This document shows, in pieces, positions 1 to 64,000 of a stretch of 64,000 nt of DNA; within the stretch, counting starts at the first letter, position 1; each line of letters starts with the position of its first letter. This DNA comes from an uncultured Actinomycetes bacterium (GTDB lineage Bacteria; Actinomycetota; Thermoleophilia; RBG-16-64-13), in contig CAWFJE010000002.1 in NCBI GenBank assembly GCA_963816155.1, positions 130,980 to 194,979 on the forward strand, written 5' to 3'. The notes under the pieces were generated by a model that saw only the letters and a program-made list of their open reading frames with translations, made no database searches and was not told the origin of the DNA. The translations under genes were made by a program, and so were the position numbers.

Positions 1-803
1 GTGGCAAGCAGCTTGAGCGCTAGATTGCCGGCCTCAGCGCCCAGGATGGTGACGAACAGGTCGAGGGTCGCCCTGGCGAGTTCGCAGGGCCGGCCGGCGT
101 CGCTCGCCGCCGCGAGGACAGCGGGGGTGGGATCTTCCGACGCGCTTAGCTCTTCGGCCAGCCAGGCCGGCTCGGGAAGGCCGGTGGTCTTCAGATACGC
201 GTACAGGTTGGGGATGCCCAGACCTCCAGAGCAGACCCGCTCGAAGCTCACATGGTCGAACCCCTGGGCGTTCATGTACGCGAGAAGGCCGACCTGCAGC
301 GGGCCCACCGGTGCGAAAGCCGCGTGGCTGCCTTCGCAGCCGTGTGCGTGATAGGCGCCACCGTCATACGTCAAGTACCCCTCCCCGAGACCGGTCCCGG
401 GCGCGAGCACCGCGATGCTGCCGCCGGGCACCCGCGTGCCCGCACTCAGGGTATGGAGGTCCTCTTCTTCGAGCACAGGGATCGCGCAACCGATCGCTCG
501 CATGTCGTTCAGCAGGGCCACTTCAGACCAACGGAAGAACGACTGCAGAGCGGCCCCGTCCACCACCCAGGAAAGGTTCGTGATACGCGCGCGTCGCTCT
601 ATCACCGGGCCGGCCACCCCAAAACACGCGCGGCCTGTATCGATGGGGAACTCCTCGAAGAACTCGCCGATCATGTCCTCGAGCGTCTCGTGCTGCGCGC
701 TTGGATAGGTCTTGCGAGCCAACGCGTCACGCGGGCCCCTCTCGCTGGAGAAGACCGCCAGGATCGTCTTCGTTCCGCCGATGTCACCAATGAGCACGTT
801 CAT
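1..803 (-). CDS. glk: glucokinase (Glk family, PF02685), C-terminus runs off the left window edge
   Basis: Reverse-strand translation gives MNVLIGDIGGTKTILAV...GVAGPV...LNDMRAIGCAIP...AVLAPGTGLGEGYL...HGCEGSHAAFAP...FDHVSFERVCSGGLGIPNLYAYL, collinear with E. coli Glk motifs (VGDVGGTNAR, GAGTGLGVAHL, GEGGHVDFAP, HVSAERVLSGPGLVNLY). The ATG at 803-801 follows the upstream divergent region. Absent from the ORF track because no stop codon lies within the window. Confidence 0.8.
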   Translation of the reverse strand, partial: MNVLIGDIGGTKTILAVFSSERGPRDALARKTYPSAQHETLEDMIGEFFEEFPIDTGRACFGVAGPVIERRARITNLSWVVDGAALQSFFRWSEVALLNDMRAIGCAIPVLEEEDLHTLSAGTRVPGGSIAVLAPGTGLGEGYLTYDGGAYHAHGCEGSHAAFAPVGPLQVGLLAYMNAQGFDHVSFERVCSGGLGIPNLYAYLKTTGLPEPAWLAEELSASEDPTPAVLAAASDAGRPCELARATLDLFVTILGAEAGNLALKLLA

Positions 804-942
804 CGTTATGCTTCCCAGGAGTGGATTGAGTCGACCATATCGATACCCTATCAGAACATGCCGGTCAACCTGTGACCTGAGAGAATACTCCTGCAGAGAC
901 GCGGGTTGTCGAACGGCAAGAGGGTGGCAAAGGAGACAGATC

Positions 943-2424
943 ATGGGCATCCAGTACAACATTCTGCAGCGCGGATTCAGGAATCTCCCGAATGACTCGA
1001 GCCCAACAGGCTTCCAGTTGCTGGTGAAATCCAACTACTACAGGGGCGTGGTGCTGTCGCTCATCGACGATGTAGAGGTGAGTGTGGACGGCGTACGTTT
1101 CGAGCGCAGCCGCATCAGTTTCCAGACGGGAGGGCGGACATACCGGCTCCAGGAGATGGAGCAGGTGAGCGATGTACATTGGCCGTGGCTGGAACCGGCG
1201 ACGCTGATCGTCGACCACCCTGGCGGGCTGACACCGGGGGTACACGACGTGCTCGTGGTCGTGAAGCTCAGGATCTCGTACATGCCGTTCAATCCGCTCC
1301 CGTTCTTCTTCCACGAGAAGCTCGTGCTCATGCCCAGCGCTGATCCCGTCGCAACGAGGGTGGATGCGCCCCGGTTGAAGCTCTCCGCGTCGCTCTACAG
1401 CTACAACGGCGATCTTCAGGCCGGCACCATGACGCTGGAGGACTGTCTGGCCGACTTGTCAGAGATGGGTTGCGAGGGCGTGGAATTCCTTCCGGAGGCC
1501 ATCGTTCCCGACTACCCGGACCCCCCACGATCCTGGCTGAAGCAGTGGTTCGGTTGGATGGACAAGTACCGGCTCACTCCGGTGGCGCTTGACGGAGGAG
1601 CCGATACGAAACTCTACAAGAGCCGCAAGCTGGACGTGGATGAGATCGTCGACTTGATCGTCCAGGACCTGAAGCTGGCCAACACTCTTGGGTGCACGGT
1701 GTACAGGGGTCTGGGTAGTTCCTGGCCGTCCGCGCTCGACGTCTCCGCCAACGTGGGCAAAAAGACCGACTGGAAGGGAGGGATCACCCCTTTCCAGATC
1801 TACGAGAAGTTGCTGCCCTTCGCGGAGAAGTATGACGTGAAGATGGGAGAGGAGCTACACATTCCTTTCCTCATGGAGTCGGATTGGCTCGAGCAGACGA
1901 TCGAACTCATCGACAGAACCGGTACTGAGTATCTTGGGTTCGTTCCCGACCTGAGCATCTTCGCACGGCGTCCGCCTCACCAACTGGACCCCGAGACGCT
2001 GACGGGTGGCGGAATGTCGAGGGAGTTGGTCGATTACATCTACGAGTGTCGCGAGAACCTGCTGCCGGAAGAGGAGGTGAAGAAGAAGGTGATGGAGATG
2101 GGCGCCGGACCGATGGGAATTCCCGTCACCGCCATGATCTACCACCTGACGTATTCGACTAAGGAACGGAACGAAGCGGAGCAGTTGGCCGCACTGGTCC
2201 CCTATAGCGTGCATATACACGCCAAGTTCTGGGAGGTGCTCGAGGACTTGTCCGACGAGCGCAGCATCCCCTACAGCGAGATCGTTCCAGTGCTCGCTCG
2301 CGCGGGCTATTCGAACTACTTCTCCAGCGAGTACGAAGGGGATCGGACGCCATTCGTCGCGTCGAACCAGATCCGGCGGCAGCACCTCATGGTTCGGCAG
2401 ATGTGGGAGTCGGCGGACCGCTGA
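943..2424 (+). CDS. fusion protein: N-terminal ~130 aa DUF6379-like domain (resembles C-glycoside deglycosidase beta subunit) + C-terminal xylose-isomerase-like TIM-barrel sugar phosphate isomerase/epimerase (resembles C-glycoside deglycosidase alpha subunit)
   Basis: RBS AAGGAG 7 nt upstream of ATG 943 (MGIQYNILQRG...). The N-terminal stretch (GFQLLVKSNYYRGVVLSLIDDVEVSVDGVRF...LIVDHPGG) fits the ~130-aa DUF6379 proteins that partner TIM-barrel enzymes. The remainder (EGVEFLPE..., TLGCTVYRG, YSNYFSSEYEGD) is a TIM barrel of the AP-endonuclease-2 / xylose-isomerase-like fold. The longer ORF call from 712 would overlap the glk start. Confidence 0.6.
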   Translation: MGIQYNILQRGFRNLPNDSSPTGFQLLVKSNYYRGVVLSLIDDVEVSVDGVRFERSRISFQTGGRTYRLQEMEQVSDVHWPWLEPATLIVDHPGGLTPGVHDVLVVVKLRISYMPFNPLPFFFHEKLVLMPSADPVATRVDAPRLKLSASLYSYNGDLQAGTMTLEDCLADLSEMGCEGVEFLPEAIVPDYPDPPRSWLKQWFGWMDKYRLTPVALDGGADTKLYKSRKLDVDEIVDLIVQDLKLANTLGCTVYRGLGSSWPSALDVSANVGKKTDWKGGITPFQIYEKLLPFAEKYDVKMGEELHIPFLMESDWLEQTIELIDRTGTEYLGFVPDLSIFARRPPHQLDPETLTGGGMSRELVDYIYECRENLLPEEEVKKKVMEMGAGPMGIPVTAMIYHLTYSTKERNEAEQLAALVPYSVHIHAKFWEVLEDLSDERSIPYSEIVPVLARAGYSNYFSSEYEGDRTPFVASNQIRRQHLMVRQMWESADR

Positions 2425-2444
2425 CCCGTGACAGTGTCCGCAGG

Positions 2445-2783
2445 TCAGAGTAGTTTGGTCGCGTCCGCCTGGCGTGGGGTCTTGACCACCAAGAAGCGAA
2501 AGTCGGCGTCGCTCTCGTTAAACAGGCGATGAGGGACGCGGGCCGGGCTGTGGATCAGCATGTCTGCGGCCACTTCCTCGGTCTCACCCCCGATCTCCAC
2601 TTTGCCGGTGCCTTCCAGGACGTAGAAGAACGCATCCACCGGGGTGAGATGTAGCTTCAGGCCTTCGCCGGGTTTGAGTGTGATCATGCTCACCTGGACG
2701 TGCTCGGTGCTGTGCAGCCCGCGGGCGTCCACGCCGTGTGGGTTCTCGCTTCGTGCGGCTTCACGCGCCTTCACGATCTTCAC
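2445..2783 (-). CDS. cupin domain protein
   Basis: 112-aa ORF with a cupin two-motif core (HSTEHVQVSMITLKPGEG ... FYVLEGTGKVEIGGE ... PHRLFN); convergent with the upstream TIM-barrel gene. Confidence 0.6.
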   Translation of the reverse strand: MKIVKAREAARSENPHGVDARGLHSTEHVQVSMITLKPGEGLKLHLTPVDAFFYVLEGTGKVEIGGETEEVAADMLIHSPARVPHRLFNESDADFRFLVVKTPRQADATKLL

Positions 2784-2821
2784 TGGTCTCTCCTATCGTC
2801 CACGCGATTCCAGAACTGGGC

Positions 2822-3652
2822 CTAGGCCCTCCGAACCTCGATGTCGCCCAGGTTCTGATCCTTGACCGTGGCATCGATGGGACCGAGCTTCTGAGCAAGG
2901 TACCCGGGCTTCTCGATGAGCAGGGTGTAGGTGCCATCGGGGAGGTTCTTCAGCCAGAAGTCGCCATAGTTGTCGGTCTCGGTCGTGGTCTTCTCCCCCG
3001 TGGCCAGGTTGGTGGCGGTTACGGTGGCACCCATGGTGCACTCGTCGGCCTCCCGGTCATAGACGGCACCGGCGATCCACTTCTGGGGCAGGTTGAGGTA
3101 GTAGACCCGTGGGCGAGTGGGAAGCTCGGACTTGAGCAGTTCCGCCCCGGCCATGAGTTCCTTGATGGCGGGGTCGTCGTCATCCCCGAAGGTGAACGCT
3201 CCGGTGGGACAGGCGTCCGAGCATCGGGTCTCGGTCCAGCCCCGATCGAGGAGATGGGCGCAGAAGGTGCACTTCTGGGCGATGCCCAGGTCGTCGTTGA
3301 AATAGATTACGTTCTCGTAGGGGCAGGCCTCCATACAGAGCTGGTTGCCCCGGCACTTCTCGGGATCGATGATGACGATGCCGTCGGACCTGCGGTAGAT
3401 GGCGTTCACGTTGCAGGCGCTGATGCAGGGGGCGTCTTCGCAGTGTTGGCAGATGGAGTGGTGATAGGTGACCTGGACCTTGGGTACGGTGCCCCGCTCC
3501 AAGTTGATGACCTTGTTCCAGAACTGCCCCGTGTCCGGCTGCGGCTTGGCGATGGGAGACCAGTCGTTACCGACGTGCTCATCCTTGCAGGCCACCTGGC
3601 AATTGTGGCATCCGTTGCAGATCGAAAGGTCGATGATCATCACCTTGCCCAT
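2822..3652 (-). CDS. molybdopterin oxidoreductase beta (electron-transfer) subunit: multi [4Fe-4S] ferredoxin domain + C-terminal carboxypeptidase-regulatory-like beta-barrel domain; pyrogallol hydroxytransferase small-subunit-like
   Basis: MGKVMIIDLSICNGCHNCQVACKDEH...CQHCEDAPCISAC...CRGNQLCMEACPY...CTFCAHLLDRGWTETRCSDACPTG gives Cys clusters typical of DmsB-like subunits. The C-terminal TATNLATGEKTTTETDNYGDFWLKNLPDGTYTLLIEKPGY is a CarboxypepD_reg-like fold. The ATG at 3652-3650 overlaps the stop of the alpha gene (ATGA). Confidence 0.8.
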   Translation of the reverse strand: MGKVMIIDLSICNGCHNCQVACKDEHVGNDWSPIAKPQPDTGQFWNKVINLERGTVPKVQVTYHHSICQHCEDAPCISACNVNAIYRRSDGIVIIDPEKCRGNQLCMEACPYENVIYFNDDLGIAQKCTFCAHLLDRGWTETRCSDACPTGAFTFGDDDDPAIKELMAGAELLKSELPTRPRVYYLNLPQKWIAGAVYDREADECTMGATVTATNLATGEKTTTETDNYGDFWLKNLPDGTYTLLIEKPGYLAQKLGPIDATVKDQNLGDIEVRRA

Positions 3653-6252
3653 CAGGCACCGCCTTCCGTGAAGCCGGCCAAGCACGGTCCGGCGCTGATA
3701 TGACATTCCCGAGCGAACGCTTCCGGGTACTGGGCTGTGAGCGCTTCAAGGCTGACCTTCTCCACCTCTGCCAGGAACCCAGAGACCGCATGGCCGCAGG
3801 CGTTCTTGGAGGTGATGTTGCGCGGCACGATGGTGTTGATGGCGCCGCCACGGTCGATCACTCCGGGCACGATCGGGTCATATTTGGCTCCGTGATCCAT
3901 CCCCACAGCGCCCGGGATGATGCGCTCGGTGACATAGGCGCCGGCCAACACCGTCCCCCGCTCGTTGAGGATCGAGACCACGTCTCCGCTCTTGATCCCT
4001 CGGGCTTCAGCATCCACAGGATTGATCCAGAGGGGATGGTACTGGTATCCATCCACACCTCTCACCTTGCATGTCTCGATCTCGCGTAGCCAGGTGATAT
4101 CGTCGTGCTGGGAATGCACCCCCCACCGCGGGTGGTTGCTCATGACCAGAAGCGGATACTTCTTCGAGCGCTCCGTACCGATGGTCTCCTCATGGGAGAT
4201 TCCCTGCGGGATCCATTTGGGCACCGGCGGCCGCTCCAGATCGTCCGGGAAGTGCTCAGCCAAGCCGGTGGCGAAGAACTCGATCTTCCCGGTGGGCGTG
4301 CTCAAGGGGTACTTCTCCGGATCCTCGTAGAAGTTGATGAGCCCCGCGGGGATGCTTTCCCAGTCCGGATCGGTGGGTACGACGTAGTAGCCCTTTTCGC
4401 ACAGATCTTCCCAGGACACCAGAGGCGCCACGCGGGATGTCTCATAACCCAGCCTGATCAACTCGGGGATGGTCCTGCCGCCCGTGTACTCCTCCAGCAT
4501 GCCCAACCGGTCCGCGATCTTGCAGACGATCTCGTAGTCGCTGAAGGACTCCCCCAGAGGCTCGATGCACCTTTCTTCGGGAAACAAGAGGTTCATCTGC
4601 CCGCTGAAGATGTCGCTGCCGATATCGTCCTCTTCCAGCTTGGTGTTGACCGGAAGGATGATGTCGCAGAAGAGAGCGTCGTTCTCGAGCCACGGATGCT
4701 GGCACAGCATGAACTCGATCTCAGGCTTCCTGACCGCCTGTACGTAGTCGTTGCCGCTGTTCCAGCAGGTGATCCAGGAAGGCGAATCAGTCCAGATCAT
4801 GCGGATCTTCGAGCAACCGTCGGCCGGATACTTGTAGTGGACGAACTGGTTCTCGCGCATAGCGAACTCGCATTCGTTGCCCCACCAGTCGATCTCACCC
4901 TCAAGGATAGCCTTGGGAACGAGGCTCTTCGGGATGAACGAGGGATGATTGGTCAAAGCCGGGGTGCTTCCCGTGTAGGCAGCGCCCAGGTGGGTCAGCA
5001 CCGAGGGAGCCGGGGGTGACATCTGCTCCCAGTCGTCGAGGAGGCCCCACTCGATCATCTTCGATTGATTGCAGCCCGGACGGCCCAGACCCTGCATCGC
5101 GAGGCAGAGCACCTGAAGGCGCGCCGGCTCGGTGGCGTACGGGCCGCGGATGCCGGGGCCACCGTTCCCGATGACGACCGTAGTGCGTTTGGAAGCCCAC
5201 TCATCGGCGAGCGCCTTGATGATGCGGCTCGGCACTCCAGTTATGGGCGAAGCCCACTCCGGAGACTTGGGCACACCGTCTTCCGCACCCATGACGTAGT
5301 CCTCGAACTTGTCGACGCCGTAGGCGTGGGTCTCGAGATAGGCCTTGTCGTAGGTGCCGTTCTTGAACCACTGGTGGCAGATGGCCAGATAGAGCGCGGC
5401 GTCGGTGTTGGGGAGGATCGGGATCCACTTGTCGGCGTGCACCGCGTTCGCGTAGTTCACGTCTGGAGCAATGTAGATCTGCTTGATGCCCAGCTCCGTC
5501 CACCAGTAGCTCAGGCGGCTGGTGAGCTGACCCTGCCAGCCCCACACGGTCGTCTCTTGATCGCAGCCCCAGAAGAGAAGCAGTTCAGCGTTCTTGGAGA
5601 TGTCGTAGAGAAGGTTCTTCTGCGGCATTTGCTGACCGACCGGCTCGCATCCCCACACGTGTTTGGCCCCCCACCACCAGCCTTCCCAACTGTCGGCGTC
5701 GCGGACCTGAAGGGTGTAGCCACCCAGCATGGTGAGCAGCTTGCGCATGCAGCCGTGCGGACCGTGGACCACCTTGTTCTCACCGTGCTGGTCGGACTGG
5801 TTGAGGATGGCCGTGGGACCGTAGGTCTCCTGGACACGGAGGATCTCGCTCGTGACCAGATCGAGCGCCTCCTCCCAACTGATGCGGACATACTTGCTGA
5901 CGCCCCGGTTCTGGGGGTTGCGCTCCCCCTTCGGGTCCCAGTCGACCCGTTTCATGGGATACCGGACCCGCCCGGGAGAATAGACGCGCTTCTTGTACGC
6001 GAGACTGATGGGCGGGATGAGGCTCTTGTCACTGGGCTCGAATGTCGAACCCCGGGCATGCATGACCCAGGGCTTGACCTCTTCCTTGGAGTACTTCTCG
6101 TAGTAGCGGGCGGGACGGATACGGATCATCCGGCCGTCCTTGACATCGACCATGCATGCGTTGGCCCCATTGAAGACCCCGCACCAACTGATATCTCGAA
6201 CGAGGGTCGTCTCTCCGGCCGCGTTCGGCGGTCTCTTGACGAACTCACCCAT
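3652..6252 (-). CDS. molybdopterin (bis-PGD) oxidoreductase catalytic alpha subunit, DMSO-reductase superfamily, pyrogallol-phloroglucinol hydroxytransferase-like; no Tat signal and no N-terminal Fe-S Cys cluster
   Basis: Contiguous ~866-aa ORF. Motifs YPMKRVDWDPKGERNPQNRG, DSWEGWWWGAKHVWG, CIEPLGESFSDYEI, VDAEARGIKSGDVVSILNERGTVLAGAYVTE match the transhydroxylase branch. Preferred start is ATG at 6252 (MGEFVKRPP), preceded by AAGGGGGAG at 6 nt spacing. The ORF track's start at 6285 is GTG. Confidence 0.8.
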   Translation of the reverse strand: MGEFVKRPPNAAGETTLVRDISWCGVFNGANACMVDVKDGRMIRIRPARYYEKYSKEEVKPWVMHARGSTFEPSDKSLIPPISLAYKKRVYSPGRVRYPMKRVDWDPKGERNPQNRGVSKYVRISWEEALDLVTSEILRVQETYGPTAILNQSDQHGENKVVHGPHGCMRKLLTMLGGYTLQVRDADSWEGWWWGAKHVWGCEPVGQQMPQKNLLYDISKNAELLLFWGCDQETTVWGWQGQLTSRLSYWWTELGIKQIYIAPDVNYANAVHADKWIPILPNTDAALYLAICHQWFKNGTYDKAYLETHAYGVDKFEDYVMGAEDGVPKSPEWASPITGVPSRIIKALADEWASKRTTVVIGNGGPGIRGPYATEPARLQVLCLAMQGLGRPGCNQSKMIEWGLLDDWEQMSPPAPSVLTHLGAAYTGSTPALTNHPSFIPKSLVPKAILEGEIDWWGNECEFAMRENQFVHYKYPADGCSKIRMIWTDSPSWITCWNSGNDYVQAVRKPEIEFMLCQHPWLENDALFCDIILPVNTKLEEDDIGSDIFSGQMNLLFPEERCIEPLGESFSDYEIVCKIADRLGMLEEYTGGRTIPELIRLGYETSRVAPLVSWEDLCEKGYYVVPTDPDWESIPAGLINFYEDPEKYPLSTPTGKIEFFATGLAEHFPDDLERPPVPKWIPQGISHEETIGTERSKKYPLLVMSNHPRWGVHSQHDDITWLREIETCKVRGVDGYQYHPLWINPVDAEARGIKSGDVVSILNERGTVLAGAYVTERIIPGAVGMDHGAKYDPIVPGVIDRGGAINTIVPRNITSKNACGHAVSGFLAEVEKVSLEALTAQYPEAFARECHISAGPCLAGFTEGGA

Positions 6253-6380
6253 GCCGATCTCCCCCTTGTTCATTGGTCGAATCACTTGGAGTGGCCTGAG
6301 CCACGGTCAGCGTTCCTGGCGTCCACGTTACTGAGCGTACACTAAGGAATTGGGGCGGCTGTGTCAAACCGGCGCGGCCG

Positions 6381-7446
6381 TCAACCCACCGCCACCCGGC
6401 TCTGCATGCGACGCGCGAGCACCACGACCACGGGTATCAGTACCAGGGTCACGCCCACTGCGACCACGAGATCCACCCACACATCGGTGAGGCCCTTGCC
6501 CAGAACACCCACCTGCCAGATAGGATCGATCATCCAGAAGGTGGGGAAGATCTTGGCCACCCACTGGGGCCACTCGGGGAAGAGATAGAAGACCACCGGA
6601 GCAAGGATGAAGATGCCCGCCACCTTCGCCACAGCCATCATGGATACGGCGCTTCGGGCGGTCACGCCGAGAAGGACGCCGAGAATGGTCGCGAAGACGG
6701 AAGACACGAGAAGAACGATGATCATTGCCGGCGCGTTGCCCAGCGCCCCGTTCAGCGCCAGAGTGACCACCGACATGAGGAAGGCCAGGCTCACGCCCAG
6801 CAGCGCCTTCGCGGCGACCGCTTCGGACGCTTTGAGGGGGGTCACCAGCAATGCCGCCATCGTGCCCTTCTCCCCCTCCTCGATCAAACTCGCAGCCGGG
6901 ACGACAACACCCGCCATCACAAGCGCATACATCACCAGCATGGGGACGAGTCGCTCCGCGAGGGGAAGGGCGGCGGCATCGCCGAGAGTCACCAGCTTCA
7001 CGTCTACCGGGGCCTCTTGACCATCCAGGGCACGGACCGCATCCAGGGTGGTCACTTCAAGAATGATGCGATTCGACGCCAGGCTCTCTCCGCCGGCATA
7101 GATCTCCAACGGCGGCCTGCTCTCGGCGGCTATGGCGGCATCGAAATCCGAGCCGAGGACGACACCGACATCGATATCGTTGTTCTGGACGGCCCGTTTG
7201 AGGGCGGCAGCGTCGTCAAAGCGCGTCACCTCGATGTCCTCGGCAGTTGAGAGGGCGGCCGTGATCTGGGACTGCCCCGCATCGACGATCCCCAGGCGCG
7301 GTGTGGGCTCGAACAACGAGCCGAAGACCACCTGCACCAACAGTGTCATAGCGAAGGGCACGATGATCGCGGCCAGGAACAGGGGCGAGCGAGGTCCCAG
7401 CGAGTAGTCCTTGCGCAGCACTCTCCAGATTCGAGCAAGGCTCACA
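6381..7446 (-). CDS. ABC-2 family transporter permease
   Basis: Six-TM ABC-2 type permease with a large N-terminal extracytoplasmic loop. GTG start at 7446-7444 overlaps the upstream stop (GTGA). Confidence 0.7.
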
Positions 7447-8605
7447 GCGATGCGACCTTTCTCTTGAGCGTGAAGCGACCGAGCAGGTAGATGACCACCA
7501 ACCAGGCAAGTAGCGGTATGAAATAGATGGCCACGTCGTCCCATGACTCGCCGTAGGCCGTCACTCTGTGGAGCACCTCTACGAGGCCGTATGTGGGCAA
7601 CACCTTCACCAGCCAAGAGGAAGATCCGGGGAAAATGATCGCGACCGCCGGTATGGCCAGCGGCACGATGAGGAGCATCGTGTACAGCAGGGTGCCGATG
7701 AAATCCTTGGATGCAGCGCCGGTGATCATGGCGACGCCGGCGAACATCACGCCTCCCAGTATCATGGTGAGTAGCAGCAAGGGCCAGTTCGTGAGCGTGA
7801 ACGCCCCCATAGCCGCCAGGATGATGACTCCCTGGCCGGCGGCCATAAGCGCTCCGTAGGCCGTCTTGGCGCCCAGGACATCCCCCAGGCGAGCGGGAGT
7901 CGCGAGTATGGCGATCACCGTGCGCTGTCCGACCTCATTCGAGATCAGCACGGCGAGGGATAGGGTCTCGAGCATCAACACGAAGAAGGCGAAGAGGGCG
8001 CGAAACTGATCGCGCATCGACACCTGGGCGCCGGCTCGATCCTCGCCGAGGACCACCACGGTTTCCGCGGGAAGCGTGACCGGTAACTCATCGCCGCGCA
8101 GCCCATAGGCCAACTCTCGAACGAAACTGGTCATGGCCGCCCGCACGGCCGCTGCCGCCTCGGAGTCGGAGTAGATCACCACCGTGGTCTTCAGGCCTTC
8201 CGCGGTGTCGGCAGCGAAATCCGCGGGAAAGTCGACACCGATCTGCACCGAGACCCTGTCGGCGCCGTCCGGCTTCTCACCGCCGAACACGAAGGTCCCA
8301 TCCCCGGTCTTCCAGACATCGAGATCACCGGTCACCGCGGCCTTCAGGTCGTCGGTGGATGCGAATTCGACGAACGCCAAGCCCTCAGCCCCCGCGTACG
8401 CATCGAGCACCTGGTCCATGTCTTTCTGATGGATTCCAAGGACGAGCGTCTCGTCGACCGAACTGGGCATGATCCAGAAGACGGCCACGAGCACAACGAG
8501 CCCGAGGATGGATATCAGCATGATGAAGCGATTGCGGGAGAACTCCTGCAGGTCCTTGCGAAGGATGGCCGCCACGATGGCGGCGCGGGAAACCGGACGG
8601 CTCAA
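7442..8605 (-). CDS. ABC-2 family transporter permease
   Basis: 387-aa membrane protein (MSRPVSRAAIVAAILRKDLQEFSRNRFIMLISILGLVVL...). Its start overlaps the stop of the ATPase gene. Confidence 0.75.
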   Translation of the reverse strand: MSRPVSRAAIVAAILRKDLQEFSRNRFIMLISILGLVVLVAVFWIMPSSVDETLVLGIHQKDMDQVLDAYAGAEGLAFVEFASTDDLKAAVTGDLDVWKTGDGTFVFGGEKPDGADRVSVQIGVDFPADFAADTAEGLKTTVVIYSDSEAAAAVRAAMTSFVRELAYGLRGDELPVTLPAETVVVLGEDRAGAQVSMRDQFRALFAFFVLMLETLSLAVLISNEVGQRTVIAILATPARLGDVLGAKTAYGALMAAGQGVIILAAMGAFTLTNWPLLLLTMILGGVMFAGVAMITGAASKDFIGTLLYTMLLIVPLAIPAVAIIFPGSSSWLVKVLPTYGLVEVLHRVTAYGESWDDVAIYFIPLLAWLVVIYLLGRFTLKRKVASL

Positions 8606-9468
8606 GCCTCCAGCCCCCTTCCTGTCACGCGGATGAAGATCGACTCCAGCGTCGCTTCTTCGGTGTGAATGGTGAGCAGACCGTCGGACTGCGCGGCGCG
8701 CTTGAGCGCTTCGCCGGTCGCCTGATCATCCAACTCCAGTACCTGTTCGCGTACCCCGGCGCCATCGGCGCGGGTGCGCAGTCGTACCGATCGCCGGCCA
8801 TACTCGAGCTTGAGCGCCTCGGGTGTATCGAGCGCCACGACATGCCCTTCGTTGATGAAGGCGACCCGGTCGGACAGCATATCCGCCTCGAGCATATCGT
8901 GGGTGGTGAGAAGAACCGCCGCGCCACGGGCCGCCTCCTCCTTGATGGTCGTGCGTATGGCGGCCGACGTGGTGGGGTCCAAGCCGTCCGTGGGCTCGTC
9001 GAGGAAGAGGACCTTGGGCCCATTGATGAACGAGCGGGCGATCATCACGCGCTGGCGCATGCCCTTTGAGAAGGTCTTCACCCGATCGTTGGCCCGGTCG
9101 GCGAGCCCCACGCGGCGCAGCACCTCCAGAGCATCGAGATCCTTGATGCCGAACAGGCTGGCGTAGAAGCGCAGATTCTCTTTGGCCGACATATCGAGGT
9201 ATAGGTTCTTCTCCTCGAAGCACACGCCGATCTGCGCCTGTATCTCGCTGTTGTCCTGGCTGATGTCCTGCCCCAAGACCCGGGCGATGCCGGATTGCGG
9301 CGTGAGTTGCCCGGTAAGCACCTTGATGGCCGTGGACTTGCCGGCACCGTTCGGCCCCAGGAAGCCCAAGATCTCTCCCGGCTGAACCGTGAAGCTGATC
9401 CCCTTGAGCGCCTGGATCTTGCCGTAGGAATAGGTCAGGCCTTCGACACTGATGGCGGCTTCGGTCAA
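8602..9468 (-). CDS. ABC transporter ATP-binding protein (ABC-2 exporter ATPase)
   Basis: Walker A GPNGAGKST, signature FSKGMRQR, Walker B VLFLDEPTDGLD, H-loop TTHDM. Probable TTG start at 9468 is preceded by GGAAGGAG at 7 nt spacing. The longer ORF to 9543 lacks an RBS. Confidence 0.85.
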   Translation of the reverse strand: MTEAAISVEGLTYSYGKIQALKGISFTVQPGEILGFLGPNGAGKSTAIKVLTGQLTPQSGIARVLGQDISQDNSEIQAQIGVCFEEKNLYLDMSAKENLRFYASLFGIKDLDALEVLRRVGLADRANDRVKTFSKGMRQRVMIARSFINGPKVLFLDEPTDGLDPTTSAAIRTTIKEEAARGAAVLLTTHDMLEADMLSDRVAFINEGHVVALDTPEALKLEYGRRSVRLRTRADGAGVREQVLELDDQATGEALKRAAQSDGLLTIHTEEATLESIFIRVTGRGLEA

Positions 9469-9550
9469 CGTGCTGCTCCTTCCGTGTTGGCCGCTGAAGG
9501 GCGGACCCATGGACGTTTGCGGGGCACTCCGCGGGCAGCGCACGCGGCAC

Positions 9551-9865
9551 TCACGAGAGCGCCGCCAAGCTCTCAGACCGGTCTACGAGCGCGTGGCGCA
9601 GTTGTTCATAGTCGTACATATGGAGACTACCGGTGGCGGCTCCCAAGATGCGCTCCACAGCTGTTTCGACCGCCCTCAACTTGACCAGCACCAGGCAAAC
9701 CTTGTCGATGTCCCCGATAGACTCGAGCAGCAGCGGCGAGATGGCGCGCGTTGCGCCCATCGACAGCCACATCGTCGCCTCGGCGGCAGCGTCTGGGTCC
9801 GGGCAGTCAAAGACGCCCTCGGCCGAACCATCGCGGACGATGGCGGTTAGAAGTGCCTGCACCAC
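9551..9865 (-). CDS. TetR-family C-terminal ligand-binding-domain-only protein (HTH missing; likely a truncated remnant)
   Basis: 104-aa ORF resembling TetR_C domains. There is no room for an N-terminal HTH because the DUF362 gene ends at 9870. GGGAGGA RBS precedes a GTG start. Confidence 0.4.
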   Translation of the reverse strand: MVQALLTAIVRDGSAEGVFDCPDPDAAAEATMWLSMGATRAISPLLLESIGDIDKVCLVLVKLRAVETAVERILGAATGSLHMYDYEQLRHALVDRSESLAALS

Positions 9866-9869
9866 CGAG

Positions 9870-11117
9870 TTAGTGGATTATCCTCCCCAGCAACGGTTGC
9901 TTTATCGCGATGGCCCGCTCCGGGCACAGCTCTTGACAGCAATAGCAGCGGATACACAGGGCGTAGTCGTGGACGGGCGGCCTCTTCTGGGCGCGCGCTT
10001 CGGGAGTGGCGAATTCCACGGCCTTCGGACTGACCGGGCACACGGCCGCACAGGTGCCGCACGCCGTACACAGGTCCGGGTCGATTGCAGGCCGGGGTAC
10101 CAGCCGGTTCCGGAAGAACCGGCCCAGCGGACCCGCGGTCGTTTCCGTCTCGCCGGTGGTGGACTGTCGCTTGCGGTTCACTACGAAACCCTCGTCGACG
10201 AACGAGTCCACAGAATCCCCCAGGACTTCGATATCGGAGGCCGTGCCCAGGCCGAACTCCTCGCCGTAGGTGATCGTAGGTACCAGAGACACATCGAGAG
10301 CTATGATGCGGCAGGCGACCGTATCGAGGGCGACGGGGTCATCCGAGAAGAGAAGGGCGTGGATGGGACGGGCGTCGCCGCTACGAGGGCCGTTGCCCTG
10401 CATGGCGACAATAGCGTCCATCGCGTAGAGGCGGGGACGCAGCAGCCGGTTGAGGTCCACAATCGCCTGGGCGAGCCGCTCCGGGGTACCCATGCGTACG
10501 TGAAACTCGCCCTTGAGCAGGCCTGGAACGCAGCCGAAGGTGTTCTTGACTGCGCCTGTCATGCGCGTGAGCCCATGGGCCTTCAGTTTGCAGATGGACA
10601 CCAGCCCGTCTGCGTCGAGGGCGCCTACGGCGACGGTGAACTGCTTCATCAGGCGCCCGTCCGGGTAGGAGACCATCCGGCCGGTGGAGAAATCGGCCTC
10701 ATCAATGCCAAACTCGTCAGCGACAGCGGCCAACCCGGCCTTGCGGGCCGCCCCCGCGGCTCGCCCAAAGCCTGGAGAGTCCCCCCAGCTCAGCCGGACG
10801 CCGGCGTCCTTGAGAAGCTGGGCCACCGCACGAAACACGGTCGGGTGAGGACTTACTAGGCCTTCGGGCGTGCTTGCGGCTAGAAGGCCTGGCTTAAGGA
10901 CGATGTATTCACCGGGCCGCACAAATCGGGTGGCGCCCCCGAGCAGATCCAGCCCCCGCCTGGTCGCCTCGAGCACGGCAGCCTCATCGTAATCGGGGCA
11001 GCGGACCAAAGCGACTAGGGCCCGCCCCAGCGCTGTGGATGATGACTCCGCCCCTGTAGCGGGCCATGGACTGGCGACCGTTTCATCCGGGCCTGGACCG
11101 CCTCCCGAGCCGGTCAT
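9870..11117 (-). CDS. DUF362 domain protein with C-terminal 2x[4Fe-4S] ferredoxin motifs
   Basis: MTGSGGG... start with RBS GAGGTGA. DUF362 core (GVPGLLKGEFHV... etc.) plus CTACGTCAAVCP and CIRCYCCQELCPERA clusters. Confidence 0.75.
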   Translation of the reverse strand: MTGSGGGPGPDETVASPWPATGAESSSTALGRALVALVRCPDYDEAAVLEATRRGLDLLGGATRFVRPGEYIVLKPGLLAASTPEGLVSPHPTVFRAVAQLLKDAGVRLSWGDSPGFGRAAGAARKAGLAAVADEFGIDEADFSTGRMVSYPDGRLMKQFTVAVGALDADGLVSICKLKAHGLTRMTGAVKNTFGCVPGLLKGEFHVRMGTPERLAQAIVDLNRLLRPRLYAMDAIVAMQGNGPRSGDARPIHALLFSDDPVALDTVACRIIALDVSLVPTITYGEEFGLGTASDIEVLGDSVDSFVDEGFVVNRKRQSTTGETETTAGPLGRFFRNRLVPRPAIDPDLCTACGTCAAVCPVSPKAVEFATPEARAQKRPPVHDYALCIRCYCCQELCPERAIAIKQPLLGRIIH

Positions 11118-11299
11118 CGACTCACCTCGATGGAGGTGGCAAGCCCCGGCGAGACCGCTGAGACCGGTGGTTTGCCCAGGTAGCTCTTCTGTCTGGCCAT
11201 ACTGACTCCCACTGCAAGGTTTGGTATGTGAATGTTCCCTCGCAAAGTGGTTACTATGCCTCGGCTCTTCGCGCACCCCGCTTCGCTCCGGCCGGGCGT

Positions 11300-11514
11300 G
11301 GGCAACGTTCACCGCCACACTGACCAAGGCGCGTGAGATTGTGCTCGGCAAGCGTCGCATCACCGCAGAGACCGCGCTTCGCCTGGCTCGCTACTTCGAC
11401 ACCACGCCTCAGCTTTGGCTGGGCCTGCAGTCTGACTACGACCTTGACGTCGCGTCGGATGAGATAGGGGCCCGTCTGGAGCGTGAGGTTCGGACGCACG
11501 CTGTGGCGGTGTAG
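11300..11514 (+). pseudogene. HigA-family (XRE HTH) antitoxin remnant; N-terminus degraded, no HigB partner
   Basis: C-terminal ...GKRRITAETALRLARYFDTTPQLWLGLQSDYDL matches the HigA signature. The upstream in-frame sequence is non-homologous. Confidence 0.45.
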
Positions 11515-11706
11515 CACTGCGTCGGGGCAGGCGGAAGCCAAGGCCGGCTCAGGGGCGTATCGCGCACAACAAGTATCATTCCGACAGCCCCCCCGCTCTG
11601 CTACCATGCGAACCTACGCCAATCACTGAGGGAGGCCTTTATCTTCAAGGTAGAAGCGAGTGGACAGGAGTCTTGCGAGCTCCCTCCTAACAGCAGCTTT
11701 GTTCTC

Positions 11707-11991
11707 GTGCGAGTTCCCATTCGCATCGAAGGCGAGGGCCGGCCAGACGAGGCCACTTTTCACTACAGCATCGGTTCATTTCGTGGTCGGGACACCGCCC
11801 TCTCCCTGCGGGCAGGCGCCCAGACCACACTTCGCTTTCGCATCCCCTTGGAACTCTTTCGTTCTCGGGAGCACCTCATCATCACGATCCTTGCTGAGAC
11901 GCCCGGCGGAGAAGAGCGAGTTCTTTGGCTCCAGCGCTGGGAGGCCGCCTGGCAAGGCAAGGCTCCGTCCTTGGAGCCACTGGGCGAATAG
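11707..11991 (+). CDS. hypothetical small protein (94 aa)
   Basis: ORF only; no recognisable motif. Lies in the decayed island. Confidence 0.2.
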   Translation: MRVPIRIEGEGRPDEATFHYSIGSFRGRDTALSLRAGAQTTLRFRIPLELFRSREHLIITILAETPGGEERVLWLQRWEAAWQGKAPSLEPLGE

Positions 11992-12178
11992 GCCAAGCGG
12001 ACCGGCATTCAGCCGGTTGCGGCGCCCACAGGGTGGCGCATCATTTTGGACTAGGGTAGGACGCAAGGGTAGGTGACGTCCGCCCGCAGGGCTTCAGCCC
12101 CGAAGCGCACGGCGGCTAGGAGCGTGTCGGGAAAACCACGCACGTGAAGTCTAGACTCTCCCGGGCCGGGCGGGTAGT

Positions 12179-12390
12179 GTGGCTGGAAACGATCCAGGAG
12201 GCGTGCTCGTGGCCCGGGATTTTCTACCCTATGATCTCGATCAGCAGTATCTCCTTCCCCCCAGCCTGAAAGACTGGCTGCCCGCTGGTCACCTGGTCGT
12301 CTTCGTCTCCGACGTGGTCGACTCCCTGGATCTCTCGGCCGTCATGGACACGTACCAGAAAGACGAGCTTCGCGGCCGCCCCGGATACAA
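12179..12390 (+). mobile_element. IS1182/IS5-type transposase N-terminal fragment (Transposase_InsH_N-like); truncated IS remnant
   Basis: ARDFLPYDLDQQYLLPPSLKDWLPAGHLVVFVSDVVDSLDLSAVMDTYQKDELRGRPGYN matches the conserved N-terminus of IS1182-family transposases (DxxLPYDPxxxLLPPxLxDWLPEDHLAxFVxDVVDxLDLS). Homology ends at about 12388. No DDE domain and no inverted repeats were seen. Confidence 0.6.
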
Positions 12391-12729
12391 CGCTCGCCCA
12401 TCTCGCCGACATCGTCGACTGCTGCGAGGCGATCGCCGCCACTATGCAGGGCGTCGACCGTCACTTACGAGTCCACCCGAACGCTCCGGTCGGCGGTGGA
12501 GCGCGAGTTCCCCGTCATTGGGGAGGCCGTCAAAAGACTGTCGAGGATCGACCCCGCGCTCTCGTCGCGCATCTCCCACGCTCGAATGATCGTCGGCTTT
12601 CGCAATCAGTTTGTTCACGACTGCGTGGCGATCGTCGACAAGGTAGTGGGGACCATCGCCCTGAATGACGCCCCGATTCTGCGGGAAGAGTGCGCCAAGC
12701 TCATCCGGGAATTGCAGGAGCCAGAATAG
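12387..12729 (+). pseudogene. HepT-family (DUF86) toxin, frameshifted remnant
   Basis: Frame 0 reads LAHLADIVDCCEAIAATMQGVD (HepT N-terminal helix). A 1-nt shift near 12455 leads to frame 1: TYESTRTLRSAVEREFPVIGEAVKRLS...IVGFRNQFVHDC... (the Rx4HxY-like motif is degenerate). The MntA partner is absent and replaced by the IS fragment. Confidence 0.5.
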
Positions 12730-12865
12730 TCGAAATCGGCCCGGAAGCTGGAGTGGCCCGTCTGCCGCTCGGCAGTACGTGCCAATGAGCGGGCTCTCGC
12801 CCCAAGCCTCCGGGCCGACTACAATTCAAATGAGGAGAATCCTTCGAGAACACGGGGGGAGAAGA

Positions 12866-13303
12866 ATGGCAGAGAAGAGCTTTACCAAGGAAGATGTGCT
12901 GAAGAAGGTACCCCTATTCAGCAGGTTGAGCAAGAAGAACCTGGTAGAGGTCGTCCGAATAGCGGATGTGGTTGAAGTGCCGGCGGGCAAGGTCTTGGTC
13001 AAAGAAGATACGCGAAGCTTCGAATTCCTCATGATCCTGGAAGGTCAGGCGAAGGCTGAACAATGCGGGAGACTGCTCGGCCGACTCTCCCAGAACGATT
13101 TCTTTGGAGAAATAGGCCTCATCGCGCAGAGGCCTAGCCCAGCTACCGTTACGGCCGAGACTGCCGTGAAGCTCCTTGTGGTAGGGCCGAGGCACTTCGA
13201 GGGTCTGCTCGACAGGGTGCCTGATCTATGGAAGGAAATCGCGATCGCTCTTTGCGACTACATCCCCAGCACCTGTGATTTCCCATTGGAACTGGAGACG
13301 TAA
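12866..13303 (+). CDS. cyclic-nucleotide-binding domain protein (stand-alone cNMP-binding domain, no DNA-binding HTH)
   Basis: RBS GGGGGAGAAGA upstream of ATG 12866. cNMP motif FGEIGLI...RPSPATVTAETAVKLLVV (PF00027). Confidence 0.65.
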   Translation: MAEKSFTKEDVLKKVPLFSRLSKKNLVEVVRIADVVEVPAGKVLVKEDTRSFEFLMILEGQAKAEQCGRLLGRLSQNDFFGEIGLIAQRPSPATVTAETAVKLLVVGPRHFEGLLDRVPDLWKEIAIALCDYIPSTCDFPLELET

Positions 13304-13363
13304 CGCGTAACACGGTGAGTGCGCGCTGGGACTAGGTGAGGCCCTGCGCCAAAGGGAGGCCCG

Positions 13364-13996
13364 TTGAAAAGAGCCCGCAGCACTCGGCGGACGAAGGCTG
13401 AAAGACAGCGAGAGATCGCCGAGGCCACCCTGAAGTTGGTCGCCAGATACGGCGTCCACGGCACGACCGTTTCTCGCATCGCCGCGGCCGTCGGGCTCTC
13501 GCGAGGGGCTCTGTACAAGCATTATTCGAACCGAGAAGCGGTCCTTCTGGCCGCCATGGACCTCATGGATGAGCGACCACCCGGTTGGGTGGCCGGGTCA
13601 TCTGGACCCGACGTCTACAGCCGTCTCCTCGACATGGGTGACCGCCATGCCTCCTGGGCTTCATCTGAATTCGAAACGTTTATCCATCCGCTCTTCGAGT
13701 TCATCGCCGCCGGCAGACAGGGGAGCCTCAGCAAAGAGATGGGCGTGAGGCAACTCAGAGTCCTCGATGCCTTCATCAATCTCGTCGACGAAGGGAAAAG
13801 GGAGGGAAGCATCCGCGCGGAGGTCGATTCCAACGATGTGGCCTGGAGCCTTCTGATGTTTGCCTGGGCAGAGGATGTCGCCCGGCTGATGGGAGTGGAC
13901 CAATTGATCACCAGCGGCGCGTCTAACAGGATCTTCAGGCGTATGCTCGCTGACGTGGCAGCGCTCCCTTCGGGCAATCGAGAGGGCGATTCCTAG
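13364..13996 (+). CDS. TetR/AcrR family transcriptional regulator
   Basis: N-terminal HTH REIAEATLKLVARYGVHGTTVSRIAAAVGLSRGALYKHYSNREAV. Confidence 0.85.
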   Translation: MKRARSTRRTKAERQREIAEATLKLVARYGVHGTTVSRIAAAVGLSRGALYKHYSNREAVLLAAMDLMDERPPGWVAGSSGPDVYSRLLDMGDRHASWASSEFETFIHPLFEFIAAGRQGSLSKEMGVRQLRVLDAFINLVDEGKREGSIRAEVDSNDVAWSLLMFAWAEDVARLMGVDQLITSGASNRIFRRMLADVAALPSGNREGDS

Positions 13997-14158
13997 CGGC
14001 ACCAAGCAGGACTCCCCACTGCATTGACCAGCTTCGTTGTTTCTGCTAGGTTGGTCTTGCTGACTCGGTAAACGACCGTTCACCACGTGGCTCCTTCTGA
14101 ACTGTTGCGTCTCAATCACATTCATCAAGGGGGGCATCATGGAAACGGAGGCGCATCG

Positions 14159-14401
14159 GTGAACACAATTGATATCGACCTTGCCGCCTGTAACGGCTGC
14201 CAGATCTGCTACCGAGCCTGCTTCGTGGACGTCTTTCGCTGGGACGAGGCCGCGAAGCGGCCTATCGTTACCTACCCGGAAGACTGCGTGCAGTGCAATC
14301 TCTGTGAACTCAACTGCCCGACCGATGCCGTCACAGTGACCGTCGACTGGGACAAGCCCTTCCCCTCCTCTTTGGAGGGTCGGCCGAGGTACCCGGCATG
14401 A
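14159..14401 (+). CDS. 2x[4Fe-4S] ferredoxin
   Basis: CNGCQICYRAC and CVQCNLCELNCP clusters. GTG at 14159 with GGAGG 8 nt upstream. The stop overlaps the ATG of the next gene (ATGA). Confidence 0.7.
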   Translation: MNTIDIDLAACNGCQICYRACFVDVFRWDEAAKRPIVTYPEDCVQCNLCELNCPTDAVTVTVDWDKPFPSSLEGRPRYPA

Positions 14402-16119
14402 GCGCGCTGGATGGACTGGGCGCCGTCCGCGAATCAGACGTCCTCGTCGTCGGTGGCGGCATCGCAGGACTGGCTGCGGCCATCGCCACCAAGGAGAAGT
14501 CCTCGGCGACGCGGGTGCTGGTTGTGGATAAGAACTTCAGCGGCTGGGCTGGCCAGGCGAACAAAGGGGCGGGGATCTTCATGTTCCTCGGCCCGGATGA
14601 CCCTGTCGACCGGTTTCTGGAGTATCACACGCAGAACATCGGGATGTTCATCGAGGACCAGGTGCTGCTGGGCGAGTTCGCGTCCGAATCCTTGGCTACC
14701 ATCGAGAAGCTGGACTCCTGGTGCCACACGTTCTGCCGCAGGGCGGACGGCGTCCTGGCCACCGACACCTTCAAGCCCGGCCTTCCCTGGCGTCTGGCCG
14801 CCGCCGAGTTGGACACACAGATGAAGGCACAGCGCCACGCTAGGCGGCTTGGCGTGGAGTTCCTCGAGAAGACCGCGGTGATAGATGTGCTCAAGGAGGG
14901 TGACCGCGCGGCGGGAGCCATCGGGTTCAGCATGCTCGACGGCTCGTGCCAACTGTTCAGGGCGAAAGCCGTGATCCTCGCGACCGGCGGCCAGAGCTAC
15001 CGCATCCTCTCGATGTGGAACGGCGCCCGGGGCGATGGGATTGCAGCCGCCTATCGGGCCGGGGCCCAGATGCGGAACGCCGAGTTCGGCTCCTTCATGC
15101 AACTCGTGAACAAGAGAAGCAAGGAGCCCCTCCTCGGCGCCGAAGATGCCCTCTATAACGCCAAAGGCGAGTTCCTCTCCGATTGGCGGGGAGAGTTCGA
15201 GCCCGACATAGACTCGATGGCCGGCGCGGCGTGGTACAGGGAGATGATGGCCGGGCGCGGTCCCGTGGTCACCCATAACGACGAGAACTGGCTGCTGCAG
15301 CACACGACCAGACACACCGAGAAGGGTGGCCACGGGGATGACGCGTCCGAACTCTGGACACGACCGAAGGCGGAGGCTTTCTGGAGCCGGCTTCTCTCCA
15401 AGGCGGCGGAGGCCGACGGGCGCGGTCCGGTGTCGGAGGTATTCCCGGGCTTGCTGGCCGAGTTGTCGCCGGTCAGGGTGGATCATCGGATGGCTACCTC
15501 CGTCCCAGGTCTCTACGCGGTGGGGAATACGGCGACGAGCGGTTGCGCCATGGCCGGCGCCGTGCCGGCCTCTCCTGGTCGGGTGCGCGGAAAGGCCCTC
15601 ACCTCATCGGTGTGGATGGGGATTACCGCGGCGGCCGCGGCGCTCGAATATGCGGGGCAGGTGGCGATCGGGCGACCGGAACCCGACCGGGCCGTGGCGA
15701 GAAGAGCCGAGATCTATGCCCCGTTGGAGCGGACGCAAGGCATAAGCCCCATGGACCTCATCAGAGGTGTTCAGGCAGCGATGGCCCCAGTCGGCTACTC
15801 GATCTACAAGAAACGTGAGCGGCTGGAGGAGGCCCTTTCCCTCGTGCTGGAGGCCCGCGATCACGTCCCCGAACTCACGGCCGCGGACCCACATCATCTG
15901 GCTGCCGCCAACGAAGCCCGGTCAATGATCCTGTGCTCCGAGGTGTTCTATCGCGCCTCGCTAGCCCGCACGGAATCCCGCGGTTGGCATCTGCGCGAGG
16001 ACTTCCCGGGTCGCGACGATGCCGGTTGGCTCAAATGGATCATTGTTCAAGACGAAGACGGCGAGATGCTCGTCTCGACCGAGGACGTGCCCATCCACAC
16101 TTACCCGTTCCGACCGTAG
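14398..16119 (+). CDS. FAD-binding flavoprotein of the fumarate-reductase / succinate-dehydrogenase / AprA superfamily (FAD_binding_2), cytoplasmic, ferredoxin-coupled
   Basis: N-terminal dinucleotide fold VLVVGGGIAGLAAAIA; ATGGQSYR, GLYAVGNTA, and C-terminal ESRGWHLREDFPGRDD (a typical Frd/Sdh active-site arginine region). Confidence 0.75.
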   Translation: MSALDGLGAVRESDVLVVGGGIAGLAAAIATKEKSSATRVLVVDKNFSGWAGQANKGAGIFMFLGPDDPVDRFLEYHTQNIGMFIEDQVLLGEFASESLATIEKLDSWCHTFCRRADGVLATDTFKPGLPWRLAAAELDTQMKAQRHARRLGVEFLEKTAVIDVLKEGDRAAGAIGFSMLDGSCQLFRAKAVILATGGQSYRILSMWNGARGDGIAAAYRAGAQMRNAEFGSFMQLVNKRSKEPLLGAEDALYNAKGEFLSDWRGEFEPDIDSMAGAAWYREMMAGRGPVVTHNDENWLLQHTTRHTEKGGHGDDASELWTRPKAEAFWSRLLSKAAEADGRGPVSEVFPGLLAELSPVRVDHRMATSVPGLYAVGNTATSGCAMAGAVPASPGRVRGKALTSSVWMGITAAAAALEYAGQVAIGRPEPDRAVARRAEIYAPLERTQGISPMDLIRGVQAAMAPVGYSIYKKRERLEEALSLVLEARDHVPELTAADPHHLAAANEARSMILCSEVFYRASLARTESRGWHLREDFPGRDDAGWLKWIIVQDEDGEMLVSTEDVPIHTYPFRP

Positions 16120-16134
16120 CCCCCGGAGGACACC

Positions 16135-17901
16135 ATGCCCGAAGACCGCGCGTACTACGACAGCATGATCAAAGACTACGACCTCGCAGTGCCCATGCGG
16201 GACGGCGTCACTCTACGGGTAGACGTCTATCGCCCGGATGCCCCTGGCAAGTTCCCGGTACTCTACACTTGCGCCTTGCACAACAAAGACCTGCAACGCG
16301 TGGAGGTAGCTGAGAACCTCAAGGTGGGGCAGCCCGCGTGGTCCACTCAGTGGTACGGAGTGGTCGAGGCGGGCGACTCCAAGCGTTTCGTGGCCAACGG
16401 CTACGTCCACGTGATCGGCCAGGTGCGGGGCGGGCACAAGTCCGAGGGCCGGTACGGCGTCGGAGATGACTGGGACCACTACGACGCCATCGAGTGGATC
16501 ACACGCCAGCCTTGGTGCGACGGCAACGTGGGAATGACGGGCATATCTGCGTTCGCGAACGAGCAATGGCGGGCAGCCGCCCAGGGGCACCCGGCGCTCA
16601 AGGCCATCTTCCCGCTGGATTCCGGCGGCTGCTACGGTGGTCTCGAGGGGTTCAGGGACCAGCACCCCGGGGGCGTCATCCAGACCATGCCCTACCATAT
16701 CGGGATGAACAACAGCATGCACACGAACATCGACACCCCGCCGGAGTTACCGCCGCCCCTTGACGAAGCGTGGCAGGCGGCCATGCAGAACCCCGACTAC
16801 ATGATGTACGTGAACCTACACAACATCCTCACCATGCGCGGGCAGCGAGACCCAGGCATGTTCTATCCCCTGCTCTTTCCGTTCGAGCACCCGGGGACCA
16901 TCGAGCGCACCGAAGAGATGTTCCGGAAGATCAAGATCCCCTTTGTCACCGGGGCGTTCGAGGGCGCCTACACCTACAAGATGCATTGGCAGGGGGCGCA
17001 GCACTTCTTCTACGGAGTCGACGCGCCCCACAAGCATCTGTTGATCGCTCCGCCGGCCCACTCGGAGCGCCCGTTCCACGAGTGGCACGATGAGATCATC
17101 CGCTGGTATGACCACTGGCTCAAGGGGATCGACAATGGCGTCGAGGACGACCCCGTCGTGAGGGTCTGGATCCAGGGCGAGAACAGGTGGCGCACCTATG
17201 GCGGCTGGCCCGTCCCCGCAACGCAGTGGACCAAGTTCTATCTGCACAACTGGGAGAAGCTCAGCACCAGAGGCCACCTGCCGGCGGCCCACACCTATGT
17301 CAACGAGCCGCCGGATGCGTTCGTGCAGATGCCCCCGACACAGACCAACAAGATCGAGCGGCTGCGCTACCTCACCGAGCCGCTGGCGGACGAGCTGCTC
17401 GTGGTCGGGCCCATCTCGCTGACCTTCTGGGCGTCCTTGGACGAGGACGACACCAACTGGATCGTTATCCTCAAGGATGTGGGCCCGGATGTCTCCGTAC
17501 AGACGGCGCGGCCCGGGGAGCGCGAGCTCCCCAAAGACCTACCGGAGAGGGAGCTGACCCGCGGGTGGCTCAAGGCCTCCCGCCGCCGGCTCGACCCCGA
17601 GCGCTCCAAACCCTGGAAGCCGTGGCACACGTTGAGCCCCGAGACCATCCAGCCGGTGGTGCCGGGCGAGATCAACGAGTATCAGGTGGAGATCCTTTCA
17701 ACGGCCAACCTGTTCGAGCGTGGTCACCGCATCTGCCTGGAGATCACCAGCCTCGACCTAGCCGAGGGCGTCGCCGGCGAGACTTACGCCGAGTACATGC
17801 CGAACCACGTCTGCTCCAGCAAGACGGTGCTCCATAAGATCTTTCACAACGCGGAGTACCCATCGCACCTGCTGCTGCCGGTGATCCCGCCAGCGGAGTA
17901 G
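16135..17901 (+). CDS. CocE/NonD family alpha/beta hydrolase (peptidase S15 / X-Pro dipeptidyl-peptidase-like) with C-terminal galactose-binding-like domain
   Basis: YTCALHNKD, GMTGISAFANEQW (nucleophile elbow GxSxxA) and a C-terminal beta-sandwich, typical of CocE/NonD. Confidence 0.8.
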   Translation: MPEDRAYYDSMIKDYDLAVPMRDGVTLRVDVYRPDAPGKFPVLYTCALHNKDLQRVEVAENLKVGQPAWSTQWYGVVEAGDSKRFVANGYVHVIGQVRGGHKSEGRYGVGDDWDHYDAIEWITRQPWCDGNVGMTGISAFANEQWRAAAQGHPALKAIFPLDSGGCYGGLEGFRDQHPGGVIQTMPYHIGMNNSMHTNIDTPPELPPPLDEAWQAAMQNPDYMMYVNLHNILTMRGQRDPGMFYPLLFPFEHPGTIERTEEMFRKIKIPFVTGAFEGAYTYKMHWQGAQHFFYGVDAPHKHLLIAPPAHSERPFHEWHDEIIRWYDHWLKGIDNGVEDDPVVRVWIQGENRWRTYGGWPVPATQWTKFYLHNWEKLSTRGHLPAAHTYVNEPPDAFVQMPPTQTNKIERLRYLTEPLADELLVVGPISLTFWASLDEDDTNWIVILKDVGPDVSVQTARPGERELPKDLPERELTRGWLKASRRRLDPERSKPWKPWHTLSPETIQPVVPGEINEYQVEILSTANLFERGHRICLEITSLDLAEGVAGETYAEYMPNHVCSSKTVLHKIFHNAEYPSHLLLPVIPPAE

Positions 17902-17972
17902 TATCGGTCAAGGATCATCGTCCGGTTTGTAGACCTGCTGAAGGAAAGTCGTCATCCACGGCATGGTGGCTT

Positions 17973-18700
17973 TCAATGGACGATCCCGAGTTCTTGCGTC
18001 AGGGCACGGAGGTCCGCAACGAACTGCTTGTCCAGTATCACGACTCCACCGGCACCGGACTGTAGTTCCATGATCAGGCATGCAACATCATGTCCATGAT
18101 CCCTCAGTAGCCTCTCACAAGCGGGGAAATCGTTCTGGGGCAGGACTACCGTGTTTGCGGTCGCCTGTGCAGTAATGCCGGCGGAGTCCGGAAGTGGCGT
18201 CGGATGGTCGGCCGGGCCGGGAAACCTCTCAGGAGAGGGGTGCCCGGAGATCTGAAGGTCATCGATGAAACCGTGATACCCGCCTTCGAACCGTGCGATC
18301 TTGCTCTTGCCGGTATGACCTCTTGCGATTCGCACTGCACTGATGCACGCCTCGCTGGCAGAACACGTGAACTTGATCCTCTGGACGGAGGGCACGCGTT
18401 GGCATATCAACTCCGCCAGACGACGTTCGTACCGCGTGGGATTGCCAAAGGAAAAGCCTTTGGGAAGAGCTTCGAGAATCGCTTGGTTGATGGCCGGGTG
18501 ATTGTGGCCTAGAACATTGACGGTGAAGTTGCCTGGTGAGAGACATGATGGCCGAGCGAGAACTCGGAAAGGGAAGCCCATCTCAACCGTATGCTTGAAG
18601 TCTGCTCCATTGAAGACGTCCGGGTCCTGGGCGACGTTGGGGGGCGGGCCAAAGAGAAGCTTTCTGCCATGGGCGCCGTGATGTACGAGCGCCTCGCAGG
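17973..18700 (-). pseudogene. class-III (PLP-dependent) aminotransferase, truncated at both ends; pseudogene in a lower-GC segment
   Basis: ...NVLGHNHPAINQAILEAL...TCSASEACISAVRIARGHTGKSKIARFEGGYHG...ELGIVH then stop. The continuation LIFDEV...K(PLP) is missing. The frame opens directly after an in-frame TGA with no start codon until an internal M. GC is ~52-57% versus ~66% elsewhere. Confidence 0.6.
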
Positions 18701-18721
18701 CTTCTCACGTTAACGATTCAA

Positions 18722-18775
18722 GTGAGCGGTGATGGACTCGAACCATCGGCCCTCGGATTGCAGGAACGATGGCCG
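18722..18775 (-). other. tRNA 3'-half-like fragment (T-arm GATGG-TTCGAGT-CCATC + acceptor-like ACCGCTCA); no complete cloverleaf; possible integration-site (att) remnant
   Basis: GGTTCGAGTCC T-loop consensus is present on the minus strand. I could not fold anticodon/D arms or find a pairing 5' acceptor strand. Confidence 0.3.
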
Positions 18776-19303
18776 GCATGAAACCAGCGCTATTGCAGGG
18801 TCTATAGCGGGGAGTTAACGCGAAGTTCACGTGCATCGACACGCCCTGAGGTGCCCAGCTTCCGCCGGCGATACATGTACAGCTTTCAACCGGCGTTGAC
18901 ACCCCGCGCGGGGGGCGACTGTTTGGCTCACGATGGCTGGTCCATAGCCATGTTCTCACGCTTCATCCGCGAACCGTCGCTGTCACACTGTTTGCCCAAC
19001 TCTTGTAGGTTGCACGTAGGCCGGAAAACCGTCTTCCGACCGCGGTCTTGCGCCTGCGCGAATCGACCAGTGCTCCTACGATTGCCTCGGGTTCGCGTGA
19101 AGTGGTCAGAGCACGAGCGGACCACTGAGATCCAACAGCCGTTTGGCACCGTGATGCTCGATCCATCGCGAGTAATTGGCCCCCAGGAACATAGGGACCA
19201 TCAGCATGATCCCGCCGGCCGTCTCAAACATCCCTCCGCCCCTGGGGCCGGGGAACTCCTGTCCTTGCTTGAGGCCTCAACTGTCCGGATGCTGGGTGAA
19301 GGG

Positions 19304-22300
19304 TCATCGATCCTGGAGAGGGCGTTGTACCGTCTCTCCAGGAAGCAGGCGGAGGACTTCGCGGCCGTGCGCGATACTCAGTTCCCCGCCCGATTCCACC
19401 CGATAAACGACGCCTTCCTCGGCAATATCGACCTTCAAGATCGAACCCGTCAGCCGCACCTTGAAGCAGAGACGGTCCAATCGCTCCGGCAGGCGGGGGC
19501 GAAAAGTGAGCCGTCCGTCACGATCGCGCATCCCGCCAAAGCCATAGACGAGTGCCATCCATACCCCTCCGGCAGCGGCAATGTGCAGGCCGTCTCTCGA
19601 ATTCCCGGCCACGTCGGCCAGGTCGATACCCGCTGCGTCGACGAAGTACTCCTCTGCCGCTCGCAGATCGTCTCCTACCTCGGCAGCCATGATGCACTGG
19701 ATGCACTCCGAGAGGGAGGAGTCGCTCGTGGTGAGAGGATCGTAGTAGTCGAGGATCCTGCGTTTGTCATCGTCGGTGAACAGGTCACCCAAGAGGAATG
19801 CTGCAAGGACCACATCGGCCTGTTTGATCACTTGGTGCCGGTAGAGCACGAGAGGGTGATAGTGGAGTAGTAGGGGAAAGTTCTCGAACGGCGTATTCTC
19901 GAAGTCCCACGGCTCGAGATCGAGGAAGCCGTCGTCCTGCAAGTAGAGGCGCAGTCCCTCGTCGTAAGGGACATACATGAGGTCGGCAGCACGCTGCCAG
20001 AACAGCGACTCCGCTTCGTCCAGGCCGGTCCGCTCTACCAGCCGCGCGTGTTCCTCGGGGCGGGAACTCTTCAGCCACTCCACGACTCGCGTGGCTTGCC
20101 GCATGTTCTCTTGGGCCATGAGGTTGGTGAACGTGTTGTTGTCGACCAGGGCGCTGTACTCGTCGGGACCCGTCACGCCATTGATCACAAAACGGCCCTC
20201 TTTGCGGTCGGAGAAGAAGCCGAGACTGGCCCAGAGCCGAGCGGTCTCTACCAGGATCTCGGCACCATGCAGGGCCAGAAATTCGGTGTCGCCCGTAGCG
20301 TGAACATACTGGCCGAGCGCGTAGGCGATGTCTGCGTCTATATGGTACTGGGCGGTGCTGGCGGCGTAGTAGGCGGAGGCCTCATCACCGCTGATAGTGC
20401 GCCACGGAAACAACGCTCCTTGCTGGCTGACCTCGTGGGCTCTCCGCCGAGCCTTGTCGAGCATGACGTAGCGATGGCGAAGAAGGCTCTTGGCCGCGGC
20501 GGGGGCCGTATAGGTGAGAAAGGGCATCACGTAAATCTCGGCGTCCCAGAAATAGTGCCCTTCGTAGCCACGCCCCGTGAGCCCCTTGGCTGCGATGCCA
20601 TGACCCTCCACCCTGGCTGAGGCCTGGAGCAGTTGGAATAGGTTGAAACGTACCGCCTGCTGGAGCAGCGGTGCGCCCTCGGTGATGACGTCGCTCTGCG
20701 ACCAGAAGTCCTGCACGAATGAACGCTGCTCCCGGAGCAGGTGTTCGATGCTCTGGACAGTGGCCCGATCGAGGGTCTCTTCAACGCGAAACATCAACTC
20801 CGGCACCGGTTCACCGCCGTCGTGATTGTAGGCGACGTACTTGATCATCCTCACAGACTCGTCCTGCTCCGCTCTGAATCGGTATACGACCCTTGCCCAG
20901 TCCTCGTCGATGAGAACGCGGGGCGGGTCCACGGGCGTACCAGAGAGCAGCCGGTGATCCATGCCGCAGGCCATGCGCAGGCCACTCGCCCGGGCTCGGT
21001 AGGCAAGGAGCACCCGCTGGTCGGAGTCGCGCTCCCCGACCTTCTGCAGCACGCCATTCCCGAATACCGGACTCCGTCGCGGGTCGTGCGCGGCGGTGTC
21101 CCCGTTTTCGGGGTGGAGTTTGAGGTCGGAGGAGAGCGTCAGGTCGGCTGCTCCATCAAGCGACGACACCTCGTATTCCACACAGGCCAAGTGACGATTG
21201 ACCAGCGAGACCATTCGTCTGCTCATGATGCGGAAGCGCCTTCCATCGGTGGCTCGCCAGACGACGTTTCGCTCAAGGGTACCCGCACTCATATCGAGAA
21301 TCCGCTCGTATTCAAGGACGTCGCTTGTCTCCAAAGTGAAGGGATCGTCGTCGAGGTAGAGACGGATGATGGCACCGTCCGGCACTCCAAGTATCGTCTG
21401 GCCCGTCTCCGCGAAACCGTGCGCCCGCTCCGGATACTCAATGGGCCAGGTCTCGTAGAAGCCGTTCAGCATAGGCGCAGGATCGTAGAAAGGGTGGCCC
21501 TCGTCTTGAGTGCCGCGCATACCGAGATAGCCGTTGGAAAGGGCGAATATGCTCTCCATCTGGGGAACGTAGTCGCGATGGAAATGACGCTCCACAAGAC
21601 GGTGCTCATCCACGGGGAAGTCTTCGTCGGCTGCAAGCAGACGGGTCGCTCCCGCCCGTAGGCGGTGCGTCCGCGGGCCCAGAGGATGGTGGCGATCGCC
21701 CTCACAGGTGACCAGTTCTGCGAGATCCTCCACGACGATGTCGGCTCCAGCCTGCCGTAGCTCCTCGGGCTGGCCCAAGCGGTCCACCCCGATCACTATC
21801 CTGAAGCCTCCGGTTCGGGCCGCCGTGACACCGGCGCGAGAATCCTCGACGACCGCTGCGCGAGACGGATGAGCGTCCACGCGCCTGGCTGCCTCCAGGA
21901 AGGTGTCCGGAGCGGGTTTGCCGGGCAGGCCGAACTCGATCGCCGTGTCCCCGTCGACCCTTGCGTCGAAGAGGTCGGCGATCCCCGAGGCGTTCAGGAT
22001 GGCGTCGGCGTTCGTGCTCGATGTCACTACCGCCGTCCGCACCCCCCGCTCCCGTAACTCGCGCAGCCAGGCTACCGATCCCGGAAAGACCTCCACTCCT
22101 TCGGTCCGCAAGGCTTCCTCGACGAAACCCTGCTTTCGGTTTCCGATGCCGTAGATGGACCATTCATCTGGAGGTGAATCAGGTGTACCCAGTGGTAACT
22201 CGATGCCTCGGGAAGCCAAGAAATCGCTGACACCATCCTGGCGAGGCTTTCCGTCTACGGTGGCTGCGTAGTCTTCGCCGACAGAAAAGCGCGGGGTCAC

Positions 22301-22477
22301 AGAGCCGTTATCGGCGTCCCAGCTGTCGAGGAACCCATCGAAGGTGCGCTTCCAGGCGAGCGCATGCATGCGGGCGGTCGTCGTGAGAACGCCGTCCATA
22401 TCGAACAGGACCGCGTCGAGGACATCGGGCCCGAGGGCCGCGCACATCTCTTCGTTACGAGCAGATGCGTAGGCCAT
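19304..22477 (-). CDS. glycoside hydrolase family 65 (maltose/trehalose/kojibiose phosphorylase-like) fused to N-terminal beta-phosphoglucomutase (HAD-IA) domain
   Basis: N-terminus LFDMDGVLTTTARMHALAWKR...VTSSTNADAIL...GKPAPDTF...VEDSRAGVTAA (HAD motifs I-IV). GH65 core ...GHYFWDAEIYVMPF...ALFPWRTISGDE... with the catalytic-region signature. Confidence 0.85.
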   Translation of the reverse strand: MAYASARNEEMCAALGPDVLDAVLFDMDGVLTTTARMHALAWKRTFDGFLDSWDADNGSVTPRFSVGEDYAATVDGKPRQDGVSDFLASRGIELPLGTPDSPPDEWSIYGIGNRKQGFVEEALRTEGVEVFPGSVAWLRELRERGVRTAVVTSSTNADAILNASGIADLFDARVDGDTAIEFGLPGKPAPDTFLEAARRVDAHPSRAAVVEDSRAGVTAARTGGFRIVIGVDRLGQPEELRQAGADIVVEDLAELVTCEGDRHHPLGPRTHRLRAGATRLLAADEDFPVDEHRLVERHFHRDYVPQMESIFALSNGYLGMRGTQDEGHPFYDPAPMLNGFYETWPIEYPERAHGFAETGQTILGVPDGAIIRLYLDDDPFTLETSDVLEYERILDMSAGTLERNVVWRATDGRRFRIMSRRMVSLVNRHLACVEYEVSSLDGAADLTLSSDLKLHPENGDTAAHDPRRSPVFGNGVLQKVGERDSDQRVLLAYRARASGLRMACGMDHRLLSGTPVDPPRVLIDEDWARVVYRFRAEQDESVRMIKYVAYNHDGGEPVPELMFRVEETLDRATVQSIEHLLREQRSFVQDFWSQSDVITEGAPLLQQAVRFNLFQLLQASARVEGHGIAAKGLTGRGYEGHYFWDAEIYVMPFLTYTAPAAAKSLLRHRYVMLDKARRRAHEVSQQGALFPWRTISGDEASAYYAASTAQYHIDADIAYALGQYVHATGDTEFLALHGAEILVETARLWASLGFFSDRKEGRFVINGVTGPDEYSALVDNNTFTNLMAQENMRQATRVVEWLKSSRPEEHARLVERTGLDEAESLFWQRAADLMYVPYDEGLRLYLQDDGFLDLEPWDFENTPFENFPLLLHYHPLVLYRHQVIKQADVVLAAFLLGDLFTDDDKRRILDYYDPLTTSDSSLSECIQCIMAAEVGDDLRAAEEYFVDAAGIDLADVAGNSRDGLHIAAAGGVWMALVYGFGGMRDRDGRLTFRPRLPERLDRLCFKVRLTGSILKVDIAEEGVVYRVESGGELSIAHGREVLRLLPGETVQRPLQDR

Positions 22478-22661
22478 GACCGCCGCCTCCTGTGCACGAG
22501 GACACGCCGGTCATGGTATCAAGCATCAACGTCCTACGGCGCCGACCATATCCTGTGGCAGCCCGGCGGCAGGTCACGGGGCACGTGTTGGGGGCAAGTG
22601 TAAAGCAGGTGCCGGAGCCACGTGCTCAATCGGATCGGATCTACACGTCGAGGCGGCGGGC

Positions 22662-22940
22662 CTAAGAGATCCCTCCCAGGATCTGGAGGACGACGACCAG
22701 GATGATCAGACCCACGGCTGGGCTGAGGTCGAGCACAACCCCGCCGAAACTGAGTATGGGAAGAAGGCGGCGGAACGAATGCAGATAGGGCTCGGTCAGT
22801 ACACGCAGCACCCAGTGGAGGCGGTGGATGGAAGTGCCGGGACGGGGCCGAAGCCAGCTCAGAAGCACCCGAGCGCCAATGAGGCACACGTACGCCGCTG
22901 TCAAGAGATAGAGGACATAGACGATGGTGCCGAGCTGCAT
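22662..22940 (-). CDS. YggT family membrane protein
   Basis: MQLGTIVYVLYLLTAAYVCLIGARVLLSWL...LTEPYLHSFRRLLP...VLDLSPAVGLIIL (YGGT/Ycf19 motif). Confidence 0.65.
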   Translation of the reverse strand: MQLGTIVYVLYLLTAAYVCLIGARVLLSWLRPRPGTSIHRLHWVLRVLTEPYLHSFRRLLPILSFGGVVLDLSPAVGLIILVVVLQILGGIS

Positions 22941-23058
22941 GGACCCCCCATCGGCGACCGCCCACAACCATCGACGACCGCTGCAGCATGTGCATTCCGT
23001 GTGCATTCAAGGCCGAATGAGGTCTATGGCCCCTCTCGACCAGCCAACAAACATAATA

Positions 23059-23083
23059 AAACCCCTGTAAAACAGGGGTTTTA
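23059..23083 (-). terminator. Rho-independent terminator hairpin (AAAACCCCTG-TAAAA-CAGGGGTTTT), immediately 3' of tRNA-Lys; potentially bidirectional
   Basis: Perfect 10-bp stem with 5-nt loop, flanked by A/T runs on both sides. Confidence 0.8.
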
Positions 23084-23087
23084 GCAA

Positions 23088-23160
23088 TGAGCCGTGTTGG
23101 ACTCGAACCAACGACCATCGGATTAAAAGTCCGGTGCTCTACCAACTGAGCTAACGGCCC
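23088..23160 (-). tRNA. tRNA-Lys (anticodon UUU)
   Basis: Minus-strand 73-nt cloverleaf GGGCCGT/TA/GCTCAGTTGGTAGAGC/A/CCGGA-CTTTTAA-TCCGA/TGGTC/GTTGG-TTCGAGT-CCAAC/ACGGCTC/A. Anticodon loop CUUUUAA. CCA is not encoded. Confidence 0.9.
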
Positions 23161-23382
23161 ACATGGGAGGTCAGATTGTAGCCTCAGGTCGGTTGACTGT
23201 CAACGTGATGCACGGTACTGCCGCCGCCGCGGGCGCACGTCCCCTGGCGTCCCGAGCAGGGAACCGCCCGCCGCTCCGTCTTTGGTCGGGTCAGCTATTT
23301 ACAGACAGCTTATACCCCTCTGGGTAGAGTGGGCTCAGCTCAGAAGCAGGCAACTGCGCTTCTGGACAGTGATGCCCCGACC

Positions 23383-24429
23383 ATGGAGACGCTCTGCGAT
23401 ATGAGATTGAAGCGGAAGAGGATCGCCACCATTGCCCTAGTCGCCAGCACGGCTCTGTTCGCCTTCACGTTCGGGGTGCAGTCGTCGGCACTGGCCTGGG
23501 ACAACTGCCCCAAGGGTCTTGTCAACGACCCCTACCCCGGAGCCTGTGGCCGCTACGTCGACACGAACGGCGACGACATCTGCGACCTCTCCCAGCCCAG
23601 GCCCGTGGTAGCGACGACCCCCCAACGGGCGACGACAACCACCGAAGCGGTGAAGAAGGAAGAGCAGGTCACCACCACCACGGCCGTCGTGACGACCACC
23701 TCCGGAGAACCGCCCACCGGCGACTGCCCGTTGGGCCCCTGCGCCAACTGCGGTGCCTGCCTCAGCATCGGCTCGAGCATCTCCGCTTCCGACGTGATCG
23801 CCCAGAGCGGCGACGAGTACGGCAGCGACGCTCTGGCCGCCGGGGCCATCGCCCTCGCTGCCGCGGATTCCTCCGCGACCACCTCCACCACCATCCCCCC
23901 GACGGGCTCGGGCGATAGCGCCGCTGCAGGCGTCGCGGAGGCCTCGAGCAGCCCCGCCCTCTTCACCCACTACAACGTGAGCCCCATCGCCATCGCCTTC
24001 TTCCTCATCTACGGGGTGAGCTTCGTGCTGCACAAGACCAAGCGCATCCGACTGGCGACCCACCGCAAGGTGTGGAACGTCCTCCTGGCGGCGACGTTCC
24101 TCATCACGGGCATATTCGGCTTGATCCTGACCATCCAACTCGACTACGAACTACCCTTCAGGATCCCGTTCGACATCCTCTTCTGGCATGTGGAGGCGGG
24201 AGTGGCGATGACGCTCATCTCCCTCTTCCACCTGAGCTGGCACTTCAACTACTACAAGAACGTGTTCAGGAAGAGCCGCAGCAAGATGCGCGAGGCCCGG
24301 CAATTGGAGAAGGTACGCGACGAAGGAGAGCGCCGCTTGGCCTGGGAAGCCCGTATGCAGAAGAAGGCCGAGACAGGCACCCGACGGACGGGCACGCAGC
24401 CGCGTGGAGATTTGAGCCCAGAGATCTAG
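23383..24429 (+). CDS. membrane protein: signal peptide, Cys-rich N-terminal domain (CPKGLVNDPYPGACGRYVDTNGDDICD ... CPLGPCANCGAC), Thr/Ala-rich linker, C-terminal His-containing multi-TM domain resembling DUF4405
   Basis: ATG at 23383 gives METLCDMRLKRKRIATIALVASTALFAFTFGVQSSALA (signal-like). Four predicted TM helices carry conserved His (HKTKRIRLATHRKVWN, FWHVEAG, HLSWHFNYY). Confidence 0.55.
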   Translation: METLCDMRLKRKRIATIALVASTALFAFTFGVQSSALAWDNCPKGLVNDPYPGACGRYVDTNGDDICDLSQPRPVVATTPQRATTTTEAVKKEEQVTTTTAVVTTTSGEPPTGDCPLGPCANCGACLSIGSSISASDVIAQSGDEYGSDALAAGAIALAAADSSATTSTTIPPTGSGDSAAAGVAEASSSPALFTHYNVSPIAIAFFLIYGVSFVLHKTKRIRLATHRKVWNVLLAATFLITGIFGLILTIQLDYELPFRIPFDILFWHVEAGVAMTLISLFHLSWHFNYYKNVFRKSRSKMREARQLEKVRDEGERRLAWEARMQKKAETGTRRTGTQPRGDLSPEI

Positions 24430-24631
24430 ACTCTGCGGGACAACGATCGCCGCACGACAGCAATCAGTGAGAGTGGGTGCCCGAGCGACGCCCCGGGGCG
24501 CCGTGCTTCCGCAAGGTCACTCTCGGACCGTCAAGTATTCCCCTATGAGCAGCGAGCCTGGTATCGCCTTGCGCAGGCGGCCGCCATGGTGTCATAGGCG
24601 CCGGAGCAAGGTGATGCCAGGCTCGCCCCGC

Positions 24632-26174
24632 TTAGTGCCGGAAGTGCCTCCGCCCCGTGACCACCATGGCCATCCCCCGCTCGTTGGCCAAGGCCAGCGC
24701 TTCGTCGTCCCGCTTGGAGCCTCCGGGGTGGATGGCCGCCGTGGCGCCGGCATCGGCCACAACCTGGAGAGCATCGGGGAAGGGGAAGAAGGCGTCCGAG
24801 GCCACCACGCTCCCGGCCACTGGGAAGCGGGCACGGCTCACAGCCAGGTTGGAGGAGTCCACGCGACTCATCTGGCCAGCTCCCACACCGATGGTCATGA
24901 GGTCCTTGGCCAGGATGATGGCGTTGGACTTGGTGTGCTTGGCCACCCGCCAGGCGAAGAGCAGGTCGCCCCATTCGGCCTCGGTGGGGTGACGGGTGCT
25001 GACGACCTCCATGTTCTCACGCTCGTCGAACTCGCAGTCCCAATCCTGCACCAGCATGCCCGCGTGGACGCGCTTCATATCGAAACTGCCCCCACACACC
25101 TCGCGCTTCTGCTGACCGGTGAGGATGCGGATGTTCTCCTTGCGGGTCAGGATGGCCAGTCCCTCCCCGGTGTAGGCGGGCGCCCACAATACTTCTACGA
25201 AGTTGGTCGACAGCAGGCGGGCGATATCCTCATCCACCGTGCGGTTGACCGCTATCACTCCACCGAAGGCCGACACGGGATCGCAGGAGAAGGCCTTGTC
25301 ATAGGCACCGGCGATAGTCTCGGCCAGCGCGACGCCACAGGGGTTGTTGTGCTTGATGACCACGCAGGCGGGGAGAGAGTACTCATCGAGGGTGCGCCGG
25401 GCGGCATCGAGGTCCAGCAGGTTGTTGAAGGACAGCGCCCCGCCGTGCAACTGCTCCAGCATGTCCTCCCGAGCGCCGGCGGCGCTGGCCTCCGCGTACC
25501 AGGCGGCACGCTGGTGGGGGTTCTCGCCGTAGCGCAGGTCCTTGACCTTGACCAGGTCCACCATGAGGTTGTTGGGGAAGTCGTCCTCCTGCTCAGCGAA
25601 CCAGGAGGCGATGACCGAGTCGTAATGGGCCGTGTGATGGAAGGCCTTCACCGCGAGGCGCTTGCGCGTCTCCAGCGACAGCGCCCCCTGGCCGGCCTGG
25701 AGTTCGGCCAAGATGGCCGCGTAGTCGGCAGGGTCGACGACGATGCCCACCCCGCCGAAGTTCTTGGCCGCGGCCCGCACCATGCAGGGACCGCCGATGT
25801 CGATGTTCTCGACGGCATCTTCTTCTTTGACTCCCCGCTGGGATGTGACCTGCTCGAAGGGATACAGGTTGACCACCACCAGATCGATAGGCTTGATGCC
25901 CAGTTCGGCGATGGCCTTCATGTGCGTGGCCCGGCTGCGGTCGGCGAGGATGCCACCGTGGATGGCCGGATGAAGGGTCTTCACACGCCCGTCCATGATC
26001 TCCGGGAAACCCGTGACCTCCGAGATGCCTGTGATAGGCAGTCCGCCCTCCCGCAACGAGCGGGCCGTTCCCCCGGTGGAGACGATCTCTACCCCCAGCT
26101 CCACCAGGCCCCGGACGAAGGGCTCGAGATCCCGCTTATCCGACACAGATACCAACGCACGCTTGACCTTCACT
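24632..26174 (-). CDS. purH: bifunctional AICAR formyltransferase / IMP cyclohydrolase
   Basis: [37 protein letters not shown]... (MGS-like and AICARFT domains). GTG start with GGAGGAAATA upstream. Confidence 0.9.
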
Positions 26175-26279
26175 ATTTCCTCCTCCAAGGAGCCGGTTCT
26201 ATCCCGGCCCGTCTGACTACCACGTCTGGCTGCTTCGCCCGATTGCCGCACCCGCACGCTGCGTCGCGGTAACCGCACG

Positions 26280-27014
26280 CTACTCCTCTACCCGCACCTT
26301 TCGCGACCCCGGCAGGGGCGCCATCACTTTCCCGGCGGCGATCCTTCGCACCACGTCGGGGAGGAGCGTGTGTTCCACCGCGTGAACACGCCTGGCCAAT
26401 GACTCCGCCGTGTCCCCGTCCTCCACGCGCACCGGCTCCTGGACGATGATCGGTCCGGTATCGACGCCCTCGTCGATGTAGTGGACCGTCACCCCCGTCA
26501 CCTTGACGCCGTAGTCCAGGGCGTCTGTGATGGAGGTTGTCCCCGGAAACGCGGGCAGAAGCGCGGGATGCAGGTTGATGATCTTGCCCGGGAAGGCCTG
26601 CACGAACGTCGGCGACAGCACGCGCATGTAGCCGGCCAGCACCACCAGATCAGCCTCGCTCTCCCTCACGGCGTCGGCCAAGTGCTTGTCGTGCGCCTCG
26701 ACGCTGTCGTACGGCTCGTAGGGCAACACGGCTGTTGGGACTCCGTGGGTCCAGGCCTTCTCCAACACGGGAGCCCCGGGGACGTCCGTCACCAGCAGGG
26801 TGATGTCGAAGACCATAGCCCCCATGAGGGGAGGGTCGCCGGTGCAGCAGACCGGAGCCAGGACGGGCTTCCCTTCGGGATCGGCCAGGATACGCCTTTG
26901 CAGTTGCTCCACAAGGGCCAGGAAGTTGGAACCCGTGCCCGATGCGAGCACCACTATCTTGAAGAAGGTGCAGGGATCTCCGGGTGTCCAGGGTTCGTTG
27001 CTCGTGAAGCTCAC
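26280..27014 (-). CDS. purN: phosphoribosylglycinamide formyltransferase
   Basis: KIVVLASGTGSNFLALVE...INLHPALLPAFPG...VTVHYIDEGVDTGPII. GTG start overlaps the purM stop (GTGA). Contains a ~22-aa insertion (LADPEGKPVLAPVCCTGDPPLMGAM) relative to canonical PurN. The track's 629-aa ORF is this gene plus an out-of-frame extension over purM. Confidence 0.8.
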   Translation of the reverse strand: MSFTSNEPWTPGDPCTFFKIVVLASGTGSNFLALVEQLQRRILADPEGKPVLAPVCCTGDPPLMGAMVFDITLLVTDVPGAPVLEKAWTHGVPTAVLPYEPYDSVEAHDKHLADAVRESEADLVVLAGYMRVLSPTFVQAFPGKIINLHPALLPAFPGTTSITDALDYGVKVTGVTVHYIDEGVDTGPIIVQEPVRVEDGDTAESLARRVHAVEHTLLPDVVRRIAAGKVMAPLPGSRKVRVEE

Positions 27015-28225
27015 AGCACGCCCTCCAAGGTGACCTTTGCCGCTTCCGGCCCGGTCGCTCGCGTAGTTATCTCGCCCAGCCTGATCACGTGTTCGCCGGC
27101 ATCCGTCAGGCGGGTGGTCGCCTCCGCGACGGCTTCTTGCGGAAGCACCAGCACGTAGCCGATACCCATGTTGAAGGTGCGGAACATCTCCTGGTCGGAG
27201 ATGCCACCCAGAACCTGGAGCGCCCGGAACAGGGGCGGAATGATCCACTCCTCGAAGTCGAGACGCGCGGTGAGCCCGTCGGGGATCACCCGGGAAAGAT
27301 TGCCCGCCATGCCGCCACCGGTGATGTGGCTCATCGCCCGCACCGGCACCCCGGCGTCCAGCAGATCCAGCACGCTGCGCACGTAGATGCGCGTGGGTTC
27401 GAGCAGCACCTCGGCCACAGATGCGTCGCCGGCCGAGGTCCCGGCTGGCGAGGGAAGCGCGTCGCCCAAGGAGAGGCCGCTCACCTCCAGCACCTTGCGG
27501 ACCAGCGAGTAGCCGTTTGAATGCAGACCGCTGGAAGCCAGCCCAACGACGACGTCGCCCTCGGCGACAGTCGATCCGTCGATCAGTTTCCGCCTCTCGC
27601 CCAAGCCCACACAGAAGCCCGCCAGATCGAACTCGCCCGGAGCGTAGAGGCCGGGCATCTCCGCCATCTCGCCCCCGATGAGGGCGCAACCGGCCCGGCG
27701 GCAGCCCTCGGCCACCCCCGCGACGATCTGAACCATCTCCGCGGGAGTCAGGCGTCCCACGGCCACATAGTCGAGGAACAGGATGGGACGAGCCCCTATG
27801 GTCAACACGTCGTTCACCGACATGGCCACCAGGTCGATGCCCACCGTGTCGAGTCGCCCTGTCTCCTGAGCCAAGAGCAACTTGGTGCCCACGCCATCGG
27901 TGGCGGTCACCAGGACTGCATCTTCGAGACCCTGGGGCAACTGGAACAGCCCGGCGAACCCGCCCAGCGAGCCCAGGACGCCCGGAATGTACGTGCTCTC
28001 GACGTCCTCCCTGATCAATCTGACGGCCTCGTCTCCGGCTTCGATGTCGACCCCAGCCTCGCTGTAGGTGAGATGGGGCGCGCTGTGGACGATGCCGCCC
28101 GTCGCTGCTGGCGTTAGCCACCGGGAACCTCCGTGGATGTCGAGGGAGAGGGATCGCCTTCGAACACACCCAGCACGGCGTCCAGACTGGGCAGTTGCAC
28201 CGGGGTCAGGAAGACGATAACGCAC
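27011..28225 (-). CDS. purM: phosphoribosylformylglycinamidine cyclo-ligase (AIR synthetase); true start uncertain (probably near 28090, non-ATG)
   Basis: SEAGVDIEAGDEAVRLI...ATDGVGTKL...GGMAGNLSRV. The only in-frame canonical start is GTG at 28225, which adds a ~49-aa Arg-rich extension. That extension overlaps a plausible 2-TM small ORF in another frame. Confidence 0.8.
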   Translation of the reverse strand: MRYRLPDPGATAQSGRRAGCVRRRSLSLDIHGGSRWLTPAATGGIVHSAPHLTYSEAGVDIEAGDEAVRLIREDVESTYIPGVLGSLGGFAGLFQLPQGLEDAVLVTATDGVGTKLLLAQETGRLDTVGIDLVAMSVNDVLTIGARPILFLDYVAVGRLTPAEMVQIVAGVAEGCRRAGCALIGGEMAEMPGLYAPGEFDLAGFCVGLGERRKLIDGSTVAEGDVVVGLASSGLHSNGYSLVRKVLEVSGLSLGDALPSPAGTSAGDASVAEVLLEPTRIYVRSVLDLLDAGVPVRAMSHITGGGMAGNLSRVIPDGLTARLDFEEWIIPPLFRALQVLGGISDQEMFRTFNMGIGYVLVLPQEAVAEATTRLTDAGEHVIRLGEITTRATGPEAAKVTLEGVL

Positions 28226-28353
28226 ACCACCGCCACCAGGCAGGCCGCAGCCACTCCGAGCAGCCGCTTGCTGCGCTCGAGGGCTCCGAGCAGGGCGCTG
28301 AGAAAGAACGCGCTCAGCAAGAAGAACAGCACGATACCGATGGAGGTTTTCAC
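28114..28353 (-). CDS. hypothetical small membrane protein (79 aa, 2 TM)
   Basis: MKTSIGIVLFFLLSAFFLSALLGALERSKRLLGVAAACLVAVVCVIVFLTPV... has a clean hydrophobic pattern, unlike the Arg-rich alternative-frame extension of purM. Ends just upstream of the purM conserved N-terminus. Confidence 0.4.
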   Translation of the reverse strand: MKTSIGIVLFFLLSAFFLSALLGALERSKRLLGVAAACLVAVVCVIVFLTPVQLPSLDAVLGVFEGDPSPSTSTEVPGG

Positions 28354-28439
28354 GTCCCTCAGCGTACCAGACGCGGCCGGACCGCTCTACTCACCGAGAG
28401 TGCCCTTCATTGGACGAAGGCGCCTTGTGATGTTAGAGT

Positions 28440-28600
28440 CCCAGCTGCAAGCATGGTGCCTCTGCAGTCAGGCTCCGGATAACGGAGCCGAAAGGGAAGC
28501 CCGGTGAGAAGCCGGCACGGTCCCGCCACTGTAACCGAGGCTTCGCGAGGCGGTCGCACTCCGCCCCCCGAAGACCCCGGGAGCCAGATACCTGCTGTAG
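28440..28600 (+). promoter_or_regulatory. cobalamin (B12) riboswitch (RF00174-like) in the 5' leader of btuF
   Basis: GGTGCC...AAAGGGAAGCCCGGTGAGAAGCCGGCACGGTCCCGCCACTGTAACCG...GGGAGCCAGATACCTGC contains the B12-box and conserved core. Followed 150 nt later by the RBS AAAGGAG of btuF. Confidence 0.85.
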
Positions 28601-28755
28601 AGGAGGAGCAGTCGCTTTCCGTGGAGAGAGCGCACTCCGCTCCGATATCTCGGAGCGCCACTCGGTTCGACCATGTTGGTCCGGCCGGGGAGTAGCCAAC
28701 CTGCTCTCCACCATCTTGCGGGTCGTGACCATAGGCTGAACCGAAAGGAGTCCGC

Positions 28756-29853
28756 ATGAACGGACACCCACAGCCCCATCGCCAACAGATGGGGCCCGTA
28801 GCGTCGTATCCCCGACGCCACTCCGCGTTACTACCATTGCTCCTGGTGGCCGCACTGGCCGTGCTGCTCGCCGGGGCCCTCTTCCTGACCGGGTGCGGGT
28901 CGGACGAAGGCACCGACGACACGGCGACGACGGCCGCCCCCGCAACGTCGAGCACCGCCGCCGGCGCCGATCAGACCACCTCCTCGGCCCCCACGGAGAC
29001 CACTGTTGCTCAGCCTGAGGCAGCCACCTTCCCGGTGACGGTCACCGACGACAAGGGCACCAGCGTGACCATCTCGGCCGAGCCCATGCGCATCGTCTCC
29101 ACGGCCCCGGCCAACACCGAGACGCTGTTCGCCCTCGGTCTCGCCGAGCGCATCGTGGGCGTGACCTCGCTCGACGACTACCCGCCTGAGGCCGCCGACA
29201 TCGAGAAGGTGGGCGACTTCACGGTCAACACCGAGGCCGTCATGGCCCTGAGCCCCGACCTCGTGGTGGGCTACGCCGGCAACGAGGAGGCCCTCGCTCC
29301 GGTGACCTCTGCCGGTGCAGCCGTCCTCATCCTCGATCCCGTGAACCTGGAGCAGATCTACGCCAACATCAAACTGGTCGGCACGGCGACAGGCGCCCAG
29401 GCCAAGGCCGCTGAACTGGTCGAGGGACTGAAGACGGAGATCAAGGCGATCACCGACGCTACGGCCGGAGCCGCGTCGTCGCCGAAGGTCTTCTACGCGC
29501 TGGACAACACGCTGTGGACGGCCGGTCCGGGCTCGTTCGTGGATGAACTGCTTACCATGGTCAACGCCACCAATGTCGGCTCCATGGGAGGCGCAGACAG
29601 CGCCGCCGTGCAGCCCTACTACCAGTTCGCTCCCGAGCAGCTGGTGGCCGCCGATCCCGACATCATCTTGCTGCCCAACACCGCCTATGCCAGCGTGGAT
29701 GAGTTCGTCTCCGACCCCCGTTTCGCCGACCTCAGAGCCGTCAAAGAGGGCAATGTGGTCCTCATCGACGACGTGATCATCACCCGGCCGGGACCGCGCA
29801 TCGGGCAGGGGCTCCTTGCTCTGGCCACGGCCGTGCACCCGGAGGCCTTCTAG
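28756..29853 (+). CDS. btuF: corrinoid/iron-siderophore type ABC transporter substrate-binding lipoprotein (BtuF-like, class III PBP)
   Basis: Lipobox LFLTGCGS followed by a Thr/Ala-rich linker. ...MRIVSTAPANTETLFALGLAERIVGVTS...LSPDLVVGYAG... is typical of the BtuF/FhuD fold. Confidence 0.8.
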   Translation: MNGHPQPHRQQMGPVASYPRRHSALLPLLLVAALAVLLAGALFLTGCGSDEGTDDTATTAAPATSSTAAGADQTTSSAPTETTVAQPEAATFPVTVTDDKGTSVTISAEPMRIVSTAPANTETLFALGLAERIVGVTSLDDYPPEAADIEKVGDFTVNTEAVMALSPDLVVGYAGNEEALAPVTSAGAAVLILDPVNLEQIYANIKLVGTATGAQAKAAELVEGLKTEIKAITDATAGAASSPKVFYALDNTLWTAGPGSFVDELLTMVNATNVGSMGGADSAAVQPYYQFAPEQLVAADPDIILLPNTAYASVDEFVSDPRFADLRAVKEGNVVLIDDVIITRPGPRIGQGLLALATAVHPEAF

Positions 29854-29927
29854 CGACGGCGAGGTATCCGAATCGGTCATGAACGACCGGTCACATACAG
29901 CACCGGTCCTCCGCGCGCGGAGGACCG

Positions 29928-30998
29928 GTGAGCGGGGGCGCGATCCGCTGGGGACCGCGCATGAGCGCCGGCGCCGACCGCCGCAGAATCTACCGTTTGG
30001 TGATGCTCGTCCTGGCGGCGGGCCTTATCGCCGCCGTGGTGACGGCAGCGGTGGTGGGTGCGGCCGGGATGTCCGTCGGCGAGGCGCTCCGGGGCCTCTT
30101 CGCCCTTATCGGTTCGGGCCCCGACGCCCAGGGTGATTTTCCCGCCTGGGCCCCACGGCTCCTCTGGAGCCTACGCCTACCTCGCATAGCATTGGCCCTC
30201 ATCGCAGGTGCCGCTCTCTCCACAGCGGGCGCCTCGTTCCAGGGCGTCTTCCGCAACCCGCTGGCCGAACCCTACCTGCTGGGCGTGTCGGCCGGCGCCG
30301 CGCTGGGTGCCACCATAGCGATCGTCTGGAGGCCTTTGGGTGCCGGCATCTATGGGATACCGGTCCTGGCCTTCGTGGGCGGGGCCGCGGCCGCCTTCCT
30401 CGTGTACCGTCTGGCCACGTTCTCCGGGGTCACCGGTACCGCCTCCCTCCTGCTCTCCGGCGTGGCCATTGGCTCCACCCTCACCGCCGTCACGTCCTTC
30501 ATGATGGTGGCCACGGAGAGAGACCTACACACGGTCATAGTCTGGCTCATGGGCGGGCTGACGACGGCCACGTGGACCAAGGTCTACATCACTCTGCCCG
30601 TGGTCGCCGGCGGCTTCGTATACATGATGCTGATGTCGCGGCGCATGAACCTCCTCCTCATGGGCGAGGAGCGGGCGCGCGAGCTCGGTGTGGACAGCCA
30701 GCGCACCCGCCGCAACCTGATGATCGTGGCCTCGCTCGTCACCGCGGCGGCGGTGGCTTTCACGGGGCTGATAGGCTTCGTGGGGCTGATGGTGCCGCAC
30801 ATCATGCGCCTGCTGGTGGGTCCCGATCACCGCCGCCTCCTCCCCGCCACGGCCCTCTTCGGGGCCCTGCTCCTGCTACTGGCCGACACGGTCGCGCGGA
30901 CGATCCTTGCCCCGGCCGAGATACCGGTGGGCATCATCACCGCAGCCGTCGGGGGCCCCTTCTTCCTGTATCTGCTCCGCATCCGCAGAGGAGTCTGA
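29928..30998 (+). CDS. btuC: FecCD-family ABC permease (BtuC-like)
   Basis: 10-TM FecCD pattern (...LLGVSAGAALGA...; GGPFFLYLL). GGAGGA RBS before GTG 29928; alternative ATG at 29961. Confidence 0.8.
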   Translation: MSGGAIRWGPRMSAGADRRRIYRLVMLVLAAGLIAAVVTAAVVGAAGMSVGEALRGLFALIGSGPDAQGDFPAWAPRLLWSLRLPRIALALIAGAALSTAGASFQGVFRNPLAEPYLLGVSAGAALGATIAIVWRPLGAGIYGIPVLAFVGGAAAAFLVYRLATFSGVTGTASLLLSGVAIGSTLTAVTSFMMVATERDLHTVIVWLMGGLTTATWTKVYITLPVVAGGFVYMMLMSRRMNLLLMGEERARELGVDSQRTRRNLMIVASLVTAAAVAFTGLIGFVGLMVPHIMRLLVGPDHRRLLPATALFGALLLLLADTVARTILAPAEIPVGIITAAVGGPFFLYLLRIRRGV

Positions 30999-32290
30999 TG
31001 GTGACCGTGGGTCATGACGTCTTCGATGTGCGCGGGCTCGAGGTCGCGCTGGGAGGGACCCGCGTACTGGGACCGCTCGATCTGCAGATAGAGCAGGGTG
31101 GCTTCCTGGGCATCTTGGGACCGAACGGGTCGGGCAAGACCACCCTGCTGCGCGCCCTCACGGGAACGGTCAAGCCGACGGCCGGCACGGCACTGCTCGA
31201 GGGCCGCCCCCTGCGCGAGTACCGGGCGAGCGAACTGGCCCGCCGGGTCGGAGTAGTACCTCAGCAGTTCTACCTCGACTTCAGCTTCACTGTTCGCGAG
31301 ATGGTGAGTATGGGCCGCTATGCCCACCCGCGCGGGGCAGGGAAACACGAGCGCGAAGCCGCCGACGGAGACCACGCCGAGGCCGTGGAGGCCGCGCTGG
31401 CTCAGACCGGCCTCATGGAGTTGGCTGACAGGTTGGTCACCGGGCTCTCGGGCGGCGAGCGCCAACGCGCCCTCATCGCGCAGACCCTGGCCCAAGAGAC
31501 TCCCACTCTCCTCCTGGACGAGCCGCTCAACAACCTCGACCTCAACCATCAGCTGGAGATCATGCAGTTGTTGGCCCGGCTCCACGATGAAGGCCGTACC
31601 ATCGCCGTGGTCCTGCACGACCTCAACATGGCCGCCCAGTACTGCCAAGAACTGCTGCTCCTGAACCACGGACAGACGGCCGCGCGAGGCGAGCCGAGCG
31701 CGGTGCTCGATCCTCATGTCATCCTCGATGTCTTCCGCGTGCGGGTGGCGGTCCACCGGCAGGGTCAGAGGCCCTACGTCACGCCTTTGTGGACGCAGTC
31801 CAGGGGAGACCTCTGCCAGGGGGAGGAGCCGTCCGCGAGCGTGCATGTCGTCGCCGGCGGTGGGGCGGCTTCCGAACTCATCGAGGAACTGGTCCTGCGC
31901 GGATTGACCCCCAGCGTGGGCATAGTGAGTGTGTTCGATACCGACTACTCCACCGCGCAGCGCTACGAGCTCGAGGTGGTCTCCGCTCCGCCCTTCCAGC
32001 CCTTCCCGCCCGACGCCCTCCAACAACTGGCGCTGCACATCAGTCAAGCCGAGATGGTGGCGGTCGCTCCGGTCTTCTTCGGCCCGGGCAACCTGGAACC
32101 GCTGCACATGGCTCTCGAAGCCCAGCGCTCAGGAAAGCCTGTGATAATCATGGACCAACCCCCCATAGCCGAGCGCGACCTCACAGGCGGAGAAGCGGAG
32201 CGACTGACGCGGGAGTTGCTGAGCGCGGGGGCCGTGAGGGTCACGAGTACGGCAGAGGTGGTCTCCCTACTGGCGCGGTCATCAGACTAG
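30998..32290 (+). CDS. btuD: ABC transporter ATP-binding protein (BtuD/FecE-like) with an extra ~170-aa C-terminal domain of unknown function
   Basis: ATG overlaps the btuC stop (ATGA). Walker A GPNGSGKTT, signature LSGGERQR, Walker B LLLDEPLNNLD, HDLN. Residues ~265-430 (SVHVVAGGGAASELIEELVLRGLTPSVGIVSV...VFFGPGNLEPLHMALEAQRSGKPVIIMDQ...) form an additional Rossmann-like domain absent from canonical BtuD. Confidence 0.8.
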   Translation: MVTVGHDVFDVRGLEVALGGTRVLGPLDLQIEQGGFLGILGPNGSGKTTLLRALTGTVKPTAGTALLEGRPLREYRASELARRVGVVPQQFYLDFSFTVREMVSMGRYAHPRGAGKHEREAADGDHAEAVEAALAQTGLMELADRLVTGLSGGERQRALIAQTLAQETPTLLLDEPLNNLDLNHQLEIMQLLARLHDEGRTIAVVLHDLNMAAQYCQELLLLNHGQTAARGEPSAVLDPHVILDVFRVRVAVHRQGQRPYVTPLWTQSRGDLCQGEEPSASVHVVAGGGAASELIEELVLRGLTPSVGIVSVFDTDYSTAQRYELEVVSAPPFQPFPPDALQQLALHISQAEMVAVAPVFFGPGNLEPLHMALEAQRSGKPVIIMDQPPIAERDLTGGEAERLTRELLSAGAVRVTSTAEVVSLLARSSD

Positions 32291-32350
32291 GGGGCCGGAC
32301 GACCTCGGGACGGCGGTGCAGCCGCGCAGTCACGCAGTCCCCGGCGGACC

Positions 32351-33799
32351 CTACCTCTCCAGAGCCGCGCAGGCGTCCTGTTCGTAGCGGAACTTCGAGA
32401 GACGCAGGCTTTCCGGCACTTCACAGGGATAGTCGCCGCTGAAACAAGCGGTGCAGAAGCAATCATCAGCCGTGCCCGCCCGCGTGGCCTTCCGCAGACC
32501 ATCCAGGGAAAGATAGGCTACCGAGGTCGCCCCCAGTTCCGCGCTGATCTCGTCCACACTCTTGCCGAAGGCGATGAACTCATCCTGGTCGGCCATGTCG
32601 ATGCCGTAGAAGCACGGAAAAACTATGGGCGGCGAACTGATGCGCAGATGGACCTCGCGCGCGCCGGCTTCGAACAGCACCCGCACCAGGGCCCGCGTGG
32701 TGTTCCCACGCACGATGGAGTCGTCGACCACCACCAACCGCTTGCCACGGATGGCGGTCGCCAAGGGGTTGAACTTCATGCGGATGCCCAATTTGCGCAC
32801 CCGGTCGTCGGGGTCGATGAAAGTCCGGCCGATGTACCTGTTCTTGATGAGAGCCTCGCCGTAGGTGATCCCACTGGCGGCCGCGTAGCCGATAGCCGCC
32901 GAATTGCCCGTGTCCGGGACGGGGATGACCAAGTCCGCCTCCGCGGGGGACTCCCGGGCCAACTCCTCCCCCATGCGGCTGCGGGCGGTATAGAGGGTCT
33001 GGCCCTTCATGAGCGAGTCGGGGCGCGCGAAATAGATGAACTCGAAGATGCAGAGCGACTCCCGCTCCCGCTTGATCACCTGCTCGATATGGTAGCCATC
33101 GGCATCGATCCAGCAGATCTCACCCGGTTCGATCTCGCGGACGAGCTTTGCCCCAAGGATGTCGAGCCCTGAGGATTCGCTCGAGAGACAATAGCGACCG
33201 TCCACCTCGCCCAGCACCAGGGGCCGGATACCGTAGGGGTCGCGGAATCCCACCACTTCTTCTCGGGTGAGAAGGACGGCGCTGAACGCCCCCCGCAGGC
33301 GGGGGATTATGTCGCGGAGGGCCTCCTTGATGTCGTGAGAGGGATGCTCGGCCAGCAGGGCCGCGATGACTTCCGTGTCCGAGGTGCTGGCGAAGATGTG
33401 GCCACTACGCACGAGGTCCTCACGCAGTTGGTCGGTGTTCACCAGGTTGCCGTTGTGCGCCAAGGCTATGAAAGAGCCGTTGCGCGTGCGGGCGAAGGGC
33501 TGAGCGTTGCGGATCTCGTTGGCGCCGGTGGTCGAATAACGGACGTGTCCAATGGCCAACTGCCCGGGCAGGCTGAGCAGAGTCTGCTCCGAGAAGACCT
33601 GCGAGACCAGACCCACGTCCTTGTGCACAATGAGGCGCGACCCGTCGGTGACGGCGATACCCGCAGACTCCTGGCCCCGATGCTGCAAGGCGAAGAGGGC
33701 GAAGAAGGTGAGACGGGCCACATCCATCTCGGGAGCGTAGATGCCGAACACCCCACATTCATCGTGGGGAGAGTCATCCAGCCAGGGGTCCTGCATCAT
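32351..33799 (-). CDS. purF: amidophosphoribosyltransferase
   Basis: N-terminal ...HDECGVFGIYAP (Ntn Cys), GlnA-type GATase and PRTase domains. Confidence 0.9.
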   Translation of the reverse strand: MMQDPWLDDSPHDECGVFGIYAPEMDVARLTFFALFALQHRGQESAGIAVTDGSRLIVHKDVGLVSQVFSEQTLLSLPGQLAIGHVRYSTTGANEIRNAQPFARTRNGSFIALAHNGNLVNTDQLREDLVRSGHIFASTSDTEVIAALLAEHPSHDIKEALRDIIPRLRGAFSAVLLTREEVVGFRDPYGIRPLVLGEVDGRYCLSSESSGLDILGAKLVREIEPGEICWIDADGYHIEQVIKRERESLCIFEFIYFARPDSLMKGQTLYTARSRMGEELARESPAEADLVIPVPDTGNSAAIGYAAASGITYGEALIKNRYIGRTFIDPDDRVRKLGIRMKFNPLATAIRGKRLVVVDDSIVRGNTTRALVRVLFEAGAREVHLRISSPPIVFPCFYGIDMADQDEFIAFGKSVDEISAELGATSVAYLSLDGLRKATRAGTADDCFCTACFSGDYPCEVPESLRLSKFRYEQDACAALER

Positions 33800-34047
33800 C
33801 GGTCGGCTGCCCCGCCGACCGCCGTGTCGTCGTCCGCGCCGAGCTCGGGCGCCGAAGGAGCAGCGCCGCCGGACGGGTCATCCGTCTGAGAGGGACCATC
33901 GGCCGCCTTGCAGTCCGGGCCGCAACCGACGATTTCCCGCCAACCGAGTTGGCTCTGACACACCCGGCACACGCAGGTCCGGGGCAGATATCCCTTCATG
34001 AAAGAGTTGGTCGCTCCGCAGCGCGGGCACACTATCTGGCCGGTCAT
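33796..34047 (-). CDS. small zinc-ribbon protein (CPRC...CRVC) with acidic/Ala-rich tail
   Basis: MTGQIVCPRCGATNSFMKGYLPRTCVCRVCQSQLGW. The stop overlaps the purF start (ATGA), suggesting co-translation. Confidence 0.4.
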   Translation of the reverse strand: MTGQIVCPRCGATNSFMKGYLPRTCVCRVCQSQLGWREIVGCGPDCKAADGPSQTDDPSGGAAPSAPELGADDDTAVGGAADR

Positions 34048-34319
34048 GCTGTCTTCCTCCCCGGCTCCCGTTTGTCACCAAAGCCGTCCCCGCCGAATGC
34101 GGGCGATCTCAGTGTCTTCCTGCTCGCCGGCCGCCACGCACCGCCCCTCTTCGTATACGTGTTGGGTGAGTGGTGGGACCAGGCTTCGATTTTACCAGCT
34201 TCGCCGGAAAGACCGCCGCAAATCGCGCGCCGGCCGAGAGTCCCCAGCCCCGGCCGACTGCCGATCCAGGCTCGGCCACCGGTCGAATCCGGCCGCCCTA
34301 CCAACCCACGCCGGCCGCC

Positions 34320-35621
34320 CTACCAGTCGATCGCAGCCACCCGCTCGAAGATGACGCCCATATGCCGGAGTTGCTCGCTGGGATCGAACAGCCCCTCTAT
34401 CTGCGCGTCCGACAGACGGCTGGTGACCTCCGGATCGTCCTTGAGCAGGCCGAGGAAGGGGGTCTTCTCTTCCCAGGCCCGCATAGCGCTCCGCTGCACG
34501 ATCTGGTAGGCATCGTCGCGGAGCGCGCCCGCCTCGACGAGGGCGAGGAGCACACGCTGACTGTAGATGAGGCCGTAGCTCTTCTCCAGGTTGGCAGCCA
34601 TGTTCTCCGGATAGACGTTGAGCTTGTCGATCAGCCAGCAGGCCTTCCGTAGCATGTAATGAAGGAGGATGGTGCTATCGGGGAAGATGATGCGCTCGGC
34701 GCTGGAATGGCTGATGTCCCGCTCGTGCCACAGCGGGATGTTCTCGAAGGCCGCCATCATGTTGCCGCGGATGATGCGCGCCTGGCCGCAGAGCCGTTCC
34801 GAGATGATGGGGTTGCGCTTGTGCGGCATGGCCGAAGAGCCCTTCTGTCCCGGCGCGAAGTACTCCTCCGCTTCGAGGACCTCGGTGCGCTGGTAGTGGC
34901 GCACCTGCACCGCGATCTTCTCCAGCGTGCTGGCCAGGAGGGCAAGGGCGGCCATGAACTCCGCATGCCGGTCGCGCTGCACGATCTGGGTGGATATGGG
35001 AGCAACCCCGAGGTCGAGCATGGACAGCGCCACGCGCTCCACATCAGGATCGACGTTCGCGTAGCTGCCCACAGCGCCGGAGATCTTGCCCACCGACACC
35101 TGCTCGACGGCCCGCTGTAGCCTCTCAAGCCCCCGCTGCACCTCGAAGGCCCACAGACCCAGGACCATACCGAACGTGATGGGCTCAGCGTGCACCCCAT
35201 GCGTACGGCCGATCATCACCGTGTCGCGGTGTTCCAGCGCCCGCCGCTGCAGGATGCGGCCCAGGACCTTGGTCTCCTGGATGAGCAGGTCGCCGGCCGC
35301 CTTCAACTGCAGGGCCAACCCTGTGTCGAGAACGTCCGACGAAGTCAGGCCGTAATGGATGAACTTGGAAGCACCACCCACCCTTTCGGCCACACAACTG
35401 ACGAAGGCGATGACGTCGTGTTGGGTAACCGCTTCGATCTCGTTCACGCGGTCGACGTCGAAGCCGGCCTTCTGCTTGATCTCCAGCATCGCGTCCTCGG
35501 GAATACGACCCACCTTGGCCCAGGCCTCGCACACGGCCATCTCCACCTGGAGCCAGGCCTGCATGCGCGCGTCGTCGGTCCAGAGGGCCGACATCTCGGG
35601 AGTGGAGTAGCGCAGGATCAT
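34320..35621 (-). CDS. purB: adenylosuccinate lyase
   Basis: MILRYSTPEMSALWTDDARMQAWLQVE...SSAMPHKRNP (fumarate lyase signature). Confidence 0.9.
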   Translation of the reverse strand: MILRYSTPEMSALWTDDARMQAWLQVEMAVCEAWAKVGRIPEDAMLEIKQKAGFDVDRVNEIEAVTQHDVIAFVSCVAERVGGASKFIHYGLTSSDVLDTGLALQLKAAGDLLIQETKVLGRILQRRALEHRDTVMIGRTHGVHAEPITFGMVLGLWAFEVQRGLERLQRAVEQVSVGKISGAVGSYANVDPDVERVALSMLDLGVAPISTQIVQRDRHAEFMAALALLASTLEKIAVQVRHYQRTEVLEAEEYFAPGQKGSSAMPHKRNPIISERLCGQARIIRGNMMAAFENIPLWHERDISHSSAERIIFPDSTILLHYMLRKACWLIDKLNVYPENMAANLEKSYGLIYSQRVLLALVEAGALRDDAYQIVQRSAMRAWEEKTPFLGLLKDDPEVTSRLSDAQIEGLFDPSEQLRHMGVIFERVAAIDW

Positions 35622-35644
35622 GGCGAGTCCCCTTCCTATCGAGC

Positions 35645-36127
35645 CTAGCCGACGGGGGCAGAGATGTCGCCTGGCGAACCGACGACAGCGGCGCTTCCGC
35701 CCTCTGAGGCACCCGCCAGACCACCCACACGCAGGATCTTCGCGGCCAGGATGGCGGCGTTACGCGCCCCGTTGATAGCCACGGTCGCCACGGGCACGCC
35801 GGGCGGCATCTGTACCATGGAAAGCAGGGAATCGAGACCGCCCAGGTCAGAGGTGCGGATGGGTACCCCGATCACAGGGAGGTCGGTCATGGACGCTACC
35901 ACCCCCGGCAAAGCCGCCGCCTTCCCCGCCCCGGCGATGATCACTTTGAGCCCCCGCGCTTCGGCCCCCAAGGAGTATTCGCGCACGGCCTCCGGGTCCC
36001 GATGAGCTGAGATGACGTTGACCTCGTGGGAGATTCCCCTAGTCTCGAGTTCCTTGACCGCCGCATCCATGACTTCCGCGTCCGACTGCGAACCCATCAG
36101 GATGCCTATCAGGGGCTGCCCGCTCAT
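35645..36127 (-). CDS. purE: N5-carboxyaminoimidazole ribonucleotide mutase
   Basis: [11 protein letters not shown]...[18 protein letters not shown]...PVIGVP. ATG overlaps the purD stop (ATGA). Confidence 0.9.
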
Positions 36128-37443
36128 GTGCCCGCCTTTCTCGTTCGTCTCGACTCCCACTCCTCAGCCCTGAGCGCTATGTCGGTGCGATGCTGTGCGC
36201 CAGGGAACGCGACCATCGCTACCCCTGCGTACGCGCGGGCGCGGGCCTGGGCGAAGGTATCCCCCAGCCCCGTGACTGTGAGCACCCGCCCGCCGCTCGT
36301 GACCACCTCGCCGTCCGCACTCTTTGTCGCCGCGTGATAGACCTCGACTCCGTCGAGGTCGCGTACCTGGTCGAGACCGCGGATCACATCGCCTCTGGAA
36401 CTGCTTGCCGGATAGCCGCGCGAGGCGAGGACGACCCCCACCGCCGCCCCTTCGCCCCACTCGACCGCAGCGGGCAGTGCCTCACCCTGTGCGGCGGCCC
36501 ACAGGCACTCGAACAGATCGGAGCGCAGGCGAGGAAGTAGGGCCTGCGTCTCGGGGTCACCGAAGCGGCAGTTGAACTCCAGCACCTTCGGTCCCGACGG
36601 CGTGAGCATCAGCCCGGCGTACAGCACCCCGCGAAAATCGATGCCCCGCCGGCTCAACTCCTCCACCGTCGGCCTGACCACCGTGTCCACCAGACTCGCG
36701 TAGAGCTCGTCGTCCACGGCCGGCACGGGCGAGTAGGAACCCATTCCACCTGTGTTGGGGCCCGCGTCGCCGTCGAGGGCCCGCTTGTAGTCCTGCGCCG
36801 GAGCGAGAGGCAGGATGTGCCGTCCACTCACGATGGCGAGCAGCGACAATTCCTCTCCTTCCAGGAACTCCTCCAGTAGGACGGTTCGCGCGGCGTCCCC
36901 AAAGCGGCCTTCCACGAAGCACTCGGCGAGAGCGGCTTCGGCCTCCTCGAGAGTCTGGGCCACCATGACACCCTTGCCCGCGGCCAGTCCGTCGGCCTTC
37001 ACCACCACCGGCGCCCCGTGGGCTTGGAGGAAGGCAAGCGCGTCGTCGTGATCAGTGAAGAAGGCGGCCTGGCCTGTGGGCACTCCAGCCGCCTCCATGA
37101 TCTCTTTGGCGAAAGCCTTCGAGCCCTCCAGCCGGGAGCCGTCGGCCCCGGGACCGAACACCGCAAAACCCCGTCCGCGCAACCGGTCGGCCAACCCCGC
37201 CACCAGCGGGGCCTCGGGCCCCACCACCGTCAGATCTATCTGCTCCTGCTCCACGAAGGCCACCAGGCCGGGGATGTCCTCCGCCCCTATGGCCACCGTC
37301 TCCGCTTCCTGGGCGATGCCAGCGTTACCGGGAGCGCACACCAGACGGCCCACACGCGGGCTGCGGGCGAGAGCGCGTACGAGAGCGTGCTCGCGAGCCC
37401 CTCCTCCGACCACCAGTACGCTGAACCGCCGGTCTGAGCTCAT
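36124..37443 (-). CDS. purD: phosphoribosylamine--glycine ligase
   Basis: [17 protein letters not shown]...ATP-grasp...[17 protein letters not shown]. Confidence 0.9.
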
Positions 37444-37453
37444 GGCGACCCCC

Positions 37454-38782
<1,329 letters not shown>

Positions 38783-38886
38783 TCAAAATAAAACGGCGGC
38801 TCCATGCCGCCGGCGCCGCCCGCCTCCGCCCTTCACCACCGGAGCGCTTCGCGCCGGACTTCCTCCGGGCGTGCCACGATTACAGT

Positions 38887-40311
38887 TTACACTAGGCCTG
38901 CTCCCACCCGTTCCGCGACGGCCCGGGCGGCCACCAGCCCTGACGCCGACGCCTGTACCAGTCCTCGGGTCACGCCGGCACCGTCACCGATAGCATAGAG
39001 CCCGGCGATAGGCGTCTCCAGACGAGAGTCCAGAGCCAGCCGCGAGGAGTAGAACTTGACCTCGGCTCCATAGAGAAGCGTGTCCCGACCGCCCACGCCG
39101 GGGAGAAAGGCGTCGAGAGCGTCGAGCATGTCCAGCAGGTCGCGCAGGTGGCGATAGGGAAGGGCGAAACTGAGATCACCGGGGGTGGCGGCGCGCAGCG
39201 TCGGTTCCACCACGCTGCGCGCCAACCTCGTCGGAGTGGTGCGATGCCCCGCCCGCAGATCGCCCAACCTCTGCACGAGGATGTCCTTTCCGAGCATATT
39301 GGCCAAGCGAGCGATGGACTTGCCGTAGGCGATGGGCTCCTTGAAGGGCTCGGTGAAGCGGGTGGAGACGAGAAGGGCGAAGTTGGTGTTGTCGGTCTTG
39401 CGCTCCGCAGCGGCGTAGCTGTGCCCGTTGACGGTGACGGCATCGCCCCAACTCTCCGTGCACACGGCGCCGTGCGGGTTCATGCAGAAGGTGCGCACTT
39501 GGTCCTCGAAATGGCGCGAAGTGTAGAGCAGTTTGGGTTCGTAGAGTTCGCTGGTGATGGCGTCGGTCACCACCGCCGCCACCTCCACCCGCACCCCGAT
39601 GTCGACGGCGTTGCTGACCAGCGGGATGCCCAGTCTCCCGGCCTCGTCCGTCAGCCACGAGGAACCTTGCCGTCCGGGCGCCAGGATCACCGTCTGGCTC
39701 AGCAGCGTCTCCCCATCCGAGGTGACGACACCCGTCGCTCGAGGCCCCCCCGACACCGGCCCAGTCAGAACCCGGGCGACCCCGCGCTGCGTGACGATCT
39801 CCACCTTGTCCTCCAGATACGCCCGCATGGCGGCCAGAACACCGGCCGCGTGCTCCGTGCCCAGATGCCGCACCGGTGAGCGCACCAGACGCAGACCATG
39901 CGGGGAGGCCAGATCGGTCCAGCGATCCAGTTGCTCGGCGTCGTCACCGAAGAGCCGGTCGGGTGCGCCGAACTCGCGATAGGTGTCGTCGACCCGAGAT
40001 ATGAGCCCCTTCAGGGCGTCCTCATCGAGATACTCGCCCAGCCATCCGCCGACCTCGGTACCCAAGGTGAGCTTGCCGTCGGAAAAGGCTCCGGCGCCTC
40101 CCCACCCGGTGGTGATGTCGCAGGTGGGGCAATGCGCGCAGGAACCGGTCTTGCGCGCCGGACAGGAGCGCTCGGAGATATCGGCTCCCTGCTCCAGGAG
40201 CAGCACGCGCAGTCCGGGGTATCGAGATAGTTCGAGGGCCGCGAAGATGCCGGCGGGTCCTCCGCCGACGATGATGGCGTCGTAGCGCCGAGTGTCCCCT
40301 GACATCGTCAC
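38887..40311 (-). CDS. FAD-dependent oxidoreductase (COG2509-like NAD(FAD)-utilising dehydrogenase) with N-terminal CX7CX2CX2C metal-binding insertion
   Basis: YDAIIVGGGPAGIFAAL dinucleotide fold; CPARKTGSCAHCPTCDITTGWGG; C-terminal GLYAIGDGAG. Confidence 0.7.
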   Translation of the reverse strand: MTMSGDTRRYDAIIVGGGPAGIFAALELSRYPGLRVLLLEQGADISERSCPARKTGSCAHCPTCDITTGWGGAGAFSDGKLTLGTEVGGWLGEYLDEDALKGLISRVDDTYREFGAPDRLFGDDAEQLDRWTDLASPHGLRLVRSPVRHLGTEHAAGVLAAMRAYLEDKVEIVTQRGVARVLTGPVSGGPRATGVVTSDGETLLSQTVILAPGRQGSSWLTDEAGRLGIPLVSNAVDIGVRVEVAAVVTDAITSELYEPKLLYTSRHFEDQVRTFCMNPHGAVCTESWGDAVTVNGHSYAAAERKTDNTNFALLVSTRFTEPFKEPIAYGKSIARLANMLGKDILVQRLGDLRAGHRTTPTRLARSVVEPTLRAATPGDLSFALPYRHLRDLLDMLDALDAFLPGVGGRDTLLYGAEVKFYSSRLALDSRLETPIAGLYAIGDGAGVTRGLVQASASGLVAARAVAERVGAGLV

Positions 40312-40393
40312 CCCGTTCGTCTCACTCTCGCCACTAGGCTACCGGCCACGCTTGACCCGCTCAACCGGCTCAACCGGCTCAACCGGGGCGAGC

Positions 40394-43033
40394 CTACTGG
40401 CCTCCGCGCCGATCGGCCAGGTCGGCGAAGCGCGTGTAGTCCTGGATGAAGGCCAACTTGCAATCCCCGATGGGACCGTTCCTCTGCTTGCCCACGATGA
40501 TCTCGGCCGTGCCCTTATCAGGACTGTCGCGGTTGTAGACCTCGTCGCGATAGATGAACATCACCAAGTCCGCATCCTGCTCGATCGCTCCGGAGTTGTG
40601 AGTCACAAGCCCATCGGCCAACCAGCAGGAGGGTCCGGGCACCGTGAGATCGAAGACTTCCTCTTCTCCGTCCGGCACCACTTCCACGACGCTATCCCAG
40701 AAGAGATCGCTGGTCGCCTGATGTCGGAGCACCTCGTCATCGAGGAGTTCTGCGTACTCGAGCACGGTCGCCCGGGACGGTGAGAAGCCAAAGTGAGCAC
40801 CTCCCCCATACGAGGTGCCTCGCATGCTCGCCATCGCCCGCTGTGAGACGCCCTGCCGAGCCATGCTTGCCCGTGCGCGACTGAAGACATTGCAGGGCAG
40901 GGTATCCACATTGGTGTTCGAGCTGCCACCCTCGAGGGAGGCTCTAAGCGCAGCGGCGCCTTTGGCGCACGGCCCAAAGCCCCCCACTTTGTCCAAGAAC
41001 GACAACAGAGACTCTCGACCGGACACGTTGACCGTGAACCACGTGGAGTCGCCCTGCCTCGCGGTACGGATGCGCGCCACGACGCCCAAACGAAGCAACA
41101 GCGCGGCCACGTCGTCGGCCAACCCTCGACTGGCCGTAGAGAAGTGTACGCCCGCCGATCCACGCGCACCCTCGGGGCGCGGCGTGATGGTCCCGTCCGT
41201 GGCCCACAGATGGCGCAGAAGAATGCCGATCTGCCGATCATCCAGACAGAATGCCGTCGCGGGCAGACGCTTCTCCCGTGAGCGCTGGCCGAAGATGCCC
41301 AACTCACGCAGCCAGTGATTCACGCCTTGAGGGTGCCAACGATCACCATTTCCCGATAGCAGCAGCTGGAACCAGTTCCCCCGCCCGCGGTACCAGGTCA
41401 CCTTCAGGCCAAACTCCTGCTCAGCGACCGCCGCCACAAGTTCACCGTTCTCGACGCAACCAGTGGTGTAGCGCATCGGCTGCCCCGAGAGGTAACTTCC
41501 ATCGCCAATCAGGTGGCCGAGAAGCGCCACTCTACCATCGGACCACCGCTCGGTACTTGCCGGCTGCGGAAGCCGCCGCGCGAGCGCCACTCTATCGCCG
41601 GCGACGAGATCACCGATGGTGGTCCAGCCGTCGCCCCCCATGACTCGATGCTCGGCAGTCGCCCGCAGTCGCCGGCCACTCGCCGTGCGCAGCACGAACA
41701 CCGAGCGACGCCCCACCGACCACACTCGGTCGCTCCTGGCTTCGGTGAGACGCCCCTCTGCTGTGACCGCCACCACGTAGGGCTGCTCCCCCACCAACTC
41801 CCCGATGGGCACACGACGTCCGTCCGCCAGGCAGACCAGTGTGTCTCCCGTGACACACTCCCTAAGGTCGGACAACACCGGCCGGTTGCCGGCCCGCTGC
41901 TCCACCTGCCGGGAAAGCTGCGAGAGGGCCACGACCGGCACCTCCAACTCACGCGCCAGGATCTTCAAACCCCGGGAGATACGCGATATCTCCTGCTGGC
42001 GGTTCTCCACCCCCATGTCGCCCACCATCAGCTGCAGGTAGTCGACAATGATCAGACTGAGGTTCTTCTCCCTCGCCTTGAGGCGTCTGGCCTTGGCCCG
42101 GATCTCCATCAGATTGAGGGAGGCACTGTCGTCGATGAAGATCGGTGCTGCGTGCAACGGCGTGCAGGCCGCGGCCAGCTTGCTCCATTCCTGAGGCTGC
42201 AAGAGCCCCCTGTGTACGCGCCAACTGTTCACCCGAGCCTCGGCGCACATCATGCGGCGCACCACTTCCATCTTGGACATCTCCAGGCTGAAGATGGCCA
42301 CCCCTTTGCCCTGGTCCACGCTCACGTTTCGGGCGATATTGAGCACCAAAGCCGTCTTGCCCATGGAAGGACGGGCTGCCAAAATGACGAGGTTGGCGGG
42401 CTGAAAGCCGCTGATGATGCCATCGAGATCACGGAAGCCGGTCTGGCAGCCCACGGTGTGGTGCCCCTCGGTCATGGTGCGCTCGAGCTCGGCGAACTCC
42501 GCGCCGATCAGGTCGCTGATGGACTCGAACTCACCGACCACCCGATCCTCAGAGATGTCGAACACCATCTGCTCGGCCTTGTCGATGAGATCCACGGGCG
42601 TCTGCTCGCGCCTGTAGCCCATCTCCGTTATCTCGCCGCCTACGCGAATGAGAGAACGTAGCAGATAGTTCTCCCGCACGATCTCCGCGTAGTGACGGGC
42701 GTTGGTGGCCGCCGGGACCGAACTCGCCAGACTATGGACGAACGCCCGCCCACCGACCATCTCCAGACTGGCCCTATTGGCCAGCTCTTCGCTCACAGTG
42801 ATGGGATCGACAGGCTCTCCGCGCGAGAACAGATCCTCGATGACCTCGAAGATGCGCTGGTGCGACTGCCGATAGAAGTGCTTGGGCCGGATGATCTCAC
42901 TCACGCCCGGGATGACATTGGGCGTGAGTATGCTGGCGCCAAGCACCGATATCTCGGCGTCGACGTTCTGCGGGACTACCTGCTCTCCCCCGGGCGCCCC
43001 AAGCGGGCCGCCCCTGCTCGCCGGTGCTTCCAT
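40394..43033 (-). CDS. dnaB: replicative DNA helicase DnaB interrupted by a 421-aa intein (879-aa precursor; 458-aa spliced helicase)
   Basis: DnaB N-domain and RecA-like core (GFQPANLVILAARPSMGKTALVLN, Walker B IIVDYLQLM, SQLSRQVEQR...SDLRE | intein | SGAIEQDADLVMFIYRD). Confidence 0.9.
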   Translation of the reverse strand: MEAPASRGGPLGAPGGEQVVPQNVDAEISVLGASILTPNVIPGVSEIIRPKHFYRQSHQRIFEVIEDLFSRGEPVDPITVSEELANRASLEMVGGRAFVHSLASSVPAATNARHYAEIVRENYLLRSLIRVGGEITEMGYRREQTPVDLIDKAEQMVFDISEDRVVGEFESISDLIGAEFAELERTMTEGHHTVGCQTGFRDLDGIISGFQPANLVILAARPSMGKTALVLNIARNVSVDQGKGVAIFSLEMSKMEVVRRMMCAEARVNSWRVHRGLLQPQEWSKLAAACTPLHAAPIFIDDSASLNLMEIRAKARRLKAREKNLSLIIVDYLQLMVGDMGVENRQQEISRISRGLKILARELEVPVVALSQLSRQVEQRAGNRPVLSDLRECVTGDTLVCLADGRRVPIGELVGEQPYVVAVTAEGRLTEARSDRVWSVGRRSVFVLRTASGRRLRATAEHRVMGGDGWTTIGDLVAGDRVALARRLPQPASTERWSDGRVALLGHLIGDGSYLSGQPMRYTTGCVENGELVAAVAEQEFGLKVTWYRGRGNWFQLLLSGNGDRWHPQGVNHWLRELGIFGQRSREKRLPATAFCLDDRQIGILLRHLWATDGTITPRPEGARGSAGVHFSTASRGLADDVAALLLRLGVVARIRTARQGDSTWFTVNVSGRESLLSFLDKVGGFGPCAKGAAALRASLEGGSSNTNVDTLPCNVFSRARASMARQGVSQRAMASMRGTSYGGGAHFGFSPSRATVLEYAELLDDEVLRHQATSDLFWDSVVEVVPDGEEEVFDLTVPGPSCWLADGLVTHNSGAIEQDADLVMFIYRDEVYNRDSPDKGTAEIIVGKQRNGPIGDCKLAFIQDYTRFADLADRRGGQ
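40595..41857 (-). mobile_element. intein (Hint splicing domain + LAGLIDADG homing endonuclease) in the dnaB P-loop/RecA core, between ...SDLRE and SGAIEQDAD
   Basis: Starts CVTGDTLV (block A Cys; codon TGT at 41857-41855) and ends ...GLVTHN (codon AAC at 40597-40595) followed by +1 Ser. Two LAGLIDADG-like motifs (LLGHLIGDGSY, LRHLWATDGTI). The flanking exteins re-join into a canonical DnaB sequence. Confidence 0.85.
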
Positions 43034-43064
43034 GAACGCCCTCCCCCGGCAGAAACGGCCGCGA

Positions 43065-43526
43065 CTATGCTTTGGACTCCTCCGGGACGACCATGACCTT
43101 CACGTCCGCGGCATCCACGCTGTGGTGGATGGACACTTTCACCATGAAGGTCCCCACCGTCTTTATAGGTTCCTCCAGAGCCACGTTACGCTTGTCGACG
43201 CGGATCTTCCGGGCGGCGTAGATGGCATCGGCGATGTCTTGAGTGGTGACCGACCCGAACAGCCTGTCGGCGGAACCAACCGGTGCGGGAATGGTGAGCA
43301 CGGTCTTGGAAAGGAGGTCGCGCGTCTCGTCGGCCCGTTCGGCCTCACGCCGCTCCGCAGCCAGCTTCTCATCCATGACCTTGCGCACGTAGGCCACGCG
43401 CGCGGCGGTGGCCCGCTCAGCCAGCTTGCGAGGCAACAGGTAGTTGCGAGCATAGCCGTCGGATACGTTCGCGACCTCGCCCTTCTGTCCCAGTTTGTCA
43501 ACGTCTTGTAGCAGTATCACTTCCAT
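43065..43526 (-). CDS. rplI: 50S ribosomal protein L9
   Basis: MEVILLQDVDKLGQKGEVANVSDGYARNYLLPRKLA... Confidence 0.9.
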   Translation of the reverse strand: MEVILLQDVDKLGQKGEVANVSDGYARNYLLPRKLAERATAARVAYVRKVMDEKLAAERREAERADETRDLLSKTVLTIPAPVGSADRLFGSVTTQDIADAIYAARKIRVDKRNVALEEPIKTVGTFMVKVSIHHSVDAADVKVMVVPEESKA

Positions 43527-43545
43527 ATCTCACTCCTTAACTATG

Positions 43546-44523
43546 TCACCTCGAAGGGCCCGGGCGGGGGCTCTTGAGGGCGAACCTTCGGCGACAGTCC
43601 AACCATGTATCGAACAACCCCAGCAACCCTGTCAGCTGGAGGAAGACCTGGCCCAAGACGGCAGCCAGATAGAGTGCCGTCCCCGCTCCGCCCTGCACCT
43701 TCCGGGTATTCACATACCAGCGTACGATCGCCAGCCCCTGCAGGAAGAAGAGCGTCTGCGACACCAGCAACAGGTCGATCCCCATGAAGAGAGCGACCGA
43801 ATGCCAAACAGCGTCACCGCGCGCCAGCACTAGCAGCGCCAACCCGGCGATGGAGACGTAGGCCACGGACCAGTGGATACGGAACCTCGATAGCGCCATA
43901 TCCACTTCGACCTTGGTACGCATACGAGGAAAGAACGCGTAGGCCAGCCCGATGGAACACGCCGCCAGAAGTATCACTGCCATACCCAACAAGCCAGGGA
44001 CCAGATAGGGCAGTATGTCGATCAGCCGCCGCAACTGCTCCGCCGCCAGATCCGTGGTGGCGGACGATACGCCCATGCCTGCGTACGTGTCCTGTGCCCG
44101 CTCGATCGAGTTGAGAGCGTCTTCTCGCAACACGCTCAGAGTCAGACCCAGTTGCCACAGCAGCACACCCCAGAGCACGAGAGCGGCAAGAGTGCCCGAC
44201 GCGGTCGCGGCCAGCGTCTTCCCGAACGACCAGTGCCGACGCAACGCCTCTCCCAGCACGGCGCCGAGGCCGAGCAGAAGAAGAACGAGCACCGACGCCA
44301 TCCCCAGACCGGCCGCAAACCACACCAGAGCCCCGACCACCAGCGCCAAGAGCAAGCCCTGCCGCAGACTTCCAATAGCCACCAGATAAGCCGGCGGCAG
44401 AGCCAGGAAGGGGACGAGCACAGGCAGGCCCAGGGGCATGAACGACATGCACACACCTAGGATGACGGTGACGGCTGCCGCCTTGACGAAGCGCACTCGT
44501 ACCACCGAGGAAGGCCGATCCAT
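43546..44523 (-). CDS. DUF2232 (YybS-like) polytopic membrane protein inserted between rpsR and rplI
   Basis: 325 aa, ~8 TM helices. Position and architecture match YybS/DUF2232, which is encoded next to rplI in many Gram-positives. Confidence 0.6.
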   Translation of the reverse strand: MDRPSSVVRVRFVKAAAVTVILGVCMSFMPLGLPVLVPFLALPPAYLVAIGSLRQGLLLALVVGALVWFAAGLGMASVLVLLLLGLGAVLGEALRRHWSFGKTLAATASGTLAALVLWGVLLWQLGLTLSVLREDALNSIERAQDTYAGMGVSSATTDLAAEQLRRLIDILPYLVPGLLGMAVILLAACSIGLAYAFFPRMRTKVEVDMALSRFRIHWSVAYVSIAGLALLVLARGDAVWHSVALFMGIDLLLVSQTLFFLQGLAIVRWYVNTRKVQGGAGTALYLAAVLGQVFLQLTGLLGLFDTWLDCRRRFALKSPRPGPSR

Positions 44524-44537
44524 GACCGGGGCGACTC

Positions 44538-44795
44538 TCAGCGGCTGCTGTAAGGAAGCAGCGCGACCTCACGAGCCCGCTTGATGGCCAAAGCCACCTG
44601 CCGCTGATGACGGCGGCATGCACCGGTGGTGCGCCGGGAACGGATCTTGCCACGTTCGGACATGAACCTGCGCAGCGTGCCGAAGTCTTTGTAGTCGACA
44701 CACTCGACGCCTTCTTTGCAGAAAAAGCAGTACTTGCGCCGCCGGTTGCCGGTCGTCGGTCTGGTGCGACGCGTCTGCTTCTTGGGATTCGCCAC
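44538..44795 (-). CDS. rpsR: 30S ribosomal protein S18
   Basis: [42 protein letters not shown]. Confidence 0.9.
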
Positions 44796-44820
44796 CTTGT
44801 TCTACCTCCTTGGAGAACGA

Positions 44821-45267
44821 CTAGAAGGGGATGTCGTCCCCCCCAAAATCAATATCACGAAAATCGTCTTGAGCGGCCGGGGTGGAAGCGTTCTGCGAAC
44901 CGCCTCGGAGAGCCGGTTCGCGGGTCTCGCCTCCCTGTCCGCCGATGAACATCACTGTATCGGCGACGATCTCGACCTTGCTGCGTTTGCCGCCGTCCTG
45001 CGCTTCCCAGCTGCGCTGATCGAGACGGCCGTCGACCGCCACCTGGCGGCCCTTGGCCAGATACTTGGCGCAATTCTCACCCTGGGTGCCCCATACGACC
45101 ACGTCGAAGAAGTTGGGCTTCTCAAGCCACTGCCCCGACGAGTCCTTGTACGAGGAGTTCACGGCCACTCCCAACTGGCAGACAGAGGTGCCGCTGGGCG
45201 TCTGCCGGAGTTCGGGGTCGCGGGTAAGGTTGCCCACCAATGTCACGTGTGCGATACCGCGAGCCAT
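44821..45267 (-). CDS. ssb: single-stranded DNA-binding protein
   Basis: MARGIAHVTLVGNLTRDPELRQTPSGTSVCQLGVAVN... OB fold; acidic C-terminal tail DDIPF. Confidence 0.9.
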   Translation of the reverse strand: MARGIAHVTLVGNLTRDPELRQTPSGTSVCQLGVAVNSSYKDSSGQWLEKPNFFDVVVWGTQGENCAKYLAKGRQVAVDGRLDQRSWEAQDGGKRSKVEIVADTVMFIGGQGGETREPALRGGSQNASTPAAQDDFRDIDFGGDDIPF

Positions 45268-45316
45268 GATGCGCTCCTTTGCCTAGGCTTCTTCGGGGGC
45301 CGCGGCCTCAGGGACC

Positions 45317-45710
45317 TCAGGGATCCTCAGGGGCCTCAGAGACCTCAGGAGCCGCGGGAGCCTCCGCGGCCACGGGGGACTCAGGGGCCACGGGGGCCGC
45401 GGGAGCCGCCGCGGGCTGCTGGAAGCTGAAGGGCTTTTCATGCTTGAGGGGCATGTAGCGCAGCACACTGTCGGTGATACCCAGTACGCGGGTCACCTCA
45501 TCGAGCGTCTTGGGCTGGGCCTCGAAGTAGAGGATGTAGTAGACGCCGTCGAGACAATCCTTGATCTCGTACGCCAAGCGTCGCTTTCCCCATTCATCGA
45601 TCTTCACGATGGTGCCGTTGTCACCCGTGATGATCTCTTTGGTGCGATTGAGCACCGCGTTTCGTTCTTCATCCTCAACGTCAGTGCGCAGGATAAGAAC
45701 CAGCTCGTAG
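45317..45710 (-). CDS. rpsF: 30S ribosomal protein S6 with Ala/Pro-rich acidic C-terminal tail; probable non-AUG (CUG) initiation
   Basis: Conserved S6 N-terminus (LNSYELVLILRTDVEDEERNAVLNRTKEIITGDNGTIVKIDEWGKRRLAY) lies upstream of the first ATG (45655). The frame is closed by TGA three codons upstream of CTG 45710, which sits 9 nt after GGAGGTGA. Confidence 0.75.
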
Positions 45711-45959
45711 CTGTTCAGTTTGGGTCACCTCCTACGGTCTAGGCGGCCCCGGCCACAGTGCCGGAGCAGGGGTGTGGTATGGAATTGTACTCGTGCCGCC
45801 GGACGGATCTTTCGATCAGCGACCTTGGGTGGCGCCACGAGCAGGGGAGTATACACCATGGAGGCGGCGCCGGGAGCATGCTCCCGGCGCCGCCTCCATA
45901 CCATGCGCCCCTCACCCTCGTATCAGCGCCGCGCCGATCTCGGGCCCTCCCCCGTCCGA

Positions 45960-47069
45960 TCAGCCTTCCTGCTCCGGGCGGCCGTCGGCCTCCGCCTCAC
46001 GCGCAACTGTGACCGCTGCAGCCTGGGGTGCAGTCGGCGGCACTCCGGCCGGCGTCCCCCATCCTTCGGGATAGGGCTGATATCTGGCAGCGTCACGTTC
46101 CCGGCGGCGACGGGTGACCGACCTCCAGATCCGGTACACGATGTAGGCGATGATGCCCAGCACGATAGCCACCGGCACCAGCACACCCAATCCACGCACG
46201 ATCGCGTTCACAGCGTTCACCAGATTGCGCACGGCGTCCTTCAGCGCCCCCACGAAACCCCATTCGGTCGTGGTAGCGATCACAGTCCCCGTCTCATACA
46301 TGGTGAGCGTCAGAGTCGAGAAGTTGGTGTGCTCATCGAGATAGCGAAGGCGGCCCTTGAGTTCTTCAAGTTGCTGCTGCGCACCGGTGAGCACCTGCTG
46401 CACCTGCAGGATATCGTCGACCGTCTTCGCCTTGGCAAGGAGAAGCAGGAGGGCCTTCACCTGCGCTTCGGAGTTGGCGATGCGGGCCTCCAGGTCCACG
46501 TACTCCTCTGTGACGTCCTGAGTCTGGATCTGCTGGTTCTTGACTTCGCCCAACTTGCCGGCATCGGCCAGCGCCCGGGAGAAGGAGGTGGCCGGAACGC
46601 GGATGGCGATGTTACCGCTCTTCATACCTTCCTCTTCGCCACCGGCCCAGGCTCCCGAACTGACGATGTAGCCGCCGTAGCGGTCGGCCAGTAATAGAGC
46701 CTGATTGAACGTGCTCTCGAAGGCACCGCTCTCGACCTCGATCTCCATCTGCGCGTCGCTGATGACCTTCTGGCCGGTCGTACCCTGCAACGCGACAAGG
46801 GCACCGCCCTGCACATCCGCGTCGCCTGTGTACTTGGCCGCGCTCTCGTCCGAGGCGAACGAGCCGTCGCCGAGAGGCGGAGAGCCCGCCCAATCTTCCG
46901 GCATAGCTGCGGCAGCCGTGGTCTCGGTGGCGGCCGCGATCGTAGTGGTGACCTCAGAGTCGTTGGCGGAGCAGCCCACCATCCCCAGCAGTCCCGCCAG
47001 CGTCAGCAGGACCAAGACGACCACCCCCGTGGATGCTGCTCTATGAGTCCCCGCCCTCATGCCCCTCAT
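45960..47069 (-). CDS. DUF4349 domain lipoprotein
   Basis: Lipobox LLGMVGCS; coiled-coil region IANSEAQVKALLLLLAKAKTVDDILQVQQVLTGAQQQLEELKGRL; C-terminal TM. Typical DUF4349 architecture. Confidence 0.6.
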   Translation of the reverse strand: MRGMRAGTHRAASTGVVVLVLLTLAGLLGMVGCSANDSEVTTTIAAATETTAAAAMPEDWAGSPPLGDGSFASDESAAKYTGDADVQGGALVALQGTTGQKVISDAQMEIEVESGAFESTFNQALLLADRYGGYIVSSGAWAGGEEEGMKSGNIAIRVPATSFSRALADAGKLGEVKNQQIQTQDVTEEYVDLEARIANSEAQVKALLLLLAKAKTVDDILQVQQVLTGAQQQLEELKGRLRYLDEHTNFSTLTLTMYETGTVIATTTEWGFVGALKDAVRNLVNAVNAIVRGLGVLVPVAIVLGIIAYIVYRIWRSVTRRRRERDAARYQPYPEGWGTPAGVPPTAPQAAAVTVAREAEADGRPEQEG

Positions 47070-47181
47070 GATGACCCCCCTGTCGAAGCCGTGTGGCCCC
47101 TCAGACGTGGTCGCACGATAGGGCGTTCCGACTCGCCGTCACCTCCGGACGATGTCCGAGGCTGCCTAGCGGTCGCGGCAG

Positions 47182-47742
47182 TCAGTCGACGAGGCTGTCG
47201 ATCGTGGCCGACAACTGATCGGCGGTGACAGCACCCGGGATCGTTTCCACGATGCGCCCCTCGCTGTCGATGACGACCGTGGTGGGCAGCACATCGACGC
47301 CATAGGCGCGGAAGACCTCATCGACGTCGAGCATGACCGGGAAGATGAAGCCCCCGGCTTTCATGAGAGCACTGATGGCTTCCTCGGAATCCTGCACCGC
47401 GAGGCCCAGAAGCCCCGCTCTTTCGTTGTTCTCTCGATAGAACCTATCGAGTTCGGGCGCTTCCGCCCTGCAGCCGCTTCACCAACTGGCAATGAAGGCG
47501 AGTACCAACGGCTTTCCCCGGTATTCGCTCAGAGATACGTCCACCCCATCGAGCGTCACCCCGCTGAAATCGGCAGCTTGGGCCGAGTCGGCTCCGGTGG
47601 TCACCGTGGTCCCCGCGCCGCCATCGGAAGACGAAGAACCACAACCGACGGCCCCGAGCACCAGGGCCAGGAGTAGAAGGGTGAACCCGGCGGACCACAT
47701 CACGTGGTGCGCGACGAGCCGATGTTCACGCCCGCGGTTCAC
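47182..47742 (-). CDS. TlpA/ResA-like thioredoxin-fold thiol:disulfide oxidoreductase lipoprotein, candidate selenoprotein (in-frame TGA at 47481-47479 at the first active-site Cys position: W-U-S-G-C)
   Basis: Track ORFs 47479..47742 and 47182..47397 are in the same frame and are separated only by a TGA. Read-through gives ...GKPLVLAFIASW[TGA]SGCRAEAPELDRFYRENNERAGLLGLAVQDSEEAISALMKAGGFIFPVMLDVDEVFRAYGVDVLPTTVVIDSEGRIVETIPGAVTADQL, a complete redoxin fold. The UGA aligns with the first Cys of the canonical WCxxC motif. Lipobox LVLGAVGCGS. Confidence 0.65.
47433..47478 (-). promoter_or_regulatory. SECIS-like element: two hairpins 10-46 nt downstream of the in-frame UGA (GGGCG-GAAG-CGCCC; CUCGAUAG-GUU-CUAUCGAG)
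   Basis: On the mRNA: UGA AGCGGCUGCA GGGCGGAAGCGCCC GAA CUCGAUAGGUUCUAUCGAG. The second is a perfect 8-bp stem with a GUU apical loop, inside the window where bacterial SECIS elements occur. Confidence 0.45.
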
Positions 47743-48605
47743 TTGCCACCCTTGCCGGTTCGGGCCGCCGTCTTGGAAGACTTAGCCGTCTTGGAGGACT
47801 TGGCCGTCTTGCCCGCTCCGACCCCGGCGACGGTCACGGGCGTGGGAGTCCCCGCGGTCGGCACCGGGCGCAGGCGACCATGGGTCTCGAAGTACCACAT
47901 GCCCCCGATACCGATGAAGAAGAGGGCCACGCTGATCCACTGTTGCTGGGTCAAGCCCCAGGCCACCGCGTCGTTGGTGCGCACGAACTCCACAAGGAAG
48001 CGTTCGACTCCGGCCAGCAGAAGATACGCGAACATCAACGGTCCCTCGCGCTTGAAGCGCGGGCTTATCACCCAAACCAGGAGGGCGAAGATCACAAGGG
48101 AGGCGGCTATCTCGTAGAGTTGGGTGGGATGCACGGCGACAGTGGTCGGCGGCAGGCCTTTGGGGAACGACATCCCCCAGGGAAGATCGGTGGGGACCCC
48201 ATAGTCGTCGCCGCGCAGGAAGCAGCCCATTCGGCCCACGGCGTACCCGATCGCCACGGCCGGCGCGCCCGAATCCATGACGGCAGCCAGTCTCTCTTTG
48301 GAGAGCTTCGTGACGATGACCACCGCCACTATGGCGCCGAAGAGACCTCCGAACCACACGAGACCTCCCCCGCTGAGGAGGTTACCCGGCCATTCGTCGG
48401 GGTGGATGATGAGGTAGTGGATCTTGGCCCCGAGCAGGCCGCCGATGACCGCGGCTATCAAGAGACCGTAGATGAAGTCGGGCCGCACCCCACGTTGCTT
48501 GAACTGCCAATGAGCGACGAAACCCGCGCTTATGAACGCCAAAGCCATCATCACGCCGAAGGAGTGCATCGTGAAGGGGCCTATGCTGAACAGTTCCGGA
48601 TACAT
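47739..48605 (-). CDS. lgt: prolipoprotein diacylglyceryl transferase with Lys/Thr/Ala-rich repetitive C-terminal tail
   Basis: MYPELFSIGPFTMHSFGVMMALAFI...GRMGCFLRGDDYG (Lgt signature). Tail KTAKSSKTAKSSKTAARTGKGGK is encoded by a tandem DNA repeat. The stop overlaps the redoxin start. Confidence 0.9.
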   Translation of the reverse strand: MYPELFSIGPFTMHSFGVMMALAFISAGFVAHWQFKQRGVRPDFIYGLLIAAVIGGLLGAKIHYLIIHPDEWPGNLLSGGGLVWFGGLFGAIVAVVIVTKLSKERLAAVMDSGAPAVAIGYAVGRMGCFLRGDDYGVPTDLPWGMSFPKGLPPTTVAVHPTQLYEIAASLVIFALLVWVISPRFKREGPLMFAYLLLAGVERFLVEFVRTNDAVAWGLTQQQWISVALFFIGIGGMWYFETHGRLRPVPTAGTPTPVTVAGVGAGKTAKSSKTAKSSKTAARTGKGGK

Positions 48606-48847
48606 CGCGCTCCTTCACCTCAAAGCGGATATCCCTACAGGGACACCCGCGAGAAGAGACTGCTCGTGTCGGGGGATTATCTCATGCACCTGGCCACGGT
48701 GCCCGAAGAAGGACACCACCGGCCCCATGATCGTTCCCGTAGAGACAGGTGACCCACCAAGAGAAGGCCCACAGGCGCCGAGGCGCCTGTGGGCCGTGAA
48801 GCACTCTATCGAGCGGCCGAGAGACCGAACTGGTCCCGTCAACCCGC

Positions 48848-49075
48848 TCAGCTGAAACCGGAGCGTGGGTTGCAGGAACTGCTGGGCCTACACGAACCCG
48901 TATCCAGGCACGCTCCCGAGACCAGTCCCGTCACCCCACCGAAGCCGGTGAACCGCTGTTGCACCTCGCGGCTGCCGCAGTCCGGGCACACCTTGGAGTC
49001 GTCTTTGAGGAAGCCCATGACGAAGACCTCGAAATCCTTCCCGCAAGAGGAGCAGCGCAAGTCATACGACGCCAT
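48848..49075 (-). CDS. FmdB-family zinc-ribbon putative regulatory protein
   Basis: MASYDLRCSSCGKDFEVFVMGFLKDDSKVCPDCGS matches the FmdB/CxxC_CXXC_SSSS signature. Confidence 0.7.
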   Translation of the reverse strand: MASYDLRCSSCGKDFEVFVMGFLKDDSKVCPDCGSREVQQRFTGFGGVTGLVSGACLDTGSCRPSSSCNPRSGFS

Positions 49076-49293
49076 CAGTCCTGCCCTCCCGCCTCATCAG
49101 CGAAGGGAGCCACACCGAGAGAGGCGAGTTGCTCTTCGATCCAGTAGACACTTATGGATGCAGGGGTCTTCACTTCGTCTCCCACCAGGACCGACGGCAT
49201 GCGCCCGTCCGCCACGGCCTCGACCAACTCCGGATACTCCTGCAGTTCCTCATCATCGACGTCGACATAACGCAGGGGCAGAATGCCATCCAT
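49075..49293 (-). CDS. hypothetical acidic small protein (72 aa), translationally coupled to the FmdB-like gene
   Basis: ORF whose stop overlaps the downstream start; no recognisable motif. Confidence 0.3.
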   Translation of the reverse strand: MDGILPLRYVDVDDEELQEYPELVEAVADGRMPSVLVGDEVKTPASISVYWIEEQLASLGVAPFADEAGGQD

Positions 49294-49455
49294 GCGCCTG
49301 GCGAAGTCCTGATTCAGATAGCCGACTACCTCTTCCAGAGATAGACGGGGTCGTCAGCCACCGCCCCTGGACAAAGCATCGGCGCGCCGTGAACCGACCA
49401 TCACCAACTGGGTCGCGGTCTTCTCCATATACATCTCTCCCTTGCGTGTGTCGAG

Positions 49456-49779
49456 CTAGGCCAGCCCGAACTCTGCTTCGTAGTCTTTCTGGCTACGGGC
49501 GCCGATGAGCTGGGCCTTCTGCTCTCCGCCCTCGAACATCATCACCGTGGGGATGCTCATGATGCCGAAGCGGGCGGCGAGCTCCTGGTTCTCGTCCACG
49601 TTCACCTTCACAACGCTCACCTTGTCGCCGTGATCCGCGGCCAGCTTCTCCAACACGGGGGCCACCATACGGCAAGGCCCGCACCACGGAGCCCAAAAAT
49701 CTGCCACCACAGGGACGGTGGCCACAGAGACGATGTCGTCGAAACCCTTGGTGTCTACTTCCTGCACTTCCCCGCTCAT
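49456..49779 (-). CDS. trxA: thioredoxin
   Basis: VVADFWAPWCGPCRMVAPVLEKLA...IMSIPTVMMF. ATG 49779 with AAGGAGAG RBS. Confidence 0.9.
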   Translation of the reverse strand: MSGEVQEVDTKGFDDIVSVATVPVVADFWAPWCGPCRMVAPVLEKLAADHGDKVSVVKVNVDENQELAARFGIMSIPTVMMFEGGEQKAQLIGARSQKDYEAEFGLA

Positions 49780-50091
49780 TCTCGCTCTCCTTGTCTCGGA
49801 TGGCCCCGCCAACCTGCTGCCGCTATTCTATCCGGTACGTGAATCGACCGGCCCATGCACCGATCCGTTCGTTGCTGGCGACACGGCCGACCCCGCTCTC
49901 ATATACCCAGTAGGGTATCTTAACACACGGTCGCCAGCGCTGCCACTTCGAAGCCGAAGCACGACCCATGGACCACGTTCCGCCTGGCTATTGTTACCCT
50001 CAACCGCAATCCGCTAACCTAGGATGCTGCTGAACAATGACGCTTCGCCGCATGGATGCGCCGGCCACGGACGAGACAAGGGGGCGATCTT

Positions 50092-50748
50092 ATGAGACTC
50101 ACCTACTTCGGCCATGCTTCGTTTCTGGTCGAGACCCGCGACGGAACACGCGTGATACTCGACCCGTACGTGCCCGACTGCTACGACGGCGCTCTCCGCT
50201 ATGGCGCCATCGACCAACCTGCCGACGTGGTCATCGCTTCGCACACCCACGAGGACCATTGCGGCATCGACACGATCGCCGGAAACCCGGTGAAGTTCGT
50301 CCAGCCCCAGCAGGAGACCGTCGGAGGCCTCAGCATCACGGGTGTCGACGTCCGCCACGACGACAGTGGCGGTAGCGAACGCGGCGAGAACACCATGCTC
50401 GTGCTCGACGACGGCGAGGTGCGCCTAGCGCACCTTGGCGACCTGGGGCACGCCCTCGATGCTGACACCGCCGGCATGTTGGGCAGAGTCGACGTACTGC
50501 TGATACCGGTCGGCGGCTTCTTCACCGTCGACCACAGCGTAGCAGCCGAGATCGTGGAGACGCTGCGACCGCGCATCGTGGTGCCCATGCACTACAAGAC
50601 CGACAAGGTCGACTTCCCCATAGCCGATGTCGATCCCTTCCTCGCGACACAGGCGCGTGTGGAGCGCAAGGACACCTCGACCCTGGAGGTGACATTTGAT
50701 TCCTTGCCGACCGAACGGAGCGTGGTCGTCCTGACCCCGTCACTCTGA
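50092..50748 (+). CDS. MBL-fold metallo-hydrolase
   Basis: MRLTYFGHASFLVE...VVIASHTHEDHCG (HxHxDH), ...HLGDLGH, VLLIPVGG. Confidence 0.75.
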   Translation: MRLTYFGHASFLVETRDGTRVILDPYVPDCYDGALRYGAIDQPADVVIASHTHEDHCGIDTIAGNPVKFVQPQQETVGGLSITGVDVRHDDSGGSERGENTMLVLDDGEVRLAHLGDLGHALDADTAGMLGRVDVLLIPVGGFFTVDHSVAAEIVETLRPRIVVPMHYKTDKVDFPIADVDPFLATQARVERKDTSTLEVTFDSLPTERSVVVLTPSL

Positions 50749-50777
50749 CCCGGCGCTCGAGCTCCGTCTGAGGGGCG

Positions 50778-51119
50778 GTGCCGGCTCAGAGCGACAAGGC
50801 TGTCTTCACCTTCGCCACCACCCATGAGGCCATGGCGGCGGAGGATATCCTGCGGGGGGAAGGTGTGCCCTTGGAGGTCGTTCCGCCGCCGCGCGGACTG
50901 AGCGCCGGCTGCGGACTCGCCCTTCGGGTCTCTATGGAGGACGCGCCCAGGGCGCACGCCACGCTTGCTCGGGAGGGCGCGGCATTCCAGGCGCTTCACC
51001 GTCTCGACGCGGACCGGAGAGTGCGCGAAAGACTCGTCTGGGATGCTGATGCTAAAGTGTGGCACCCGCAAGCGGGCACAGACCTGAACGATACGGAGGG
51101 ACGTAGCCATCTCACCTGA
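50778..51119 (+). CDS. DUF3343 domain protein (putative Se/S carrier protein-like family)
   Basis: AVFTFATTHEAMAAEDILRGEGVPLEVVPPPRGLSAGCGLALRV: conserved Cys-Gly in the DUF3343 context. Confidence 0.6.
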   Translation: MPAQSDKAVFTFATTHEAMAAEDILRGEGVPLEVVPPPRGLSAGCGLALRVSMEDAPRAHATLAREGAAFQALHRLDADRRVRERLVWDADAKVWHPQAGTDLNDTEGRSHLT

Positions 51120-51234
51120 AGCCGGATCTGATTCCACGCCTAAGCAGCAGGGCGCGCCGCAGGGCAAGAAGCAGGGCAAGACCACCAAGAAGGGGCGGAT
51201 CCTGCGCCTCAAGCCGGGCCCCCTACGCCGGGCC

Positions 51235-53982
51235 GTGATCATCGCCATCATCCTGGTGCTGGTGTTCGGCGTCGGAGGGCTGGTATCGCGCATCTGGACC
51301 GGTCTGCTGTGGTATCAGGAGGTGGGATACACCACCGTGTTCTGGACCCCGGTGTGGGCAGGCGTCGTGGTGGGGCTCGCGTTCGCAGCCCTCTTCTTCA
51401 TCATCTTCTACGGCAGCCTCTTCGCCGCCCGGAAGATCTCGCCCCGGCTATTGACGGTGCCCACGGACCGCGACGGTGAGGTCTTCGAACTCCGGAGTCG
51501 ACGCCGTTGGCCGGGGCGATTGATGCTCATAGTTTCCGTGGTCATGGCGGTGATAGTGGGTGTGGCCTACGGCTCGCGTTGGGAACAGGTCTTCCTCTTC
51601 TTCGGCCGGAGCGACTTCGGCTACGTCGACCCGGTGTTCGGCAGAGACGCGTCCTTCTTCGTCTTCACACTGCCACTTTGGAAGATGCTCGTTGACTTCG
51701 TAGGTATCGTGCTGCTCCTGACCTTCATCGCAACAGCGTTCGTGTATGTGGTCGATCGAGCCTTGGTCCTGAACGCCAAGAACCGGCCGAGCCTGGCCCC
51801 TCACGTCAAGGCCCATCTCTCGGTCATCCTGGCCGCCGCGATGGTGGCCAAAGCCGGCGACTACATGATCCAGACCTGGTCGCTCAACCTGACCCAGAAC
51901 GCGGCCGTGTTCGGTGCCGGATACACCGACGTTCACGCCCGCCTACCGGTCCTTCACTTCCTGGCCATCGTGTCGCTCGTGGCCGCGGCCATCTTTCTGG
52001 CCAACATCCGCTACCGGGGCTGGCGTCTGCCCATGATCGCCATCGCCATCATGTTCCTGACCTGGGCCATAGGCGGCAAGGTCTACCCGGCCCTCATTCA
52101 GCAGTACAAGGTGTCACCGAACGAGATCGCGGCGGAGACCCAGTACATCGAGAGCAACATCGAAGCCACGCGCTGGGCCTTCGGTCTGAGCGACATGGTG
52201 AACGTCGCCTCAGGGGCCACCGACGACCTGACCGCCGACGACATCAGGGCGAACGCGGACACCATCGGCAACATCCGCCTCTGGGAGCCTCGGCCGGCCC
52301 TGTCCACCTACTCCCAGATCCAAGAGATCCGCCTCTACTACTCCTTCCGGGATGTCGACGTCGACCGCTATACCGTCGATGGCAAGTTCCGCGAGGTGCT
52401 GCTGAGCGCGCGCGAACTCGACCAGACCCGACTCCAAGAGCAGTCACGCACCTGGGTTAACCTCCACCTCACGTATACACACGGCTATGGTTTCGTCCTC
52501 AGCCCGGTCAACGAGGCTGGAGCCGACGGCCTTCCCGTGCTGATGGTCAAGGACATCCCGCCCCGCACGGATACCGACATCAAGATCACCCGGCCCGAGA
52601 TCTACTACGGAGAGGTGGGCAACGACTACGTGGTCGTGCGCACCACGAGTCCTGAGTTCGACTACCCCAAGGGCGACACGAACGTCTCATCGACCTACCA
52701 GGGTGGGGGCGGCGTCTCCATCGGCAACAAGATCCGTCAGATCGCCTTCAGCTTCCGCTTTGGGACCGCGAAGCTGCTCTTCACCGACTCCTTCACGGAG
52801 GACTCCCGCATCATGTACCGGAGGACCATAGCGGAGCGTGTGCAGGCGCTCGCCCCCTTCCTCGAGTACGACGGCGACCCCTATCTGGTGGTCCGTGACG
52901 ACGGCTCGCTGGTCTGGATGTGGGACGCGTTCACCATATCCGGTCGCTTCCCTTACTCGCAGCCGCGTGCGGACGGCACCAACTACATCCGCAACCCCAT
53001 CAAGGTGGTCATCGACGCCTACAACGGTAGCGTGACCTTCTACCAGATCGACCCTGAGGACCCGCTGGCCAACGCCTGGAGCCAAGTGTACAAGGGCCTG
53101 TTCACCCCCGGCGAGGAGATGCCGGAAGACATCCGCCGGCACATGCGCTACCCCGAGGACATGTACAAGGTGCAGGCCGAAGTCCTCACCATCTATCACA
53201 TGAAGGATCCCCAGATCTTCTACAACAAGGAGGACGTCTGGGAGATCCCCACCGAGATCTACAGTGGCGAGGAGATCCCGGTGGTCCCCTACTACGAAGT
53301 GCTGACCCTCCCCGGTCAGACCGAGCCCGAGTTCGCTCTCCTGCAGCCCTTCACACCGTTGAGCAAGAAGAACATGGCCTCCCTCCTCGTGGCCAGACAG
53401 GACGGAGAGCACTACGGGAAGTTGGCGCTGCTGGACTTCCCGAAGGACAAACTCGTCTTCGGGCCCTCCCAGGTGGAGGCCCGCATCACCAACGACCCCG
53501 CTATCTCGGCCCAACTCACGCTCTGGAGCCAGGCCGGCAGCGAGGTGATACGGGGCAACCTGCTGGTAGTGCCCATCGAGGACACCGTCATGTATTTCGA
53601 GCCCCTGTACCTCCAGGCCTCGCAGAGTCCGCTGCCGGAACTGACGCGCGTGATAGTCAGCTACGCCGACAAGGTGGCCATGGAACCGACCCTCATCGAG
53701 GCTCTGACCAAGATCTTCAGTGAGCCGATCGACTCGGGATCGACCACGACCAGCACACCGGGCACCACCGTACCCGGTGGCGGAACAACGACCTCCAGCA
53801 CCACGTCGCCTTCGGGTCCCACGACGACGCTGAGCGGCGACGCCCAGACTCTGATCGAACAGGCGAACCAACACTACGAGGCGGCCGTCGCCGCCCAACA
53901 GCAAGGCGACTGGGCTGAGTACGGGCTTCAACTCGAACAACTCGGCGTCGTCCTGGAGGCACTGGCAGCGCTCCAGCAGTAG
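51235..53982 (+). CDS. UPF0182 family membrane protein
   Basis: 915 aa; N-terminal 7-TM region followed by a large extracytoplasmic domain; matches UPF0182 across the whole length. C-terminal Thr/Ser/Pro-rich linker TTTSTPGTTVPGGGTTTSSTTSPSGPTTT. GTG start; an earlier non-canonical start is possible. Confidence 0.8.
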   Translation: MIIAIILVLVFGVGGLVSRIWTGLLWYQEVGYTTVFWTPVWAGVVVGLAFAALFFIIFYGSLFAARKISPRLLTVPTDRDGEVFELRSRRRWPGRLMLIVSVVMAVIVGVAYGSRWEQVFLFFGRSDFGYVDPVFGRDASFFVFTLPLWKMLVDFVGIVLLLTFIATAFVYVVDRALVLNAKNRPSLAPHVKAHLSVILAAAMVAKAGDYMIQTWSLNLTQNAAVFGAGYTDVHARLPVLHFLAIVSLVAAAIFLANIRYRGWRLPMIAIAIMFLTWAIGGKVYPALIQQYKVSPNEIAAETQYIESNIEATRWAFGLSDMVNVASGATDDLTADDIRANADTIGNIRLWEPRPALSTYSQIQEIRLYYSFRDVDVDRYTVDGKFREVLLSARELDQTRLQEQSRTWVNLHLTYTHGYGFVLSPVNEAGADGLPVLMVKDIPPRTDTDIKITRPEIYYGEVGNDYVVVRTTSPEFDYPKGDTNVSSTYQGGGGVSIGNKIRQIAFSFRFGTAKLLFTDSFTEDSRIMYRRTIAERVQALAPFLEYDGDPYLVVRDDGSLVWMWDAFTISGRFPYSQPRADGTNYIRNPIKVVIDAYNGSVTFYQIDPEDPLANAWSQVYKGLFTPGEEMPEDIRRHMRYPEDMYKVQAEVLTIYHMKDPQIFYNKEDVWEIPTEIYSGEEIPVVPYYEVLTLPGQTEPEFALLQPFTPLSKKNMASLLVARQDGEHYGKLALLDFPKDKLVFGPSQVEARITNDPAISAQLTLWSQAGSEVIRGNLLVVPIEDTVMYFEPLYLQASQSPLPELTRVIVSYADKVAMEPTLIEALTKIFSEPIDSGSTTTSTPGTTVPGGGTTTSSTTSPSGPTTTLSGDAQTLIEQANQHYEAAVAAQQQGDWAEYGLQLEQLGVVLEALAALQQ

Positions 53983-54224
53983 CAAGAGCGGCAACGGCCG
54001 CGCGCGGCCCGGCAGTCCCGGGTGGACGCTGTCGGCAGCAGACCCAGGTGGGCTGCAGACGCATCCTCCGCGGTTTGGCGGGACCGGGATTGAGGCAATA
54101 CACTTAGGTGGGGTCGGCTACTGCCGAGCCCCACGGCACAGGAACACTCTCATGCGAGGTCACGGTGGAACCAAGACGTAAGAACGATCCGCCCAGCCTG
54201 CCACGCCAGAGCGACGTGGACAGG

Positions 54225-54689
54225 ATGTTCCTCGAACTGCTTCGCGGCGAACGGGCGCGCCGCTACGGCGGCGCCGCCCTCAGACCGAATGCCGATGTCT
54301 ACTTCGACAGCCGCCGCGGAGTCGTGGTCGTCAAGCTGGAACTGGCCGGCATCGATCCCAACCAGATCGACCTGGAGGTCGACGACGGGGTCCTGCGCGT
54401 GAGTGGGACGCGCGCCGATACGAAACATCCCGATGCCGTATACCAGCAGATGGAGATCAGCTACGGCCGCTTCGAGCGCCTGGTCTCCCTACCCCCGGAA
54501 GTGGATGTCGGCGGAGCCTCCGCAGAGTACGTTAACGGGTTCCTCGAAATCGTTCTTCCTCTTCGGCGGCGCTCCGGACGCAAGCGCATAGCCATCGCTA
54601 CGACAGAAGAGAACGCGCCCGCGGGTGAAGACGAACAACGCGATGCCGAAGGCGGACAGGCCCCAAGCGAAGGGGGGCCGCAGCGATGA
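54225..54689 (+). CDS. Hsp20/alpha-crystallin family small heat-shock protein
   Basis: ADVYFDSRRGVVVVKLELAGIDPNQIDLEVDDGVLRVSGTR...GFLEIVLP (ACD domain). The stop overlaps the lon start. Confidence 0.8.
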   Translation: MFLELLRGERARRYGGAALRPNADVYFDSRRGVVVVKLELAGIDPNQIDLEVDDGVLRVSGTRADTKHPDAVYQQMEISYGRFERLVSLPPEVDVGGASAEYVNGFLEIVLPLRRRSGRKRIAIATTEENAPAGEDEQRDAEGGQAPSEGGPQR

Positions 54690-57217
54690 CGGCCAGGCGG
54701 CTGGAACCGGACCCCTTCGACGAGCATGACAGAGCCGTTGAAGAGGCGCTGCTGATGGCGGCGACACAAGACTTCGTGATCATGTCTCAGAACCCCGGCG
54801 ACGGGGAGGACCAACCCGTCTTCGAGGACCTCAGCCTGCCCATCCTCCCCCTCAAGGACACCGTCATCTTTCCCGACACACTCCTTCCTCTGGCTGTGGG
54901 TCAGCCTCGTTCTGTCCAGCTGATCGACGACGTCCTCCGCGGAGACAAACAGGTGGGACTCGTGGCAGCGAAGTCGGCCGACATCGAGACCCCCATGCCC
55001 GACGACGTCTACCAGGTGGGGGTCCTGGCCAGCATCCAGAAGATGATCAAAGCCCCCGATGGGACCCTGCGCATCATCGTCCAGGGCATCAGACGCATCA
55101 CCATCGATCGCTACACGGCCGAGGAGCCGTACCTCGTCGCCGAGGTGAGCGATCTGCCCGACGTGGTCGAGGAAGGCACTGAGCTCGAGGCTCTGCAGCG
55201 CAACCTGGTATCGGTGTACACGCAGATCATCCAGTTGGTCCCCAACCTTCCCGACGAGCTGGAGATGGCGGCGGCCAACATCGACGACCCGTCGGCGCTG
55301 GGCTACTTCATCGCCTCGACCATGCGCCTGAAGGCCGAGGAGAAGCAGGAACTACTCCAGGAGGTGGAGGTCTCCAAGCGCCTGCGCCGTCTCACCGGGT
55401 TCATGAGCCGGGAGCTCGAGGTACTCCAACTGGGCTCCAAGATCCAGGACCAGGTCCAATCAGAGATGGACAAGAACCAGCGCGAGTACTTCCTGCGCCA
55501 GCAGCTGAAGGCCATCCAGGACGAGCTGGGAGAGACAGACGAGACCCAAGCGGAGACGAACGAGTTGCGCGACCGCCTGGAGGAGGCCCAGCTTCCCGAA
55601 GAGGTGGACAAACAGGCCCGGAGAGAGCTCGACCGTCTGGCGAAACTACCTCCCGCGGCAGCTGAGTACGGGGTGATCCGTACCTATCTGGACTGGATCC
55701 TCTCCCTTCCCTGGTCGACCTTCTCAGAGGACGACCTCGATATCCCCCACGCCCGCACCATCCTCGACGAGGACCACTACGACCTGGAGGACGTCAAGGA
55801 CCGCATCCTCGAGTTCTTGGCAGTACAGAAGCTCAAGAGCGGGGTCTCCGGCCCCATCCTGTGCTTCGCGGGCCCCCCCGGAGTGGGGAAGACCAGCCTA
55901 GGCAAGAGCATCGCCCGGGCCATGGGCAGGAAGTTCATCCGCATCAGCGTGGGCGGAGTGCGCGACGAGTCCGAGATCCGCGGCCACCGGCGCACCTACG
56001 TGGGCGCGATGCCGGGCACCATCATACGGGCCCTGCGCGATGCCGGCAGCAGCAACCCCGTCTTCATGATCGATGAGATAGACAAGATGGGCTCCGACTG
56101 GCGTGGCGACCCGTCGAGCGCGATGCTCGAGGTCCTGGATCCCGAGCAGAACAGCAGCTTCAGGGACCACTACCTCGACCTGCCCTTCGACCTCTCCCGA
56201 GTGATGTTCGTCTGTACGGCCAACATGCTCGACACCATCCCCGGGCCGCTGCGCGATCGCATGGAGATCATCTCCATCGCCGGCTACACCCAGGAGGACA
56301 AGCTCCACATCGCGCGACGCTACCTGGTACCCCGCCAGATCGACCGTAACGGTCTGAGTGAGGGTCAGCTGGAGTTGACCGACGAGGCCCTACGAACAGT
56401 CATCGAGAACTACACCCGTGAGGCCGGCGTCAGGAATCTCGAGCGCGAGATCGGTACCGTGGCCCGCAAGTTCGCACGCATGGTGGCCGAGGAAGAAAAA
56501 GAGACCCTTGTGGTCGATTGCGAGCAGGTCCCTGATTTCCTTGGCAAGAAGAAGGTCTTCCGGGAGACCAAGCGCCGCACAAGCGACCCCGGAGTGTCCA
56601 CAGGCCTGGCCTGGACGCCGACGGGAGGCGACATCCTCTTCATCGAAGCCCGGGCCATGCCTGGCACCGGCCGTCTCATCCTCACGGGCCAACTGGGCGA
56701 CGTCATGAAGGAATCGGCCCAAGCGGCCCTCACGGTGATACGCAGCATCGCGGACAAGCTGAATGCAGACGCGGAGTTCTTCCAGAAGCACGATATCCAC
56801 GTGCACGTCCCGGCGGGCGCCGTACCCAAAGACGGCCCCTCGGCGGGTGTGGCTATGACGATAGCCCTGGCCAGCATGATCTCAGGACGCCCCGTGGACC
56901 CGGCGTCGGCCATGACCGGCGAAGTGACTCTTACCGGTCAGGTATTGCCTGTGGGCGGGATCAAGGAGAAGGTGCTGGCCGCCCGGGCCGCCGGCATAAC
57001 CCGGGTGTTCCTACCCGATCGCAACGAGGCCGATATCGCCGAGATCCGCGGAGACGATGTGCTGAGCGGGATCGAGTTCGTGTATGCCGACCATGTGAGC
57101 ACCGTGCTCGATCAGGTGATGGACGAGAGCAAGAAGCCCCGGAACGGCAAGAAGGTTCGCACGGCCAAGAGAGCGGCCCCACGCGCGAAAACGGCTCCGG
57201 ACGGCAAGATGACCTGA
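54686..57217 (+). CDS. lon: ATP-dependent Lon protease (LonA)
   Basis: LON N-domain; AAA+ GPPGVGKTSLGKSIA; Ser-Lys dyad region PKDGPSAGVAMTIALAS... Confidence 0.9.
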   Translation: MTARRLEPDPFDEHDRAVEEALLMAATQDFVIMSQNPGDGEDQPVFEDLSLPILPLKDTVIFPDTLLPLAVGQPRSVQLIDDVLRGDKQVGLVAAKSADIETPMPDDVYQVGVLASIQKMIKAPDGTLRIIVQGIRRITIDRYTAEEPYLVAEVSDLPDVVEEGTELEALQRNLVSVYTQIIQLVPNLPDELEMAAANIDDPSALGYFIASTMRLKAEEKQELLQEVEVSKRLRRLTGFMSRELEVLQLGSKIQDQVQSEMDKNQREYFLRQQLKAIQDELGETDETQAETNELRDRLEEAQLPEEVDKQARRELDRLAKLPPAAAEYGVIRTYLDWILSLPWSTFSEDDLDIPHARTILDEDHYDLEDVKDRILEFLAVQKLKSGVSGPILCFAGPPGVGKTSLGKSIARAMGRKFIRISVGGVRDESEIRGHRRTYVGAMPGTIIRALRDAGSSNPVFMIDEIDKMGSDWRGDPSSAMLEVLDPEQNSSFRDHYLDLPFDLSRVMFVCTANMLDTIPGPLRDRMEIISIAGYTQEDKLHIARRYLVPRQIDRNGLSEGQLELTDEALRTVIENYTREAGVRNLEREIGTVARKFARMVAEEEKETLVVDCEQVPDFLGKKKVFRETKRRTSDPGVSTGLAWTPTGGDILFIEARAMPGTGRLILTGQLGDVMKESAQAALTVIRSIADKLNADAEFFQKHDIHVHVPAGAVPKDGPSAGVAMTIALASMISGRPVDPASAMTGEVTLTGQVLPVGGIKEKVLAARAAGITRVFLPDRNEADIAEIRGDDVLSGIEFVYADHVSTVLDQVMDESKKPRNGKKVRTAKRAAPRAKTAPDGKMT

Positions 57218-57268
57218 GGAAGCTCGCCTCTGGGGCCCGCCCCGAACCGGCCTCAGGAAGGCGGGGGA

Positions 57269-57682
57269 TCAGCCCTTGCGCAGGCGCTGCGAGGCCGCGC
57301 GACGCAGGCGAGCGGCCTCGCGCACAGGTAGCGACTCGCTCAACTTGATGAGTACATCAGGAGGCACGCGATCATCAAGAGCCACCATGACGGCGTGGAA
57401 CGCCCGCGTGGCCTCTTCGCGAGCCTGATAGGAGCCCGCCTTCTGCACGGCGAGGGCGAAAGCCTCCATCTGGTCTTTGACCACGCGACTCTTGTCGGTC
57501 ACAAGGTCGCGTACGCTGTAACCCAGCTTGTAATCAAGCAGATCGCTCGGTCGGACATGTGTGACCCTCTGCAAGATGCGCAGCAGGCCACTCCAGATAA
57601 TGCGCGTGGCAGGATAGCGCCGATACCTCGCCCTGCGCGGTCTCGACCCCAGTACGACTGCTCCCGAAACGTTACTCGACAC
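57269..57682 (-). CDS. hypothetical basic protein (137 aa), possibly DUF2267-like
   Basis: ORF with weak similarity pattern (...AFALAVQKAGSYQAREEATRAFHAVMVAL...LSESLP). Confidence 0.3.
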   Translation of the reverse strand: MSSNVSGAVVLGSRPRRARYRRYPATRIIWSGLLRILQRVTHVRPSDLLDYKLGYSVRDLVTDKSRVVKDQMEAFALAVQKAGSYQAREEATRAFHAVMVALDDRVPPDVLIKLSESLPVREAARLRRAASQRLRKG

Positions 57683-57780
57683 GGGTGGTCCCCCATCGAC
57701 GGTAGTTGCTGTGTGGTGACATCATAACCCAGCTTGGTGAAGCTGCAAAGGACGGACCGCCACCGACCCGACGCGCCTCC

Positions 57781-58317
57781 TCAATGGTGTCTTTCCACTC
57801 GGAAGCGGAGGAGACGATAACGATCACGCCGCGGGTCGATGCCACCCTTGCGGCACGTGATGTCCACCTGCTGCTCGACGGTGTCCACGCCCTCGAGATC
57901 GGGCAGGAGGAGCGCGCGGCGACCGTCGGCGGCCTCCACTATCAGACCGTACTCCTTGGGGTCGAGATACTCGCTGCTCGGAACCTCCTCCGCGGGGCCG
58001 AGAACGTCCACCGAGATGTCGAGGAGGGGAAGCTCCGAGGCCGCGAGGGGCATGAAGCGAGGATCGCGAGTCGCAGCGCTGATGGCGTTCCCGACGATCT
58101 CCTCCTCGATGCTGGGCTGAGTAGGTTCCAGGGTACCGATGCACCCCCGCAGGGAACCATCGTCGAGATGCAGCGAGACGAAGACGCCGGCCCTTCTCGG
58201 CTCCAGCCCGGGGATCTCTTCGGGCTCGATCACCCTGCGGCCGGTGACATAGGCCTCGATCGCCTTGGCGGCCAGCACGACCAGCGGATCGGGGGAGCTC
58301 CGCACCACCTTGCTCAC
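57781..58317 (-). CDS. AMMECR1 domain protein (AmmeMemoRadiSam system protein A)
   Basis: GVFVSLHLDDGSLRGCIGTLEP...ATRDPRFMPL...ALLLP. GTG start overlaps the upstream stop (GTGA). Confidence 0.75.
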   Translation of the reverse strand: MSKVVRSSPDPLVVLAAKAIEAYVTGRRVIEPEEIPGLEPRRAGVFVSLHLDDGSLRGCIGTLEPTQPSIEEEIVGNAISAATRDPRFMPLAASELPLLDISVDVLGPAEEVPSSEYLDPKEYGLIVEAADGRRALLLPDLEGVDTVEQQVDITCRKGGIDPRRDRYRLLRFRVERHH

Positions 58318-59186
58318 GTCGTCACCTCCGCCTGGCTGGGAGTCGAGGGTCCCACGTCCGCCCGCGCCAAATCGACTTCCCCCACCAGGTATCCCACCCC
58401 GAAGGGACCTTCGTAGGAGAGAAGGTGGTTCCTCGTACGGACTCCCGTCTTCTCGACCGCCTGGACGATCCCGGAGAGCACGGCCAACGAACGGTAGCCA
58501 CACTCCCCAGCCGCTTCGACGATGCGAGGCTCGATACTGAGGAGGGCATCCCAGTCGCCGGCTGCGAAGGCATCGGCTACGGCCCGGTCGAACTCGGCTC
58601 CCCGAGGGTCGAACCCTGCCGGAGCACCACGCAGGAGGCGATGGCTGAGGTCGCTGCTGGCCACGTAGAGAGCCCGTTTGGGACTCGCCTCCAGCACCCG
58701 GCCTATGGCCTCTCCGAAGCGGATGTGCTCTTCAAGGCTGAGGTAGGAGAACGATAGCGACACCAACTTGGGTAGGGGCTGCAGCCCGGAGGCCAGGAAG
58801 TGCAGAGGCACCATGATGCCGTGGTCCAGATCGACGATCTCGCCGGGCGACGCGGTGGCCGCGGCGGGGATGCCGCGGGCCACGGTTTCTTCCATGAGAG
58901 CCCGGGCCAGGTCGTCGTCGCCACCGGTCTCCAGACGGACTTGAGGCGCGCGAAAGTAGGCCAGAGAGCCCCTGAAGGTCGAGGCCAGAGATATGCCCAT
59001 CTGGTGCCGCGCAAGCGGGCTGTGCGGAGAAAGAAGGACGATGGTGTCGGGGTCGAGAAGCGCCGCCTTCCTGCCCAGGGCGCGCATAGACTGCAGGGTC
59101 GCATCTACGTGCTGTACCTCCGCTCCCCCCACTTCGGGAATGACGATGGGGGGATGCGGCATTGCGAAACAGCCGATAAGAGTCAT
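58314..59186 (-). CDS. AmmeMemoRadiSam system protein B (Memo-like / class-III extradiol dioxygenase fold)
   Basis: GCFAMPHPPIVIPEVGG...LLSPHSP...DLDHGIMVPLHFL...VASSDLSHR. Confidence 0.8.
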   Translation of the reverse strand: MTLIGCFAMPHPPIVIPEVGGAEVQHVDATLQSMRALGRKAALLDPDTIVLLSPHSPLARHQMGISLASTFRGSLAYFRAPQVRLETGGDDDLARALMEETVARGIPAAATASPGEIVDLDHGIMVPLHFLASGLQPLPKLVSLSFSYLSLEEHIRFGEAIGRVLEASPKRALYVASSDLSHRLLRGAPAGFDPRGAEFDRAVADAFAAGDWDALLSIEPRIVEAAGECGYRSLAVLSGIVQAVEKTGVRTRNHLLSYEGPFGVGYLVGEVDLARADVGPSTPSQAEVTT

Positions 59187-59229
59187 CCTTCAACCTCCCT
59201 GGTCAGGCCGACGGCTCCGCCGGCCGCCG

Positions 59230-60282
59230 TCATGGACCGGACACTCCGTCCAGCACCCCGGCTATCGGGCTCCCGCAGGCCGGGCACCGGCCAGCGCGGA
59301 TCCGGTCGTCGTGCACAGTGAATCCTCTCCTATCCAGGATGACTTCTCCACACGCGGGGCATTCCGTGCACTCCGACGAGTGACCGGGAACGTTGCCGCC
59401 GTACACGTAACGCAGACCTTCCTCGCGGCCGATGCGTAGCGCTCCTTCGATCGAAGATGGGGCGGTGGAGGGCACGTCCTGCAGCTGGTACATAGGGTGA
59501 AAGCGCGACACATGCCAAGGGATGTCGAGCGACACCGATGCCAAGAAGGCCGCCAATGCGTGCAGTTCCTCCTCGGCGTCATTGCGGCCGGGAATAAGCA
59601 GGGTGGTCACCTCCAACCACACGCCCATCTGGTGAAGCCGGCGGATGGAGTCGAGCACCGGCTTGAGATGGGCGCCCGCCATCGTGCGGTAGAAGTCATC
59701 GCTGAAGGCCTTGAGGTCCACGTTGGCCGCATGCAGATCGCCGTCGATGTCGGCCAGCATCTCTTTGGTCATATAGCCATTGGTCACGAACACATTCTTT
59801 AGGCCCGTGGCAGCGCCCAGCCGAGCCACGTCGCGCGCGTATTCATAGAAGATGGTGGGTTCGGTGTAGGTGTAAGAGATGCTACGACAGCCGCTATTCA
59901 GCGCCGCCGCAACCACGTCTTCCGGTGTGCTGAAGCGTCCGCTGATTCGCCCTTGGTCCCGGGGCATCTGACTTATCTCCGCGTTCTGGCAGAAGCGGCA
60001 CGTGAGATTGCAGCCCACCGTCGCGATGGAATAGCTGAGGCTTCCGGGTAGAAAATGGAAGAGCGGCTTCTTCTCGATGGGATCGACCGCGTTGGAGATG
60101 AGGCAGCCGTAGACCAGCGTGTAGAGGACACCGTCCCGGTTCTGTCTCACGCCGCAGAGGCCGAAGTCACCCGGATCGATGCGGCAATGGTGAGCGCAAA
60201 GAAAACAGTGGACCCGCCCGGGCGTCCGCCACTCCTCCCACAGAACCGCCCTCACGGGCTCCACCGAGCCGATACGGCTCAC
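59230..60282 (-). CDS. AmmeMemoRadiSam system radical SAM enzyme
   Basis: CFLCAHHCRI...GCNLTCRFCQN (CX3CX2C); C-terminal Cys-rich motif. Probable GTG start at 60282 (GGGAGG 8 nt upstream). The track ORF extends to 60582 with an Arg/Pro-rich, non-conserved N-extension. Confidence 0.8.
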   Translation of the reverse strand: MSRIGSVEPVRAVLWEEWRTPGRVHCFLCAHHCRIDPGDFGLCGVRQNRDGVLYTLVYGCLISNAVDPIEKKPLFHFLPGSLSYSIATVGCNLTCRFCQNAEISQMPRDQGRISGRFSTPEDVVAAALNSGCRSISYTYTEPTIFYEYARDVARLGAATGLKNVFVTNGYMTKEMLADIDGDLHAANVDLKAFSDDFYRTMAGAHLKPVLDSIRRLHQMGVWLEVTTLLIPGRNDAEEELHALAAFLASVSLDIPWHVSRFHPMYQLQDVPSTAPSSIEGALRIGREEGLRYVYGGNVPGHSSECTECPACGEVILDRRGFTVHDDRIRAGRCPACGSPIAGVLDGVSGP

Positions 60283-60382
60283 GGTATCGACCTCCCGGCC
60301 GGCTGCAGCCCGGCCCTCTTGGCCCCTCGCGTTCGCGTGTAGCCTCTGTTTACCCGGTGGGGGAAGAGGCAAACAGCGTCCA

Positions 60383-61090
60383 TCAGGACCGGGACGGTAG
60401 TCTCCGGCGCAGACGGGTGACGGGCGATAGGCCTTGAAAGCCCCAATTGAGCATGTACTCACGCGAGCGCAGACCGTGCTCCAGTCGCCCCTCGGCAACG
60501 AGGGCGACGAGCGTCTCCGGAGTGGGGAGTTCCGCCACGACCACGTACGCGATACCCACTTCCGGCGCCCTGTGTGCGTCACTGCCGGCGCCGGCAGGCT
60601 TCATCGTCTCGCGCGCGAGTGCCGCTGCTTTGGCCGCCACCCGCGGTCCGAGCGAGCGCCCGTTAACTACCTCGATGATGTCGGCCAGTTGGGCAGCCCG
60701 CAGACGTGCCCGAGCCGAGATCGCCCCCCGGCGCAGACGGTCGAACGGATGAGGGAGGTATACCAGACCGCCTTGTTCTCTGATGCGGGCCACCGATTCT
60801 TCGAGAGAGAGTCCGGTGGGTATATCCTCATGCACGTAGAGACCGATTATCTCCCCCACGTCGGTCGCCAACTCCATACCCGGGATAACCCGGGGCAGTC
60901 TGCTGTCGGCGAGCGCCAAGCGAAGAGCCGCCGCTCCGCCGCTGACCGTGTTATGGTCGGTCACCGCAAGGCAATCGATGCCTCGCGCCTTGGCCGCGGT
61001 GAGCAGGTCGGCGGGCGTCAGCACTCCATCCGAGGAGCACGAGGTGTGATTGTGGAGGTCCAGCTTGAAGCCGGAAGGGGACACGCTCAC
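60383..61090 (-). CDS. PHP domain (polymerase/histidinol-phosphatase) metal-dependent phosphoesterase
   Basis: FKLDLHNHTSCSSDG...AVTDHNT...LPHP...GSDAHR (PHP motifs I-IV). Confidence 0.8.
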   Translation of the reverse strand: MSVSPSGFKLDLHNHTSCSSDGVLTPADLLTAAKARGIDCLAVTDHNTVSGGAAALRLALADSRLPRVIPGMELATDVGEIIGLYVHEDIPTGLSLEESVARIREQGGLVYLPHPFDRLRRGAISARARLRAAQLADIIEVVNGRSLGPRVAAKAAALARETMKPAGAGSDAHRAPEVGIAYVVVAELPTPETLVALVAEGRLEHGLRSREYMLNWGFQGLSPVTRLRRRLPSRS

Positions 61091-61356
61091 ACGTCCGGGA
61101 ACGAACCGCTCACCCGGCGGCGGCGGCGGTCACGTAGCAACCGCTGCTCGGCAATGGCGGGATCATCGACCGGTGAGCCCTCGCGGCGTTCGCTCTCACG
61201 GCGATCGATGATGATTTCCACGCCTTCCACATTCTCGAAGCGCTTCTTGAACTCTTCGTAGTACTTCTCCGCCAGTTCGCGCGGGATCACGTAGTAGATC
61301 AACTCGTCACCACCTCCAAAGCGTCTAGGTACTATCATAGTGTGTGGCCGGTCCAT
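61087..61356 (-). CDS. hypothetical small basic protein (~90 aa); start uncertain (M at 61356 or 61338)
   Basis: MDRPHTMIVPRRFGGGDELIYYVIPRELAEKYYEEFKKRFENVEGVEIIIDRRESERR... Divergent from the Ser/Thr kinase gene; the stop overlaps the PHP gene start. Confidence 0.35.
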   Translation of the reverse strand: MDRPHTMIVPRRFGGGDELIYYVIPRELAEKYYEEFKKRFENVEGVEIIIDRRESERREGSPVDDPAIAEQRLLRDRRRRRVSGSFPDV

Positions 61357-61389
61357 ATCAAAGCGCCAGCGCGATTCGTAGGTAGGTCC

Positions 61390-63126
61390 ATGGCTGATAC
61401 CACCGACCCGAACCAGAACGAACAGAATGAAGAGGCTCCACTCCTCAAGAATCGCTACCGGCTGGGCCGGATTCTTGGGCGAGGCGGCATGTGCATCGTC
61501 TACCAGGCCTGGGACACCCGCTTGGAGCGCAACGTCGCCATCAAGCGCCTGGAGCCGCCGCTCAACGAAGATCCGCGCACCAGGGCGCGCTTCGACCGCG
61601 AAGGCCGGGCTCTTGCCCAACTGTCCCATCCGAACGTGGTCACGCTCATCGACCGCGGCTCCACGGAGAGCGAGGACTACCTTGTCTTCGAATACGTCGA
61701 AGGACGGTCGCTCAAGGAGATGACCCGTAGCGGTCCGCTACCTGTGGCCGAAGCGGGTCACATAGCGGGGCAGGTGGCCGAAGGGTTGGCGGCAGCGCAC
61801 CTAGCCGGCATCGTCCACCGCGACGTCAAGCCTCAGAACATCCTCATCGACCGGCAGGGCCATGCCAAGGTCACCGACTTCGGTATCGCCACGGGGGCGG
61901 ACTGGACAAGGGTGACGCGAGCCGGATCGATCATCGGCAGTGCCCGTTATATGTCGCCCGAACAGGTGCGCAGCAAACCGGTCGACGCCCGCTCCGACAT
62001 CTACTCTCTGGGCGTGGTCATGTACGAGATGCTCGCCGGGCGTCCCCCATTCGACGGCACCAGCATGCCGGAGATAGCACGCCAGCACCTCCACACCCCT
62101 CCTCCTCCCCTGGCCGAACTCCGCCCCGATCTGCCTCCCGGCCTCGAGAAGGTGGTCATGCGCTGCCTGGAGAAGGATCCTGGAGACCGTTTCGCTTCCA
62201 TGAACGAGTTGCTGGGCGCGCTGACGGGCCTCGGACTGTACACCATCCAGAGAGAGCCCCAGGCCACCGCGGGACATCGCCGGCTGCTGAAACGAAGCGG
62301 TGAGGACGCGCGGCGCTCCAGCCACTCGCCGGGGGGCGCCTCCTATGATTCCGGCTCCCGGAACTCAGATGACTGGGGCGACGTGTATTCCGACAGGACC
62401 CACGCCCGCATCAAGGCCCAGAAGAAGCAGACGAGACAGCGCTGGATGGCGGCTATCGCCGTCGGGGTCATCGTCCTTGTGGTCGTCATCCTGGTCTGGA
62501 TGGCCTTCAGCGGCGGCGGAGCCCCGGCCGTGGTGGGGCTCAGCCTCGACGAAGCCCAAGTGTTGGCCGAGGAGGCCGGCATGACTGTGGAGGTAGCGAC
62601 TCAAGTGGCCACCTTCGACGAGGAGGCCGGGACCGTCCTGGAGCAAGACCCTATTCCCGACCAAAGCAGTGACGATGACGTCCTGCGTCTGACTGTGGCC
62701 AGAGAGCCGGAGCCGGTGAGGATCGCCGAGATCAATGACTACGATCCCGAGGGTGACAACGAGGAGAATCCCGACCTCCTACCCAAGCTCACCGACGGCG
62801 AGACCACCTCGGGGTGGACCACCGAGTTCTACCGCTCTGCCACCTTCGGCAGCATCGACAAGACGGGCGTGGGCTTGGAATTCACCCTGGATGGTGAGGC
62901 CTACATGATGGAGATCATCTCCCCGGTGGAGGGCTGGAAGGGCGAGTTGCTGCAGAAGGTGTCCTCTGGCCCAGCGGCTCGTCTCGCCACTCTGGATGGC
63001 AACACATCTCAGATCATCACTCTGCGCGAACCGCTGACGGACGGGCGCCTCTGGTTCACCGAGTTGGCCCAGTTGGGCGAGGACCGGTGGGGTGTGGACA
63101 TCGCCGAACTGCGCTTCTATCGCTAG
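61390..63126 (+). CDS. Ser/Thr protein kinase, single TM, extracellular PASTA domain + C-terminal F5/8 type C (discoidin)-like domain
   Basis: Hanks motifs GRGGMCIVY...AIK, HRDVKPQNIL, DFG, SPEQ. TM AAIAVGVIVLVVVILVWMAF; PASTA (VVGLSLDEAQVLAEEAGMTVEV); C-terminal WTTEFYRSATFGSIDKTGVGLEF...GVDIAELRFYR. Confidence 0.85.
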   Translation: MADTTDPNQNEQNEEAPLLKNRYRLGRILGRGGMCIVYQAWDTRLERNVAIKRLEPPLNEDPRTRARFDREGRALAQLSHPNVVTLIDRGSTESEDYLVFEYVEGRSLKEMTRSGPLPVAEAGHIAGQVAEGLAAAHLAGIVHRDVKPQNILIDRQGHAKVTDFGIATGADWTRVTRAGSIIGSARYMSPEQVRSKPVDARSDIYSLGVVMYEMLAGRPPFDGTSMPEIARQHLHTPPPPLAELRPDLPPGLEKVVMRCLEKDPGDRFASMNELLGALTGLGLYTIQREPQATAGHRRLLKRSGEDARRSSHSPGGASYDSGSRNSDDWGDVYSDRTHARIKAQKKQTRQRWMAAIAVGVIVLVVVILVWMAFSGGGAPAVVGLSLDEAQVLAEEAGMTVEVATQVATFDEEAGTVLEQDPIPDQSSDDDVLRLTVAREPEPVRIAEINDYDPEGDNEENPDLLPKLTDGETTSGWTTEFYRSATFGSIDKTGVGLEFTLDGEAYMMEIISPVEGWKGELLQKVSSGPAARLATLDGNTSQIITLREPLTDGRLWFTELAQLGEDRWGVDIAELRFYR

Positions 63127-63160
63127 CGGGCTGCTGAAAAGCGAAGCCCTGGCCTCCCGA

Positions 63161-63997
63161 CTAGGCCACCAGGGCAAAACGGGCAATGCCGGCCCACCAT
63201 AGCGTCAGCACCACTGCAGCCGTCACCAAGACGACCGCGGCGAGCATGAGCCAGTCAGCGGGCCTCACCACTATGCGCTCGCGATAACTGCGCTCAGGAA
63301 AAGCCCCAAAAGCCCGCGCGTCCATGGCCACAGCCACGCGACCGGCCTTGCGAACAGCCCCCGCCAGCAGGGGGATGGCCGAGCGACGAAGTCGCGACCA
63401 TCCGTGCATCCAACCTCGTTGTTCCCGCACGCCGCGGACCCTCTGAGCGGCCTGGATGGTGCGATAGTCGCGCTGGAACAGCGGCAGCATCCGGTACCCC
63501 ACCATGGTCCCGTAGGCGACGCGATAGTTGAGGTGGAGTTGATGGATGAGACTCAGGATCAGACGCTGCGGCGCGGTGGTCTTGATGAACACCAGCGAGA
63601 GAAGCGCAAAGCACAGCAGCCGGAGCCACAGGGTGGCCGCGGACCAGAGCGCGGGCCCGGTCACCTTGATCGGCCCCAGGTAGAAAAGCGCCTCCGCGGT
63701 ATCGTTGTCCCTGCTAAAGAAGATGTTCGCCAGCAGGATGGCCACCCCGGCCACCAGGAAGACGGAGAGAGGCCTGAGTTGGCTGCCTAGGGACAGGCGA
63801 CCGCACAGCCGGCCGCACAAGAGGATGAGCACGAAGATGACGGCAGGCGTCACCGGGTCGAAGACGAAGGTGAGGGTGAGCGCCACGAGGACCACGGCAA
63901 GCAGTTTGATGACCGGGTTACGACGCTCGAGCAGGCTTTCACCCACCATCACCGCTCCGCCCTCCGGGAATCGCTCTCGGTAGGTTGCTCCCGCCAT
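63161..63997 (-). CDS. ecfT: energy-coupling factor transporter transmembrane protein EcfT (CbiQ family)
   Basis: CbiQ/EcfT pattern (...AQRVRG..., polytopic). Confidence 0.7.
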   Translation of the reverse strand: MAGATYRERFPEGGAVMVGESLLERRNPVIKLLAVVLVALTLTFVFDPVTPAVIFVLILLCGRLCGRLSLGSQLRPLSVFLVAGVAILLANIFFSRDNDTAEALFYLGPIKVTGPALWSAATLWLRLLCFALLSLVFIKTTAPQRLILSLIHQLHLNYRVAYGTMVGYRMLPLFQRDYRTIQAAQRVRGVREQRGWMHGWSRLRRSAIPLLAGAVRKAGRVAVAMDARAFGAFPERSYRERIVVRPADWLMLAAVVLVTAAVVLTLWWAGIARFALVA

Positions 63998-64000
63998 CCG

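Follow-up and report, generated by a model that had tools for sequence, protein, structure and literature searches.

Gene organization of the locus

The window, the 64-kb stretch of DNA that was analyzed, begins inside a glucokinase gene on the reverse strand (positions 3–803; Pfam PF02685, E = 1.8e-65), the 3' part of which is cut off by the window start. Divergent from it, on the forward strand, lies a gene (943–2424) that is predicted from its translation, Pfam domains, and PDB sequence and fold matches to encode a C-glycoside deglycosidase (CGD) in which the β and α parts are fused. The open reading frame runs unbroken from an ATG at 943 to a stop codon at 2422–2424. An earlier note on this DNA had described a single polypeptide of 494 aa; the single polypeptide is borne out, while the product is 493 aa long, as the 494 codons include the stop. 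A Shine-Dalgarno-like AAGGAG (930–935, forward strand) was read from the sequence 7 nt upstream of the ATG, and its GGAG is kept in the aligned intergenic regions of three related loci (L002, L015, and L017). The ATG at 943 is a sensible start because a longer reading from TTG at 712 would cross the start of the divergent glucokinase gene at 803. The same glucokinase-CGD intergenic alignment contains a conserved GATACCCTATC element (842–852) with a short inverted repeat (GATA/TATC), the core of which (ATAC-CTA-CA) is invariant among the window, L002, L015, and L017, and this element may be an operator. Scans for sigma-70 promoters and intrinsic terminators around the CGD gene found nothing.

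The first 131 residues of the protein (943–1335, forward strand) form a β-subunit domain, as delimited by Pfam, by alignments to DgpB and DfgB, and by the stand-alone β proteins of two loci with unfused genes (L018 and L019). The earlier proposal that this region belongs to the DUF6379 family held up, since residues 5–113 match Pfam PF19906 (“CGDB, C-glycoside deglycosidase beta subunit,” formerly DUF6379) over its full length (profile positions 4–112 of 112; E = 1.6e-33; 115 bits against a cut-off of 27.6 bits). The AF2 prediction renders the domain all-β, with strands up to residue 129. It is followed by a linker of ~13 residues (residues ~132–144, SADPVATRVDAPR; 1336–1374, forward strand), recognized from the alignment and AF2, which is gap-rich and unconserved, varies in length and sequence even within its own clade, and has a pLDDT below 50 at residues 134–142.

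The remainder of the chain (residues 145–493; 1375–2421, forward strand) aligns with 8qvc_A and DgpC as an α-subunit TIM barrel, and Pfam PF01261 (AP_endonuc_2) matches residues 170–337 (E = 2.3e-11). Both families thus occur in one open reading frame, as expected for a covalently joined β+α CGD. Within the α domain, AF2 and the alignments place a helical lid insertion at residues ~345–420 (1975–2202, forward strand), with predicted helices at 350–355, 360–371, 376–385, 392–402, and 412–416. The helical lid of CGDs has been described previously (PMC10628242); DgpC and 8qvc_A have the corresponding stretch, most of which is missing from fused proteins of the 8qrz type.

Predicted metal site and catalytic residues

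In AgCGD2, Mn2+ is bound by E147, D179, H269, K271, and E305, and the catalytic residues are H149 and E307 (Mori et al., PMC8563793). These correspond to E304, D336, H426, K428, and E463, the predicted metal ligands of the window protein by alignment to known CGDs, and to H306 and E465, its predicted catalytic pair. H306 also aligns with H143 of DgpC, and E465 lies within an E-x-E motif; the catalytic His and its Glu partner in PuCGD are H143 and E301. Among 29 aligned fused sequences, E304, H306, D336, K428, E463, and E465 are invariant, and H426 is found in at least 90%. The metal ligands and catalytic residues of the deglycosidases are therefore present in the window protein.

A further such residue lies in the β domain. 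Tyr39β of PuCGD is essential for the cleavage of C-glycosides but not of O-glycosides (PMC10628242), and in an ungapped alignment (residues 13–117 of the window protein with 19–123 of DgpB) its counterpart is Y33, which belongs to a Y33-R34-G35 motif that is invariant across the 29 fused sequences.

Similarity to deglycosidases and to sugar isomerases

The only strong sequence matches of the window protein in the PDB are CGD α and β subunits and one fused CGD. One and the same chain matches the α subunits 8qvc_A (E = 1.6e-52), DgpC (7bvr_A, 3e-43), DfgA (7bvs_A, 3e-36), and AgCarB2 (7dnm_A, 3e-26) as well as the β subunits DfgB (5.8e-19 to 5e-18), DgpB (6.6e-18 to 7.5e-17), and AgCarC2 (1e-08), although the nearest characterized enzymes are only ~30% identical. 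The AF2 model (pLDDT 84.6, pTM 0.86) covers the whole of the single-chain CGD 8un2_A in Foldseek (E = 1.2e-36, TM 0.85 normalized to the target) and matches the α subunits of DaCGD, DgpC, AgCarB2, and DfgA with target-normalized TM scores of 0.81–0.88. The match to the entire 8un2_A chain implies the same relative placement of the two domains; on this model, the β domain would pack on the barrel and the active site would lie at the α/β interface, as in other CGDs.

As PF01261 is a broad superfamily, the JGI label for homologs is “sugar phosphate isomerase/epimerase,” and NCBIfam has no model that matches the window protein, the gene could in principle encode an ordinary sugar isomerase, epimerase, or dehydratase, such as an inosose dehydratase or a ketose 3-epimerase, with an unrelated N-terminal domain. 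This is very unlikely. The top 16 Foldseek matches are all CGD α subunits or fused CGDs (ranks 3–16 are all CGD α), and the epimerases and isomerases rank below them at 8–14% identity; a full-length CGDB makes up the N-terminal domain; and in its catalytic His/Glu pair, as in having Glu as the first metal ligand, the protein follows the CGDs. The barrel accordingly groups with CGD α subunits rather than with ordinary isomerases, and the product is probably a cytoplasmic, single-chain CGD that acts as a 3-keto-C-glycoside β-eliminase dependent on Mn2+ or another divalent metal.

Genomic neighborhood

The region comprising positions 1–2416 of the window is 87, 84, and 76% identical at the DNA level to L002, L017, and L015, respectively. 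An Actinobacteria-like origin, which the earlier note had suggested, is plausible, given the 87% DNA identity of the gene region to a metagenome-assembled genome (MAG) labeled Actinomycetota. The gene order in L002, L017, and L015 is GFO, GMC, AP_endonuc_2, XylA2-like, IclR, CGDB, α (285 aa), GH43, glucokinase (reverse strand), and fused CGD. Glucokinase is syntenic in all three and is the only conserved neighbor of the CGD gene within the window, whereas the rest of the conserved cluster in the relatives, including GH43, a second and unfused CGD pair, IclR, and GMC and GFO oxidoreductases, lies beyond the window edge. No GMC or GFO oxidase was found in the 64-kb window by tblastn with GMC and GFO queries, and because the window begins inside the glucokinase gene, it is from synteny that a 3-oxidase gene is predicted upstream. 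A flavoprotein encoded at 14308–16119 (FAD_binding_2/Succ_DH_flav_C) was considered for this role and rejected, as it sits in a block with TetR, Fer4, and S15-peptidase genes and is of neither the GMC nor the GFO type. The idea that the GMC enzyme of this syntenic cluster is of the CarA type was not supported, since this enzyme more closely resembles the large subunits of FAD-dependent fructose/glucose dehydrogenases.

Other close homologs are found in C-glycoside clusters as well. In L016 (72% identical) and in the locus of P0013 (70%), a downstream GFO gene and the fused gene overlap, and the GFO gene of L016 matches DgpA1 (E = 1.3e-144) and DgpA (4e-122) and is a DgpA ortholog. In L020, the fused gene is found amid three more CGDB/α pairs together with GH43, ThuA, MFS, and GFO genes. 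One exception is L014 (82% identical), where genes for C-glycoside use are not obvious beside the homolog.

On the other side of the CGD gene, the block at ~2417–13334, which contains a cupin and a pyrogallol-transhydroxylase-like Mo enzyme, is absent beside the gene in the otherwise syntenic L017. A functional link of the CGD with the cupin and the Mo enzyme was rejected because the block is missing beside the gene in every relative examined; of the locus partners named earlier, glucokinase is retained as a conserved neighbor, and the cupin and the Mo enzyme are not. The window cupin also shows no significant similarity (E = 0.02) to a cupin near the CGDs of L019.

Proposed pathway and substrate

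A separate oxidoreductase, of the DgpA/GFO type or a GMC flavoenzyme, would first oxidize C3 of the sugar of a plant aryl-C-glucoside, and its gene would belong to the cluster that in close relatives sits just past the left edge of the window. The 3-keto-C-glycoside would then bind where the C-terminal TIM barrel and the N-terminal β domain form a pocket between them, in which the metal would be held by its five predicted ligands, H306 would abstract the C2'' proton with the assistance of E465, and Y33 may help to stabilize the phenolate of the aglycone. Cleavage of the C-C bond by β-elimination would yield the aglycone and 1,5-anhydro-D-erythro-hex-1-en-3-ulose, and the latter may be converted to glucose and phosphorylated by the adjacent glucokinase.

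The same fold and chemistry could instead serve 3-keto-O-glycosides or other 3-keto-sugars, which would make the protein a β-eliminase for glycosides in general within an oxidative glycan or glycoside pathway. Some 3-keto-O-glycosides are cleaved by characterized CGDs, 3-keto-phlorizin by PuCGD among them, and O-glycosides are also the substrates of eliminases that share this fold (PMC10628242); moreover, the clusters of the relatives, with GH43, ThuA, 3keto-disac_hyd, and a GMC enzyme of the glucose/fructose dehydrogenase type, are typical of general 3-keto-glycoside metabolism. However, the O-glycoside eliminases have neither a β subunit nor a lid (PMC10628242), and the window protein has both, the invariant Y33 is the counterpart of a residue needed specifically for C-glycosides, and the GFO partner in L016 is a DgpA ortholog. 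A physiological role on O-glycosides is therefore unlikely, and the protein is best regarded as a probable C-glycoside deglycosidase.

Frequency and origin of the fusion

Among the 150 best cluster representatives at 50% identity, 23 are fusions, and NCBI already has a name for such proteins ([quoted passage not shown]), so the rarity previously assumed for the fused form does not hold. Fusion events are many and occur in both domain orders in this survey. The clade of the window protein comprises 26 cluster representatives from different assemblies, which are 62–89% identical, 488–505 aa long, and have the same unbroken architecture.

A fusion of this kind might also arise from a frameshift in sequencing or assembly, from a mis-called gene, or from the decay of two adjacent genes into a pseudogene, and the homologous gene in the MAG locus L002 is indeed split into several frames. 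Such an origin is hardly credible for the window gene, as its own frame is unbroken, an identical 493-aa protein (P0139) is on record from another source, the 26 representatives share the conserved catalytic residues in addition to their architecture, and a fused CGD of a cultured bacterium has already been crystallized.

In neighbor-joining bootstraps on the α domain (200 replicates), the clade was monophyletic in 200/200 and grouped with unfused α subunits in 188–199/200, whereas it joined the 8qrz type in 0/200. The fusions of the window clade and of Microbacterium testaceum are independent, since their α domains belong to different lineages that were never joined in the bootstraps. Where the linker lies, the unfused relatives have the β stop codon, the intergenic spacer, and the α signal peptide. 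The fusion in this clade probably derived from a β→α gene pair that lost its β stop codon and spacer along with most of the Tat-like signal of the α subunit, which left the linker of ~13 residues.

On a more far-reaching reading, the clade could be an uncharacterized, independently fused lineage of long-form CGDs. Its heteromeric ancestor would have been periplasmic, and the fusion, taking the place of the Tat export signal, would have shifted C-C bond cleavage to the cytoplasm. As the fused CGD is retained in the same cluster as a second, unfused short-form CGD, its substrate range may be distinct, for example in the class of aglycone or the position at which the sugar is attached through carbon. 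In this organism, phenolic aglycones released by the enzyme might then pass to the cupin and the pyrogallol-transhydroxylase-like Mo enzyme encoded next to it. As a whole, this scenario is speculative and rather doubtful.

Significance and comparison with known enzymes

Puerarin, vitexin, orientin, mangiferin, and carminic acid are C-glycosides, which are resistant to ordinary glycosidases. To our knowledge, CGDs are the only route to the aglycones of C-glycosides in gut and soil. A single-chain CGD that contains a lid would be suited for use as a one-gene biocatalyst, and it also provides a natural experiment on what leads the α/β pair to fuse in some cases. The window protein leaves the picture of how CGDs work unchanged and is a routine addition to a known enzyme family; because the structure of a fused CGD already exists, the finding is a useful annotation rather than a surprise. 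What the survey adds is the repeated fusion in both orders, a clade located beside extra, unfused CGDs, and unfused sisters that appear to be Tat-exported.

Among enzymes of the same chemistry, AtOGE, an O-glycoside β-eliminase of Agrobacterium tumefaciens, is a TIM-barrel Mn2+ enzyme acting on 3-keto-glycosides (PMC10628242). It shares the catalytic His with the window protein but has no β subunit and no lid, has His instead of Glu as the first metal ligand, and does not cleave C-glycosides (PMC10628242).

The heteromeric CGDs PuCGD (DgpB-DgpC, 7BVR), DaCGD (8QVC), AgCGD2 (AgCarB2-C2, 7DNM), and EuCGD (DfgA-DfgB, 7BVS) have the same two domains as the window protein, and they share with it the Mn2+ site, the His/Glu catalytic pair, and the β Tyr. 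The α subunits of PuCGD, DaCGD, and AgCGD2 are also of the long form with a lid. In these enzymes, however, the domains are two polypeptides in αβ, α2β2, or α4β4 assemblies (PMC8563793), the identity to the window protein is 26–32% for α and about 30% for β, and the two small insertions of the window clade (residues ~256–261 and ~279–284) are missing.

Both halves of the window protein have their nearest relatives in unfused β→α pairs of uncultured Proteobacteria (L018, with a CGDB of 131 aa and P0031; L019, with a CGDB of 131 aa and P0032), which are 56–62% identical in β and 58–59% in α, have the same gene order as the fusion, and form the sister group of the window clade in 188–199 of 200 bootstraps. 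Their stand-alone β proteins stop at the residue matching 131, exactly where the linker starts, and the two genes lie 42–50 nt apart in place of the one gene of the window clade, adjoining GMC and Gluconate_2-dh3 or GFO oxidoreductase genes. Nearly all close unfused α subunits start with a Tat-like MTRKxFLQT signal peptide, which suggests that they are periplasmic enzymes, whereas the fused clade has no signal and would be expected to act in the cytoplasm.

The closest known counterpart in overall design is the C-glucosyl deglycosidase of M. testaceum (8QRZ, crystal structure; 8UN2, cryo-EM; released 2025-04-23), a single chain of 435 aa with β followed by α, which runs counter to the premise of the earlier note that known CGDs are all heteromers. 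A literature search for descriptions of fused or single-chain CGDs returned nothing relevant, and the documentation consists of the PDB entry titles. This enzyme is the best sequence match of the window protein (E = 1.1e-59) and its best two-domain fold match (target-normalized TM 0.84–0.85), and the two have in common the β Tyr-Arg-Gly motif, the catalytic His/Glu, and all but a minority of the metal ligands. On the other hand, they are only ~30% identical, the M. testaceum enzyme is shorter and lacks most of the helical lid (residues ~356–419 of the window protein are unmatched) that the window clade keeps, and its relatives have Gln where the window clade has the metal ligand H426. The window protein would thus work in the manner of the M. 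testaceum enzyme, yet by its α-domain affinities and its lid it stands outside the 8QRZ lineage of fused CGDs, and what is specific to its clade is the independent fusion, the retained lid, and the descent from a β→α pair whose unfused α relatives carry Tat-like signals.

Architecture and active site

The gene at 943–2424 (+) consists of 493 codons and a stop without interruption, preceded by an AAGGAG 7 nt ahead of the ATG at 943. A mechanically longer reading frame could begin at the TTG at 712, but this would collide with the start of the divergent gene at 803, and therefore the ATG at 943 is the credible start. An orthologous fused gene in an Actinomycetota metagenome-assembled genome (MAG) (L002, 10001–11477; 87% DNA identity) is broken across several reading frames and represents either a long-read assembly error or a pseudogene.

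The encoded protein contains a complete PF19906 domain at residues 5–113 (profile positions 4–112 of 112; E 1.6e-33), as proposed by the earlier note for the first 130 residues under the former family name DUF6379; Pfam now calls the family ‘CGDB, C-glycoside deglycosidase beta subunit’. PF01261, the xylose-isomerase-like TIM barrel, is located at residues 170–337, and no NCBIfam model matches the protein. Based on an alignment of 29 fused proteins, pairwise alignments to solved C-glycoside deglycosidases (CGDs), and an AlphaFold2 model (pLDDT 84.6, pTM 0.86), the chain comprises an all-β CGDB domain (residues 1–131) and the barrel (145–493), which carries a helical lid of four to five helices (approximately 345–420). 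The linker between the domains (approximately 132–144) is variable in the 29-protein alignment and of low confidence in the model.

Strong sequence matches in the PDB were CGD components only, including the α subunits 8qvc_A (1.6e-52), DgpC (3e-43), DfgA (3e-36), and AgCarB2 (3e-26) and the β subunits DfgB, DgpB, and AgCarC2. The top match, the 435-aa chain 8qrz_A/8un2 (E 1.1e-59), covers both domains. Together with the complete PF19906 domain and the PF01261 match, these CGD-only matches support the claim of a single-polypeptide β+α fusion far beyond chance, and the earlier guess of CGD function was probably right. The barrel likewise groups with CGD α subunits: in a Foldseek search of the PDB, the top rank went to the single-chain ‘Microbacterium testaceum C-glucosyl deglycosidase’ (8un2_A/8qrz_A; E ~1e-36, 30% identity, TM 0.85 across the entire target) and the next ranks to CGD α subunits, whereas ordinary sugar isomerases and epimerases appeared at 8–14% identity only.

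The Mn2+ ligands of AgCGD2 are E147, D179, H269, K271, and E305, and the catalytic residues are H149 and E307, equivalent to H143 and E301 of PuCGD (Mori et al., PMC8563793). In the alignment to solved CGDs, the ligands match E304, D336, H426, K428, and E463, so that the metal-binding residues of deglycosidases are present, and the catalytic pair matches H306 and E465. All of these are invariant among the 29 fused proteins except H426, which is kept in at least 90%. None of the results that the earlier note had named as refuting its reading was obtained. Tyr39 of the β subunit is required for cleavage of C-glycosides but not O-glycosides (Bitter et al., PMC10628242), and Y33, within an invariant Y-R-G motif, falls on this residue in an ungapped alignment to DgpB.

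Gene neighborhood and proposed reaction

The left side of the fused gene is the conserved side. The divergent glucokinase at 3–803 (-), cut by the window edge, belongs to an order common to L002 and two further loci with relatives (L015 and L017): GFO_IDH_MocA, GMC oxidoreductase, AP_endonuc_2, XylA2-like, IclR, stand-alone CGDB (133 aa), short α (285–288 aa), GH43, glucokinase (-), and fused CGD. In the glucokinase/CGD intergenic region, a conserved GATACCCTATC element with inverted GATA/TATC arms (842–852) has a core that is invariant across the window, L002, L015, and L017, and may be an operator, for example for the IclR regulator of the cluster. Given the synteny, the 3-oxidising enzyme sought by the earlier note should lie 6–10 kb upstream of the window, inside which tblastn detected no GMC or GFO homologue. 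The GMC enzyme of the cluster is nearer to the large subunits of FAD fructose/glucose dehydrogenases than to CarA-type oxidases. Among more distant clade members the association is direct: the fused genes of L016 (72% identical) and of the P0013 locus (70%) each overlap the GFO gene downstream of them, and the L016 GFO gene matches DgpA1 (E 1.3e-144) and DgpA (4e-122). In L020, the fused gene lies amid three further CGDB/α pairs, GH43, ThuA, an MFS transporter, and a GFO. The L014 homologue has no such C-glycoside-cluster neighbors.

Three or four CGDB/α pairs share one locus in some genomes (L019 1–17086; L020 1–21479), accompanied in L019 by a DAPG/phloretin-hydrolase-family gene, a cupin, a cyclase, and an SDR, and in L020 by a TonB-type outer-membrane protein, GH43, and ThuA; both look like large polyphenol C-glycoside utilization loci.

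In the proposed mechanism, with chemistry drawn from PMC8563793 and PMC10628242, a GFO or GMC enzyme would oxidize the sugar at C3, and the 3-keto-C-glycoside would be held between the barrel and the β domain of the fused protein. Metal-bound hydroxide, H306/E465, and Y33 may then drive deprotonation and β-elimination, giving the aglycone and 2-hydroxy-3-keto-glucal. Hydration and reduction of the latter would yield glucose, which the conserved adjacent glucokinase would phosphorylate.

The genes to the right of the fused CGD, every one of them on the minus strand, encode a small cupin (2445–2783), the β (2822–3706) and α (3652–6285) subunits of a molybdenum enzyme, two ABC-2 permeases with an ATPase (6381–9543), and a DUF362/ferredoxin protein. 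The earlier note read the cupin and molybdenum enzyme as part of the CGD locus, a reading that the relatives do not bear out. The L017 homologue belongs to the same cluster at ≥90% identity as the window protein, and its DNA, 84% identical, aligns with window positions 1–2416 and then with 13335–17941 in inverted orientation; the molybdenum/cupin/ABC block has no counterpart in this DNA alignment, and in the other relatives examined unrelated genes stand on this side of the fused CGD. The block is not a conserved partner of the fused CGD. As L017 lacks it despite being syntenic elsewhere, the region at approximately 2417–13334 may be an insertion.

The molybdenum enzyme (2822–6285, -) is a clear homologue of the Pelobacter pyrogallol-phloroglucinol transhydroxylase (large subunit to 4v4c_A, E 1.1e-134; small subunit to 4v4c_B, E 1.6e-50), with similarity extending to the C-terminal CarboxypepD_reg-like domain, and its host looks like a member of Actinomycetota. 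The inverted segment (window 13335–17941; L017 12676–17380) is conserved as a block near the fused CGD in both and encodes a TetR regulator, a small ferredoxin, a FAD_binding_2/Succ_DH_flav_C flavoprotein, and an S15 X-Pro dipeptidyl peptidase; its distance to the fused gene differs between the two. Elsewhere in the window, a 1068-aa fusion protein (19304–22510, -) carries a HAD (β-phosphoglucomutase-like) domain at its N-terminus, followed by a complete GH65 glycoside phosphorylase. An intein that bears a LAGLIDADG homing-endonuclease domain (Pfam Intein_splicing, LAGLIDADG_3) splits the replicative helicase DnaB (40394–43099, -). In the purine biosynthesis run (24632–38782; purH, purM-like, purF-like amidotransferase, purB, purD, and purA), a binding protein of the iron-siderophore type and a permease, lying as a pair, break the series. 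The genes for UPF0182, a PASTA Ser/Thr kinase, and Lon protease, which come further on, fit an actinobacterial chromosome.

Origin of the fusion

The clade of the window protein is tight (P0001–P0026; 62–89% identical, 488–505 aa) and falls entirely into one 50%-identity cluster; its labeled genome matches are MAGs of Actinomycetota and Acidobacteriaceae. In neighbor-joining bootstraps on the α domain, the clade was monophyletic (200/200) and sister to unfused α subunits (188–199/200), and was never joined with the M. testaceum-type fused group (0/200). This topology requires either an independent fusion or several fissions, the latter being less parsimonious, so we favor an independent fusion in this clade. 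The nearest relatives of both halves are the same unfused β→α pairs of uncultured Proteobacteria (L018 and L019; 56–62% identity in β, 58–59% in α), whereas identity to other fused forms is 33–36% in β and approximately 30–34% in α.

The junction is consistent with such a fusion. The stand-alone β proteins of L018 and L019 terminate with KLVLMG and a stop, while the window protein reads on as KLVLM-PSADPVATRVDAPR-LKLSASLYSYNGDLQ, with LKLSASLYSYNGDLQ at the position where the unfused α barrel starts. Nearly all close unfused α subunits open with a Tat-like MTRKxFLQT signal and an Ala-rich hydrophobic stretch, which the fused proteins of the clade lack. On the simplest reading, the fusion arose through a deletion that took out the β stop codon, the 42–50-nt spacer, and the greater part of the α signal peptide; the fused enzyme would be cytoplasmic and its unfused sisters exported, presumably carrying the signal-less β along. 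Tat-like α subunits with signal-free β partners (P0030–P0051; L018/L019, including L019 7951–8000) suggest that, in Gram-negative bacteria, such CGDs are periplasmic and their β subunits hitch-hike there. In L018, a GMC and Gluconate_2-dh3 pair adjoins the Tat-like unfused CGD genes.

Comparison with known deglycosidases

The earlier expectation that a fused form would be unusual rested on an outdated premise. A cultured Microbacterium has yielded a fused CGD whose crystal and cryo-EM structures have been out since April 2025, and 429-aa Microbacterium and Micromonospora proteins are named ‘C-glycoside deglycosidase beta subunit domain-containing protein’ at NCBI. Among 1.84 billion cluster representatives, a full HMMER scan recovered 984 relatives; when the best 150 of these were re-scored against each half of the query, 23 proved to be fusions (21 β-α and 2 α-β), interspersed with unfused sequences across the α-subunit tree. 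A fused CGD is thus not unusual. The reverse fusions (P0164 and P0175) place the barrel first and the CGDB domain at approximately 350–460, the same order as the α→β genes in L005 and L007–L012.

The window protein is best filed as an uncharacterized addition to the known CGD family, with an architecture that is already documented. Its clade keeps the helical lid as in DgpC, DaCGD, and AgCGD2, and in this respect the M. testaceum enzyme is unlike it.

Follow-up and report, generated by a model that had tools for sequence, protein, structure and literature searches.

What does the two-gene molybdenum enzyme encoded near one end of this window (the whole stretch of DNA that we analysed, 64,000 nucleotides) actually do? 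Homologues of the pair are among the commonest "pyrogallol hydroxytransferase" annotations in metagenome-assembled genomes, and such annotations are the basis on which the turnover of tannins and polyphenols without oxygen is inferred for aquifers, peat and permafrost. Judging from its sequence, the enzyme is a member of a distinct, very abundant and uncharacterised sister clade of the pyrogallol-phloroglucinol transhydroxylase (AthL/BthL) and resorcinol hydroxylase (RhL). We call this clade W, a label coined in this analysis, with subtypes that include GPW (the window enzyme) and ACW. Because this sister branch has a different pocket and an extra Fe-S site, the label that the enzyme usually receives in databases is probably over-specific. 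On balance, we lean towards a soluble cytoplasmic alpha/beta Mo enzyme that carries out electron-coupled hydroxyl chemistry on polyphenol rings, feeding a pyrogallol/phloroglucinol route.

The operon and its surroundings

The alpha gene (3652..6252, minus strand) encodes a Mo-bisMGD catalytic subunit of 866 aa, a length common to many of its homologues, and starts at an ATG with AAGGGGGAG just before it. The N-terminus, MGEFVKRPPNAAGETTLVRDISWCGVFNGANACMVDVKDG, contains two Cys and no RR motif, and the alternative GTG start at 6285, which would prepend MIRPMNKGEIG, brings no Tat motif either. The preliminary description of alpha as lacking both a Tat signal and a Cys4 cluster thus holds after re-annotation of the start, and the two motifs quoted for it are present (VRYPMKRVDWDPKGERNPQNRG and DADSWEGWWWG). 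Matches to Molybdopterin (PF00384, 2.3e-21) and Molydop_binding (PF01568, 1.9e-17) place the protein in the DMSO reductase (MopB) superfamily. Residues 34-87 (5992..6153, minus strand) match the AhtL-like first domain PF21423 at 32.7 bits (cut-off 27), which stands where other members of the family have their Cys4 FS0 domain.

The beta gene (2822..3652, minus strand) encodes a ferredoxin-type electron-transfer subunit of 276 aa. Its ATG (3652..3650) agrees with the 276-aa beta called in a related locus (L001) and has one base in common with the alpha stop; translational coupling of the two genes had been proposed, and the overlap is indeed there, but as TGATG and not as ATGA. Fer4_11 (2.7e-25) and a C-terminal CarboxypepD_reg-like beta-sandwich (PF13620, 1.1e-14; residues 193-267, 2852..3076, minus strand), as in BthL, bear out the ferredoxin clusters and terminal barrel first seen in this subunit, which matches BthL at 1.4e-50. 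A Cupin_2 protein of 112 aa (2445..2783, minus strand) follows beta on the same strand after 38 nt and probably shares a transcript with alpha and beta; beside their relatives it is not conserved. With very strong database support, the window genes are real and not chance ORFs. An exact-sequence look-up of the window protein returned no record. Scans for promoters, terminators and inverted repeats around the operon gave nothing above chance.

The other neighbours initially listed are also found: glk (803..<1, minus strand; PF02685, 1.8e-65), two ABC-2 permeases with an ATPase (9543..6381) and a DUF362+Fer4 protein (11363..9870). The window contains no phloroglucinol-pathway or AthL-type gene.

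A sister clade with a changed pocket and a predicted extra Fe-S site

The best solved-structure match of the pair, over its full length, is AthL/BthL (PgtL) of Pelobacter acidigallici (PDB 4v4c/4v4d/4v4e; 1e-134 for alpha and 1e-50 for beta). DMSO reductase scores 1e-77 against alpha, in keeping with the initial view that this is not a respiratory DMSO or nitrate reductase. Identity of alpha is 38% to AthL and 38% to RhL, the latter represented by its first 400 aa, taken from the supplement of PMC7327174. Our trees are all neighbour-joining trees and include RhL through these N-terminal residues only; in the first, W is monophyletic (100/100 bootstraps) and sister to the AthL + RhL clade (100/100), and the window alpha falls outside the clade of both characterised enzymes. 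A second tree sets W in a supergroup of 27 members (100/100), most of them Tat-exported, which is separate at 100 and sister to the AthL/RhL side at 84. Placement on the AthL/RhL branch, as anticipated, is therefore upheld, but in a sister clade of its own whose nearest outside relatives are mostly Tat-exported. On sequence grounds, the window enzyme is not an AthL orthologue.

The clade is very large: of 8000 candidates scored, 7006 proteins reach E<=1e-50. Its members are 82-93% identical across phyla. A second homologue search, looking for a cultured host, returned uncultured genomes only, and a literature search found neither a described split of the family nor a characterised W-type enzyme. 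The earlier remark that few members are characterised becomes, within W, none. Given such size, such identity across phyla and the lack of characterisation, a single successful heterologous expression would annotate thousands of genes.

The catalytic core is kept. The DSWEGW motif (alpha residues 187-192; 5677..5694, minus strand) provides Asp187, equivalent to AthL Asp174, and Ser188, equivalent to the Mo ligand Ser175. Together with His156 (AthL His144) and Trp189 they are invariant across 103 relatives, as is the whole stretch D187-S188-W189-E190-G191, aligned to AthL D174-S175; W192 is nearly so (at least 90%). The pocket around this core has changed. The W-clade signature SDQHGENKVVHGPHG (residues 153-167; 5752..5796, minus strand), which includes His156, stands in place of AthL 141-155 (PSSHHMWGNVGYRHS); AthL segment 350-358 is likewise replaced, the 553-562 loop is deleted and some 22 residues after 405 are missing. 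Nine AthL pocket positions (H145, W147, Y152, R153, H180, W354, C358, C557 and Y560) are replaced or deleted in the window enzyme and in all 80 W-type sequences, whereas most or all of 23 AthL-type sequences retain them (W354 mostly conserved, the other eight invariant). Of the transhydroxylase active site credited to alpha at first, the core His156, Asp187 and Ser188 remain, but the AthL pocket positions do not. The pocket roles assigned here to AthL residues are those reportedly described by Messerschmidt 2004. The counterpart of AthL Tyr404 falls in a deleted stretch by HMMER and one column off a nearly invariant Tyr426 by MAFFT, and a predicted alpha structure (pLDDT 49.7, pTM 0.49; 30 homologues, all at least 70% identical) was too poor for residue mapping.

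Beta has changed as well. It carries 15 Cys at cluster positions, against the 12 that make up three [4Fe-4S] sites in BthL, and one conserved Cys in its C-terminal domain. The three additional residues lie in Cys groups II and III (beta residues 68-111; 3320..3451, minus strand), where Cys80, Cys100 and Cys106 (C-x2-N103-x2-C-x3-CP) are predicted to form a fourth, three-Cys cluster site, which BthL lacks. They are present in 51/51 betas that follow a W alpha and in 0/21 AthL-type betas, and a beta following an AthL-type alpha was BthL-like in 13/13 and 8/8 cases. Group III, CRGNQLC, aligns to CRGWRMC of NarH, CKGHRHC of EbdB and CIACGAC of PsrB. A sister clade, replaced or deleted pocket segments and a fourth Fe-S site in beta are together at odds with the full transhydroxylase architecture that the preliminary description had recognised here.

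Gene neighbourhoods and competing readings

A true AthL-type pair, 60-85% identical to AthL, lies within 10 kb of the W-type pair in 27/83 related loci (10/34 for the GPW subtype). The presence of such orthologues in the same loci, often directly adjacent, suggests that the functions of W and AthL-type enzymes differ. Phloroglucinol-pathway genes (cyclase, HADH, BKACE and SDR, identified following PMC10470551) are found within 10 kb of the W pair in 15/83 loci (7/34 for GPW), and an IclR regulator and a Liv-type importer are often also present. GPW contexts are variable; in the closest locus (L005), a CocE/NonD hydrolase is directly upstream and a UbiD decarboxylase nearby.

Is this nevertheless a genuine redox-neutral transhydroxylase, isofunctional with AthL/BthL and using 1,2,3,5-tetrahydroxybenzene as cosubstrate? 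Studies of metagenome-assembled genomes routinely label all such homologues so, AthL/BthL is the top PDB match, the Mo ligand is retained along with the His/Asp pair, and Tyr426 may equal AthL Tyr404. Also, in two loci (L081 and L072) phloroglucinol genes stand beside an ACW enzyme with no AthL-type gene between them, an arrangement compatible with W enzymes making phloroglucinol themselves. We still judge this reading unlikely, given the low identity to AthL and the separate clade, the AthL orthologues that share the loci, the lost pocket positions and a beta that retains a cluster site no longer present in any AthL-type beta. A different idea, that the enzyme acts on the aglycone freed by the neighbouring C-glycoside deglycosidase-like protein within a glycoside/polyphenol catabolic unit, had been put forward in the preliminary description. 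The neighbour (943..2424), a CGDB domain (PF19906) fused to a TIM barrel, is a genuine CGD homologue (PDB 8qrz_A, 1e-59; matches to DgpB/C, DfgA/B and CarB/C), and glk lies beside it. However, it is convergent with the alpha-beta-cupin unit and hence belongs to a different operon. A deglycosidase-like gene accompanies 0/83 related loci, as do the cupin, the ABC-2 permeases and DUF362; no GMC or Gfo/Idh/MocA oxidase domain (CarA/DgpA-like) turned up in any ORF scanned, and the rest of the window consists of housekeeping genes. The proposed link is thus not supported, and we give it little credence.

Readings outside the AthL/RhL branch fare worse. An S- or N-oxide reductase of the BisC/DorA/TorA kind is suggested by the names that JGI gives to many homologues and by the top NCBIfam matches by E-value (bisC_fam and dmsA_ynfE), but these all score far under their cut-offs (342 vs 1018 bits), identity to DorA, TorA and BisC is 27-28%, the partner is an Fe-S beta with a BthL-type C-terminal domain, and DSWEGW occupies the place of the DorA-type segment; we regard it as very improbable. 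Catechol dehydroxylases of the Eggerthella/Gordonibacter type (Dadh/Cldh) perform similar chemistry, a ring dehydroxylation at bis-MGD, and some from Gordonibacter are soluble and Tat-less (PMC7028382). This class clusters with acetylene hydratase, away from the transhydroxylase (PMC7028382), whereas our alpha matches acetylene hydratase (2e7z) at 5.6e-11 and AthL at 1e-134; by this indirect test the grouping is not seen, and such an identity is hardly credible. We rejected the respiratory DMSO/TMAO reductase, the catechol dehydroxylase and the functional unit with the deglycosidase gene.

In the electron-coupled hydroxyl chemistry that we favour, a polyhydroxylated aromatic substrate would bind as a phenolate at the Mo-bisMGD centre held by Ser188, with His156 and Asp187 as acid/base catalysts. 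Mo and a ring carbon would exchange an oxygen atom, so that the ring could be hydroxylated with water or reductively dehydroxylated, or a hydroxyl group could be transferred. AthL/BthL is redox-neutral; here, in contrast, two electrons would probably be exchanged with an external partner along an Fe-S wire of four sites in beta (three [4Fe-4S] and one 3-Cys NarH/EbdB-like cluster). The product would join the anaerobic breakdown of polyphenols on the route from pyrogallol to phloroglucinol. The sequences and the related loci show the family and clade, the conserved core, the altered pocket, the Fe-S motifs and the genomic association; what class of substrate is used, whether there is a net transfer of electrons and which way the reaction runs are inferred. 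The fourth site does not prove net redox chemistry. L045, the relative in our set that comes closest to RhL and hence to a known net hydroxylase, has a beta with three sites. More tentatively, W enzymes could be electron-coupled ring (de)hydroxylases that work beside the true transhydroxylase, admitting other phenols (hydroxyhydroquinone, catechols, gallate-type acids) or making or recycling its cosubstrate 1,2,3,5-tetrahydroxybenzene, a possibility that we entertain without favouring it.

If the reaction of W differs from that of AthL, the turnover deduced from current annotations conflates at least two enzymes, and the phloroglucinol pathway would have a further entry point still to be defined. 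This bears on the mobilisation of phenolic carbon without O2 and on the "enzyme latch" debate (PMC10470551). Were the electron-coupled or the cosubstrate role true, it would represent an unrecognised and very widespread step of polyphenol degradation without oxygen in soils, sediments and guts.

Comparison with known systems

With AthL/BthL, the window enzyme shares a cytoplasmic alpha/beta heterodimer, PF21423 instead of FS0, the serine of DSWEGW as Mo ligand, a conserved His and Asp, and a beta made of Fer4_11 and a C-terminal beta-sandwich; what separates them are the pocket segments and the fourth cluster site. The nearest relatives outside W are Tat-exported proteins (P0217 and P0221, for example), uncharacterised and 40-54% identical. 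They share the alpha/beta architecture down to the CarboxypepD_reg domain, but differ in their Tat signals and Thr-rich linkers, the window alpha being Tat-less, and in several the residue that corresponds to AthL Asp174 is not Asp. A NarJ-like chaperone, or a 4-TM protein together with an FMN_bind protein, is among the products of neighbouring genes, and one member of the supergroup combines a fully four-Cys beta with a 4-TM partner.

The fourth site recalls NarH and EbdB: C-x2-[non-Cys]-x2-C-x3-CP in group III and a fourth group II Cys reproduce the pattern of their [3Fe-4S] cluster FS4. In those enzymes, however, alpha bears FS0 and an Asp ligand and a gamma subunit holds haem b; the window enzyme has neither such an alpha nor such a gamma. 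In the resorcinol hydroxylase RhL/RhS of Azoarcus (Aromatoleum) anaerobius, RhL has the signature SHHQWGNIGYY of the AthL type and sides with AthL in the tree, apart from the window enzyme. It belongs nonetheless to the same family and catalyses a net hydroxylation with transfer of electrons to an acceptor, the type of chemistry that we propose here.

Gene pair and family placement

The candidate molybdenum enzyme is encoded on the minus strand by an alpha ORF of 866 aa (6252..3652; PF21423, the AhtL-like first domain, with Molybdopterin and Molydop_binding) and a beta ORF of 276 aa (3652..2822; Fer4_11 and CarboxypepD_reg), and a cupin of 112 aa lies 38 nt downstream of beta. What the preliminary description had observed here is confirmed, save for a small correction: it had the two genes translationally coupled through ATGA, and they do overlap, but as TGATG, with one base common to the TGA of alpha and the ATG of beta. 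Both alpha motifs that it quoted are present, no twin-arginine (Tat) motif is found at either possible start, and the first 60 residues contain only two Cys. The neighbours are also as it listed them: a glk on the minus strand whose ORF runs off the edge at the window start, two ABC-2 permeases and an ATPase, a DUF362 protein with Fer4, and a deglycosidase-like gene. The latter (943..2424, plus strand) encodes a single polypeptide in which a C-glycoside deglycosidase (CGD) beta-subunit domain (PF19906) is fused to a TIM-barrel alpha subunit. Its best PDB match is 8qrz_A (a 435-aa single chain, 1e-59), followed by DgpC/DgpB, DfgA/B and CarB/C. The partner sugar C3-oxidases belong to the GMC and Gfo/Idh/MocA families, and no domain of either kind occurs in any ORF scanned across the 64-kb window. 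Three plus-strand ORFs antisense to beta and alpha (2738-3703, 4105-5019 and 5065-6345; 304-426 aa) are artefacts of high GC; the same antisense ORF turns up again 33 times among 28 related loci, and it hid beta genes from naive ORF calling.

Among all solved structures, the top match by far is the pyrogallol hydroxytransferase of Pelobacter acidigallici, at 1e-134 over residues 33-832 for alpha against its large subunit AthL and 1.4e-50 for beta against its small subunit BthL. DMSO and TMAO reductases match alpha at 1e-77 or weaker, which rules out a respiratory reductase, in line with the earlier claim that this is no DMSO or nitrate reductase. Catechol dehydroxylases are ruled out as well, since they group with acetylene hydratase (PMC7028382), which scores only 5.6e-11. 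No NCBIfam model attains its cut-off. From this and the ranking of structure matches we infer that the pair is a member of the branch of AthL and RhL, the large subunit of resorcinol hydroxylase.

Two classes of alpha subunit and their exported relatives

The relatives returned by homologue searches number in the thousands (70-92% identity) and come without exception from uncultured organisms: Actinomycetota (Thermoleophilia, Gaiellales, RBG_16_64_13), Dehalococcoidia, Desulfobacterota, Acidobacteriota, Aminicenantes and Oscillospiraceae/Flavonifractor. The nearest genome is Actinobacteria bacterium RBG_16_64_13 (89%). From 83 fetched loci (L-numbered here), 102 full-length alphas were aligned with AthL; the sequences split sharply into an AthL-type (23 sequences, 60-85% identical to AthL) and a type that we call W (80 sequences, window included, about 40%). 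The segment at AthL 141-155 reads ..SHH.WGNvGYRHS in the AthL-type and QsDQHGENKvV[HQ][GA][PC]HG in the W-type, and that at 350-358 reads GGLGGWGGACR versus IG--NG-GPGIR. The AthL-type keeps residues 553-562 (EFANCSGYIP) and some 22 residues following position 405; the W-type has lost the former and lacks the latter. His144, Asp174, Ser175 and Trp176 (AthL numbering) are invariant in both. Tyr426 of the window alpha is nearly invariant and may be the counterpart of AthL Tyr404, a match on which HMMER and MAFFT disagree and for which the AlphaFold model (pLDDT 49.7) is too poor a guide. Catalytic and pocket roles for these AthL residues were reportedly described by Messerschmidt et al. (2004); the conservation pattern itself was computed.

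W subtypes include W:GPW, to which the window alpha belongs, and W:ACW. The latter is 82-93% identical across Desulfuromonadales-like, Chloroflexota, Aminicenantes and Actinomycetota genomes (for instance L059 10007-12595, and search matches P0121-P0214), an unusually high figure between phyla that points either to horizontal transfer in recent times or to very tight constraint.

A neighbour-joining tree was built with AthL, the first 400 residues of RhL (PMC7327174 supplement) and the outgroups DorA, TorA and BisC. The W sequences form one clade in 100/100 bootstraps, and a second clade (100/100) joins AthL, RhL (by its first 400 residues) and the AthL-type paralogues. Identity of the window alpha is 38% both to AthL and to the first 400 residues of RhL, and 27-28% to the outgroups. 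The two characterised enzymes, AthL and RhL, lie across the split from it.

A scan of 1.84 billion representatives at 50% identity yielded full-length relatives only 38-59% identical, many with Tat signals and Thr-rich linkers. In a full-length neighbour-joining tree, the W clade (100) is nested in a supergroup of 27 sequences (100), mostly Tat-bearing proteins, which is sister (84) to the AthL/RhL clade; the window enzyme is thus a cytoplasmic branch within an uncharacterised radiation whose members are mostly exported. One such relative, on an archaeal contig with a TFIIB gene nearby (L084 519-5904), has Tat-alpha and beta genes with a divergent NarJ-like chaperone gene upstream; downstream of the Tat-alpha come a beta with three sites and a protein that is rich in Ser/Thr and has a TM anchor at its C-terminus. 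In another, the Tat-alpha is followed by a beta with all four group III Cys, a 4-TM protein and an FMN_bind protein.

A predicted fourth Fe-S site in the beta subunit

The window beta has 15 cluster Cys, against 12 in BthL (three [4Fe-4S]); its sixteenth Cys lies in the C-terminal domain and is conserved in both beta types. Its group II contains a fourth Cys (C80), and its group III reads C100-R-G-N103-Q-L-C106-x3-C110-P. Aligned to solved betas, this pattern matches that of NarH (CRGWRMC) and EbdB (CKGHRHC), whose fourth site, FS4, is a [3Fe-4S] cluster; in PsrB, with four [4Fe-4S] clusters, group III reads CIACGAC. The four-site type, whose middle position is N or H, accompanies all 51 W-type alphas that have a beta directly downstream, and AthL-type alphas go with a BthL-type beta in 13/13 and 8/8 cases by two methods. 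Because the types pair so strictly, W enzymes may exchange electrons with a partner, although an RhL-like relative (L045) has a three-site beta.

In about half of the AthL-type betas, Asp replaces the fourth Cys of group I (CCCD; L076 7421-8329, L015, L021, L007), so that Asp may be a ligand of that cluster. In some loci (L003 1-12857; L004/L008 about 1-18000) four to five alphas, one AthL-type and three or four W-type, stand in tandem and share only two or three betas. Of 40 GPW alphas, 27 have no beta directly downstream, and these may share that of a neighbour.

Genomic company and probable reaction

De novo clustering of genes in the 83 related loci recovered a Liv-type ABC importer or binding protein (30 loci), an AthL-type alpha or BthL-type beta (27), an IclR regulator (17) and a cyclase-, 3-hydroxyacyl-CoA-dehydrogenase (HADH)- or BKACE-family gene (15). 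The last families, with an SDR, correspond to PGR, DPGC, TfD and TAL of the anaerobic phloroglucinol pathway (PMC10470551). A frequent order is BKACE-cupin-SDR-HADH-cyclase, AthL-type alpha/beta, W:GPW alpha(beta), IclR, W:ACW alpha/beta, then binding protein and ABC importer. GPW loci hold an AthL-type pair in 10/34 cases and phloroglucinol-pathway genes in 7/34; the window holds none of these pathway genes. In the closest locus, L005, RidA and a CocE/NonD hydrolase (27% to that of the window) lie directly upstream of alpha, and its downstream side carries a TetR, an OYE-like flavoenzyme and a UbiD decarboxylase. For the window's CocE/NonD (S15) hydrolase (16135..17898, plus), L024 contains an orthologue (88%) located 2 kb upstream of its GPW alpha; homologues of the window's TetR (13364..13993, plus) lie near GPW alphas in four loci (L002, L005, L027, L028). 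A small 2x[4Fe-4S] ferredoxin and a fumarate-reductase-like FAD flavoprotein are also found in 13364-17898 (plus), a stretch whose genes may have a functional connection to the Mo enzyme.

Past about 18 kb the window is housekeeping (purine synthesis, DnaB, S6/SSB/L9, Lon). DnaB (40394-43033, minus) is split by an intein that contains a LAGLIDADG endonuclease domain, and 19304-22477 (minus) encodes a 1057-aa fusion of an N-terminal HAD hydrolase domain (beta-phosphoglucomutase-like) and a complete GH65 phosphorylase. An AmmeMemoRadiSam-like pair of a LigB/Memo-like and a radical SAM protein (58314-60582, minus) appears unrelated to the Mo enzyme.

The common core (Ser-Mo, His, Asp) argues that W enzymes too would target the hydroxyl groups of polyhydroxylated aromatics that feed into the pyrogallol/phloroglucinol route. 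So does the genomic company, which comprises phloroglucinol-pathway genes, regulators and importers of the aromatic-acid type, a UbiD decarboxylase and a hydrolase of esters. That the window enzyme is a true AthL-like transhydroxylase we consider unlikely: true AthL orthologues sit beside W enzymes, each with its own beta type and conserved pocket, which argues that the two are not redundant. The proposal that it acts on the aglycone freed by the adjacent deglycosidase is not borne out and seems to us very improbable, as the CGD gene is convergent with the alpha-beta-cupin unit and homologues of the CGD fusion, like those of the cupin, the ABC-2 permeases and the DUF362 protein, occur in none of the 83 related loci. 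We lean, by a little, towards a reaction with net electron flow, which would be either hydroxylation with water or reductive dehydroxylation, because the fourth cluster is retained and relatives are exported. Other or unknown functions take the remaining probability.

Such genes are named pyrogallol hydroxytransferase or pgthAB throughout the searchable literature, and one family survey merges them as RhL/PgtL. No paper in that literature, which leaves out most subscription papers and whose silence is weak evidence, divides off the W clade or remarks on the four-site beta. We regard the clade as a solid, testable lead, short of a surprise on the scale of a new system. As a speculation, the arrays of four or five alphas recall the sequential transhydroxylations reportedly carried out by Pelobacter massiliensis.

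Follow-up and report, generated by a model that had tools for sequence, protein, structure and literature searches.

Thioredoxin-fold redoxins with a UxxC motif, the TlpA-like proteins included, are among the longest-known predicted families of bacterial selenoproteins. The predicted members are tabulated in a 2026 review (PMC13188914) and by Zhang et al., and most of them were found in Deltaproteobacteria, in marine metagenomes and in a few MAGs. According to the bSECIS model of the review (PMC13188914), the apical loop has 3-9 nt with a G in the first two loop positions, the stem has 4-16 bp, the spacing is 16-37 nt and the MFE is <= -7.5 kcal/mol. This type of selenoprotein is already known, and the redoxin described here joins it; nothing known about selenoproteins is overturned. 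It shares with the published proteins the fold, the Pfam families, a predicted Sec in place of the first Cys of CxxC, the existence of Cys homologues and a bSECIS hairpin directly downstream in the coding region, and like them it is predicted from sequence only. However, it comes from uncultured Actinomycetota/Thermoleophilia, and by description it is set apart by a fixed chromosomal position beside lgt, a lipoprotein signal and a SECIS that is almost nucleotide-invariant.

Among proteins with Cys at this site, ResA of B. subtilis, TlpA of Bradyrhizobium and the Etrx lipoproteins of Streptococcus pneumoniae are thiol-disulfide reductases that are anchored to the membrane, act outside the cytoplasm and are kept reduced by CcdA or DsbD. 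Their active-site motif and cis-Pro loop align with those of the present protein, both have an N-terminal membrane anchor, and a CcdA (DsbD_TM) gene adjoins most of the orthologous loci. However, their motifs contain Cys (CEPC, CVPC and similar) where ours reads U-S-G-C. Unlike in the ResA/TlpA systems, no ResB/ResC-type genes occur in the conserved neighbourhood, no cytochrome c genes, those for maturation included, lie nearby, and CcdA is not adjacent and is absent from the whole 64-kb stretch of DNA that was analysed (the window). A CcdA gene may lie in another part of the genome.

For the RNA element, the SECIS of E. coli fdhF can be used for comparison. Like ours, it is a stem-loop within the coding sequence that follows the Sec-UGA closely on the 3' side, and the two apices are alike (AGGUCU in fdhF, AGGUUCU here), with G and U exposed in the loop. 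However, the fdhF loop begins 18 nt after the UGA and ours 35 nt after it. In fdhF there is one long imperfect hairpin starting right after the UGA, unlike the perfect 8-bp hairpin found here, which is preceded by a separate 5-bp hairpin.

A redoxin gene with an internal UGA

The candidate gene lies on the minus strand and has the following features.

47182..47742 (-), complete candidate selenoprotein gene, one frame with a single internal stop, the TGA at 47481..47479
47742 or 47700 (-), start of the redoxin gene, GTG at 47742 in the public gene call, where it overlaps the lgt stop (GTGA), or else ATG at 47700
47641..47700 (-), predicted signal peptide with lipobox (…LVLGAVG-C), Cys codon at 47643..47641
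47479..47481 (-), in-frame UGA, candidate Sec codon, first position of the U-S-G-C redox motif
47470..47472 (-), TGC codon, resolving Cys of UxxC, outside any ORF if the locus is taken as two genes
47184..47182 (-), TGA, true stop of the redoxin gene

The two ORFs 47479..47742 and 47182..47397 share one frame, and the 27 codons between them are free of stops. Reading through the TGA gives a predicted product of ~172-186 aa, with the residues ...A-F-I-A-S-W-(TGA)-S-G-C-R-A-E... around the internal stop. In the public gene calls the locus appears as an 87-aa and a 71-aa ORF, both nameless, and the gene is split in two in every relative that we inspected. The Logan assembly of run ERR15459710, which is independent, shows the identical 87-aa and 71-aa split, and the internal TGA is therefore not an assembly error of the source record. 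Because the gene is split both in the public record and in the relatives looked at, annotation would miss an envelope redox enzyme that is conserved in a widespread and uncultured lineage of actinobacteria. A corrected gene model would mark the host genomes as probable Sec users.

To identify the family, the read-through product, with U replaced by C, was compared with Pfam. It matches AhpC-TSA (PF00578, 79.7 bits, cut-off 26), Redoxin (PF08534, 74.5 bits, cut-off 26.6), PF13098 (40.2 bits, cut-off 27) and Thioredoxin (PF00085, 33.3 bits, cut-off 23.5). The best matches among solved structures are ResA (E 1e-17), thioredoxin-family proteins of the 4hqs/2yp6 type and TlpA (3e-7). W-U-S-G-C aligns to W-C-E-P-C of ResA and L-P-T-T to its cis-Pro segment, and W73, C74, C77 and P139 are invariant or nearly so across the aligned proteins. 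Two NCBIfam models stay below threshold, ResA (NF002854) with 88.8 bits against a cut-off of 170, and the ResA-like WAxxUGC-motif selenoprotein (NF041054) with 37.6 bits against 300, the motif here being W-U-S-G-C. No annotated selenoprotein was found among the database matches to the protein. The N-termini of the orthologues are divergent, yet they keep a hydrophobic segment followed by L/V-x-G/A/S-C. From inspection of the sequence, the mature redoxin is predicted to be extracytoplasmic and lipid-anchored.

A TGA at the candidate Sec codon was found in 59 orthologous loci, representing 49 distinct 78-nt sequences, and in 20 out of 23 close homologues among the GTDB species representatives. 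All carriers are uncultured Actinomycetota or Thermoleophilia MAGs and metagenomes. Every distant homologue has TGC/TGT here, as does the sister clade, whose motif is CGPC, and in a neighbour-joining tree the Sec forms make up one clade with one Cys revertant nested inside. Seven truncated database proteins end at ...ASW, and the contigs of all seven continue with TGA and then ~99 in-frame codons. Since the identical TGA, the open downstream frame and the hairpin described below are found together in 59 independent loci, their recurrence is far beyond chance.

Downstream of the UGA the dN/dS is 0.34 (dS 1.27), and upstream it is 0.10. The resolving Cys is invariant, in 14 out of 14 aligned proteins and in 36 out of 36 Sec-form CDS (column 43), and conservation extends to FPVM, the cis-Pro and further residues of the fold. 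The preliminary description of this locus, which had joined the two ORFs into one uninterrupted frame across a TGA and had placed that TGA on the first Cys of a WCxxC motif (W-U-S-G-C), is borne out on both points, and the comparison of orthologues that it had proposed gives TGA in the 59 loci and Cys in the sister clade and the distant homologues. It had also considered a sequencing error or pseudogene, and orthologues that all end at this position; the TGA is present both in the ERR15459710 assembly and in the 59 loci, and the frames stay open for ~99 further codons.

Hairpins downstream of the UGA

Two hairpins can be formed by the mRNA within the coding region.

47455..47468 (-), hairpin 1, 5-bp stem GGGCG/CGCCC with loop GAAG, 10 nt after the UGA
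47433..47451 (-), hairpin 2, 8-bp stem CUCGAUAG/CUAUCGAG with apical loop GUU at 47443..47441

Both had been noted in the preliminary description, hairpin 1 (47468..47455) as a 5-bp hairpin ten nucleotides past the UGA and hairpin 2 as a perfect, SECIS-like 8-bp hairpin with a GUU loop. Both are present, and the second also covaries and fits the bSECIS model.

Hairpin 2, the candidate core of the SECIS, begins 27 nt after the UGA and its apical loop 35 nt after it. Among the aligned sequences 99.5% of the cells are paired, and when the register is slid the pairing is 29-50%. Two pairs have changed on both sides (C-G to U-A and A-U to G-C), and there are G.U wobble changes in addition. None of 500 shuffles reaches the covariation score, a statistic that overstates independence because the sequences are phylogenetically related. 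In a null model in which codons are resampled with the peptide preserved, pairing is 60% and 0.5% of the sequences are fully paired; the observed values are 99.5% and 96%.

The codons that form hairpin 2 are also frozen at synonymous sites. Of the seven codons +9..+15 (E-L-D-R-F-Y-R), the first six have a synonymous entropy of 0.00 bits and the last one has 0.18, compared with about 0.3-2.2 bits at other degenerate codons, and the dS falls to 0.33 in the hairpin region. Among these codons GAT, AGG, TAT and CGA are unusual for this GC-rich gene. In the close-clade Cys-form orthologues (n=6), E(L/I)DxFY is written in different codons and hairpin 2 is absent; the fold energy there is 0 to -0.4 kcal/mol, versus -6.5 to -8.4 in the Sec forms.

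With a GUU loop, 8 bp, a distance of 35 nt and a stability of -8.4 to -9.5 kcal/mol, hairpin 2 agrees with the bSECIS model on every point (PMC13188914). A search of the 141-nt region against Rfam gave no family with the gathering threshold as the limit, and none with a limit of E <= 10. A long-range helix between columns 12-15 and 67-70, proposed by RNAalifold and by the single-sequence MFE structure, was not adopted because it shows no compensatory changes.

For hairpin 1, 89% of the cells are paired in the 49 sequences, compared with 50% under the peptide-preserving null, and pair 17-30 is found as GC in 32, AU in 11 and GU in 3. It nearly fits the SECIS model, with 5 bp, a GAAG loop and 15 nt from the UGA. 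Its complementarity comes partly from the peptide R-A-E-A-P being written in GC-rich codons, and one Cys form (L109) retains four of the five pairs. Hairpin 1, for which the support is weaker than for hairpin 2, probably serves the recoding element as an accessory or spacer helix. A stronger reading, which we find doubtful, is that of a two-hairpin SECIS whose function would depend on hairpin 1, be it as a structured spacer or as a roadblock at the ribosome entrance, and hairpin 1 would enable the GUU hairpin to work at the unusually long distance of 35 nt; the exported and lipid-anchored protein would then be a selenoprotein that a whole lineage of uncultured Actinomycetota retains at one fixed locus. 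If this were true, the redoxin could be a core selenoprotein that helps to maintain the Sec trait in the lineage.

The family provides an unusually clean natural experiment on the bacterial SECIS, with 49 sequences, a near-invariant hairpin with a few compensatory changes, Cys revertants that have no hairpin, and a second covarying helix. It could be used for testing the spacing rules of SelB recruitment and the advantage of Sec in an extracytoplasmic reductant.

Decoding of the UGA

The conserved UGA, the Cys homologues, the selected downstream ORF and the covarying, synonymously frozen hairpin that is coupled to the TGA form a recoding signature. On these comparative grounds, the locus very probably combines a Sec-UGA and a SECIS in the gene of a ResA/TlpA-like thioredoxin-fold lipoprotein, with Sec at the first active-site residue (W-U-S-G-C), and it is almost certainly a real, so far unannotated, selenoprotein gene of uncultured Actinomycetota. 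This was the core of the preliminary description, Sec at the first Cys of a TlpA-like redoxin lipoprotein with a SECIS downstream, and the comparative tests support it.

A different explanation of the split is that the TGA is a nonsense mutation or a sequencing error in a dead gene, or that the locus encodes two small proteins of 87 and 71 aa. The two unnamed ORFs of the public annotation are in line with this, as is a possible GTG start at 47397 for the C-terminal ORF. However, the TGA is kept in 49 distinct sequences although the synonymous sites flanking it are near saturation (dS about 1.25), the 27 codons from the TGA to this GTG, including the resolving Cys, are conserved at the protein level, and the dN/dS of 0.34 applies to the part downstream. 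In addition, neither half alone, on either side of the UGA, is a thioredoxin fold, and the TGA is reproduced by the independent assembly. We regard this reading as very improbable and effectively refuted. It is even harder to believe in a genome-wide reassignment of UGA to Trp or Gly with a hairpin unrelated to decoding, an explanation with next to no chance of being right. For some Actinomycetota, of the family Eggerthellaceae, a 2026 paper reportedly describes UGA read as Trp. In the window, however, TGA is the commonest stop, and the genetic code is not reassigned, because TGA serves as an ordinary stop in 12 out of 23 validated genes, lgt and the redoxin terminus among them. A scan of the window for further TGA-interrupted coding ORFs found no credible one besides the redoxin, and the GC content is 64%. 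In the relatives' flanks, a scan with filters too strict to pick up even the redoxin listed only neighbouring genes that share a frame, and carries little weight. Trp or Gly at the position of the catalytic Cys would inactivate the enzyme, and the strict coupling of TGA and hairpin would be left unexplained.

The comparative evidence shows hairpin-aided recoding of the UGA and is silent on the identity of the amino acid. A SECIS-like element could direct read-through with a residue other than Sec, for example Cys inserted by a variant tRNA and a SelB-like factor, and the product would be an ordinary CxxC redoxin. This would suit the results on the Sec machinery. When E. coli SelA, SelB, SelD and FdhF were used as tblastn queries against the window and 167 loci (1.8 Mb), nothing of relevance came up, the matches being one weak GTPase and two FdhF-like genes in Chloroflexota loci with Cys-form redoxins; the 64-kb window, which is part of a 520,439-bp contig, and the 1.8 Mb of relatives' flanks yielded neither selA, selB, selD nor tRNA-Sec. 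ARAGORN identified only a tRNA-Lys in the window and no tRNA in the loci of 24 relatives, and Pfam assigned no selenium genes among the remaining ORFs of the window. An AIRS-domain protein at 27011..28225, tried as a SelD candidate, is PurM (412.7 bits). However, the site is the nucleophilic Cys of the redox motif, i.e. the canonical position of Sec/Cys exchange, and hairpin 2 agrees with a bSECIS model of the SelB type. In the Cys revertants the codon is plainly TGC/TGT and the hairpin is lost, so a costly system for inserting Cys at UGA would be pointless. To our knowledge, Cys recoding at UGA has been reported only rarely. We consider insertion of another residue improbable, and we infer that the residue inserted at the UGA is Sec.

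Finally, the hairpins could be mainly regulatory, acting by pausing or attenuation, with a truncated N-terminal lipopeptide as the main product and the full-length Sec protein made only when selenium is present. Some truncated product is to be expected, since bacteria generally insert Sec with low efficiency, and judging from the spacing hairpin 1 would be at the mRNA entrance of the ribosome when the UGA is in the A site. However, conservation is lacking in the N-terminal stretch that precedes the domain, so the truncated product would have neither a fold nor a conserved function. Selection acts on the downstream two thirds of the domain, and this shows the full-length protein to be the functional product. 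Truncation of this kind is better seen as a side effect of Sec insertion with a SECIS than as an alternative to it, and as an alternative we give it little credence.

Gene neighbourhood and proposed mechanism

Three neighbouring genes are of interest for the function of the redoxin.

47739..48605 (-), lgt, prolipoprotein diacylglyceryl transferase, directly upstream, its ordinary TGA stop overlapping the redoxin start
49456..49827 (-), cytoplasmic thioredoxin, Cys form (WCGxC), Pfam Thioredoxin 98.6 bits, syntenic
50772..51119, Se_S_carrier/DUF3343 gene

The lgt product is 68-93% identical to the syntenic protein called PF01790 (LGT) in three relatives (L001-L003), and the assignment rests on this identity and on synteny with the Pfam-called relatives, the synteny being found in all long loci. 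The redoxin gene is translationally coupled to lgt, and Lgt would be the enzyme that lipidates the redoxin product. The gene order thioredoxin, Zn-ribbon, lgt, redoxin is conserved, and CcdA comes next in ~60% of the long loci.

According to our model, the UGA at 47481..47479 would be decoded by Sec-tRNA(Sec) delivered by SelB, which would be recruited by the mRNA hairpin at 47451..47433 through its 8-bp stem and the GUU apical loop 35 nt downstream. SelB would bind hairpin 2 rather than hairpin 1, and the latter (47468..47455) probably serves as a structured spacer, bringing the SelB loop effectively closer to the ribosome. The terminal TGA of the gene has no SECIS element and would give normal termination. 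Once exported, the redoxin would be tethered by its lipid to the outer face of the membrane, with Sec as the N-terminal nucleophilic residue of the active site, and the mature enzyme most likely cycles between the selenolate/thiol and the selenenylsulfide forms. For the electron path and the substrates, we infer that electrons probably come from the cytoplasmic thioredoxin, as the electron source of the pathway, via a CcdA-type membrane transporter, and that the redoxin probably reduces disulfides or oxidised residues in cell-envelope proteins.

The DUF3343 gene had been cited in the preliminary description as a neighbour in favour of Sec. The gene is present, but as support for Sec it is weak evidence, because the cassette that contains it, in some cases together with DsrE, is variable and occurs in about 12 out of 30 syntenic loci, one of them a Cys-form locus. 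Two neighbours of the redoxin are Cys forms in every copy examined, the FmdB zinc-ribbon in 32 out of 32 and the thioredoxin in 36 out of 36.

The interrupted redoxin frame and its orthologues

The redoxin gene and the two hairpins proposed for it are located as follows.
47742 (GTG) or 47700 (ATG) to 47182, minus strand: redoxin frame, with the TGA at 47481..47479 as its single internal stop
47468..47455, minus strand: hairpin 1, 5 bp with loop GAAG, 10 nt past the UGA
47451..47433, minus strand: hairpin 2, the proposed core SECIS, 8 bp with loop GUU

As the preliminary description held, one frame is broken by the TGA alone: the two listed ORFs, 47479..47742 and 47182..47397, are in phase, and the 27 codons between them contain no stop. 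The context is G-K-P-L-V-L-A-F-I-A-S-W-[TGA]-S-G-C-R-A-E-A-P-E-L-D-R-F-Y-R-E. The TGA aligns with TGC or TGT in homologues, which confirms its placement on the first Cys of the W-C-x-x-C motif. Read with C at the TGA, the 172-residue protein matches the Pfam families AhpC-TSA (79.7 bits), Redoxin (74.5 bits), Thioredoxin_2, Thioredoxin_8 and Thioredoxin, all above the cut-offs. Its top relatives of solved structure are B. subtilis ResA (E 1e-17) and several thioredoxin-family lipoproteins, with TlpA more remote; the alignment with them includes the W-C-x-x-C motif and the cis-Pro segment. The Pfam scores and the ResA match agree with the thioredoxin-fold product expected on read-through. The start of the gene overlaps the lgt stop, and the N-terminus is a hydrophobic segment with a lipobox Cys at its end, kept in orthologue N-termini that are otherwise unrelated.

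In public records the gene appears as two unnamed ORFs, both in the window and on the contigs of seven fetched relatives. The protein search returned two types of hits: full-length Cys homologues (WCGPC, WCGSC, WCGTC) and seven proteins of 94-101 residues, each terminating precisely at ...F-M-A-S/T-W. All seven contigs carry TGA at that codon. Orthologues do not uniformly end there: in the five contigs that are long enough the frame runs on for ~98-99 codons to a normal stop, while the other two contigs stop short of the redoxin's stop codon, and the continuation is the remainder of the thioredoxin fold. A GTDB scan using one genome per species found 23 close homologues, 20 with TGA and three with TGC/TGT; 22 are from uncultured Actinomycetes, Actinomycetota or Thermoleophilia MAGs, and the exception is a 2.7-kb contig binned as Lentisphaerae. 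This contig (JAAYZO010000473.1, 2,673 bp) carries an actinobacterial-type Sec-redoxin locus whose TGA-to-hairpin segment is identical to that of an Actinomycetes locus, L018, and it is probably mis-binned. With further loci from a metagenome scan, the proposed comparison of orthologues gives TGA at this codon in 59 loci, i.e. 49 distinct 78-nt sequences, and TGC or TGT in all more distant homologues.

Neighbour-joining places the Sec forms (TGA at this codon) in a single clade, whose sister, a CGPC clade, occupies the same position on the chromosome. The Cys-form locus L099 (CGSC; Ga0154634_1128, ~1488) is nested within the Sec clade and, from its sequence, looks like a Cys revertant. The proteins P0005 and P0009, Cys forms whose motifs lack Pro (CGSC, CGTC), look like Sec-to-Cys revertants.

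Selection was estimated by pairwise Nei-Gojobori comparison of 36 distinct full-length Sec-form coding sequences. The dN/dS is 0.10 upstream of the UGA (dS 1.25) and 0.34 downstream of the SECIS region (dS 1.27). With dS this close to saturation, the ratios place both regions under purifying selection. Little or no variation is seen at the resolving Cys three codons past the UGA, in the FPVM segment, at the cis-Pro and at several Gly/Asp positions, and the claim that downstream residues are conserved in frame holds. This conservation indicates that the part downstream of the UGA is translated.

The two hairpins

Both hairpins are present as first described. To evaluate their pairing, we used a null model in which the peptide of each sequence is fixed and synonymous codons are resampled from the usage of the gene family.

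Pairing of the hairpins (null; observed)
Paired cells, hairpin 1: 50%; 89%
Paired cells, hairpin 2: 60%; 99.5%
Sequences with every pair formed, hairpin 1: 2%; 59%
Sequences with every pair formed, hairpin 2: 0.5%; 96%

The value of 99.5% standard pairs in hairpin 2 refers to the 49-sequence alignment A2. A shift of the 3' partner by 1-3 columns reduces the pairing to 29-50%. Three pairs are constant, two differ solely by G.U wobble, and two show two-sided changes, C-G to U-A (L029, L119) and A-U to G-C (L119). The uppermost stem pair is open in two sequences, giving a 5-nt loop AGUUC with a G still within the first two positions. The hairpin covers seven codons, E-L-D-R-F-Y-R, at +9 to +15 after Sec (GAA, CTC, GAT, AGG, TTC, TAT, CGA), several of them unusual for this GC-rich gene. 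Their synonymous codon entropy is 0.00 bits at six of the seven and 0.18 at the last, compared with ~0.3-2.2 bits at the gene's other degenerate codons, and dS in the hairpin region drops to 0.33. In the close clade, six orthologues are Cys forms (L020, L025, L030, L099, L109, L111); they encode nearly the same peptide, E-(I/L)-D-x-F-Y, through another choice of codons. The equivalent 19-nt segment has a fold energy of 0 to -0.4 kcal/mol in the Cys forms, the nested L099 included, versus -6.5 to -8.4 in every Sec form; hairpin 2 is therefore present solely where the TGA is present.

According to a 2026 review (PMC13188914), the consensus bSECIS has the properties listed below, and hairpin 2 agrees with every one of them, in line with its earlier description as SECIS-like.

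Consensus bSECIS model and hairpin 2 (model; hairpin 2)
Apical loop: 3-9 nt; GUU (3 nt)
Upper stem: 4-16 bp; 8 bp
First two loop positions: at least one G, mostly G then G or U; G then U
Distance of the loop from the UGA: 16-37 nt; 35 nt
MFE: -7.5 kcal/mol or lower; -8.4 (stem alone) to -9.5

The E. coli fdhF element (MG1655) shares the A-GGU motif with hairpin 2, but its apex, GCA-GGUC-UGC, is 18 nt past the UGA. An Rfam search of the hairpin region gave no family match.

Hairpin 1 is probably real. One G-C/A-U covariation joins the second position of a variable codon with the third position of a Pro/Ser codon (GC:32, AU:11, GU:3, other:3). It is less certain than hairpin 2, because its complementarity is partly due to the peptide R-A-E-A-P in GC-rich codons and four of the five pairs are present in one Cys form.

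Probable selenocysteine and the alternatives

Taken together, the sequence comparisons make genuine Sec recoding at this UGA very likely; we are less confident that hairpin 2 is the hairpin bound by SelB, and also less confident of the physiological role of the redoxin. The conservation of the TGA in orthologues and the downstream purifying selection exclude a pseudogene, a sequencing error and a pair of separate genes. As two genes or a pseudogene, the resolving Cys and 26 more conserved codons would fall outside any ORF. A separate Logan assembly of a sequencing run shows the same split into 87 and 71 residues, and an error peculiar to the record of the window is therefore excluded. Genome-wide reassignment of UGA is excluded as well, as TGA is the stop codon of 12 of the 23 domain-validated window genes, lgt and the redoxin itself among them; a scan of the window for further coding ORFs split by TGA gave no credible case. 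That a SECIS-like mechanism inserts some other residue than Sec is unlikely, given that the site is in a redox motif and that apparent revertants readily use TGC/TGT.

No selenium genes were found by Pfam among the other large ORFs of the window (64 kb of a 520,439-bp NCBI/ENA contig), and tblastn with E. coli SelA, SelB and SelD against the window and 1.8 Mb of related loci gave no relevant match. An AIRS protein in the window, considered as SelD, is PurM. The window, 64 kb of a genome of several Mb, contains tRNA-Lys alone and no tRNA-Sec, and 24 loci of relatives contain no tRNA of any type. Absence from so small a share of the genome is no evidence against Sec machinery elsewhere in it.

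Redoxins with a thioredoxin fold and a UxxC motif were among the first bacterial selenoproteins to be predicted and are among the most common predicted ones, and the gene therefore joins a kind already known. It is distinct by its lineage (uncultured Actinomycetota/Thermoleophilia of sediments, wetlands and anaerobic reactors), its predicted lipoprotein nature and fixed position adjoining lgt, and a SECIS almost invariant in nucleotides, set at a long distance (35 nt) from the UGA and preceded by a second hairpin, which also covaries. The redoxin scores below the cut-offs of the NCBIfam models for ResA (88.8, cut-off 170) and the WAxxUGC selenoprotein (37.6, cut-off 300).

Conserved neighbourhood and other genes of the window

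The neighbourhood is conserved in Sec-form and Cys-form genomes alike. The order is UPF0182 - (Se_S_carrier +/- DsrE) - metallo-hydrolase, then a break, followed by thioredoxin - FmdB zinc ribbon - lgt - redoxin - (CcdA +/- DUF1786) - DUF4349 - rpsF-ssb-rpsR-rplI-dnaB.
50772..51119, plus strand: Se_S_carrier (DUF3343), in the variable metallo-hydrolase/UPF0182 slot (in the related locus L001, 6923..7539, minus strand, same slot)
48848..49075, minus strand: FmdB-family zinc ribbon (TIGR02605, CxxC…CxxC), two genes upstream of the redoxin
45960..47069, minus strand: DUF4349 protein, directly downstream of the redoxin

CcdA directly follows the redoxin in ~60% of long loci; it is absent beside the redoxin here and from the 64-kb window, and no cytochrome c maturation genes are found near the redoxin. 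In the ResA, TlpA and pneumococcal Etrx systems, reducing power passes through thioredoxin, CcdA and an anchored redoxin. The most economical reading is a similar pathway, in which cytoplasmic thioredoxin, through CcdA and the lipid-anchored Sec-redoxin, would supply reducing power outside the membrane.

The DUF3343 gene cited in the preliminary description is indeed near the redoxin; as support it is uninformative either way, being present in ~12 of 30 syntenic loci, one of which is a Cys form. A DsrE-like gene lies beside it in several relatives, not in the window, and many relatives lack both. The DUF4349 protein has a signal peptide and a lipobox (…LLGMVGC-SAND); two putative lipoprotein genes therefore come after lgt, an order kept in most relatives. 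PMC13188914 lists UxxU selenoprotein forms of the FmdB family; in 32 copies from the window and related loci all four positions are Cys, with no Sec form.

Other observations in the window concern the following genes.
40394..43033, minus strand: DnaB replicative helicase with an intein (Intein_splicing, residues 401-813) and a LAGLIDADG homing-endonuclease domain (LAGLIDADG_3, residues 605-684)
2822..6285, minus strand, and 712..2424, plus strand: molybdopterin oxidoreductase with a pyrogallol-hydroxytransferase-like N-terminal domain, beside a 4Fe-4S/CarboxypepD_reg subunit, and adjoining them a protein that joins a C-glycoside deglycosidase beta-subunit domain and a xylose-isomerase-like TIM barrel
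17973..18581, minus strand: 202-residue ORF matching a class-III aminotransferase model at positions 36-225 of 403 alone
28448..28613, plus strand: cobalamin riboswitch (Rfam RF00174, 63.8 bits)
28756..30998, plus strand: periplasmic-binding-protein and FecCD permease genes

The genes at 2822..6285 and 712..2424, with no in-frame TGA, may form an aromatic or C-glycoside catabolic cluster. The 202-residue ORF may be a truncated or frameshifted gene. The riboswitch is immediately 5' of the genes at 28756..30998, presumably a B12-regulated corrinoid uptake system within a purine biosynthesis cluster.
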